NCBI RefSeq assembly: GCF_963921235.1
Contig: NC_086097.1
Span: 35,218,001 to 35,282,000 of the forward strand
Length of the DNA stretch: 64,000 nucleotides
Source: Mobula hypostoma
Lineage: Eukaryota
Reading direction: 5' to 3'
Positions 1 through 64,000 of this stretch are shown one piece after another (positions within the stretch are counted from its first letter, which is position 1; each line of letters begins with the position of its first letter). A program made the translations under genes and the position numbers. The notes below the pieces were generated by a model. The model saw nothing but the letters and a program-made list of their open reading frames with translations. It made no database searches and had not been told where the DNA came from.

Positions 1-13345: not shown

Positions 13346-14529
13346 TATTGTACTGTTCTGTACTGTACTTAATTGTTCCTGATCTAAGCTCCACCTTCCT
13401 TTCCAATTCCCAGAGCAATAAAAAGATAATGTCAACTAATTTAATAATAATGATAAAAAAAGATGGTTGATCAGCAAATCAAAATGTTAACAGGAAAATT
13501 CTGAAGGGATATATATCTGGGTCTTTTGCATATGGCAGATGTTAAATGCTAATTGCTGATGTAGTCTGCTTATTGACTACAATCAGTAAGCAGCCCATAC
13601 AAAGCAGCTGCAGACTTACAGTATTTGCTGCAGTGCGGAGTTGTTTTCTAGAGTATTAATCAAATGGTACAGCCATTCTTGGCTATATTCCACATCTAAA
13701 ATTAATGGAAGATGGTTGAATATTTATCTTTGTCAAAAACTAATCCCTTTCACTTGATTTGTTTCATATATACCACATCCCTTTAGTGTTTGAGTAAAAG
13801 GATAGAAAACTGGCAAATGATTAATCAGCTAATTCTAGTTTGCATACTCTAGTTATGTCTAGACTTTGACATTTGAATAACATTGCATATCGTTTCAAAA
13901 TGACAAAAAGATTAACTGAAGTTTCAATGTTGTATATTACATCTTACATATTTTTGGCTGGATTGCAATTATCTCTAGATCTTACCAGCTCCATGATAAA
14001 ATACTATATATTTTAATTCATTTCAGATTTCAGTTGCTGTAACTTTGAGTTATTGTAAAAATTATTGGCTCAAAATTAATTGCTGATCTTTGGTGTTAAG
14101 TGTGTCAGGTGACTGAACTCTAGGCTACCAAATGACTCATTCATGAAAGTGTATGAGAGCCGGGGCCCTATGCCCAACACCTGTAAAACAAATGTCCAAT
14201 ACCAACCTACACCTCCGACAATAAAAGTTCATAGTGAGGCCCTGGCAGCTGTGGACCAATTTTCATATCATGATGAAAATCACATCCTGTACCAATGATG
14301 AAATCCACCATTACTTTCCATGCATCATCAGCCTTGGGTGGACTGAGGGGAAAAAAAAGTTGTCTGAAGCCACAAAACTTCTGGTCCTCAGGCAGCAATG
14401 CTCTCTGATTTCTGAGGTGCTTCCAGACTACCAACAGTGGGCAACTCAAGGTCTTGGAAATATTCCCAAAATTGTCTGTGCAAAATCTCCAAATTCACTG
14501 GAAGGACAAGAGACCTACAATCAACATAG

Positions 14530-15716
14530 GCTTAATTGAATTGACTTTGTTACTTACATTCTTCATATACATGAGGAGTAAAAATCTTTACATTATATTT
14601 CCATCTAAATGTGCAATGTGCAATTTACAGTAATTTATAATAAATAGTATGTACAACAGGATAGCCAATATAACATAGAAATGCAGTTGTGTTAGCATGA
14701 ATTAATCAGTCTGATGGCCTGGTGGAAGAAGCTGTCCTGGAGACTTTTGGTCCTTGTTTTTTATGTTGCAGTACCATTTCCTGGATGGTAGCAGCTGGAA
14801 TTGTTTGTGGCTGGGGTGACTCGGGTCCCCAATGATCCTTCAGGCCCTTTTTACACACCTGTCTTTGTAAATGTCTTGAAAAGTGGGAAGTTCACATCTA
14901 CAGATGTGCTGGGCTCTCTGCAGAGTCCTGCGACTGAGAGAAGTACAGTTCCCATATCAGGCAGTGATGCAGCCAGTCAGGATGCTCTCAGTTATGCCCC
15001 TGTAGTAAGTTCTTAGGATTTGGGGGCCCATACCAAACTTCTTCAACCGTCTGAGGTGAAAGAGGCGCTGCTGTGCCTTTCCCACCACAGACCACGTGAG
15101 ATCCTCGGTGATGTTTATGCTGAGGAACTTAAAGCTGTTCACCCTCTCAACCCCAGATCCATTGATGTCAATAGGGGTTAGCCTGTCTCCATTCCTCCTG
15201 TAGTCCACAACCAGCTACTTTGTTTTTGCGACATTGAGGGAGAGGTTGTTTTCTTGATACCACTGTGTCAGGGTGATAACTTCTTCTCTGTAGGCTGCCT
15301 CATTATTATTTGCGATTAGGCCAATCAGTGTAGTACTGCCAGCAAATTTAATTGGAGCTGTGGGTGGTGGCACAGTCATGGGTATACAGATAGTAAAGGA
15401 GGGGGCTTAGGACACAGCCCTGAGGGGCACCTGTGTTGAGGGTCAGAGGGGCAGAGGTGAAGGGAGCCCACTCTTACCACCTGCCAGTGATCTGACAGGA
15501 AGTCCAGGATCCGGCTGCACAAGGCAGGGTGAAGGCCGAGGTCTCTGAGCTTCTTGTCAAGCCTGGAGGGAATTGTGGTGTTGAATGCTGAACTGTAGTC
15601 TAAGAACAGCGTTCTCACATAAGCATCCCTCTTCTCCAGGTGTGTAAGGACGAGGTGTAGAACTGTGGGTATTGCGTCACCTGTCGATTGGTTATGTCGG
15701 TAGGTGAATTTTAGGG
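14530..15716 (-). mobile_element. Rex1/Babar-type LINE 3' fragment
   Basis: YRHNQSTGDAI...YVRTLFLDYSSAFNTTIPSRL, VERVNSFKFL, KAQQRLFHLRRLKKF, ESILTGCITAW. Confidence 0.85.
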
Positions 15717-18700
15717 TGAAAGATGAAATATTTAAAAGGAGTATGAGGGATAACTTGTTCAGAGAGTAGTGCGAGTGTGGCGTTCCTAGCAAAGAGTTTG
15801 GTGTAGATACAATTGTAACATTTAAGAGAAGTTTGGATGAGGACTATGGTGTCAAGAGATCACCCAGTGGACAGGGCAAAAGTCATCAAAGCCTTTGGGG
15901 GGGGGAAAATGAAAAAGCCCCCTGACATTTGAAACTTCCTCAGCTTAGAGTAAGGAATGATATCAGGATAGTGTTGAGTCTATGCACTGGGAATACACAG
16001 AGGTCCAGAGTAAATCCCTGTTGACCCTCCTGCCCCAACTGTAGAAGAGTGTGTGGTTTCCACACTTTATCAATCACTTCAGTACTCACAAAACTGTAGT
16101 CCTCCTCATTTCTCAGGAAATACCTGAAAAGAAGGAGGTATAATAGAGTACTCGCACTTTACTGGGCTTCAGAAATTCATTCCATTGCTACTTTAGTACT
16201 ACTGATTGGGGATGAATTCCTCGGCAGTGGTTTCACCCAGCTCATCATCAGGGTGATGGAATGTTTCTGATGGGTTCTCTGTTGAGGTTTGCACTAACGC
16301 AGACACTTCATAAATAAATCTGACGTCCACATTGGAATCCAAATGGCTGATAGTGAACATTTGGAGTTTAAGATGACAGGCAAGAATTTCAAAGCTGGAA
16401 ACAAAATGAATACAACTTATCCCAATTTCAACAGTGGATTGGGCTGTGATGGGCTGTGATGGATGAGAATTATATAAAGACCAAACATCTTCCCCTTATT
16501 AAATGGAACAAAATCGTGCAGTGGAAGCAAAAATTGCTGGAACTGTTTAGCAGGACAGACAACAACTGTTAAATCAGCTTCTCTTCTCTGGCCTGCTGAG
16601 TTTTCTAGCATTTTGCATTTTATTTCCACTTTCTTGCATCCTCAATACTTTGCTTTTGCATGCAAAAAGATGTTTTAATATTAGGTAATTAATAAAACAA
16701 TTTTCAATAAAAGTTCAAATAAATTGCCACACTTTTTGATCTGCAGATATAAATCAAAAACAAAGATTAATGTTTAAATATGTAAACCTTCAAAATACTG
16801 AGAAATATTTAAGTGGTCTATCCAATCAAACCAACATTTTGCTTAATAACATTTGTGTTTTCATATTGTTCCAACATAGTTACCATTAGATACCATTACA
16901 ATAATTTTAAATTATGGTCACTGCTGTTATTAGACAGACACAACAGGTAATTTGTACACAGAGTCCTTTGAACAGCATTGATAACTGATTGGTTAAACCG
17001 TTTTTGGATAGCTCATCAAATGCTGCAGTGGGATCTTTGACATCTATCGGAACCTATGCACTGGCCTTAATTTAAAAATTTCTCCTCTCTATGCATCAGT
17101 GTCCTAAAGTGGTCACCCCAAATTATGCAATTATCTTCTCGAGTACAGCAGGAGCTCATGTTTGTTTGTGAGGGCCACAGCTAGGGCACAATTTTAACCT
17201 TCCTGGCAAAAGTAAGGCAGGTTTGGATCAGGAGCCTGCTTGCTATACAGCTTGATTTAGCTGGCTACTGGAGTCAATAAAGTGTAGGTGTAAAACAAGC
17301 AGTTGTCTGAAACATGTTACATTATTTCCAGGTGGATTAGATTAAAATTACCTCCTTAAATGTTGAATTGTTGAGACATAACTCTCCTACTCTAGAGTCC
17401 TGTTCCTGTGAAAAGAAATGGAATTATTGGCTTTTAAAGATCTATGCAACTGATTTATGCCTAACATAGAAACAATCCAAGGTAGTTTTGACAGATAGTC
17501 CTTTAACAATTCATATTATTTTATGTTGTAAATTTGCTGCAGAACAGAGTAGGCAGCCAAGTTGTCATAGCATAAACACACTGTAGGCTGAGTGAACAAA
17601 CCCAGTAAATAAATGTAACATAAATCTCAATTCTCTAAGTATCTTTGTATTCAGTGACTACTTCAAGGATATTCTAGTTAAATAGGACTAAGTTCTAACT
17701 TCAGTGGAAAAATTCTTGAAGCTCAGGTTACCCAGTATAATTCTAACCCCATAATGTACACAGTAGCGCGAAGCGCAGAATCAAATATCACTGTGATGAT
17801 TGTACGCTGTAGCATCAATTGTTTGGCGACAATAAAGTAATATCCTCACGATCTTTCTGCTACCTAAAATCACCCTGATATGTTGATGAAGCCTGTCAAT
17901 AAAACTGCTCTGTTTGTATTGCTCATTTTACATTTTGTAAAATGGCATAGCCCACAACCATTTGAGGTGCCTCTATACTGGGAAGGCAGCAGCAGTACCC
18001 ACCCTGTTTCCACGGTGATCTTGGGAGTCACTGCCGCCTGTCATCCCCTCCACCCATTTTCCACCCTCTCTCATGACCTACACTGTGGCTGCCGATGCTA
18101 AAGCAGCCAGTCCGAAATAGCCGCCGCCTTTGGCACTGAGCTGTCTCTTGAAGGCCGATTCCAATACTTTGCTTGTCAAAGCCAAAGGCCTGAGATCGTG
18201 TTTTGGATCAGCCTCCTACCTTGACAGACCATCCCACCACATGAGCTGAGTGCGGTTGGTGGCCCCGAAACTTCTATAAAGACCGATACATAACTTGTGC
18301 TTGATTTCAAAATAAGATTGCATTACATCTCAATGCTCACTCATGCCTTCCATATAACCCAAGTTGCCATGCGGTACCAGGCACCCTGTTGACAGTTTTA
18401 TGGTAATAGGCAAAGGTGTTGAAATTGTATCTCAATGCCTATGCATTGCCTTTGGGCTAGGCTCCCAGCACAGTATTTATTTGCTTAACACTGAAAAGCC
18501 TGGTGCATAACTATGTGTTGTACTCCTTGAAAAACAAAATGTTCAGGTTTGCTTGTTGTTCTCATCACCATTTGTGGATCACCTTCTTCATTTACCGTTA
18601 AAAGATTTCCATTCAGTGCAGAAAATAATGCCACATTTAGGATGCTCTGAACACCACCAGGAAACCACTCAGAGAATTCATGGTCGTGGTAGTATACAAA

Positions 18701-18759
18701 TACCTTTCATCAAATGATGTAGGATAGAGGTTAGAGAATAAATTAATGCAAACTATTAA

Positions 18760-19078
18760 ATTCCCCCCTTCCACTATTCTCCACTTTGACCTTTTAACTC
18801 TTATCTGTCCTGTGTTGCTTCCTCCATCTCTGTCTTCGATTGTCCGCTCTCATCTCCTATCAGATTCCTTCTTCTCCACACCTTGACCTTCCTCTCCCAC
18901 CTGGCGACCCCTACCAGCTAGCCTCCTTACCCTCCCCCCCCCCCCACTTTTTTATTCTGGCATCCTCCTCTCCTTCCCTCTCAGTCCTGAAGAAGCGTCT
19001 TGGCCTGAAACGGTGCCTATCTATTCACTTCCAAAGATGCTGCCTGACCTGCTGAGTTCCTCCAGCATTTTGTGTGTT
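18760..19078 (+). mobile_element. Penelope-like element 3' end/pseudo-LTR with a degenerate hammerhead
   Basis: Pyrimidine-rich tract, then AGTCCTGAAGAAGCGTCTTGGCCTGAAACGG and GATGCTGCCTGACCTGCTGAGTTCCTCCAGCATTTTGTGTGT. Confidence 0.75.
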
Positions 19079-19436
19079 TAGCTTACAATTGAATATGTTT
19101 TTTTAATTAGTAGAGAAGAGGTGATAAAGAATAGGTATTAAATGGATCCTTAAAAATCAATTTTTCTATGCTGAGCAATATTTTAAATGCTCTTGCAGTT
19201 CATGTTCAAGTTTAGTGTTAACTATCTTGGCATACATACACAGGGTTTGCATAACATGCAAGTTAGATTTTTGCAGCAACAGCTCAGTAGATTACAAACA
19301 TGACTACATAAGTTAACAGCGAACTAAATTAACATAAACTGTACGTAACTTATACATTCCGGGTCACACCTATTTGAAATGATACACTTATTGCTTTGCC
19401 AGCATCACAGGTTAACAACGGATGTGAAACAAGTAA

Positions 19437-19688
<252 letters not shown>

Positions 19689-20364
19689 TGAAGCTCAATC
19701 CAAAATTCATGACAGGACTGCAGAACAGAACAGCAATTGGTAGACTGCCAGGGAATACTTCATCCACTACTAAGATTCTGTATTTGAGAGTTTCTCCCTT
19801 ACTTTTGACTCTTTGCCTCCAGGAATCTGTTGATTAGATGCAAATCAACATGTCAGGTTTTGTGTCAGGTCAGGGCCTTGCCTTGCTACTGTTATCACGT
19901 AGCCCAGTACTACCTGTCTCGGGTCGGGTTGTCAGCGACTCAACGGGCACACCCCCTGGTGCACTTCGGTTAACCAGAGAGGAGCGTGTGTAGGCACCCA
20001 GCAGGACTAAAAACAAAACCTGTCAAAGGGCAGATGAACTCTTTGTGAGTCAACGGACACCTACTGTCTGTGTGAGGAGTTGCGCGCAACACAGTCTTTC
20101 GTTTCGCACCTTGTAAGGCATGAATTTGTCCTATGCTGGCCCCCTAGGCTTGAGTTGACATAGTAGTAGATGTAAAACTCAGAGGGAAAACTCAGTTTTC
20201 CCATCACTTTGGGATTTCAGACACTTTGTTATGTGACATTTAGCTTGTTCACAGCCACAATAGAAAAAGGATGGCTGGCAGTACTTAATTGTAGAGGGAT
20301 GGGAGATGAATCTGATCTCGAGCTCCATTTCTCAAATGTAAAGTCTGCCCATGTTCCAGTGCAG

Positions 20365-21230
20365 AGTCCAAAGTTCAATGCTCACGGTAAAGACCGAGGA
20401 AAATTTATTATCAAAGTACATACAGCACATGTCATCATCGACAACCCTGAGATCCGTTTTCTTGCAGGTATATTCAAAAAATGCAAGAACCATGATAGAG
20501 TCAATGAAAGAGTGCACACAACAGGGTGGACAAGCAACCAGTGTGCAAAAGACAACAAGCTGCACAAATACAACAGAGAAATAATAATAATAAAGAAATA
20601 TACAATAAATATTGAGAACTTGAGATGAGGAGTCCTTGAAAGGGAGTCCATAGGTTGTGACAAGTGAACTTTAGTGAGGTTAATGAGCCTGATGGTCAAG
20701 GGGTAATAACAGTTCCTGAGGCTCCTGGACCTTTGTCCTGATGACAGAAGTGAGTGTGACCTAGGGGGTGGGGATCTGTGACGATGGACGCTGCTTTCCT
20801 ATGGTGGTGATCCATGCGGATGTGCTCAGTGGTAGGGAGGGCTTTACCCATGATGGATGTGGCCATAGCCATTCATCTTTGTCGGCTTTACCATTCAGGG
20901 GCATTGGTGTTTCCATACCAGGCCGTAATGCAACCAGACAGTATTCTCTCCACTGCATATTTATAGAGGTACATATATGGTCAAAAGTGTGTATACCACA
21001 CGCAAGCTTGAGATTCGTCTTCTTGCAGGTAGCCACAAAGCAAAGAAACACAACAAATCCACCAAAAAAAAACCCCACACAACAAAGACTGTCAAACACC
21101 CAGTGTGCGCAAGAGGAACAGATTGTGCAAAGAATGAAACGAGTAAACAAACGCACAGAGAACAGGAACTGCAAAGTCCCCGAAAGTGAGTCCACAGCCA
21201 CTGAGCCAGTTCAGCACTGAGGCAAGTAAA
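20365..21230 (-). mobile_element. Two adjacent Rex-derived non-autonomous repeat fragments
   Basis: Both contain GAGATTCGTTTTCTTGCAGG and ACCAGTGTGCAAAAG blocks, which recur at about 9620, 38490 and (opposite strand) 45520-46190. Confidence 0.55.
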
Positions 21231-21680
21231 CCCTCCTTGAAGTAGTAAGCTGAACACTGGTTCATCCTTTACCCTCCGCCTTGAAATCTTGATCTTTTTT
21301 TTCTGGCTCAGCACTTAAATTGGCTAAACTGAGGCTAATTTTTCACTCTTGGGCCCAGCTTTGATCGGGCCCCAAGCCTGATCCAACGAAGGCTGCTGTA
21401 ACCGTACCTGCATTCTTGAGAGTCCAGTTCACTGAATCCATCAGGATACTGCGTAAAAACTGCAGATGGTTTCAAGACACAACTCCTTAAAGGGAAGTTG
21501 CAGCCTGTGGATTGCAGTGCTAGTAGTCCAGAATCAGTATAGTGAACAGAGTAGTTAATAGTTTGAAAAACGATCTAGAGCTTAGTCAGTCGTTTTGTTT
21601 GCTGCCCGCAAAATGTCACCGTATCTCGCCAGCAACACCTTGCCAGTGAGTCCAGAAAGGTGTCTGAGTTATGGATGTGA

Positions 21681-22187
<507 letters not shown>

Positions 22188-23041
22188 TAATAACAAAGTT
22201 CTGTTTAGCGTGCTATTGTGCTGTAAGTGTTAGCTTTGACTTGTGGCAGCCCTTTGTAATGTAGTCCTGTTAGAGCGAAATTACATTTCTGAAATTGCAA
22301 AGATACCACCTCATTTATCTTGTAGAGTGAACGTTCCGGGTTTTTGACAGGGATAGCACTTTATGAAAATGATGGCCAGTGGTTCCACAAAATATTTGGT
22401 TTCCTGTCTATAAAGCAAAAGAAAAAGTTAGTTGTGGACTCAAACACATTGTAGATCTTGAAGCAATTCCCTGATGGAATTTATAAGTAAAGTTCGGGGA
22501 ACCGAACGCTTTGCAACTATGTACCTTCCTGGGGAAATAAACAAAAAGATCAATTATTCAGATACATTTATAACTAGAGTTGTAGTTAAAATGTGTAAGT
22601 TTGCAAGATCACCCACAGTTTTTAGGTATGGTTAAAATGATTAGAAAAATAGTTACAAACTGAAGGTTCATACATAGTGAGCTGAAACATTTTGTTGCTA
22701 TGCCTACAATAATTAGAAGCTAAAAGGACAGCCACGGATGCTGGAAATCTGATGCTAGAAATGTATTCCAGGTTGCTGTAATCTGAAGTGAAGGTAGCAT
22801 TTTGTGTCACAGTTGGCACTGCCATTCTGACACCAGCAGCCAGTCTGTTCTGTTCGTGTAAGGATGATCATCCGTCTTTCTTGTTCAGGAAATTCTTGTT
22901 TCAGATCCCAGCAGAAACTTCACTGAAGCACAATCAGCCAGTGACCTTTAGACAGGTTACACCCCATATTAGGGTGTTCTCCAGAAAGTAGTAGATTGAT
23001 CTTAAGTGTACCAAGTGTACAACTGTGCAAGTGTTCCATTA

Positions 23042-23340
23042 TTAGGCATCCGTTAGTCTCGTGAGACCATAGATTTGCGCCTTGGAGGGTTTCCAGGGTG
23101 CAGGCTTGGGCAAGGTTGTATGGAAGACCGGCAGTTGCCCATGCTGCAAGTCTCCCCTCTCCACGCCACCGATGCTGTCCAAGGGAAGGGCACTAGGGCC
23201 GATGCAGCTTGGTACTGGTGTCGTCGCAGAACAATGTGTGGTTAAGTGCCTTGCTCAAGGATACAACACGTTGCCTCAGCTGAGGCTCAAACTAGGGACC
23301 TTCAGGTCACTAGACCGACACCTTAACCACTTGGCCACGC
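23042..23340 (-). mobile_element. Full-length tRNA-derived SINE with 15-bp TSD
   Basis: The - strand begins CGTGGCCAAGTGGTTAAG (A box) and carries GTTTGAGCC (B-box-like); TSD GCAAGTGTTCCATTA at 23027-23041 and 23341-23355. Confidence 0.88.
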
Positions 23341-23519
23341 GCAAGTGTTCCATTACTCCACCACTATCCCTAAAACCACAGTGTCTTTCAAAACTAATAT
23401 GAATTAATAAGACTTTTCACCCAGCAGAAAATTATATGAATGTTTGCCTTAATATTATATTAAATAACTGGGTGGATAAATAATATTACCTACCTGGTCA
23501 TCTGAATGCCATTCCATAA

Positions 23520-24030
23520 TCTAGAACAAAGAACTGCGTAGTAAATGAACAGGCCTTTTGGTCAACAATGTTGTGCTGAACCAGTGAAATTAGTTATCAA
23601 GTGGCTAACTAAACTAAGGTCTTCTGCCTAAATAATATCCACATCCTTCCATTTTCCTCACATCTCTAATGTATCTGCCTCTACCACCATCCCAGGCATG
23701 CACATTCAGACACCTACCACTTTCTGTTTCTCACAACTTGCCCCTCACATCTCCTTTGACCTTACCCCTCTCAGAAATGTATAGGAAAAAGATAGTGTCT
23801 GTCTACTCCATCTATGCCTCTTATAATGTTGTACATCCCTATCAGATCCTTCTCCAGCCTCTGCCGCACCAGAGAAAACAAAAGTTTGTTCAACCTCTTG
23901 TTATAGCACATGCCCTCTAATCCAGACAGCATCCTGGTAGATCTCTTCTGCACCCTCTCCAAAGCCTTGACATTCTTCCTATAATGCGGTGACCAAAACT
24001 GTGTGCTATACTCTAGATGTAATTTGAATT
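23520..24030 (-). mobile_element. CR1 LINE 3' fragment
   Basis: HLEYSTQFWSPHYRKNVKALERVQKR. Confidence 0.8.
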
Positions 24031-24269
24031 GTGTACTCCCATCCAAGGTTAGGCTTTTCTTCTAGGGTTCATCTGTGTTCCAGCAAAAGGCTTCTTCATT
24101 CTTTTGAGACCATGTGAATCATCTCTAGCACTTCTAGGACAGAGCTTTGTGCACTATAAACATGAGTCAGGCACTGACAAAAGTGCACATAAGTTCCCAT
24201 TCATTATGAATGGAAAGTGAGTTAAGACCCCAGTCAAACCCTGGCATGAATAGGCTGGAAAGTTAGAAT

Positions 24270-26197
24270 AGAAAGCTTAAAGGTAAAAAAGAAACTAAGA
24301 AGGTCATTAAGAGAGAAAAGATTAACTATGAAAGGAAGCTAGCAAATAATATCAAAGAGGATAATAAAAGCTTTTTCAAGTATATAAAAGAGTAAAAGAC
24401 AGGTGAGAGTAGATATAGGACCAATAGAAAATGATGCTGGAGAAATTGTAATGGGAGATAAGGAGATGGCAGAGGAACTGAACGAATATTTTGCATCAGT
24501 CTTCACTGAGGAAGACATCAGCAGTATACCGGACTCTCAAGGGTGGCAAGGAAGAGAAGTGTGCGCAGTCACAATTACGACAGAGAAAGTACTCAGGAAG
24601 CTGAATAGTCTAAAGGTAGATAAATCACCTGGACCAGATGGAATGCACCCTTGTGTTCTGAAGGAAGTAGCTGTGGAGATTGCGGAGGCATTAGCGATGA
24701 TCTTTCAAAAGTCGATAGATTCTGGCATGGTTCCGGAGGACAGGAAGATTGCAAATGTCACTCTGCTATTTAAGAAGGGGGCAAGGAAGCAAAAAGGAAA
24801 TTATTGACCTGTTAGCTTGACATCGGTGGTTGGGAAGTTATTGGAGTCGATTGTCAAGGATGAGGTTACAGAGTACCTGGAGGCATATGACAAGATAGGC
24901 AGAACTCAGAATGGATTCCTTAAAGGAAAATCCTGCCTGACAAACCTATTACAACTTTTTGAGGAAATTACCAGTAGGTTAGACAAGGGAAATGCGGTGG
25001 ATGTTGTATATTTGGATTTTCAGAAGGCCTTTGACAAGGTGCCATACGTGAGGCTACTTAACAAGATAAGAGCCCATTGAATTACGGGAAAGTTACATAC
25101 GTGGATAGAGCGTTGGCTGATTAGCAGGAAACAGAGTGGGAATAAAGGGATCCTATTTTGGTTGGCTGCCGGTTACCAGTGGTGTTCCACAGGGGTCTGT
25201 GTTGGGGCCGCTTCTTTTTACATTGTACATCAACAATTTGGATTATGGAATAGATGGCTTTGTGACTAAGATTGCTGACGATACGAAGATAGGTGGAGGA
25301 GCCGGTAGTGCTGAGGAAACAGAGAGTCTGCAGAGAGACTTGGGTAGATTGGAAGAATGGGCAAAGAAGTGTCAAATGAAATACAATGTTGGAAAGTGTA
25401 TGGTTATGCACTTTGGCAGAAGTAATAAATGGGCAGACTATTAATTAAATGGGGAAAGAATTCAAAGTTCTGAGATGCAATGGGACTTGGGAGTCCTCGT
25501 ACAGGATACCCTTAAGGTTAACCTCCAGGTTGAGTCGGTAGTGAAGAAGGTGAATGCAATGTTGGCATTCAATTCTAAAGGAATAGAGTATAGGAGCAGG
25601 GATGTGATGTTGAGGCTCTATAAGGCGCTGGTGAGACCTCACTTCGAGTACTGTGGGCAGTTTTGGTCTCCTTATTTAAGAAAGGATGTGCTGACGTTGG
25701 AGAGGGTACAGAGAAGATTCACTAGAATGATTCCGGGAATGAGAGAGTTAACATATGAGGAACGTTTGTCCGCTCTTGGACTGTATTCCTTGGAGTTTCG
25801 AAGAATGAGGGGAGACCTTATAGAAACATTTCGAATGTTGAAAGGCATGGACAGAGTGGATGTGGAAAAATTGTTTCCCATGATGGGGGAGTCTAGTACG
25901 AGAGAGCATGACTTAAGGATTGATGGGCGCCCATTCAGAACAGAAATGTGAAGAAATTTTTTTGGCCAGAAGGTGGTGAATCTATGGAATTTGTTGCCAC
26001 GGGTGGCAATGGAGGCCAAGTCATTGGGTGTATTTAAGGCAGAGATTGATAGGTATCTGAGTAGCCAGGGCATCAAAGATTATGGTGAAAAGGCAGGGGA
26101 GTGGGACTAAATGGGAGAATGGATCAGCTCATGATAAAATGGCGGAGCAGACTCGATGGGCCGAATGGCCGACTTCTGCTCCTTTGTCTTATGGTCT
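24270..26197 (+). mobile_element. CR1 LINE (5'-truncated, RT domain with stops and frameshifts)
   Basis: ORF pieces 24403-25951 with KSPGPDG, LDFQKAFDKVP, SGVPQGSVLGP, ADDTK; tail GTCTTATGGTCT. Confidence 0.92.
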
Positions 26198-26204
26198 AAA
26201 ATGG

Positions 26205-26678
26205 CAGCAACACACACAAAGTGCTGGAGGAACTCAGCAGGCCAGACAGCATCGACGTTTTGGGTCAAAACCCTTTGGCAAGACTGGAGGAAAAAATGCT
26301 GAGGAGTAGATTTAAAAGGTGGGAGAGGGAAGAGAGAAACACAAGGTGACTGGTGAAACCTGAAGGGGAAGGGATGAAGTAACAGCTGGGAAGTAAATTG
26401 GTGAAAGAGACAGAAGGCCATGGAAGAAAGTAAAGGGGGGGAGGAGCACCCGAGGAAGGTGGTGGGTGGGCAAGGAGATGAGGTGAGACATGGAAAAGGG
26501 GATGGGATATGGTGAAGGAGAGAGGGGTTTGGGGGGCATTACCACGAGTGTGAGAAGTGTGTTCATGCCATCAGGTCGAAGGCTACCCAAACAGAATATA
26601 AGGTGTTGTTCCTCCAACCTAAGTGTGGCCTCATCACGACAGTGGAGGAGGCTATGGATAGTCATATCGGAATGGGAG
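26205..26678 (-). mobile_element. Penelope-like element 3' fragment (end of GIY-YIG endonuclease plus pseudo-LTR)
   Basis: LLHCRDEATLRLEEQHLIFCLGSLRPDGMN resembles the PLE ORF C-terminus; followed by the same pLTR found in the hammerhead-bearing mini-elements, with a degenerate core. Confidence 0.8.
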
Positions 26679-27149
26679 TAGTAAGCAAGTTTTAAGTCTC
26701 TAAATGAAATTTTATTTGCGTTAGGAATATTTTGTGTGAGGTGGATGAGTATGCCTCATAAAATATTCGGAAGTAGGATGTCAGTCTTGCTGGCTATTGT
26801 AAAACCTATCCATTTGTTCAGTGCAGCGTAGGAACAGCAATGTGCGTTGGGAGATGAATTTAAATCATGGCTACTTACATTGTGTTGCCAATTGTACAGA
26901 GGTAGATTGGATCTGACAACAGGAGGGATCTGAGATTTGCTAGGAAGCTAAAATGTTTAGGGTTTGAAATATCCTTGAATGATTGAAGATTTGACCATGT
27001 CTTCATCCACATCTTTCTGAGACCCAGCCAAGTGTTGTTTTTCTTTCAAGTTCAAAGCAGAGCTGAAGTAGAAAGTCAATGTTGTAAAACAAGTCCATTT
27101 GTTCAGTGTATTGTAGGAACTGCAATATGTGTTGGGACTAATTGTAAAG

Positions 27150-27790
27150 CAAATACAGGTACATAATTCATTGAAAGTGGCGTCACAGGTCATAAAGAAA
27201 GCTTTTGGCACATTGGCCTTCATAAATCAACATATTGAGTACAGGAGATGGGAAGTTACATTGAAGTTGTATAAGACATTGGCGAGATCTGATTTGGAGT
27301 ATCGGGTGTAGTTTTGGTCACCTCCCTATAGGAGAAATGGTTGAAAGAGTGCAGAGAAAATTTACAAGGATGTTGGAGGATGTGAGTTATAAGGAAAGAT
27401 TGAATAGGTTAGGACTGTATTCTTTAGAACGTAGAAGACTGAGTGGGAATTTAATAGAGATATACAAAATTATAAGGGGTATAGATAGGGTAAATGCAAG
27501 CAGGCTTTTTCTACTAAGGTTGGGTGGAACTACAAACAGAGGTCATGGCTTAAGGGTGAAAGGTGAGAAGTTTAAGGGGAACATGAACGTCTTCACTCAG
27601 AAGGTTATGAGAGTGTGGAATGAACCGCCAGCACAAGTGGTCCATGCGAGCTTGATTTCAAGGTTTAAGAGAAGTTTGGATGGTAGGGTTGTGGAGGGCT
27701 ATGGTCCAGGTGCAAGTTGTTGGAAGTATGCAGCTTAAATGATTTTGGCATGGACTAGATGGGCCGACGGGCCTGTTTCTGTGCTTTACT
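27150..27790 (+). mobile_element. CR1 LINE 3' fragment
   Basis: ERVQRKFTRML...LGLYSLERRRL...RGHGLRV. Confidence 0.85.
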
Positions 27791-27839
27791 TCTCTGCGAC
27801 TCCATGACTCTGAAGTACACTTGGAAGATGGTGATCAGG

Positions 27840-28030
27840 TGTGTTTCCCGTGGGCGCTCCAATTTCCTCCCACGTTCCAAAGACACACGGTTAGGGTTAA
27901 TTAGTTGTGCAGGTGTGGCAACCTTTGCGAACTGCTCAACTCAATCCTCGCTGATTTGATTTGACACAAATGAAGCATTTCACTGAATGTTTCGATGTAC
28001 ACGTGGCACAGGAAGCTAATCTTTAATCTT
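27840..28030 (+). mobile_element. V-SINE-like fragment
   Basis: GTTTCC..GGGCGCTCC..TTTCCTCCCAC..TCCAAAGAC core and a TCTTTAATCTT tail. Confidence 0.55.
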
Positions 28031-28523
28031 CTATCTTCTACCCCACACCCATTAAAGGATTTACCATTTGTTACCCCAGCCCTTCACTCCCTAGTATTTC
28101 AAATATTCTAGAAATAATCCTGTAACCCAACACTAGCCGATCTCCTCCCACTCACCAGGTTTAATCCTCTCTCCCCCGCCCCCCCCCAGTTTACTCATAA
28201 CCCTGAGAATTCCCAATCCCTTACCCCCATCCTCTCCTTCATTCTCCTCTCCTCACTTTACTCTTCTTCCTCCCTCCCTCCCTTCTTACCTTCTCCTGGC
28301 CGATACCACTAACACTGGTGTTGGTGTACAGTCACCAGCTGCCTGTCAGCATGATAAGTAAAGACAAAGGCTCCTGATCATAGTTCTTGCTGCAGCCACC
28401 CTGCCCTCCGCACTCCTCCCACTGCTCCCACCCTCACTCCTTCACTCACTTGTGTCACAACACTGAAAAATGGTAAGTACCAGAGTACACCCTGGAGGAG
28501 AAAATCGGTCAATGCTTATTATA

Positions 28524-28833
28524 AACACAAGAAAGTCTGCAGATGCTGGAAATCCAGAGCAACACACACAAAATGCTGGAGGAACTCAGCAGGTCAGGCA
28601 GCATTTATGGAAAAGAGTAAATAATGATTGTTTCAGACTGAGACCCTTCTTCTGGACTGAGAAAGCAGGGGGATTTTCCAGCTAGCCTCTTTCCCCTCCC
28701 CTCACCTTTTTATCCTGACATCTTAACCCTTTCTTCTCAGTTCTGAAGAAGGGTCTTGCCCCGAAATGTTGAATGTTTTATCTTTTCCATAGATGCCTCC
28801 TAACTTGCTGAGTTCGTCCGGCATTTTGGGTGT
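28524..28833. mobile_element. Penelope-derived inverted-repeat mini-element (older; two degenerate hammerheads)
   Basis: TSD AATGCTTATTATA at 28511-28523 and 28834-28846; the left arm is the reverse complement of the right arm. Confidence 0.85.
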
Positions 28834-31070
28834 AATGCTTATTATATTCTATGTCTGAATTTTCTTCTATTTAAATTAATAAAAGGAAACATGGTCTTGC
28901 AATTTATAGATTAGTAATTCTCCTGATGGATCCTCTCAGTGCTCTGACAACAGTCTCTGCACAAGAGATCAAGCTTAAACAAATGAAATAATAAGGTACA
29001 GCAGGGTATGTGATTCATAGTGCCAAAAGCTTGCAGTCTCTAACCTGGTCATGGCTAAATTTACAGAAAGCATAATGCCATAGCAACAACTACCTGCCCA
29101 GTATTATGCTTAAGAAGAACAGTTTGTAGAGATTGCATTTCCAAAGGAACGTTTCAGTACAATGTTCTGGCACAGATCTACTTGTGAAGGTTCAACCAGT
29201 GTGATTCTAATGCGTTCTTTGGGTGTGCACCAATCACAGTATATTGGCAGTGTTGTTCTGTGAAGTTTGAACTGGAATGGTCAACACTCCAAACAATCTA
29301 CTTGATCCCCAGTTGAAAAATGCCACAAGACCAGTTCACAGTGCCCAGTGCACTAACCTATCAATGGTCATTAGCAGTTAAATACCTAGAGCAGTAAGTT
29401 AGATGCAGACCTAAATTGATACGGATTAGCCTGGGTCTGCATCTGATTTAGATATGGCACACGTTGCCACAGCTGTGGATTGCGTCAATTAACTAAGGCC
29501 ATAAACGTGCTTCACAGGCATGCTACAACACCAAAGTTAATTTATTATCAAAGTACATTCATGTCACCATATTCTACCTGGAGATTCATTTCAACATGTG
29601 GAGAGAACCCAAACCTGCTGAGAAACTCTTAGATGCAGACTGGAGTGTGAGCTGCTCCATCACTCTGCTTCACACTTCCATATGCCTTGCAAAAAGGCCA
29701 TAAGTTTCTTTTTCATTACTTGACAAAACTTCTAGGATTTTCAGTCGCATATTCAATCCTTTGACTTTAGGTGACCGTATCCCTCCAAATCACAGCTGAC
29801 TAGAATTTTCTGATTCCCGTCTCTTCGTTCTCTCCACACTAAGTCCCTGCTTTGTAGGTCCGAGACATGCAAGTGGGAATCATGATACTAATGAGCTGGT
29901 TAGAGAAAACCACGAGCTGTGATCACCCAGTGGAGATACCTTTTCTCTTGTGGTGATGCTGAAAATTATGCTTTACTGAGTTTTGCATTTGCTTCCAGCC
30001 CATTCTAGTATAGACTATCAACCAGAAAATATAATTTAAGATTAGCTATTTTCCTTTACCCACACAAGAATGATTTCTATGATTTTCTTTTCCTGTTTGT
30101 TGTTTTTTTTATACATAACATATTACAGACCACCCAATAGTCAACGAGAATTGGAAGAGCAAATCTGCAGGGAAATAGCAAGCAACTGCAGGAAACATAA
30201 AGTTGTGGTAGGGGATTTTAATTTTTCATACATTGATTGGGACTCCCCTACTGTTAGGGGTCTGGATGGTTTAGAGTTTGTAAAATGTGTTCAGGAAAGT
30301 TTTCTAAATCAATATATAGAGGGACCAACTAGAGGGGATGCAATATTGGATCTCCTGTTAGGAAACAAGTTAGGACAAGTGACGGAAGTCTGTGTAGGGG
30401 AGCACTTTGGTTCCGGTGATCATAACACCATTAGTTTCAACTTGATCATGGACAAGGATAGATCTGGTCCTAGGGTTGAGGTTCTTAACTGGAAGAAGGC
30501 CAAATTTGAAGAAATGAGAAAGGATCTAGAAAGTGTGGATTGGGACAGGTTGTTCTCTGGCAAGGATGTGATCGGTAGGTGGGAAGCCTTCAAAGGAGAA
30601 ATTTTGAGAGTGCAGAATTTGTATGTTCCTGTCAGGATTAAAGGCAAAGTGAATAGGAATAAGGAACCTTGGTTCTCAAGGGATATTGCAACTCTGATAA
30701 AGAAGAAGAGGGAGTTGTATGACATGTATAGGAAGCAGGGAGTAGATAAGGTGCTTGAGGAGTATAAAAAGTGCAAGAAAATACTTAAGAAAGAAATCAG
30801 GAGTGCTAAAAGAGGACATGAGGTTGCCTTGGCAGTCAAAGTGAAGGATAATCCAAAGAGCTTTTACAGGTATATTAAGAGCAAAAGGATTGTAAGGGAT
30901 AAAATTGGTCCTCTTGAAGATCAGAGTGGTCACCTATGTGCCGAACCAAAGGAAATGGGGGAGATCTTAAGTAGACAACAGGAATTCTGCAGATGCTGGA
31001 AATTCAAGCAACACACATCAAAGTTGCTGGTGAACGCAGCAGGCCAGGCAGCATCTATAGGAAGAGGCGC

Positions 31071-31106
31071 AGTCGACGTTTCAGGCCGAGACCCTTCGTC
31101 AGGACT
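31071..31106 (-). ncRNA. Minimal type I hammerhead ribozyme motif (mirror copy)
   Basis: Exact reverse complement of 31126-31161. Confidence 0.8.
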
Positions 31107-31125
31107 AACGTTAGTTAACTTCGTT

Positions 31126-31161
31126 AGTCCTGACGAAGGGTCTCGGCCTGAAACGTCGACT
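31126..31161 (+). ncRNA. Minimal type I hammerhead ribozyme motif
   Basis: Stem I AGTC/GACT; core CTGACGA; stem II AGG-GTCTCGG-CCT; GAAA; palindromic ACGT stem III; GUC site with predicted cut after 31157. Confidence 0.82.
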
Positions 31162-33707
31162 GCGCCTCTTCCTATAGATGCTGCCTGGCCTGCTGCGTTC
31201 ACCAGCAACTTTGATGTGTGTTGCTTGAGATCTTAAGTAGGTTTTTTGCGTCTGTATTTACTAAGGAAACTGGCATGAAGTCTATGGAATTAAGGGAAAC
31301 AAGTAGTGAGATCATGGAAACTGTACAGATCGAAAAGGAGGAGGTCCTTGCTGTCTTGAGGAAAATTAAAGTGGATAAATTCCCGGGACCTGACAGGGTG
31401 TTCCCTCGGGCCTTGAAAGAGACTGGTGTTGAAATTGCAGAGGTCCTGGCAGAAATATTTAAAATGTCGCTGTCTACAGGTGAGGTGCCAGAGGATTGGA
31501 GAGTGGCTCATGTTGTTCCGTTGTTTAAAAAAGGATCGAAAAGTAATCCGGGAAATTATAGGCCGGTAAGTTTAATGTCGGTAGTAGGTAAGTAATTGGA
31601 GGGAGTACTAAGAGACAGAATCTACAAGCATTTGGATAGACAAGGACTTATTAGGGAGAGTCAACATGGCTTTGTGTGTGGTAGGTCATGTTTGACCAAT
31701 CTATTGGAGTTTTTCGAGGAGGTTACCAGGAAAGTGGATGAAGGGAAGGCAGTGGATATTATCTACATGGACTTCAGTAAGGCCTTTGACAAGGTCCCGC
31801 ATGGGAGGTTAGTTAGGAAAATTCAATCGCTAGGTATACATGGAGAGGTGGTAAATTGGATCAGACATTGGCTCAATGGAAGAAGCCAAAGAGTGGTAGT
31901 AGAGAATTGCTTCTCCGTGTGGAGGCCTGTGACTAGTGGTGTGCCACAGGGATCAGTGCTGGGTCCATTGTTATTTGTCATCTATATCAATGATCTGGAT
32001 GATAATGTGGTAAATTGGATCAGCAAGTTTGCTGATGATACAAAGATTGGAGGTGTAGTAGACAGCGAAGAAAGTTTTCAGAGCCTGCAGAGGGACTTGG
32101 ACCAGCTGGAAAAATGGGCTGAAAAATGGCAGATGGAGTTTAATGCAGACAAGTGTGAGGTATTGCACGTTGGAAGGACAAACCAAGGTAGAACATACAG
32201 GGTTAATGGTAAGGCACTGAGGAGTGCAGTGGAACAGGGATCTGGGAATACAGATACAAAATTCCCTAAAAGTGGTGTCACAGGTAGATAGGGTCGTAAA
32301 GAGAGCTTTTGGTACATTGGCCTTTATTAATCAAAGTATTGAGTATAAGAGCTGGAATGTTATGATGAGGTTGTATAAGGCATTAGTGAGGCCAAATCTG
32401 GAGTATTGTGTTCAGTTTTGGTCACCAAATTACAGAAAGGATATTAATAAGGTTGAAAGAGTGCAGAGAAGGTTTACAAGGATGTTGCCAGGACTGGAGA
32501 AATTCAGTTACAGAGGAAGGTTGAATAGGTTAGGACTTTATTCCCTGGAGCGTAGAAGAATGAGGGGAGATTTGATAGAGGTATATAAAATTATGATGGG
32601 TATAGATAGAGTGAATGCAAGCAGACTTTTTCCACTGAGGCAAGGGGAGAAAAAAACCAGAGGACATGGGTTAAGGGTGAGGGGGGAAAAGTTTAAAGAG
32701 AACATTGGGGGGGGTGGCTTCACAAGAGAGTGGTGGGAGTATGGAATGAGCTGCCAGACGAGGTGGTAAATGCGGGTTCTTTTTTAACATTTAAGAATAA
32801 ATTGGACAGATACATGGATGGGAGGTGTATGGAGGGATATGGTCCGTGTGTAGGTCAGTGGGACTAGGCAGAAAATGGTTCAGCACAGCCAAGAAGGGCC
32901 AAAAGGCCTGTTTCTGTGCTGTAGTTTCTATGGTTCTATGGAGCCAGGTGTATGGTCTGCAAGGATTAGCCTAAGCATTTATGCATTTGTAAATCAGAAA
33001 GCAGATACAGTGAGAGGCACGACCTTAATCTGAGTGATTGACTTTGAGAGGCCACTACTGCTGCGGTGCTAATCAAGAGTAAGAGGGGAATATTATAGAG
33101 AACAGGATAATAAAATGTAAGATAAGAATATTCTTTAAATAATAAATGGTGTGAGGCTTTAGCAGATGCACTCTTTGCAGTGAACGGTGTGTCAGGATTT
33201 ATGTGATTGAATCACAGTAGTAGATAAAGGTTAGTACATTGATGAGAGCCTCCGGGAGCTTGCTGTCACAAGTGGTAAGACCCAGGCATTGACATGATGG
33301 CACGATTCAGCCATTCCTAGAATTACCAAGTCTTAAGGGAGATTGTTTTACAGTTGCAGCCCTCTGCGGATTGCCATTTCCCACCTTGATAGCCACTGGT
33401 GTACTGTGTACAGAAATCCCAGGTTAGGCATTATGTTCCTGAAATTTTAAGTCCCAACGTAAACAGTGCAATATATATCTCTGAAAAATGCATAATAAGT
33501 CTCCAGGGACACATGCCTTGCAAGTTTATCAGCTCGCAGAATGGATTTCCATTATCTGAATGATCAACACAATGGAAATGCATATGGATACACTAGGATA
33601 TGCCTCACGGAAGGTTCCAGCAGGAAGTGAAACTTAATGGCAATCTGTTTGTCAGCAATAAAATTGTCATGTTTTAAAATGAGCTCAAAGAAATTCCAGT
33701 AACTCTT

Positions 33708-34162
33708 ATCAGAATCGGGTCTATTATCACTGGCATGTGATGAGAAATTTGTTAACTTAGCAGCAGCAGTTCAATGCAATAGATAATCTAGCAGAGAGGA
33801 AAAAATAATAGTAATAAATAAAATAAAACAAAACATAATAAACAAGTAAATTAATTATGTGTCTTAAATAGATTTTAAATGTGCATAAACAGAAATACTG
33901 TATATTTAAAAATAAGTGAGGTAGTGTCCAAAGCTTCAACGTTCATTTAGGAATCGGATGGCAGAGGGGAAGAAGCTGTTCCTGAATCACTGAGTGTGTG
34001 CCTTCAGACTTCTGTATCTCCTACCTGATGGTAACTGTGAAAAAGAGGCATGCCCTGGGTGCTGGACGTCCTTAGTAATGGATGCTGCCTTTCTGAGGCA
34101 CCGTTCCCTAAAGATGTCCTGGGTACTTTGTAGGCTAGTGCCCAAGATGGAGCTGACTAGAT
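33708..34162 (-). mobile_element. Rex1/Babar-type LINE 3' end
   Basis: TCAGAA tail; GGGAAGAAGCTGTTCCTGAATC and CCTGATGGTAAC motifs; related copies at 39270-39633 (+) and 49960-50965 (-). Confidence 0.7.
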
Positions 34163-34989
34163 CCTTAAAGGGTTTGAATACCCAGCAAAGAAGATTTCCA
34201 TAGGTATTCCCATATTGATCTTTTTCTTATTGACCTGGTGTAATATTGTTTGGGATGAAAAATCATCTGTTACTTTTAAACGACCAGTGTGTTTACAGTT
34301 TTTAACATTAAATGAATGAAGTAGAACTATCAGCTTTTCTTCCTCTAAATGGTCAGTGCCTCTACTTCCATTTGCTTTTGTCTCCATCATCTCTTTTGCT
34401 TCAGGAGTCTTCCCTCCCTTCTTACACATTCTCTGTTAACACATCTTCCCTTTCTTCACCCAATTCTTCTGTTTTTCTCTTGGAAGTGCAAAACTCTTAT
34501 CATTCTTTCCCAGTGCTATTTTCAACCAACTATAGCCATTTCCACTTGTAAGTGGCCTGTTCTTTCCCCCGACTGGCTGCCTTTAGTTTGGCTGTCCAGC
34601 TGTATATTTTGGCATCCTATCAGTAAGGTAGGAAGAGTAGCACCCTTGAAACATTAATATAATCGAGTCATAGAATACTACAGCACATAAACGGACCCTT
34701 TGGCCCATCTAGCCCCTGCCGAACTATTAATCTCTTTAGTCCCACCAACCTGCACCTGGACCATCCACGTTCCTCTCCAAATTTCTCTAAAAAGGTCGAG
34801 ATCAAACCTACATCCCCCCACTTCCATTGGCAACTTGGTGATGCCTGACTGACAGATTTTCTAGATTGACAGATCTAACTTCTATTGCTGACCCAATGCA
34901 CATTCAATTTGTTTTTTTTTATTAGATGTTACCTGTTGATATAATAAGTAATTAATATAAAGTTGTAGTACTACAAATAGTTTGGGGAA

Positions 34990-35203
34990 ATAGGACCTCA
35001 GTGAGTTTGGGGGGGGTGAAACTGGGCTCTAGTGAATTTAAAGAGGGTGTGGTAACTGGGGCCTCAGCAAATTTATAGGGAGCAGAGCAAGCAAGGTATG
35101 GTGAATTTAAAGAGAGCACTGGAAATAGACCCCTGGTGAATTTAAAGAGGGTGTAGGATTTGAGGCCCCAGTGAGTTTAAAAAGAGCATGGAAAAAGAGG
35201 CCA
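34990..35203. repeat. Degenerate minisatellite, about 35-bp unit, about 6 copies
   Basis: GTGAATTTAAAGAG-like core starting at 35001, 35032, 35067, 35101, 35136 and 35171. Confidence 0.75.
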
Positions 35204-37159
35204 AAGTAAGGTAGATGCCTAACTATCTATATCAAAAAATCACCAAGTGGATTATTTGACAGAGTTGAAATCCAGAAGTTGTCATTGAGTTTTTGTTGAG
35301 AGGTGGTACTTATCAAAAAAAATAATTTTCAGCGTCACAGTGGAAAAACAACTATTGCTTTTTAATATTTCCAGGCATGAACTGCCCTTTGCAAATTGTA
35401 TTATTTTTATCAGGCCAATTATATTAAATCTGGACATCTCCATAGTCTTATACTATCTTCGTCTACAGCAGCTAATTAAGCTAGATACTCAGCTTAGGTC
35501 CTGACCCCTAACAATGGAAAAAAAACATCATTTTCCAGAATGAGTTATTTTGGAAATGCTGAATTTGATTGATTTAACATTAAAAACTAATTAGCTGGTG
35601 TTGATGGCTTTATGATGAAACTTGTTTTTCTAAAATTAAAAGTGGTTACATTTAAATTCTGCTTATTAGTGAAGCTGAAAATTATCCACAGCTGTTTAAG
35701 TATTCAGTGGTCATACATATGATTAGAACAAATATCCGAGTCAAGCAGGAATTAAATAATTGTTCTGCTGTTCCCCCTTTCTAAAGTATGAACAATTAGA
35801 CAATAAGTTTTGAATGTAAATATGTCAAATAATAATTTTAAAATAGTAATTCAAATGTTAAAGAGATTTTTAAACAATTCAATTATTTATCAACAGTCTT
35901 TGCACTACCGATATACAAAATTTTGAATCAAAGACTATGCATCTTTATTCATTGATGTCAATTACTGAGAATGTAACTCTTAAACTGAGAGTGGTCACAA
36001 CATACATAGAAGGTAAAATATGATGTATACAATTATTTATCGTTTGAAAAGGGGAAATTTCAGCAGAGAAGCTTGTTAATAATCATTTGTAATAATGGAA
36101 TGCTACTTAGCATAAAATTAAGTGTATTGTCTGCCAATCATATATTTAATGGATATGCAAATCATATAAAATGAATTGGATAATCTGCTTGTTTTCACAT
36201 TTTCAAAAAATAGAAATAAAAGCATTTCTGGCACTGCTGCAATTGTGCTAAGCTATGCCAGTAAAAAAAAATTTCAAGATAAAATCATTAATTTTGTCAC
36301 ATTGTAACTAGATTCAAATATATTCCTACATTTGATTCTTATGGCTATTTTATATTCAACCAGTATACATAGAAAATTAGACATACAAATGGACTTTGTC
36401 TGTGAGGAATTCTTTAACGGAAGCATGTACTGAACTGTTTAATTTTATTTTACATCATTAGAACTGCCAATATTTTTATCTGCTACAGTCAGGGAGAAAT
36501 AACAAGTTCAGTTTGTGATTTGCACACATCCAGAGATGTGAAAACAATGATTAAGAATGGAGCAGGTAGAATAAAATGCCAAAAAAATCATCTGATCAGT
36601 CTATTTTTAATTTATTAACAGAAGGAGTTTGCAGGTTAATTTGCAAAAGGACAATCTATCTTAATAAAGACATCATAAGTGTGATTTTTCAAAAATACAA
36701 ATTAATAGGTTTATTTTTACCTCTACTTCCTTTCCCAAACCAAATTTATTTGCATAATATGAAATATTTTTGAGGTGCAACATTCAATAAATCAGCACAT
36801 TAGACTTCTTATCATCGTGATAATTAAATTCCGTAGGCCTTGCTCAGAGGTTATTTGGCCCTTGTGAGCTGAGCACTTATCAATGCCAAAGGCTAAGTGT
36901 TATTTTTTAACTTTGATCTTGGCTTTACCAGAGTTGTTGCCAAATACAGCTAGAACATTTTTTTTGCTGTGGTATCACTAATATTTTCATGGTTCAAAGG
37001 GTACATTCTTGTTAAATAATTTGACAGTGCAGTTACAATAATCTCTTCAGCCATTCCTTTCTCTGGCCATGATTTGCTTCACACTGTCAGTTGTAATCAA
37101 GCTGCAAATAAAGTCTCAATTTCTGAGAGTCTATATTGTGCTCTAACAGTCTGAAATAA

Positions 37160-37330
37160 AAGCCCCAAAATGCTGGAAACACTCAGAAGGTCAGGAAGCA
37201 AATGGAGAAAGAGAAACAGGTTAGAAACCTGAGGCTAACAACAAAAGATTTCTGACCTGTTTCTCTTTCCACAGATACCGCCTGACCTTTTGAGTTTTTC
37301 AAACATTTTCTCTTTCTTTAGATCTGCAAT
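37160..37330. mobile_element. Old Penelope-derived inverted-repeat element
   Basis: AAAGAGAAACAGGTTAGAAA pairs with TTTCTGACCTGTTTCTCTTT; ATGCTGGAAACACTCAG at one end and TGAGTTTTTCAAACATTTT at the other. Confidence 0.65.
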
Positions 37331-38491
37331 TTTATTTTCAATTTGCTACTTCAGTTCAACATACCTTTTAGGGTACTCTTCCAAAGCAATAATTAAAATA
37401 ACTTGGGTGTTACTACTAAGAATTACGTGCTTGCCGTAAAGGGAAAATCTATGCTCGCTGTACTGTTTTGTGCTCCTTTTGTACACACATACAAATTCTA
37501 CCCTCTTTTCTAATTGCACAACTGATTTCTGTCAGAACATCAGTCAGCTTATAGCTATTACTTGTACTGATATTATCATCTGTGTTTTCATCCAGTAGAC
37601 ATTTACTTATTAATATTGAAATCCAGACACATAATAACTGCTTTTAACCTTAACATTAGGCTGTGTTTAAAAACTCCATCTGTTTCTGTGGCGAGCATTT
37701 TGTTTTGAGATTACTATGTCATGATGGCATGGGATGGTGGGAGGGAGGAGAGATGTGGAATGAAGGGCTGAGGAACTGAAGAAAAATTGTCCAACCTTTA
37801 AATGCCTCTTATAACTGTAGGGAAAAAAATCATCTCAATTTCTTGCAGAAGCCCAGTGTCTGACAGGAGTTGCATAGAATAATTAATGGCTTTTGAACCT
37901 GAAAGCTACCTGTCACAAGCACAGACAAATTGGTGAATTCTTGCTGCCTTTATTGTGATTTCAAATATCCTCAAATACTTACGCCTAACTTACTGTTAAA
38001 TGAATGACTCGTACTTTATTATTACACAGGATCAGAAGGTTATCTCAAATTTTTATTTGTGTGTGTGTGCGGAATTATATTATTGTATATGGTTCTTTCA
38101 AAATCTTAATTAAAAGTAACATCAATGCATTTGATTATTAATCCCTCCCCTATGATCCATAGCCTCAATAAATCTGGGTTACGAGGGTTCCAACAATTGC
38201 TGCATTAATGGAAATGCTGCGGAAATCAGAATTTAAAGTTCATAATTTAAACTAAAGGTCTAGACATTGGAAGACTGAAAGTAAATAGGTAATACTTCCA
38301 CAGAAAAATCACAGGTATGATGGGCCAAATAGACTACACCTGTCTTATATAATTCAGATTCTGTTTGCATGATACCTGTCAACAACTAAAATTATATTTG
38401 GCTTTGTCTTTAATAACAACATCTGGATAATTCCCATTACCCCATATACCTGGCCTGTGGAGAATAACGAGTTGAAGGAGGTTGTTGTTCT

Positions 38492-39052
38492 AAAGTTCAA
38501 TGTAAAATTTATTATCAGAATACATACAAGTCACCACATACAACCTGAGATTATATTTCCTGCAGACACACTCTGCAAATCTATAGGACAGTAACTGTAC
38601 AACAAACAGCAAACTGTGTAAATACAAATATAAATAGAAAAACAGTAACAAGATAAAGAGTCCTTAAAGTGAGACCATCAGTTGCGGGAACACCAGAAGT
38701 AGAATGAATGTAGTTATCCCCTTTTGTTCAAGAGCCTGATGGTTGAGGGGCAGTGACTGTTCCTGAAGCTGGTGGTGTGAGTCCTGAAGAACTTGTACCT
38801 TCTGCCTGATGGCAGCAGTGAGAAAAGCACATGGCCTGGGCGGTGAGGGTCTTTGATGGATGCTGCTTTTCTACGTGATGTTTTATGGAGATGTGATCAA
38901 TGGGGAGGGTTTTACCCCGTGATGTACTGGGCCAAATCCGCTACCTTTGTAGAATCTTCCGCTCAAAGGCATTGGTGTTCCCATACCGGTCCATAATGCA
39001 GCCTGTCAGCACTCTTTCCACCATGCACCTTTAGAAGTTTGACAAGGTTTTT
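38492..39052 (-). mobile_element. Rex1/Babar-type LINE 3' fragment
   Basis: GAGCCTGATGGTTGAGGG...CTTCTGCCTGATGGCAGCAG...GGCATTGGTGTTCCCATACC. Confidence 0.65.
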
Positions 39053-39269
39053 GTCTAGTCTTAAGATTTGAGTCGTAAATCTGAATTTTCTTCAGGTTGT
39101 GAATGAAAGGTGGAACAAACCAAGCCCTCTGAAGGGGTGGGCAAGTTTAGATAGGAAATCAAATCTGCGGGTGACTGTGCAGAATAAAAAAAAAGTTATT
39201 TGTGGAAGGAGGAACATTTTGGTCCGAGGATTAAATTAGCTTCATCTTCAAGGAGTGGTGTCTCAGAAA

Positions 39270-39633
39270 GGCAGCGTCCATTATTAAGGACCTCCAGCAT
39301 CCAGGGCATGCCCTTTTCTCACTGTTACCATCAGGTAGGAGGTACAGAAGCCTGAAGGCACACACTCAGCGATTCAGGAACAGCTTCTTCCCCTCTGCCA
39401 TCTGATTCCTAAATGGAATTGAACCCTTGGACACTACCTCACTTTTTAAAAACATATAGTACTTCTGTTTTTTGCAAGATTTTTAATCTATACTGTATAT
39501 TCAGTATACTGTATAAAGTATACTGAATAAGATTTATTATTTTTTCTTCTAGATTATGTATTGCATTGAACTGCTGCTGCTAAATTAACAAATTTCACAT
39601 CACATGCCAGTGATAATAAACCTGATTCTGATT
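39270..39633 (+). mobile_element. Rex1/Babar-type LINE 3' end
   Basis: Reverse complement of the 33708-34100 copy; GATTCT-repeat tail. Confidence 0.7.
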
Positions 39634-39824
39634 CACTGCTTGTCCCTCTAAATGAATTCACAGACATTCTGGTCATATCCATTATCTGAGCAACATTAAT
39701 TAATGAACAAGAGGTTGCTGACACTCAAAGGATTTCAAAGTAAAATTAAATGTAATTTAATAAGATGGAGAGGGAATTAGTGGATATTGATTGCCTTGAT
39801 TAGCAAAGCCTGTAAGGAATTTAT

Positions 39825-40017
39825 TTGTTCTCCTGGTGGCTGCTTGAGTTTCCTCCGGGTGCTCTGCTTTCCCCCCACAGTCCAAAGATATACCAGTCGG
39901 CAGATTAATCGGTCATTGTAAATTGTCCCATGATTAGGCTGGGATTAAATCGGGGGATTGCTGGGCAGCATGGCTTGGAGGGCCTATTCTGTGCTGTAGC
40001 TTAATAAATCAATAAAT
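39825..40017 (+). mobile_element. V-SINE (HE1-like) fragment
   Basis: GTTTCCTCCGGGTGCTCTGCTTTCCCCCCACAGTCCAAAGA core; 3' GGGCCTATTCTGTGCTGT and AATA tail. Confidence 0.65.
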
Positions 40018-40892
40018 AGATGTTGTAGTAGTATTATGTTTTTTTCAGTTTCTAACATTAGGTTTCTGAGTTTTATTTCATGCTGATCAAAACTTCTGTA
40101 ACGCTAGAGCAGGTTATTATAGGATAGACGATATAAAGATGGACCTGAATATTTTACCACAAATTGACTATTTCAAAGCGTTAATTGCAGACAGAGATTG
40201 TATCCAAATCCAAAACAGTAACCTAAATTGTATATTTTTCGGATTTGGCTGGTGTAAGGGACAGAATTTTTAGTGGCTGAAATATCAAACTGTTGTTATG
40301 AAATGTATTCAGTAGTTTGAAAGGTAATTTACTTTGAACTTTGACTGATCTCTGAAAGAATTAGGGTTAAGTTGAGGCTGCAGATTGGTTCTAAAATGCA
40401 GAGCTGTTTATGCTTTTGGGTTGAACATACTCTTCTAATTACTCGCATCCATACATGATAGTACCCACATGTGCTTAATTCATAATGGACTTGAAGAAGA
40501 AAGACAATAAAAACAGGCTGCCGATATTACACAAATCCCACAATGGTATCAACATCAGTAGAGCAGAGTGTAAAATAATCATTTGCTCATATAATTTTTG
40601 GACCAAATTTTACCCTGATATCGTTACGTCAGCTGGCAGAATGCACTGCAATTGCAAATAAACACTTCTGGTAAAAAGCACATCGGAAAAATAATATAAA
40701 AGACAATATACAGTAGATTAAGGTCTATTAGTTCATGTTGGTTTTTACAAATTTAATTTAACAATGAATAAATCATTGTCAGAATTCTAAAAATATCAGA
40801 AAGAATATTGAATAAAGAGGGCCATATGACTTGGTGCCTGACCTTAAGCGCATCACACCTGCACCATTTAATCCTCCAAGGGTCACAGAAAA

Positions 40893-41335
40893 GTCATAGA
40901 ACACTACTGCACAGAAACAGGCATTTCAGCCCATCTAGTCTGTGCCAAACCATTAACTTGCCTAGTCCCATCCACCTGCCCCTGGATCATAACTCTCTCA
41001 TCCATCTATCTATCCAGAGTTCTCGTAAATGTTGATATTGAGCCTTCATTCACCACTTCTGCTTGCTCACACACTCATCACCCTCTGAGTGAAGAAGGCC
41101 TCCCTCATGTTCCCCTTAAACACCTTTTACCTTAACCCCTGACCTTTAGTTCCAGACTCACTCGGCCTCAGAAGAAAATATCTGCTTACTTTTACCCTCT
41201 CTGTATCTCTCATGATTTTGTATATCTCTATCAAATCTCCCCTCATTCTCCTACGCTCCAGGGAATCAAGTCCTAACCTACTCAACCTTTCCCTATAACT
41301 CAGGTCCTCAAATTTTGGCAACAACCTTGTAAATT
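40893..41335 (-). mobile_element. CR1 LINE 3' fragment
   Basis: LSYRERLSRLGLDSLERRRMRGDLIE. Confidence 0.8.
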
Positions 41336-41963
41336 TGAAAAGCTTCCCTTCGTGTCCTTGTATGTGTCCTGCTACACAGGTAGTAGTGAGACAGATTTTT
41401 CTGTGTTGTACTTGGATAAAACCAATTGCCCAAGCAAAGGACGTTGAGGGAACATGAGTGCATTTATAGATCCTGCTGATTTCAGCATCAGCAGATGAGG
41501 AAAAAGATTGGACATCCTGTGCAACCTACTCAGACTCACTCTGACACCTTTCAGCTGAGAAAATTTGCCCATTTCAACTTGGACAAGAAATAACATTGAA
41601 CACCAAGTAAAAAGAAATATTCATCACAATGACAATACATGTCAATAATTGTACCATAAACAACATTTTGGATGCCTGTCAGTGGATCATACTTGCATTT
41701 TCATTATTAATGAACAATGCGAAAACTTAATGCACTTTAGGGAATTATTAAAGTATGGCTCAGAATACAGTGGTTTAGCTCATCATAACTGCATTGACTC
41801 TTTTGGAACTCATCAAATAGTCTCATAAATCCCTGGGCCCATGGGCTTTCTACATAGATTTGTCAAACAAATGTGTGTTTTGCTCTTTCTCTCTCTCCCT
41901 CTCTCTCTCTTTCATTTTGGTATCTTTTACAAAATAACATGATTCAATATCTATTGATTTCAG

Positions 41964-42393
41964 GGTATTAGCAGCCTGTTCAGTTCCCTGAAGGTTGTAC
42001 GTCTTCTGAGACTTGGCAGGGTTGCCAGGAAGCTGGACCATTACCTCGAATATGGCGCGGCTGTGCTGGTACTCCTGGTCTGCGTCTTCGGTTTGGTGGC
42101 TCACTGGCTTGCCTGCATCTGGTACAGTATCGGGGACTATGAAGTCATCGATGAGGTCACCAACAAAATAAAAACAGACAGCTGGCTTTACCAGCTTGGA
42201 CTAAGTATTGGAACACCCTACCATTTTAATGCCAGTGGCACTGGACAGTGGGAAGGGGGACCCACAAAAGATTCACTGTATATATCTTCCCTTTACTTTA
42301 CCATGACAAGCCTTACTACAATAGGATTTGGCAACATTGCTCCTACGACGGATGGAGAGAAGATATTTTCTGTGGCCATGATGATGGTTGGCT
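41964..42393 (+). CDS. KCNH5: KCNH5 internal coding exon, equivalent to exon 7 (S4, S5, pore, start of S6)
   Basis: tttcag acceptor and GGC T|gtgag donor; 430 bp; S4 [14 protein letters not shown] and KCNH selectivity filter TTIGFGN. Confidence 0.97.
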
Positions 42394-43199
42394 GTGAGTA
42401 CATGTATTTTTTTTGTTAAAATGCTATCTAAGATGGATTGAAAATGATTTAATTTAAATTCTACTATTAATTATGTGGTAAGATGTTCTGATGTCATTTT
42501 TGCTAGAGCAATGTATCCCTGTTAGTCAGACTTTCTTGTACTTTTTTGGGTTTTATTGTATTTTTTTCTCCCATAGTTGCTGGAAGTACTAACAGCTAAT
42601 GCCACAGTGGTTTGTCATTGCCTTCTTCTGGACAGTGTCTTTACTGGATGGGTTACTTCAGTCTAAAACCAATAATCTTTGGAGATTGTCTGCCTGGCGT
42701 CAGTAGTCACATAACCAGGACTTGTGATAGGCACCAACTGCTCATGTGACCATCCACCACTGTTCCCATAACATCATGTGACACTGTCTGGCAGCTAAGC
42801 GGGTGCTACACTTTGCCCAAGGGTGACCTTCAGCCCAGCAGAGGGAAGGAGTGCCTTACACCTCCTTTGGTAGAGATGTATCTCCACCCAGCCACCTATG
42901 GCAATGGCAAAGGCAAACCACTTCTGTAGAAAATTTTACCAGGAACATTCGTGGTCACCATGATCGCCTACGTCATACAACATGACACATGATGACGATG
43001 ATGGAGAATAAGAGCAATGCGGTATCTGCAACCTAAGCTGACCAATGGGACATCAGTGTAATTCCTTAACCAATGGGATTGCAGGACTGAGAAATAGTTA
43101 GCTACGAGGAATGTGTATAAGCTAAATTGGAGTGAGAAAGAATGAAATGTAGGAGAAAGAAAAACTGTATTCAGAGAATTAAAAATCGCAACCAAAAGT

Positions 43200-43732
43200 A
43201 ATAAATGTTGGTAAATGCAAGGTCATCCACTGTGGAAGAAAAATAGAAGATTGGATTATTATTTAAATGCTGAAAGGTTGCAGCATGCTGTTGTGTAAAG
43301 GGAGTGGATTTAGGAGTATGGAAGTTACGCAGCAACTGTATAGGGTACTGGTGAGGCCACACCAGGAGTACTGCACGTAGTTCTGGTCTCATGGTGGCTT
43401 CAAGGAGAGGGCAAAGGAGGTTCACTAGGTTGATTCTGGAGATGAGAAATTGAGTTGCCTGGGACTGTACTCATTGGAATTCAGAAGAATGAGAGCAATC
43501 TTACAGAAACATATAAAATTACGAAAGGGATAAATAAGATAGTGACAAGAAACTTTTTCCCACTAGTAAATGAGAGTAGAAGTAAGAGACATAGTCTCAA
43601 GATTTGGGGGGATAGATTTAGGACAGAGATGAAGAGAAACTGGTTTTCCCAGAGAACAGTGAACCTGTGGAATTCTCTGCATAGGGAAGCAGAAGAAATG
43701 ACCTCAATAAATACTTTTAAGACACAGATAGA
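43200..43732 (+). mobile_element. CR1 LINE 3' fragment (old)
   Basis: GDRFRTEMKRNWFSQRTVNLWNSL. Confidence 0.75.
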
Positions 43733-43924
43733 TTTTTCAATTTCAAGTTCAAGTTTATTGTCATTCAAGCATATACATGTTTTCAACTAAACAAAACAAC
43801 GTTCCCCAGGGACCAAGGTGCAAAACACAGTACATATATTACATGCAGCACATAAAATAATATTAACACAATAATATTAACAGATAATTTAAATTATCTG
43901 TAGATGTACCGGTTGACATAAAGT

Positions 43925-45011
43925 GTATATATGGGTGGAGCATTGGCTGGTCAGCAGAAAACAGAGAGTGGGAATGAAGAGATCTTATTCTGGCTGGCTG
44001 CCGGTTACCAGTGGCGTTCCACAGGGGTCGGTGTTGGGACCGCTGCTTTTTACGATGTATGTCATTGATTTGGACTGTGGTATTAATGGATTTGTGGCTA
44101 AACTTGCCAGTGATACAAAGATAGTTTTAGGAGCAGGTAGTGTTGAGGAAACAGAGAGCCTGCAGAGACTTAGATAGTTTAGGGAATGGGCAAAGAAGTG
44201 GCAAATGAAATACAAAGTTGGAAAGTGTATGGTCATGCACTTTGATGGAAGAAATAAACGGGCAGACTATTATTTAGATGGGAAGAGAATTAAAAATGCA
44301 GAGATGCAAAGGGTCTTGGAAGTCCTTGTGCAAGATACTCTAAAGGTTAACCTCCAGGTTGAGTCGGTGGTGAAGAAGGTGAATGCAATGTTGGCATTCA
44401 TTTCTAGAGGTATAGAATATAAGAGCAGGGATGTGATGTTGAGGCTCTATAAAGCACTTGTGAGACCATGCTTGCAGTATTGTGTGCAGTTTTGAGCTCC
44501 TTATTTTAGAAAGGATATACTGACGTTGGAGAGGGTTCAGAGGAGATTCACGAGAATGATTACAGGAATGAAAGAGTTACTGTATGAGGAATGTTTGACA
44601 GCTCTTGGGCTGTATTCCCTGGAGTTCAGGAGAATGAGGGGGGAGCTCATAGAAACATTCCAAATGTTAAAAGGCCTGAACAGATTCATGGTAGAGGATT
44701 CTAGGACAAGAGGGCACAACTTCAAGATTGAAGGACATCCTTTTAGAATTGAGATGCCGAGAAATTACTTTAGTCAGAGGGTGGTAAATCTATGGAATTT
44801 GTTGCCATGAGAGGCTATGGAGGGCAAGTCATAGGGTGTATTTAAGGAAAAGATAGATAGGTTCTTGATTAGCCAGGGCATGAAAGGGTATGGAGAGAAG
44901 GCAGGGGAGTGGGGTTGACTGGAAGAATTGGATCAGCCCATTATTGAATGGTAGGGCAGACCCGATGCGCCAAATGGCCTACACCTGCTCCTATATCTTA
45001 TGGTCTTATGT
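43925..45011 (+). mobile_element. CR1 LINE 3' fragment, same subfamily as 24270-26197
   Basis: SGVPQGSVLGPLLF, ERVQRRFTRMI; TCTTATGG tail. Confidence 0.9.
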
Positions 45012-45434
45012 TCTTATAATATTACTGGTACTGTCATAAATAGTGTGTACTAGGTGGTAGCAGGTTGCTCAGAAGTCTCACAGCCGGGGTAATAAGCTGT
45101 TACCGAGACCTGCAGTTTGCTCTTATGCTGTGGTGTTCTCTGCCTGATGGTAGGAGGTCAAACAGATTGCAGGGTGAATAGGAGGGCTCCTTGACCATGT
45201 TGAGGGTGTGCAAAAACAATGCTTCAGGTATATATCCTGGACTGGGGGAAGAGAGACCCTGATGATTCTCTTAGCAGTCATAGCGGGGGAATTAAGGTTT
45301 ATGGGGGAAAGTGGGGGGGGGGGCGTAGGTGGAGCAGAGTCCATAGCTGAATCAGCCTCAATCTTATTGGATGATGGAGCAGTCTCAATGGACCAGATAA
45401 CTGACTCCTACTCCTAGTTCTTATAGTCTTAACA

Positions 45435-46192
45435 AGGCACCATACTCTACCTTCTTAGAAATGTGCAAAGATTCAGCATGTCCATAAGACAAAGGAGCAG
45501 AAGTCAGCCATTCGGCCCATCGTGTCTGTCTAAAACTTTGACAAACTTCAATAGATGTGTGGCGTAGAGTATACAGACTGGTAGCATTATGGCCTGGTAT
45601 GGAAACACCAATGTCCTTGAATGGAAAAAAGTTGTGGATACAGCCCAGTCCATCGCGGGTAAAGCCCTCCCCACCATTGAGCACATCTACAAGGAGTGCT
45701 GTCACAGAAAAGCAATATCTATCATCAAGTACCTCCACCATCCGAGCCACACTCTCTTAATGCTGCTGCCATCAGAAAGGAGGTGCAGGAGCCTCAGTAA
45801 CCACACCACCAGGTTTAGGAATGGTTATTACCCCTCAGTCATCAGGGTCTTGAATCTAAGGGAATAACTTCATTCAGCCCAACACTGAACTAATTCCACA
45901 ACCTATAGACTCACTTGTAAGGAGTCTACAGCTCTTGTTCTTGATATTTATTTATCTATTTATTTATTTATTTATTATTATTTTGGCTTTTTTCTCTTTT
46001 TTGTCTTTGCACATTTTATTGTCTTTGGCACATTGGTTGTTTGCCCACCTCTGTGTGTGTGATTTTAATTGATCCTGTTGTATTGCTTTGTATTTACTGT
46101 GACTGCCTGCTAAAAGATAAATCTCCGGTTAGTATATGGTGACATATATGTACTTTGATAATAAATTTACTTTGAATTTTGAACTTTGAACT
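45435..46192 (+). mobile_element. Rex1/Babar-type LINE 3' end, containing a ~45-bp CR1 tail insertion
   Basis: AWYGNTN..KKVVDTAQSIAG..IIKYLHHPSH; TTTGAA tail; CR1 tail CCATAAGACAAAGGAGCAGAAGTCAGCCATTCGGCCCATCG at about 45482-45524. Confidence 0.75.
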
Positions 46193-47225
46193 AATTGGTC
46201 ACTTTCCAATTTCCATTTATAACATTTATAACAAAATTACCAGTTACAGATTTAACATTCAGTGGAGAGTTTCACAGCCAATCATTATATGCATACAGTA
46301 ATTTAATTAAAATCAGCAGGCAGTTAACACCTAGATCCTGTTCTTGTGTAGCTGGTGGAGTGGCAATTTGCAGTTCACAAGCTTTCTCTTCCTTACCACT
46401 TTGCGAGCTGATTTGCATTCTACTAAAAGCGTGCGTAACTCACATGTCATTATTTCATCAAATTTTGGGTCATTCTATATTCCTTGCAATTTTAACAAAA
46501 TATTAAATATTCATTTTATTATATTTTCACTAAAACAAATAAGTATGAGGAAATATCCATTATGGTTTGAAGCAATTTTAAATCATTAGTACAATGAACA
46601 TGCGTATTTCCCTTGTTATTATTGTTGGTTGTATAAGAATCAAGGCATATGGAACATTGTAAGCTGTTTAACATATGACCATTGCATTTGCGATCCTAAA
46701 TTACTAAGTGGTAATTGCTTTAATATTTGAAAATTGCATTATTTTTCTTTTGTTGGATTCTTACATCTCCATCAGACTTGGAAATGCAGTTTTCAAACTT
46801 AACATACCATGTAACAATTTTAGCATTTGCCCTGCAGCAGTGCGTCACATAAATGGTCTATTGCCCACAAGTCATTACTCATGAAAGGTCTTGACATTCT
46901 AGCTTCAGAGCTGGAAAATTCTAGTTTAATCTTTTCTACCGATGTCAGCTGAACTGCTGGGTGTTTCCAAGAGTTTCAGTTTTTATTGAAGTATCATTTT
47001 GAAATGAGGAAATATTTTACTGGGGTGATAGAATTGAAGAAAAATTGGTTACATGTGATTTAACTTAGGACCACTCATGTTATCCTGAACCATATCTCTA
47101 ATTTCATCCACAATATCCATTTTATAAGCTGACATATTTTCTGATGTCACTAACAGGGCTGTTCAATAATTGGGCACAATGGCTCCTCCACTTAGAACCT
47201 AGAACAGTGTAACATAGGAGCAAAC

Positions 47226-47734
47226 GCAAGGAAATCTGCAGATGCTGGAAACTCAAGCAACACACACAAAAAATGCTGGGGAATGCAGCAGGCCAGGCAG
47301 CATCTCTAGGAGGAGGTACAGTCGGCGTTTCGGGCTGAGACCCTTCATCAGGACTAACTGAAAAAAGAGATAGCAAGAGATTTGAAAGTGGGGGGAGAGG
47401 ATCATGGGACGGGAGGCCTAGGGAGAAAGAAAGGGGGAGGGGCGAACCCAGAGGATGGGTAAGGAGCTATAGTGAGAGGGACAGAGGGAGGAAAAAGAAA
47501 GGAAAAAAAGGGGGGTGGAAAAAAGGGATAAATAAATAAATAAGGGATGGGGTACGAAGGGAAGGTGGGACATTAACGCAAGTTAGAGAAGTCAACCCTC
47601 CCGCTCCCACTTTCAAATATCTTACTAGCTCTTCCTTCAGTTAGTCCTGACGAAGGGTCTCGGCCCGAAACGTCGACTATACCTCTTCCTAGAGATGCTG
47701 CCTGGCCTGTTGCGTTCACCAGCATTTTTTGTGT
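47226..47734. mobile_element. Penelope-derived inverted-repeat element with TSD
   Basis: Duplication GTGTAACATAGGAGCAAAC at 47207-47225 and 47735-47753, partly microhomology with the element ends; arms about 47255-47398 and 47596-47738. Confidence 0.9.
47642..47679 (+). ncRNA. Minimal type I hammerhead ribozyme motif
   Basis: Stem I TAGTC/GACTA; CTGACGA; A plus stem II GGG-TCTCGG-CCC; GAAAC GTC, predicted cut after 47674. Confidence 0.8.
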
Positions 47735-49784
47735 GTGTAACATAGGAGCAAACCCTTCAACCCGTCATATCTTGCCTCACCATGACTCTCATCCGTCTGC
47801 CAAGTCCTGGGCAACTCGTTCAGCTTACCTTTTGCCTTAGTACACGGTCTCCTCCTATCTGCGCAGTGCAGAGGATGATGATGTAACTGTACTTGCAGCC
47901 ACCTGCAGCTTTGGTCAAGTTCCTTCTGCCAATGCTGATAAGTAGTGATCGGTGGTGGGTACGCTCTGTTGTTTCCCCCCCCCCACCACCATTTTATATT
48001 TCCGTAATGAGCTGTCTGCATTGTCTGCCTCAGCTGGTGTTATCAGGATCGATGCTTCTATCGTGTAAAAAGCTGGAGAGCATGCCAGCATTGTAGCTGG
48101 ATGGCAATTGATCATTTAAGTTAATTCATTGCAGTTGTTACCTGGCTCCTGTGAAAGCTTTGTAAATGATGGCAGAATATCGCATTAATGAATTAAACAA
48201 AAAAACTGGTGTATTTATTTGATTTCTTGCGATATAAATAACAGAAGACAAGGATGTGAAAAGGCCATTCCATGTATCCAGCTCTAGGTCATTATCCGCT
48301 ACATTATTTATTTATGGCTATTTTTTGTTATCTGAGTCTCCTCTATCTGCTGTATGGCAAAAGTTCCTTTGCTGCTTCTGTTGATGTGATAATAACAATT
48401 CTGACATGGATAGTTTAGATTTTGATGACAGCTTCAGTCAACTAGAGCACACTCTCAGGTTGACAAATAACTGAAAAGAGTTTCATTTCAAATTTGCATA
48501 ATGAAATACCCATTATTTGGAAGGCCAGCTGTCCATATACAATAATGGAAAGGTTTCACACCCGCAAAATATGTGATTCAAGTTGTTTTGAGCAGTATTG
48601 ACAAGCTAATTACCCAGTTTAATCCTCTATTTAGGATTTTGGTACATTCATTGCATCATAGAATCATAGACATTTAAAAGACTGAAAGAGGCCATTCAGC
48701 AGATTGTGACCTTACTGGCCAAAAGCAGGCTTTGCGTTAATTCCACTGCAGGGTGCAGAGCTTGTGCAGGTAACAGGCCTTGAAGTGTTTGACCGGGTGA
48801 CAGTTTTTGCCTGTATCTTCATATCCAGCAACGAGTTCCAGACACTCATGCATACTAATTAACGAAGTAAGTCCTTATTGTTTACCTTGTCCAGAATTCC
48901 CATAATGTTATATACCTCAATTAGATCTCCTTTCACACTCAATATTTCCAAGCAAAACAGCCTCAGCCCTCGCAATGAGCAGATGTTGGCAAATATCCTC
49001 TTTTGAACCATATTTATGATCTGATTTCTTCTCTTGGTGTTCGCATCCACAGCACTATCTGATGAATCCTCTGTTTTCGTACCTCCAATGACTGTTTGAC
49101 TTTCCATTTACCCAGCTGGGCTTTGGTCTTTGGATAACATTAATGCTCACATCGTAGATTCTGGTTCTTTATACTCACCAAAGCCAAATGCTTGCAACTT
49201 TCCTGAAGCTCCTTCTTCTCCCTTCCAGTTTAAATCCAAGCCACATTTTGCAGGTTCCTGCTTGATTAACATATCAGAAACCATCTCAGATATTTTGCAT
49301 ACGAACACTATTGTAGTCGGACTAGTGCTTTCATAGCTTTCACACTTCATCTGAACAATATTGTCCTTCCTTGGTACAACCAGATGGACGGAGGTTGGCA
49401 ACAGCACATGTTTGCCCTCTGTTGGGCGATGGTTCATGGCATACAGCATGGAGACAGTTGTGGCATCATCCAGTACCTTTCTTAATTCACTTTCGGATGG
49501 CGTCATTGCAGGGGATATGGCGTACAAATTGTGGATGGATCTCCAATCAAGTTGTTGTTGTTTCAGCCTATTGTGTTTCCACAATGCAGTCCTTCTGGTT
49601 TTCCCACGTACAAGCTCAATGTGGCTTGTTGATTGCTGTGTTTCACATTTACAAGTGGCATTCCCACAGGAGTCATCTTTTCTCCAGTGTAAGTTCTTAG
49701 TCGAATACCTGCAGGCTTTAGTTTAGTATATTTGAAATGCCTCTTCAACTCATTTTGTGGAATGACTGAAACCACTAAGCCAGT

Positions 49785-49818
49785 GTCCTGACGAAGGGTC
49801 TCGGCCTGAAACGTCGAC
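49785..49818 (+). ncRNA. Minimal hammerhead motif with a short (3-bp) stem I
   Basis: GTC-CTGACGA-AGG GTCTCGG CCT-GAAAC GTC-GAC. Confidence 0.7.
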
Positions 49819-49918
49819 TACACCTCTTCCTAGAGATGCTGCCTGGCCTGCTGCGTTCACCAGCAACTTTTATGTGTGTTGCTTGAATTTCCAGCATCTG
49901 CAGAATTCCTGTTGTTTG
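49789..49918 (+). mobile_element. 130-bp Penelope pLTR insertion beginning at the hammerhead core
   Basis: TSD AGCCAGTGTCC at 49778-49788 and 49919-49929; nearly identical to the 31-kb element arm and includes the full 3' terminus. Confidence 0.9.
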
Positions 49919-49959
49919 AGCCAGTGTCCAATTCCATTTTAATGAATTTGTCGTTCACT

Positions 49960-50965
49960 TCAGAATCATAATCAGGTTCATTATCACCAGCACGTGTCGT
50001 GAAAATTGTTAACTTAGTAGCAGCAGTACAATGCAATACATGATAATATACATGATAATATAGAAAGAAAAAATAAATAAGTAAATCAATTCGAGTGTGT
50101 GTATATATATATATATATATATAATTAAAATGGTGTAAAAACAGAAATAATATATATTTTTAAAAGTGAGATAGTATTCATGGTTCAATGTCTATTCAGG
50201 AACTGTATGGTAAGCTGTTCCTGAATGGTTGACTGTGTTCCTTCAGGCTTTGGCACCTTCTACCTGATGGTAACAATAAGAAGAGGGCATGCCCTGGGTG
50301 CTGAGGTCCCTTAATAATGGATGTTGTCTTTCTGAGGCACTGTTCCTTGGAGATGTCTTGTAACTATGGAGGCTTGTACCCAAGATGGAGCTGGAGCTGA
50401 CTAATTTTATGACTTTCTGTAGCTTCTTTCAGTCCTTTGCAGTAGCCCCCCCCCCCACCTGTACAAAGAAGTGATCCAGCCTGTCAAAGTGCTCTCCACG
50501 GTACATCTGTTGAAATTTTCAAGTGTTTTAGTTGGAAAACCAAATCTCTTCAAGCTCTGAATGAAATATAGCCGCTGTCTTGCCTTCTTTATAGATGTTG
50601 GGTCCAGGTTAGATCCTCGGAGATCTTGACACCCAGGAACTTGAAATTGCTCACTCTCTTCACTTCTGATCCCTCTGTGAGGATTGGTTCACGTTCCCAA
50701 GTCTTACCTTTCTTGAAGTCCATCATCAGCTGTTTTGTCTTACTGACAATGAGTGCAAGGTTGCTGCTGTGACACTACTCAACAAGTTGGTTTGTCTCAA
50801 TCCTGTACGCCCTCTCATCTCCAACTGAGATTCTACCAGCAATGGTTGTATCATCAGCAAATTTTTAGATGGTACTTGAGCTATAACTAGCCACACAGTT
50901 ATGGGTATAGAACGAGTAGAGCAATGGGCTAGGAGGAGATATCATCACCAATCCGCACAGATTTG
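49960..50965 (-). mobile_element. Rex1/Babar-type LINE 3' fragment nested in the Gypsy element
   Basis: TCAGAATC tail; GTTGTATCATCAGCAAATTT is the reverse complement of KFADDT; same family as 33708-34162. Confidence 0.75.
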
Positions 50966-50991
50966 GGCGTAAGCCATGTTGCTTGTCTATT

Positions 50992-51210
50992 CACAAACAG
51001 GAGAAAATCTGCAGATGCTGGAAATCCAAGCAACACGCACAAAATGCTGGAGGAACTCACTCGGCCAAACAGCATCTATGGAAAGAGTGTTGTCAACGTT
51101 TTGGGCTGAGACCTGATGAAGGGTCTTGAACTGAAACATCGGCTGTAGGTACTTTTTCCCATAAATGCTGCCTAGCCTGCTGAGTTCTTCCAGCATTTTG
51201 TGTGTGTTGC
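50992..51210. mobile_element. Penelope-derived inverted-repeat mini-element (degenerate hammerhead)
   Basis: TSD TTGCTTGTCTATT at 50979-50991 and 51211-51223; inverted arms meet at about 51112. Confidence 0.85.
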
Positions 51211-54200
51211 TTGCTTGTCTATTATTAGTTTTCACACTTTAAATCTCAGGTTACACAATTCCGTGTCACTTTCATCATCAGATTTTTCATCAACAGTGTG
51301 CAGATTAGAGCTTTTATTCAAGCTGCATTAGTTCCTCTTTTTCTCTTTCCTGTGCAGTGCATTGATTTTTATTTGCCCAATATGCTCTTTGTATGGGCAA
51401 AACCTTGTTGTATTTTCTCCAAATTCTCCCTTTAAATCTGTATTTCTTTGATGTATGTGAGTCCCTGCCACAACGGCAACATAAATAGTTCTCCCAGACA
51501 GGTGTCTGTTTCGACCATGCAATTTTGTTCGCGCTCACTTTCATTCCTGAGTGCAATTCAATTGTGTTGCTGTCCGCAGTTTCCATTGAAACAGCTATTT
51601 CCACTATTCTTTTAAATGTAAGCTGTGCATCAGTTAGGAGCCATTTTTGAATGCTTTCTTTTAAGATTCCACAAACTAGTCAATCTCTCAGTGTATCATT
51701 AAGCCCATTACCAAACTCAGAATACTCAGACAATCGCTTCAGTTCAGCCGTGTAAGCTGAAATGGACTCTCCTTCTTTTTGATTCCACTTATGAAACCTA
51801 AAGCATTGCTAAATCAACAGTGGCCTCAGTTCTAAGTGTTCCTACGTTAGTTTTACAAGATCTGCAATGGAGCAATCAAACCTCGAAGTAAGCTGTATGC
51901 CTTTCCACCCAATACACTTAGTAAAATCAGTACTTGCTTCTCACTGGCTATTCCACTTGTTTCAAAATACTGTTCCATTAGCTCAGTATACATGAACATA
52001 GAACACTGAATAGTACAGCACATTACAGGCCCTTCGGCCCACAATGTTGTGCCGACCCTCAAACCCTGCCTCCCATATAATCCCTCGCCTTAAATTCCTC
52101 CATATACCTGTCTCGCAGTCTCTTAAACTTCACCAGTGTATCTGCCTCCAACACTGACTCAGGCAGTGCATTCCACGCACCAGCCACTCTCTGAGTAAAA
52201 AACCTTCCTCTAATATCCCCCTTGAACTTCCACCCGTTATCTTAAAGCCATGTCCCCTTGTATTGAGCAGTGGTGCCCTGGGGAAGAGGTGCAGGCTGTC
52301 CACTCTATCTATTCCTCTTAATATCTTGTACACCTCTATCATGTCTCCTCTCATCCTCCTTCTCTCCAAAGAGTAAAGCCCGAGCTCCCTTAATCTCTGA
52401 TCATAATCCATACTCTCTAAACCAGGCAGCATCCTGGTAAATCTCCTCTGTACCCTTTCCAATGCTTCCACATCCTTCCTATAGTGAGGTGACCAGAACT
52501 GGACACAGTACTCCAAGTGTGGCCTAACCAGAGTTTTAGAGAGCTGCATCATTACCTCGTGACTCTTAAACTCTATCCCTTGACTTATGAAAGCTAACAC
52601 CCCATAAGCTTTCTTAACTACCCTATCTACCTGTGAGGCAACTTTAAGGGGTCTGTGGACATGTACCCCCAGATCCCTCTGCTCTTCCACATTACCAAGT
52701 ATCCTGCTGTTTACTTTGGAGTTGGTCCTTCCAAAGTGTACCACCTCACACTTCTCCGGGTTGAACTCCATCTGCCACTTCTCAGTCCACTTCTGCATCC
52801 TATCAATGTCTCTCTGCAATCTTCGACAATCCTCTACACTATCTATAATACCACCAACCTTTGTGTTGTCTGCAAACTTGCCAACCCACCCTTCTATCAC
52901 CATATCCAGGTCGTTAATAAAAATCACAAAAAGTAGAGGTCCCAGAACAGATCCTTGTGGGACACCACTAGTCACAACCCTTCAATCTGAATGTACTCCC
53001 TCCACCACAACCCTCTGCCTTCTGCAGGCAAGCTAATTCTGAATCCACCTGGCCAAACTTCCCTGGATCCCATGCCTTCTGACTTTCTGAATAAGCCTAC
53101 CGTCTGGAACCTGTCCAAATGCCTTACTAAAATCCATTAGATCACATCCACTACACTACCCTAATCTATATGCCTGGTTACCTCCTCAAAGAACTCTATC
53201 AGGCTTGTTAGACCCGATCTGCCCTTCACAAAGCCAAGCTGACTGTCCCTGATCAGACCATGATTCTCTAAATGCCCATAGATCTTATCTCTAAGAATCT
53301 TTTCCAACAGCTTTCCCACCACAGACATAAGGCTCACTGGTCTATAATTACACGGACTATCCCTATTACCTTTTTTGAACAAGGGGACAACATTTGCCTC
53401 CCTCCAATCCTCCAGTACCATTCCCGTGGACAACGAGGACATAAAGATCCTAGCCAGAGGCTCAGCAATCTCTTCTCTCGCCTCGTGGAGCAGCCTGGGG
53501 AATATTCCATCAGGCCCCGGGGACTTATCTGTCCTAATGTATTTTAACAACTCCAACACCTCCTCTCCCTTAATATCAATATGCTCCAGAACATCAACCT
53601 CACTCATATTGTCCTCACCATCATCTAGTTCACTCTCATTGGTGAATACCGAAGAAAAGTATTCATTGAGGACCTCGCTCAGTTCCACAGCCTCCAGGCA
53701 CATATTCCCACCTTTATCTCTAATCGGTCCTACCTTCACTCCTGTCATCCTTTTTTCCTTCACATAATTAAAGAATGCCCTGGGGTTTTCCTTTACCCTA
53801 CTCGCCAAGGCCTTCTCATGCCCCCTTCTTGCTCTTCTCAGCCCCTTCTTAAGCTCCTTTCTTGCTTCCATATATTCCTTTTTAAATCTTTTTATTGAGT
53901 AAGTATACAAAAAAGGTAAGCCATATAAACATTAATACAATGTTAAAGTATAATAAAATTCCAAAAGATAACAATACCAAAAAGAAAATACTACAATGTA
54001 ATTTAAGCATAAGAAACCAAGATAACATAATAGTTTACTAAATTTTATATATATCAATGGAAAAAAAGAAAAAAAAACCCCCCAAAAAAACCCCACCGTG
54101 CAACTAACTAAAAGCAAAGCAAAGCAATGGGCTAACTTGAAACCAAACAGAGTTAAACTTAAAATCACGTCCTCAATCCCGACCTCCATTAAAACAGTGA

Positions 54201-54223
54201 AAAAAAAACAAGAAGGGTAAATA

Positions 54224-57200
54224 TTACATTAAATGAAAATATCGAATAAAAGGTCCCCAAATCTGTTCAAATTTAAATGAAGAATCATAAAGGTTACTTC
54301 TAATTTTCTCCAAATTCAAACATAAAATCGTCTGAGAAAACCAAAAAAAGGTAGTTGGAGCATTAAGCTCTTTCCAATGTTGTAAAATACATCTTTTCGC
54401 CATTAAAGTAAGAAATGCAATCATTCTACGGGCTGAAGGGGAAAGATTACTAGAAATCTTAGGTAGTCCAAAGATAGCAGTAATAGGGTGAGGAGAGATA
54501 TCTATATTTAATACCTTAGAAATAATAATGAAAATATCTCTCCAAAAAGTTTCCAAAGTAGGGCAAGACCAAAACATATGAGTTAAAGAGGCTATCTGCC
54601 CCGAACATCTATCACAGAAAGGATTAATATGCGAGTAAAAACGCGCTAACTTATCTTTGGACATATGTGCTCTATGAACCACTTTAAATTGAATTAGGGA
54701 ATGTTTAGCACAAATAGAGGAAGTATTAACTAATTGTAAAATCTGCCCCCAATCATCCACAGAAATGGTAAGCCCCAATTCCTGTTCCCAATCTACCCTA
54801 ATCTTATCAAATGGAGCTTTCCTAAGTTTCATAATAATATTATAAATCATAGCCGATGCACCTTTCTGACATGGATTAAGGTTAATTATCGAATCTAAAA
54901 TATATATAGGAGGGAGCATTGGAAAGGAAGAAAGTATAGTACTTAGGAAATTTCTAACTTGTAAATATCTAAAAAAATGTATTCTTGATAAGTTATATTT
55001 ATTAGATAATTGTTCAAAAGACATAAGGGAACCATCTAAAAATAAATCCAAAAACCGTAAAATACCCTTAGTCTTCCAAGTTTGAAAAGCGCGATCCGTA
55101 AAAGAGGGAGGAAAAAATATGTTACCTAAAATAGGAATCGCTAACCCGAATTGATTAAGATCAAAAAATTTTCTGAATTGAAACCAAATGCGCAAAGCAT
55201 ATTTAACTATCGGGTTAGAGACCTGCTTAAGGCGTTTCGAATCAAAAGGAAGAGAGGAACCTAAAATAGAACCAAGTGTATAACCCTGAACAGATTGTAA
55301 TTCCAATGCTACCCATTTAGGAATAGATAGTATGTCCCGGTCAAGTAACCAAAATTTCATATGTCGAATATTAATAGCCCAATAATAAAATCTAAAATTA
55401 GGTAATGCTAAACCTCCATCTCTCTTAGCTTTCTGTAAATGTATTTTACCCAGTCTCGGATTCTTATTCTGCCAAATAAATGAAGAAATTTTAGAGTCAA
55501 CTTTATCAAAAAAAGATTTAGGAACGAAAATTGGTAATGCCTGAAACACATATAAAAATTTTGGCAAAAAAAACATCTTAACTGCATTAATACGACCAAT
55601 CAAAGTTAAATATAAGGGAAACCATTTAGATGAAAGTTGAGTAATATGGTCTATTAATGGTAAAAAGTTAGTCTTAAATAAATCTTCATGTTTACAAGTA
55701 ATTTTAATCCCAAGATATGAAAAGTAATTATTAATCAATTTAAATGGAAATTTATAATATAAGGGAAGATGTTTATTAATCGGAAAAAGTTCACTCTTAC
55801 TAAGATTTAATTTATAACCTGAGAAAAGACCAAATTGTGCTAATAACTCTAAAACAGCAGGAATGGATCTCTCAGGATTAGAAATATATAAAAGTAAATC
55901 ATCAGCATAGAGTGATAATTTCTGGGACTTTAATCCCCGAGTTATCCCAGTAATATTTGAAGATTCTCGAATAGCAATTGCAAGAGGTTCTAATGCAATA
56001 TCAAATAATAGGGGACTAAGAGGACAGCCTTGTCGAGTACCACGAAAGAGAGGAAAAAAAGGTGAGTTTAAAGAGTTAGTACGAACCGAGGCTACAGGGG
56101 AATAATATAACAGTTTAATCCAGGATATAAATTTCAAGCTAAAATTAAACATTTCAAGCACCTTAAATAAATAAGGCCATTCTACTCTATCAAAAGCTTT
56201 CTCGGCATCTAAAGAAATAACACACTCAGGAACATTTTGTGAGGGAGTATAAACGATATTTAACAATGTACGAATATTATAAAAAGAGTAACGACCTTTA
56301 ATAAAACCCGTTTGGTCTTCCGAAATAATAGAAGGAAGTACTTTTTCTAGTCTATTTGCTAATAACTTAGAAAAAACTTTAGAATCAACATTTAATAAAG
56401 ATATTGGTCTATAAGATGCACATTGAGCAGGGTCTTTATCCTTCTTTAGTATTAAAGAAATTGATGCTCTATTAAAAGATTCCGGAAGTTTACCAAGTTT
56501 CAAAGAAGCCTCAAAAACCTTATAGAGCCAAGGAATCAATAAAGAAGCAAAACATTTATAAAATTCAACGGTAAATCCATCAGGGCCAGGAGCTTTCCCC
56601 AGATTCATAGAAAAAATAACATTCTTAATCTCATCCATTGTAATGGAAGTATCTAATAAAGAAGACATATCCCGTGAAATCTGAGGGAAGTCTAACTTAT
56701 CTAAAAAATCATTCATATATTTAGAATCTCGAGGAGACTCTGATTGATATAAAGAAGAATAAAAATCACAAAAGGTTTGATTAATCCCCACATGATCCAA
56801 TATCAATCGATCATTTTGGTTATAAATCTGATTGATTTGAGATTTAACATAATTAGATTTCAATTGATTAGCCAGCAGCTTGCCAATTTTATCACTGTGA
56901 ACATAAAAATCACTTCTTGTTTTCTTTAATTGGTTTACAATCGAGGACGAGAGTAGTAAACTGTGTTCCATTTGAAGTTCAGTTCTTTGTTTGTATAGCT
57001 CCTCAGAAGGAGCCATAACATATTTCTTATCAATTTCTTTAATCTTGTCCACAATTGCCATCTCCTCCTGCTTCTGTTTCTTCCTCAAAGCAACGGAATA
57101 CGAAATAATCTGACCCCGAATATAGGCTTTAAAAGTGTCCCAAAGAGTGTTAACCGAAATATCTTCTGTATAGTTAATTGTAAAAAAAAGCTCAATCTGT

Positions 57201-58000
57201 TCATTCATAAAATTAACAAAGTCCGAGTCCTGAAGCAACAGCGAATTAAAACGCCATTGTCTATTGTTTGGTATATTGGCCATAATTTTAATAGAAAGCT
57301 TAAGTGGAGCATGATCCGAAATGGTTATAGAATCATAATCACATTTAATCACTGAAGGAATGAGACGAGAACCAATGAAAAAATAATCAATTCTTGAATA
57401 GGAATGATGAACATGTGAAAAGAAGGAAAAATCTTTTTCCTGAGGATGCAGAAAACGCCAAATGTCCGTCGACCCAGAATCAGAAAGGAAAAAATTAATA
57501 AAATTTGCAGATTTATTAGGTAAAGTCCGTAAAGGAGCCGAACGGTCCAAAGCTGGAGATAAACAGGTATTAAGATCTCCGCCCCAAATCAATGAAAACT
57601 CGTTCAAATTCGGAAACTGATCAAACAATGATTTATAAAATTCCGGACAATCCATATTAGGAGCATAAACATTAACCAAAACTACTTTTTTATTAAATAG
57701 TAAACCACTAACCAATAAAAATCTACCATTCGGATCAGAGATAATATCCTGTTGTATAAAAGTAACTGAGGAATCTATAAAAATAGAGACGCCTCGAATC
57801 TTAGCATTAGAGTTCGAATGAAATTGTTGTCCCTTCCAGAATTTGAAAAAACGTAGTCTGTCCCCCCTCCGTACATGGGTCTCTTGTAAAAATAAAATTT
57901 GTGCTTTAAGTCTCCGGAACACTTTAAAAACTTTTTTCCTTTTAATAGGATGATTAAGACCATTAGTATTCCAGGAGACAAAATTAATAATAGACTCCAT
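54224..58000 (-). CDS. L1 ORF2p: APE endonuclease, reverse transcriptase, C-terminal CCHC (1258 aa from the ATG at 58000)
   Basis: SWNTNG, LQETH, GDLN, SRIDY, SDH; GPDG, YRPISLLN, LDAEKAFD, QGCPLSP, YADD; CDRC...HMFWSC; no internal stops. Confidence 0.95.
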   Translation of the reverse strand: MESIINFVSWNTNGLNHPIKRKKVFKVFRRLKAQILFLQETHVRRGDRLRFFKFWKGQQFHSNSNAKIRGVSIFIDSSVTFIQQDIISDPNGRFLLVSGLLFNKKVVLVNVYAPNMDCPEFYKSLFDQFPNLNEFSLIWGGDLNTCLSPALDRSAPLRTLPNKSANFINFFLSDSGSTDIWRFLHPQEKDFSFFSHVHHSYSRIDYFFIGSRLIPSVIKCDYDSITISDHAPLKLSIKIMANIPNNRQWRFNSLLLQDSDFVNFMNEQIELFFTINYTEDISVNTLWDTFKAYIRGQIISYSVALRKKQKQEEMAIVDKIKEIDKKYVMAPSEELYKQRTELQMEHSLLLSSSIVNQLKKTRSDFYVHSDKIGKLLANQLKSNYVKSQINQIYNQNDRLILDHVGINQTFCDFYSSLYQSESPRDSKYMNDFLDKLDFPQISRDMSSLLDTSITMDEIKNVIFSMNLGKAPGPDGFTVEFYKCFASLLIPWLYKVFEASLKLGKLPESFNRASISLILKKDKDPAQCASYRPISLLNVDSKVFSKLLANRLEKVLPSIISEDQTGFIKGRYSFYNIRTLLNIVYTPSQNVPECVISLDAEKAFDRVEWPYLFKVLEMFNFSLKFISWIKLLYYSPVASVRTNSLNSPFFPLFRGTRQGCPLSPLLFDIALEPLAIAIRESSNITGITRGLKSQKLSLYADDLLLYISNPERSIPAVLELLAQFGLFSGYKLNLSKSELFPINKHLPLYYKFPFKLINNYFSYLGIKITCKHEDLFKTNFLPLIDHITQLSSKWFPLYLTLIGRINAVKMFFLPKFLYVFQALPIFVPKSFFDKVDSKISSFIWQNKNPRLGKIHLQKAKRDGGLALPNFRFYYWAINIRHMKFWLLDRDILSIPKWVALELQSVQGYTLGSILGSSLPFDSKRLKQVSNPIVKYALRIWFQFRKFFDLNQFGLAIPILGNIFFPPSFTDRAFQTWKTKGILRFLDLFLDGSLMSFEQLSNKYNLSRIHFFRYLQVRNFLSTILSSFPMLPPIYILDSIINLNPCQKGASAMIYNIIMKLRKAPFDKIRVDWEQELGLTISVDDWGQILQLVNTSSICAKHSLIQFKVVHRAHMSKDKLARFYSHINPFCDRCSGQIASLTHMFWSCPTLETFWRDIFIIISKVLNIDISPHPITAIFGLPKISSNLSPSARRMIAFLTLMAKRCILQHWKELNAPTTFFWFSQTILCLNLEKIRSNLYDSSFKFEQIWGPFIRYFHLM

Positions 58001-58721
58001 AAATCCTAAAGTCAACCCACAACAAGGAGGATTGACAATAGGCGCGACCCACAAACCCGGAGAGGAAACAGAACATACAAAAGATACCGGGGAAAAGGAC
58101 GCAACCAGTACTTCAATAATGTATATAGCCCAAAGAGAAACAAACTAAAACGTGAAGCCCCTCCCACCACCCACCACCCCAAAACTCCAAGGCAAAATCT
58201 AAAGCAGACCCGCCAGAAAGAAGCAAGCGCTAAAACTACCCCCATGACTTCCGGTATACGCTCCCTAAAAAAAAGGTATAAATATGAAAAAGATCAGCTA
58301 ATTGTAAAACAGTAAAAAAATAAGTAAAAAAAAGTTAACTCAATTAAGATACATACAGAACAGAACAAAAGCCGGAAAATATATATTAAAAAAAACCGCA
58401 ATAAACCTCAAACTCATGAATAGACACAGCAACAAAAAAAAATAGGATTATTAACATAAAGTGATTATAAAAAGCAAAACAGAATAAAATTTAAAAAAAA
58501 CTACAAAATTTAAGGCCGCACAGGAAATACTTAAGATGACAAAAGGGAAGTAACCACCCAGAATCCCCTGGGAAAAGAAAGAAATGACGCAGTTAAAAAG
58601 AAAGTTTAGCAGCCATATTAAGAAATCAAAAGTAAACTTTTCTGCCCAAATAGGGCACAGAAAAGTTAAAACCAACCAATTCACAGCCTCCGATCAACGG
58701 AGATAATTAAAAAAAAGGCAA

Positions 58722-59621
58722 TTAAGATGTTGAAGATGAAAGTTGATCCAGATAACTCTGGGCATCCGATGGAGAATCAAAAAAACGAAGGGCTCCATCT
58801 AACATGCGAATCCTTAGACGTGCAGGGTACAGCAGCGCTGGTCTTAAATCCATCTTATAGAATTCCGACATCACGGATCTGTAACGGACCCGTTGGTCCC
58901 AGATTGGTTTACTGAAATCTTCCACGAATCGGAACTTAAGATCCGAAAAATCAATGAAACCTTTAGATCGAGCGAATCGAAACAGTCTCTCCTTGTCTTG
59001 AAAATAATGAAAACGTAAAATAACATGCCTAGGTCTATCTGACCTAGACGAGTATGATGGGATTCTGTGAACACGATCCAGTAGCGGTGGTTGGTCAAGA
59101 AATACAGTAGGGAATGCATCTTTTAAAAGTTGAGAGAAATATTTCATGGGATTGTTGGCTTCAACGGCTTCCCTCACGCCGATCATTCGTAAATTCTGCC
59201 GTCGCATTCTAGATTCTAAGTCAGAGTTTTTAAAAGTCAAAAAGTCCAGTTTCTTCTTCATAACATTAATTGTTTCTTCGATTTTCCCCATCTTAAGCTC
59301 ACTTTGTTGCGCGAATTTTTGAAGATCAGATATAGCCGACTGATGTTCCGCAATACATGTTTGCATCTTATCAATTAAATCGGCAATTTTCTGGAAATTA
59401 GTTGAGATTTCCGTATGAATCAGGTCTTTAACAGGTCCTGCAATTTCCGTACGAATCATCTCCCTAACAGAGGTTGAAATTTCCCTCTGAATTAACTCCG
59501 ATATCGCTTTCAAAGTCACCGGTGATTCAGTCGGGGGGAGATCCGTAGCTTTTGGTTTAACCGGAGGTTTACCATCCTTGCCGTCTTTCTCGTTCTTAGA
59601 CATAGCAGATCTAAGTTCCAT
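58722..59621 (-). CDS. L1 ORF1p (coiled coil, RRM, CTD; Transposase_22-like), 299 aa
   Basis: Coiled-coil heptads, DLESRMRRQNLRMIGVRE, DRVHR, PRHVILRF, LLYPARLRI. Confidence 0.92.
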   Translation of the reverse strand: MELRSAMSKNEKDGKDGKPPVKPKATDLPPTESPVTLKAISELIQREISTSVREMIRTEIAGPVKDLIHTEISTNFQKIADLIDKMQTCIAEHQSAISDLQKFAQQSELKMGKIEETINVMKKKLDFLTFKNSDLESRMRRQNLRMIGVREAVEANNPMKYFSQLLKDAFPTVFLDQPPLLDRVHRIPSYSSRSDRPRHVILRFHYFQDKERLFRFARSKGFIDFSDLKFRFVEDFSKPIWDQRVRYRSVMSEFYKMDLRPALLYPARLRIRMLDGALRFFDSPSDAQSYLDQLSSSTS

Positions 59622-60452
59622 CCAGTTGTCGGAGAATTCAGTTTAATTCAAAGTATTGTAAGTGTTGATGCCTTAATGGTTAATTAAAGTATAGCTGACC
59701 ATAGAGAAAAAAAACTCAGAGGTAATGGAGCGAGTCAAGAACGCGACTTCACTCCATGAGCGCTACCGGAAGTCTCCCGCTTCCATATATTCCTCAATAG
59801 ACCCATCTGATCCTTGCTTCCTAAACCTCGTGTATGCTGCCTTCTTCCACCTGACTAGATTTTCCACCTCACTTGTCACCCATGGTTCCTTCACCCTACC
59901 ATTCTTTATCTTCCTCACTGAGCCATTTCCTCATGTGAGCCAATTACCTGTTGTATAATCAAACTCGTCAATCTTTCTGATGTATCCAGCCATTTCTGAT
60001 TTGTTTTGTAATGATTATTATCAACCTGTACTCACTCTTTATGAACTCTGAATTCTTTCATTCATGACCTTCTTTTTAACTTGATCGTGCCTTTCCTTCC
60101 AAAGAGTGCATGGTGCTCTATTTAGCATTGCAGTTGCTGTGTTTTATTTTATTTCGAATGTTGTGCTGCAACACGTCAATAGATGTGTCGGGTTTATTTT
60201 AAAATGTTATGTTTTGTAACTTCAAAACATTAAACTAATTCAAAGAAGACATGGGAGTCCCGAATGCAGGTCTAGCTTCATCTTTACTTTCGGTAAGGTG
60301 CACTCGTATCACATGGTAGCATGATGACGAATGTAATTAACGTTTTTACATATAATCCATAATTATTTATTTAAATGAATAAGAATGCTTAAACGATATA
60401 TATTATACAAGATTACTCAAATATTGAAATATCAAATACACAACAAATATTG

Positions 60453-60468
60453 TGTGCAAAAGTCTTCA

Positions 60469-60506
<38 letters not shown>

Positions 60507-60543
60507 ATTATGAGGTTGCCTAAGACTTTTGCACAGCACTGTA
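60453..60543. mobile_element. Tiny Tc1-type MITE around an (AT)n tract
   Basis: TGTGCAAAAGTCTT ... AAGACTTTTGCACAGCACTG inverted termini; second copy at 62189-62260. Confidence 0.65.
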
Positions 60544-60784
60544 TTTGTCAATGTGCAGTGGAGTGGAGAACGAGTTCATAAATCTGGTGGGAGCAAAGGA
60601 TACTGAGAATAATGAGAGTGGAGCGCCGCGGAAGGGCGTCAGACAGGTGGCGGAGAAAGAGTGCCAGGGGTTGGGGGTGGCATGGCTGTTGAGAGCCATT
60701 GGACTCAGTGGTGAAAAGTCCACCTTTTATGAATAATATAGGCCTAGGGTCGATATGATCTGGGCTTCAGCCAGATAGGAATGT

Positions 60785-62003
60785 TGTGATGTTCTCATTT
60801 TTAAAAAAGTCTTGACTTGAATGAATGCTGTGTAAATACTACTCAAACACAATTGTCAGTCGGCACAAAATAACAGATTGTATGCTGCATAAAATTTTAA
60901 AGAAAGTATATTTACAAATTTCAGCTTTATGGAACAGTTAGCAGGAAAAATAAGATAAAAAATAAATAAAAGGGCCCATTTCTGTTAATCCAGTCCAAAC
61001 GTGCACATAAAGTTGGAGCTCATCTTGAAGTTGTCCTTTTTACTCACACTCTGGACCCACAGTCTGCCTGAAAGCACACACCACATTCCGAACTTTGCTC
61101 GAAATCCATCTCAAACCAACAGGCTCTCTCTCAGGAGTATTGGCCCTTCCTCCTTCCCACGACGTTCCCATCCATCTTCCCTCCTGTCCTCTCCACAGCT
61201 CCTGCCAAAATGACCATGAACCCCACCAGTATGTGTCATAAATTTTTCCACCCAGCTCTCTCTAGAACCTTCTCCCAATTTCGCTATCCTGATTGGCTGA
61301 CGCAACATTCCTAAGTTGAACAACATAGCCCTTTTTCTTTTAGGCAAAAGCCAATACATCCTAAAGGTAGGATGTTGTAGGGTGGATGAAATGACCGGAG
61401 AGACAGAGTCACTGGTAGATACAAAGCAGCTTCTTTATTCAACACAACTAAGTACAGCAGGCATCTCGAGACGCTTTCCGCAGAAAAGGTCTGCTCGCTA
61501 AGTGTGGGCTCGATATTTATATGCTAAACACAAAGGCAATCGCTACTTAAGAAGTTAGACAGTACACAGACAATGCTTCCTATTGAAGCTACATACAACA
61601 TCTCACCTTCAGATTTCATCCTTTCCTTCTGACGCCAACATGTCTGGGTTGGTATCTACAGCCTTTAGGAATGTAAGTTAAGTCTACGATACATTTATTT
61701 GGCATTTCCCGTGCTAACATAGAAGACAATTAATACAATTAATATTTATAATGTATAGGTGATACGGCCTTCGAAACTACATTATCAGGTCAATCTACCA
61801 GAAGCATCTCTGGTATTTACACCTTTTAGGAAGCCCATTGTGTGGACTCAATCCACAGTCCTTTGTCAAACAGTTAAAATAGAAGTCTGGTGGCCAAAGT
61901 CATTTAAGTGTTAACAAATCATCTACCCAAAAAGAAATCCACTCTAACATAGGACATGGTGTTTTTACAGAACTGCAGTGAAAATCTTAACCAGGGCATT
62001 GCA
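60785..62003. mobile_element. Solo LTR (about 640 bp net) carrying a nested solo LTR
   Basis: Termini TGTGATG...CATTGCA; TSD AATGT at 60780-60784 and 62004-62008. Confidence 0.72.
61373..61949. mobile_element. Solo LTR, 577 bp
   Basis: Termini TGTTG...TAACA; TSD TAGGA at 61368-61372 and 61950-61954; AATAAA on the - strand near 61435. Confidence 0.8.
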
Positions 62004-62188
62004 AATGTCTCTGTGCTGCTTCAATCTCCCTCCCCTGGTTCTTCCCTTTTCCAACCATGATTCCCCTCTCCCTGCCCCCTTCCCACTCTCAGTTCACAAT
62101 AGAGACCCACATCAAAATCAAGTTTATCATCATTCACATGTCACAATTTTTTTTGGCAACAGCATTAAAGTTCAGTATATAAGATTAC

Positions 62189-62260
62189 TACAGTACAGTG
62201 CAAAAGTCTTAGACACCCTTGTTATATACCTTTGTTATGTGCCTAAGACTTTTGCATAGT
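62189..62260. mobile_element. Tiny Tc1-type MITE
   Basis: TACAGTACAGTGCAAAAGTCTTAGACAC ... GTGCCTAAGACTTTTGCATAGT inverted termini. Confidence 0.65.
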
Positions 62261-62489
62261 TTTGAATGAACTGTGACAATACATTCACGTAAGTAGATGA
62301 AGACTGTAGGATACAGAATTCATCATGTGTGGGTCTCACCATAGTGTGGTGTTATTGTAGATAGGCTTCCTTAGTTCTAGATACATCCTCCTGCAATAAA
62401 AATAATTTTGGGAAGTGAAGCTAGAGCAAGAGCACGATAGCTGCAAATGTAACGTGCAAAACTATTAATTTAATCTTTGGCTTGTTTGG

Positions 62490-64000
62490 GAGAGTGAGGA
62501 GCTGATGGACAGGAGCTACAGGCAGGTAGTCATCCTGGGGCCACAGGAGACGGATAAGCAGGTGACCGTCAGGAGGGTGTCAGTTAGTGGAGAGCACTCC
62601 TGTGGCTGTCCCCCTTAACGAAAATTACTCCATTTTGATTGCTACTGGGGGGGACGACCTACCTGTGGAAGCAACAGTGGCTGTGCCTCTGACACTGAGT
62701 CTGGCCCTGTGGCTCAGAAGGGTAGGGAACGGAAGAGGCGGGCAGCAGTAATAAGGGACTCTATAGTTAGGGGACAGATAAGCGATTCTGTGGCTGCAAA
62801 AAAGAAACACGGATGGTAATTTGCCTCCCAGGTGCCAGGGTTTGTGATGCTTCTGAGTGCGGCCACAATATCCTGAAATTGGAGGGTGAGCAGCCAGGGG
62901 TCGTGGAACATATTGGTACCAATGACATGGGTAGAGGTCCTGAATGCAGAATACAGTGAGTTAAGAAGGAAGCTGAGAAGCAAGACCTCAAAGGTAGTAA
63001 TCTCGGGATTGCTGCTTGTGCCACGCGACAGAGTGTATAGGAATAGAATGAGGTGGAGGATAAATGCGTGGCTGAAGGAATGGAGCAGGGAGCAGGGATT
63101 CAGATTTTTGGATCATTGGGACCTCTTCTGGGGCAGGTGTAACCTGTACAAAAGGACGGGTTGCACTTGAATCCGAGGGCGGCCAGTATCCTGGCAGGGA
63201 GGTTTGCTAATGGTATTGGGGAGGGTTTAAACTAGATTTGCAGGGGGGTGGGAAGTGAAGTGAAGAGGCAGAGGATAGGGAGGCTGGAGAACAAGTAGAA
63301 ACAGCTTGTAGGAAGTTTGTGAGGAAGGATAGGCAGCTGTTAGAGCAAAGATGCACTCAGCCTGATGGTTTGAGATGTGTCTATTTTAATGCAAGGCGTA
63401 TCATAAACAAGGCAGATGAACTTAGAGCGTGGATCAATACATGGAACTGTGATGTTGTGGCCATTACAGAGACTTGGATGTCTCAAGAGCAGGAATGACT
63501 GCTGAGTGTGTCGGGCTTTAGCTGTTTCAAAAAGAACAGAGAGGGAGGCAAAAGAGATGGGGGAGTGATATTACCAATCAGGGATAGAATCACGGCTGCA
63601 GAAGAGGAGGAAGTCATGGACGGATGGTCTACTGAGTCAGTGTGGGTGGAAGTCAGAAACAGGAAAGGGGCAATAACTCTACTAGATGTTTTTTATAGAC
63701 CTCCCCCCAACAGTAGTAACAGGGATATCAAGCAGCAGATAGGGAGGCAGATTCTGGAATGGTGCAATAATAATAGGGCTGTTATGATAGGAGATTTTAA
63801 CTTTCCTAATATTGATTGGCATCTCCTTAGCACAAGGGGTTTAGATGGGGTGGAGGTTTGTTAGGTGTGTTCAGGGAGGTTTTCTGACACAATATATATA
63901 AGCCAACTAGAGTAGAGGCTGTACTTGATCTGGTATTGGGAAATGAACCTGGTCAGGTGTCAGATCTCTCAGTGGGAGAGCATTTTGGAGGTAGTGACCT
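62490..64000 (+). mobile_element. CR1 LINE 5' region: degenerate ORF1 SGNH esterase and start of ORF2 APE; runs off the window
   Basis: VIRDSIVRGTD (GDS-like), HIGTND, KVVISGLL..INAWL..GFRFLDHW, GLHLN; then YFNAR, AITETW, FYRPP, IGDFNFPNIDW. Confidence 0.85.

What the first reader, a model, noticed from the sequence alone, without database searches (positions are those of the whole stretch)
30961..31240. Perfect 225-bp palindrome with an intact hammerhead ribozyme on both strands, recently inserted with a 14-bp TSD
Seen: 107-bp arms with no mismatches (31004-31110 and 31122-31228), an 11-nt spacer, a 29-nt unpaired extension on the left, and TSD GAGATCTTAAGTAG splitting a CR1 ORF2. Each arm holds AGTC-CTGACGA-AGG(N7)CCT-GAAAC-GTC-GACT, a complete type I hammerhead core with a loopless palindromic stem III. 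Established: Penelope-like elements carry such minimal hammerheads in their pseudo-LTRs, and these generally cleave as dimers. Inference: this is a non-coding, ribozyme-bearing mobile unit whose palindromic core reads the same from either strand and can switch between a long rod-like hairpin (ribozyme off; ADAR/Dicer substrate) and a hammerhead fold. This recalls retrozymes and viroid-like RNAs, here inside a K+ channel intron.
Basis: partly seen in the sequence, partly recalled or inferred. Interest (0 to 1): 0.85.

Follow-up and report, generated by a model that had tools for sequence, protein, structure and literature searches.

The report
Truncated Penelope-like retrotransposon, inverted-repeat insertion
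The perfect palindrome is a young, heavily shortened copy of a very abundant Penelope-like retrotransposon, inserted in the head-to-head form with a one-sided tail that is usual for these elements, so it is ordinary and not a new ribozyme-carrying mobile unit.

Summary
There are 107-nt perfect arms, an 11-nt spacer, a 29-nt extension on one side and a 14-bp target-site duplication (TSD). Eleven of 11 paralogous LINE copies show the uninterrupted site.

Both arms are the last 107-136 nt of a ~3.5-kb autonomous Penelope-like element (PLE). This PLE has an RT plus a C-terminal GIY-YIG open frame and a pseudo-LTR (pLTR) with a minimal hammerhead. The family is huge: its 3' tail gives 55,484 hits and its hammerhead box 72,430.

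Head-to-head arms, a tail on one end only and a 13-16-bp TSD are the published PLE insertion architecture (PMC8557442, PMC11167929), and they recur here:
- 3 more cases lie in this window.
- 12 of 20 tail-selected insertions have it.
- 1,712 loci have a junction just upstream of the hammerhead box.

This copy's junction is unique in the genome. No Rfam hammerhead model matches it. The motif fits the PLE "min-HHR", which needs a second sense copy, and each strand of this palindrome carries only one. Interest is low.

The parts
30961..30974 (.). Left copy of the 14-bp target-site duplication GAGATCTTAAGTAG
   Evidence: direct repeat D1; 11 of 11 paralogous LINE copies carry the 14-mer once, with both flanks contiguous.
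30975..31003 (-). 29-nt 'tail': the extreme 3' end of the PLE unit (sense on the - strand), present on this arm only
   Evidence: Matches positions ~3484-3512 of a natural 3,512-bp unit. The 33-mer holding it has 55,484 genome matches.
31004..31110 (-). Tail-bearing arm: 5'-truncated PLE 3' end, sense on the - strand
   Evidence: inverted repeat I1. (reference positions 3512-3378, 99.3%).
31070..31102 (-). Minimal hammerhead motif of the left arm (sense on the - strand)
   Evidence: Motif dissected. No Rfam hit.
31111..31121 (.). 11-nt junction filler TTAGTTAACTT between the two arms. Partly element-like (CTTC) and partly a repeat of the adjacent TTAGT/ACTAA motif.
   Evidence: The 29-nt junction is unique in the genome.
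31122..31228 (+). Tail-less arm: second 5'-truncated copy, sense on the + strand. It ends at the upstream of the two 3' end points (reference ~3481-3483).
   Evidence: The same outer end window (reference 3469-3491) is seen in other tail-less arms.
31130..31162 (+). Minimal hammerhead motif of the right arm; predicted cleavage after C31157
   Evidence: No Rfam hit.
31227..31240 (.). Right copy of the 14-bp target-site duplication
30046..32769 (+). Host: decayed LINE ORF2 (AP-type endonuclease, then RT) split by the insertion
   Evidence: open frames. (Exo_endo_phos_2 E 2.8e-10; RVT_1 E 1.8e-29).
21681..42416 (+). Context: intron of a KCNH5/KCNH1-like potassium channel gene, bounded by exons at 21681-22187 and 41958-42416
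   Evidence: Ion_trans, Ion_trans_2. (E 7.6e-82 to KCNH5).

Best explanation
The 252-bp insert is a dead-on-arrival, extremely 5'-truncated insertion of an abundant, recently active Penelope-like element (PLE). It consists of two inverted copies of the element's last 107-136 nt, joined head to head and flanked by a 14-bp TSD.

Most likely mechanism (inferred):
1. The PLE endonuclease cut both target strands 14 bp apart.
2. Both 3' ends primed reverse transcription of the same element RNA. One started at the outer and one at the inner of two fixed start points about 30 nt apart, which gives the one-sided 29-nt tail.
3. Both cDNAs stopped about 14-20 nt upstream of the hammerhead box.
4. Each then used the other as template after short, partly abortive template switches, which produced the 11-nt filler.

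The result is a perfect palindrome at birth. It has no coding capacity and no known means of moving again. Its hammerhead motifs are passengers from the pLTR. In any transcript through it, for example the KCNH pre-mRNA, the single sense ribozyme is locked in a 107-bp duplex.
For: SHOWN: identity of the arms.
- They match the 3' end of a natural 3,512-bp unit at 99.3% and 98.2%.
- That unit (L034) is a partial tandem with a 1,043-aa open frame. The frame carries RVT_1 (residues 534-697) followed by a C-terminal GIY-YIG (946-1020). The hammerhead box and tail are repeated on both sides of it.
- Its homologues carry PF00078 and, in 12 of 65, PF01541 in precomputed annotation.

SHOWN: abundance.
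- 55,484 tail matches.
- 72,430 hammerhead-box matches.
- 202,223 first-look candidates for the endonuclease.

SHOWN: the architecture recurs.
- Three other insertions in this window have TSD + tail-bearing arm + inverted tail-less arm. They are 47207-47753, 50979-51223 and 28511-28846, with arm identities of 90%, 83% and 75%.
- 12 of 20 insertions picked only by their tail have an abutting inverted copy.
- 1,712 loci have a head-to-head junction within 30 nt upstream of the box.
- Of 32 such loci fetched, all 32 have exactly one tail. Thirty-one show this by a motif test; L053 shows it by BLAST end points only.
- 22 of the 32 have a clean 13-16-bp TSD.
- 7 of those 22 have arms with 0 mismatches, like this one.

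SHOWN: one template. Arms of one locus differ less than arms of different loci. The mean is 1.56 against 3.21 mismatches per 85 nt, and 6 of 16 pairs against 31 of 480 pairs are identical. Five of 21 loci were dropped for indels.

SHOWN: symmetry. Either arm can reach further inward. The tail-less arm is longer in 9 of 20, the tail-bearing arm in 8 of 20, and they are equal in 3 of 20.

LITERATURE:
- PLE insertions are highly 5'-truncated. They often have an adjacent inverted 5'-truncated copy and a 30-40-bp tail at one end only, with the hammerhead in the pLTR (PMC8557442, passages).
- A purified PLE protein cleaves and extends both DNA strands. It starts reverse transcription at two adjacent internal RNA sites, and the interval between them is the tail (PMC11167929, main text).
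Against: - The Pfam RT and GIY-YIG hits on the full-length relative are below Pfam's curated cut-offs (24.1 against 29.6 bits; 19.7 against 22.6 bits). The PLE assignment therefore rests on domain order plus architecture, and no PLE-specific profile or phylogeny was run.
- The two-primer, one-RNA mechanism is inferred from end points. No experiment or read data bears on this locus. Laid public contigs were short repeat pieces, and none spanned the site.
[quoted passage not shown] It therefore does not by itself explain why 32 of 32 palindromes here carry exactly one tail.
- One of 12 inverted insertions in the tail-selected sample has tails on both arms (L011).
- The 11-nt filler is not cleanly explained base by base.
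Confidence: 0.92

Rival explanations
1. Same element and same event, but a different last step. A single target-primed cDNA snapped back on itself (hairpin self-priming) and copied itself, and the second target end was joined afterwards.
For: - The spacer is small (11 nt), and the arms are identical and share one template.
- Part of the filler (GTTAGT after GGACTAAC) is the complement of the cDNA's own end, as an abortive snap-back would give.
Against: - A self-copy should run back through the tail, yet the second arm stops at the inner end point (reference ~3470-3485) in 31 of 32 palindromes by motif test.
- The loop should always belong to the first-made arm, yet either arm is the longer one (9 against 8 of 20).
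- Many junctions have 0-2-nt spacers. Examples are GGACT|AGTCC and GTCAG-GA-CTGAC, the latter in 9 of the 50 loci listed. A hairpin loop that small is sterically unlikely.
Confidence: 0.2
2. One reading: a non-coding, ribozyme-bearing palindromic mobile unit, retrozyme- or viroid-like. It would propagate as such and switch between a rod and an active hammerhead.
For: - The hammerhead core is complete on both strands.
- The rod fold is very stable.
- Animal retrozymes are proposed to derive from PLE pLTRs (bioRxiv 10.64898/2026.07.22.740005, abstract and passages).
Against: - The junction is unique in the genome.
- There are no tandem repeats.
- Even junction types that recur at many loci are independent events. 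Fourteen loci of two recurrent types have different TSDs, different outer arm ends and both tail orientations.
- Each strand has one sense ribozyme only, buried in a 107-bp duplex.
- The isolated arm's MFE fold is not the hammerhead fold: -13.0 kcal/mol against -7.7 for stems I+II, with z -0.82.
- PLE hammerheads cleave poorly in vitro, and in one case only with the element's protein. They are not needed for insertion.
Confidence: 0.03
3. Assembly fold-back artefact: the palindrome does not exist in the animal's DNA.
For: Palindromes are a known failure mode of assemblers. No public contig spanned the site.
Against: - The TSD is exact, and paralogous empty sites exist.
- The one-tail asymmetry is the same as in 32 of 32 other loci.
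- Older copies of the same architecture have arms that have diverged to 75-90%. No assembler artefact would produce that.
Confidence: 0.02
4. A miniature inverted-repeat DNA transposon (MITE) with terminal inverted repeats.
For: Inverted arms flanked by a TSD.
Against: - The arms do not reach both termini, because one end carries a 29-nt tail.
- TSD length varies among copies from 13 to 19 bp.
- The inner junction differs in every copy.
- The arms are the 3' end of an RT-encoding element.
Confidence: 0.01

Closest known systems
Canonical endonuclease-positive Penelope-like elements (Penelope/Poseidon, Neptune clades)
   Same: - A single open frame with RT then a C-terminal GIY-YIG.
- A pLTR made by partial tandem insertion.
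- A minimal hammerhead in the pLTR.
- Strong 5' truncation.
- An adjacent inverted 5'-truncated copy.
- A ~30-nt tail on one end only.

   Different: Nothing of kind. This copy is an extreme case: only 107-136 nt per arm, with arms still identical. The clade was not determined. A C-x4-C-x2-C motif just upstream of GIY-YIG resembles the extra zinc-finger-like motif that PMC8557442 ascribes to Neptune and Nematis, but that comparison is from recall and was not tested.
PLE minimal hammerhead ribozymes (min-HHR; Cervera and de la Pena 2014, PMC4209133)
   Same: - CUGANGA and GAAA boxes.
[quoted passage not shown]
- A short helix I (5 pairs including one G.U).
- No helix III loop, with a palindromic ACGU at 15.1-16.1.
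- GUC at the cleavage site.

   Different: In this young subfamily the 10.1-11.1 pair is G.U, not the highly conserved G-C. Older copies in the window have C at 11.1. Helix II is 4 pairs, against the 7-8 reported for Schistosoma families. No Rfam model matches.
Twin priming / 5' inversion of LINE-1 insertions (recalled, no paper read here)
   Same: Both target-strand ends prime cDNA synthesis, and the two cDNAs are joined at microhomology, giving an inverted 5' part.
   Different: In LINE-1 the two segments are different parts of one RNA, with no duplication. Here both arms cover the same stretch, and the two 3' end points are fixed about 30 nt apart.
Non-LTR retrozymes of animals
   Same: Hammerhead-bearing, non-coding, PLE-related sequence.
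   Different: Retrozymes are head-to-tail tandem units that can be cut to monomers and circularised. This is a single head-to-head pair with a unique junction.

Membership tests
Penelope-like element (EN+) | Single ORF with reverse transcriptase followed by a C-terminal GIY-YIG endonuclease | tested here: met
   A natural full-length relative (L034) has a 1,043-aa open frame with RVT_1 at 534-697 (E 3.4e-5) and GIY-YIG at 946-1020 (E 1.1e-3). Both are below Pfam's curated cut-offs. Homologues carry PF00078, and 12 of 65 carry PF01541. The finding itself holds no ORF.
Penelope-like element (EN+) | Pseudo-LTRs formed by partial tandem copies | tested here: met
   In L034 the hammerhead box and tail occur at 1577-1609/1672-1704 and again at 5089-5121/5184-5216, on both sides of the ORF.
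Penelope-like element (EN+) | Inverted 5'-truncated copy adjacent to the insertion | tested here: met
   The finding. Three more in the window. 12 of 20 tail-selected insertions. 1,712 loci with a junction near the box.
Penelope-like element (EN+) | 30-40-bp tail present at one end only | tested here: met
   29 nt here. Exactly one tail in 32 of 32 other palindromic loci (31 by motif, 1 by BLAST end points). 11 of 12 in the tail-selected sample, the twelfth having two tails.
Penelope-like element (EN+) | The arms of the finding are homologous to the element's 3' end | tested here: met
   99.3% (reference 3512-3378) and 98.2% (reference 3373-3483) to the L034 unit.
Hammerhead ribozyme (PLE min-HHR type) | Conserved core: C3-U4-G5-A6-N7-G8-A9, G12-A13-A14, A15.1/U16.1, H17 | tested here: met
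   CUGACGA ... GAA-ACGU-C read directly on both strands.
Hammerhead ribozyme (PLE min-HHR type) | [quoted passage not shown] | tested here: inconclusive
   The bulged A is present. The closing pair is G.U in this subfamily (GGGU/GCCU, 4 pairs). Older copies have GGG.../...CCC.
Hammerhead ribozyme (PLE min-HHR type) | Helix I, and palindromic 15.2-16.2 for dimer formation | tested here: met
   UAGUC/GACUG (5 pairs, one G.U). ACGU is self-complementary.
Hammerhead ribozyme (PLE min-HHR type) | Match to a curated hammerhead covariance model | tested here: not met
   No hammerhead family at E<=10 in 30700-31500. This is expected for loopless helix III variants, which also escaped standard descriptors according to PMC4209133.
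Hammerhead ribozyme (PLE min-HHR type) | Self-cleavage | not testable with these tools
   Needs an in-vitro assay. Published PLE hammerheads cleave weakly, as dimers or with the element's protein.
Retrozyme (non-LTR, animal) | Head-to-tail tandem units, each with a hammerhead | tested here: not met
   The only direct repeat around the site is the TSD, and the two copies are inverted.
Retrozyme (non-LTR, animal) | Propagating non-autonomous unit with many copies of the same structure | tested here: not met
   The junction occurs once in the genome at <=2 mismatches.
MITE / TIR DNA transposon | Inverted repeats at both termini and a TSD of fixed length | tested here: not met
   One-sided tail. 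TSDs of 13, 13, 14 and 19 bp in the window and 13-16 bp elsewhere.

The most novel reading that the evidence does not exclude
The thousands of young head-to-head insertions of this family may be a genomic record of how PLEs integrate. Three observations fit a dimeric complex that primes both target strands on one RNA from two fixed start points:
- the strict one-tail rule (32 of 32);
- arms that share one template;
- either arm being the longer one.

The two like-sense cDNAs can pair only at self-complementary motifs. Junctions pile up at the ribozyme's own palindromes. The GUC|GAC cleavage site within GTCGAC, and ACGU of helix III, give 114 loci, against 6 for a control shifted by 4 nt. This could mean one of two things. 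The palindromic helix III of PLE hammerheads might also serve at the DNA level in resolving integration. Alternatively, ribozyme-cleaved RNAs might be used as templates in vivo. A further unexcluded reading is that intronic palindromes like this one give long hairpin RNAs that feed small-RNA or editing pathways against the family.
Probability: 0.25. Interest if true: 0.5.

Novelty: new member of a known kind. Interest (0 to 1): 0.15.

Why it matters
For this locus it matters little. It is one of tens of thousands of dead copies of a retrotransposon, sitting in an old LINE inside an intron.

It is useful as a caution. A perfect palindrome with a ribozyme on both strands is a routine by-product of Penelope-like integration in this genome, with about 1,700 close analogues. 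It should be masked as such and not reported as a new RNA element.

The family as a whole is of some value. It is very young and very numerous, so its junctions, tails and TSDs give a large natural data set on the poorly understood integration mechanism of Penelope-like elements.

Tried and rejected
- Rfam scan for hammerhead models: no hammerhead hit. This does not count against the motif, because loopless variants are known to escape such models.
- DNA search of the genome with the whole arm: nothing returned, because very common words are skipped. Replaced by pattern searches.
- Public sequencing runs: no RNA holder listed. Four runs were laid, and all gave short repeat-derived contigs with none spanning the stretch. 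The palindrome at this locus, its presence in other individuals and its expression could therefore not be checked. Joints that skip ~267-272 nt come from paralogous LINE copies and are not an empty allele.
- Tail as a stable stem-loop, as reported for the Anolis element: not supported here (z +0.32).
- Hammerhead fold as the preferred fold of one arm: not supported. The energy of the dimeric hammerhead could not be evaluated, because the structure is not nested.
- Covariation in helices I and II: not testable. The 83 motif instances collected were mostly the identical young subfamily, because the loci had been chosen by exact motifs.
- Earlier notes of this scan near the window: none.
- Propagation of recurrent junction types: rejected.
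- CR1 clade of the host LINE and PLE clade assignment: not tested.


Full report
OBSERVATION.
- The arms are 31004-31110 and 31122-31228, 107 nt and 100% complementary.
- An 11-nt spacer lies between them.
- The 14-mer GAGATCTTAAGTAG is at 30961-30974 and 31227-31240.
- Twenty-nine extra nucleotides (30975-31003) are on the left arm only.
- The inserted DNA is 252 bp. Two bases (GA) could belong either to the right arm or to the TSD.

The TSD is real. The stretch 31227-31254 has 4,579 matches (<=2 mismatches) in the genome, so the host is a repeated LINE. In 11 of 11 other copies examined, the window's left flank, one 14-mer and the right flank are contiguous.

The host frame has an AP-type endonuclease domain upstream of the site and an RT domain downstream. 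Whether it belongs to the CR1 clade was not tested.

The whole lies in an intron of a KCNH5/KCNH1-like potassium channel gene on the + strand.

WHAT THE ARMS ARE. The same sequence occurs elsewhere in the window. Every complete copy there has the same build: a TSD, an arm that carries a ~30-35-nt terminal extension, and an inverted arm that lacks it.
- 47207-47753: TSD 19 nt, arms 133 nt at 90%, 213 nt between them.
- 50979-51223: TSD 13 nt.
- 28511-28846: TSD 13 nt, arms 113 nt at 75%.
- 49785-49917 is a simple, non-inverted, 5'-truncated copy.

The window's own genome is 3.48 Gb. In it the 33-nt terminal stretch has 55,484 matches at <=2 mismatches, and the 33-nt hammerhead stretch has 72,430 at <=1 mismatch.

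Longer copies run upstream into an open frame ending ...LQPDGMNIDFSNF*, with a GIY-YIG match. A search with that peptide gave 202,223 first-look candidates, and the 150 scored were all at >=98% identity.

One natural copy (L034) shows the full layout:
- an upstream partial copy;
- the hammerhead box and tail repeated on both sides, 3,512 bp apart.

Both Pfam hits are below the curated cut-offs. Homologues (best 70% identity, an uncharacterised shark protein) carry PF00078, and 12 of 65 carry PF01541. RT followed by a C-terminal GIY-YIG, a pLTR from partial tandems and a hammerhead in the pLTR together define a canonical endonuclease-positive Penelope-like element (PMC8557442, passages). The finding's arms match the last 135 and 111 nt of that unit at 99.3% and 98.2%.

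THE ARCHITECTURE IS THE FAMILY'S NORMAL OUTPUT. PMC8557442 states that PLE insertions are highly 5'-truncated. [quoted passage not shown] The data here agree.
- Of 20 insertions taken in chromosomal order and chosen only by an exact tail, 12 have an abutting inverted copy. Eleven of those inverted arms stop at reference positions 3373-3491 and so lack the tail (ten of them at 3437-3491). One (L011) has tails on both arms.
- A palindromic pattern asking for two facing hammerhead boxes within 30 nt finds 1,712 loci, with many different junctions.
- I fetched 32 of these loci: the first 20 in order, plus 12 from two recurrent junction types. All 32 have exactly one tail. Thirty-one show this by a motif test, and L053 by BLAST end points.
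- Twenty-two of the 32 have a clean 13-16-bp TSD. Two were doubtful, and in 8 my narrow search found none.
- Seven of those 22 have arms without a single mismatch.
- The tail-less arms begin within a ~12-nt AC-rich window, (AA)GCAACACACATCAAAG. The finding's arm begins there too.

The finding is therefore a typical and very young member of this class. Its own junction is unique in the genome. Junction types that recur are also independent events. Fourteen loci of two types have different TSDs, different outer ends and both tail orientations.

HOW IT WAS PROBABLY MADE (inference). Frangieh et al. (PMC11167929, main text read) report three things about a purified PLE protein.
- It cleaves and extends both strands of the target.
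- Reverse transcription starts at two adjacent internal sites of the RNA.
- The tail is the interval between those two sites.

The genomic footprints here fit a version of that scheme in which both target ends are primed on one RNA.
- The arms of one locus are more alike than arms of different loci. The means are 1.56 and 3.21 mismatches per 85 nt. Six of 16 within-locus pairs are identical, against 31 of 480 between-locus pairs. Five of 21 loci were dropped because indels spoil the ungapped comparison.
- Either arm can reach further inward: 9, 8 and 3 of 20.
- Spacers of 0-2 nt are common.

These points argue against simple hairpin self-priming by one cDNA. That route should copy the tail back, should give the loop always to the same arm, and needs a loop of a few nucleotides. 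I keep it as a rival at about 0.2.

Two like-sense cDNAs can anneal only at self-complementary motifs. In keeping with this, junctions at GTCGAC/ACGT number 114 loci, against 6 for a pattern shifted 4 nt upstream. GTCGAC also spans the predicted ribozyme cleavage site, so use of cleaved RNA as template is an alternative that I could not separate. None of the 8 simple truncated copies starts at that site. The strict one-tail rule is not explained by the published in-vitro data, which saw no strand difference in start site.

In the finding, the 11-nt filler contains CTTC, which is element sequence continuing the right arm with one base missing. It also contains a short repeat of the neighbouring TTAGT/ACTAA motif. 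I read this as abortive template switching, but this is not shown.

THE RIBOZYME. The motif has every invariant core position: CUGACGA, GAA, A15.1, U16.1 and C17 at 31157. It also has these features:
- an unpaired A after position 9;
- a 4-pair helix II;
- a 5-pair helix I;
- a loopless palindromic ACGU in place of helix III.

These are the traits of the PLE min-HHR of Cervera and de la Pena (PMC4209133, passages), with one exception. The 10.1-11.1 pair is G.U here, whereas older copies have C at 11.1.

No Rfam hammerhead model matches. The single arm does not prefer the hammerhead fold.

Published PLE hammerheads show low activity, as dimers or only with the element's protein, and they are dispensable for insertion in vitro. 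A transcript of either strand of the palindrome holds one sense and one antisense copy and folds into a rod (about -232 to -233 kcal/mol). I therefore expect no cleavage. The idea that the rod is a substrate for editing or dicing is reasonable for any long intronic hairpin, but it is untested, and no usable RNA data were found.

VERDICT. The link to Penelope-like elements and the recent insertion with a TSD are correct. The reading as a novel ribozyme-bearing palindromic mobile unit is not supported. This is a new copy of a known kind of element in its usual insertion form. Interest is low. The family-wide junction statistics are the only part that might repay further work.

Noticed in passing
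window 47207-47753, 50979-51223, 28511-28846, 49785-49917, 18983-19084, 26206-26253: Six further copies or fragments of the same PLE family, of different ages. Three have the same TSD + tail-bearing arm + inverted tail-less arm build. One is a simple 5'-truncated copy with the direct repeat GCCAGTGTCC at both ends.
   Followed up: yes
own genome, e.g. G000:C1:10834980-10834997 and 113 other loci: Head-to-head junctions pile up at the element's own palindromes GTCGAC and ACGT, which are the predicted ribozyme cleavage site and helix III. There are 114 loci, against 6 for a control pattern shifted by 4 nt. Cleaved-template use and palindrome-mediated cDNA pairing could not be told apart.
   Followed up: partly
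own genome, 14 loci L044, L048, L067-L078: Two junction sequences recur at many loci: a 2-nt spacer GA/TC, and GACTAACTGAAGGAAGTC. The loci have different TSDs, different outer ends and both tail orientations, so these are preferred switch points and not copies of one unit.
   Followed up: yes
L011 (G000:C1:396078-402110): The one inverted pair, among 12 in the tail-selected sample, that carries tails on both arms. The arms are long (about 0.9 and 2.7 kb) and include the endonuclease-coding region.
   Followed up: partly
window 54227-59642 (- strand): An L1-like LINE with an uninterrupted 1,306-aa ORF2 (Exo_endo_phos, RVT_1, zf-RVT) and an upstream ORF1 with the L1 RBD-like domain (Transposase_22). 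It looks young.
   Followed up: no
window 14960-15214 (-) and 50410-50688 (-): Two short open frames match Pfam ALKBH8_N (E 6.8e-09 and 9.1e-06). Being repeated, they are probably part of a transposable-element family and not of a gene.
   Followed up: no
window 62877-63167 (+): Weak Lipase_GDSL_2 match (E 1.4e-05, below cut-off), possibly an esterase-type ORF1 of a LINE.
   Followed up: no
homologues of the L034 open frame: Precomputed annotation lists PF28514 and PF26215 on nearly all homologues. The Pfam scan available here reported neither on the L034 frame at E<=0.01. The local library may differ, or the hits may be weaker.
   Followed up: no
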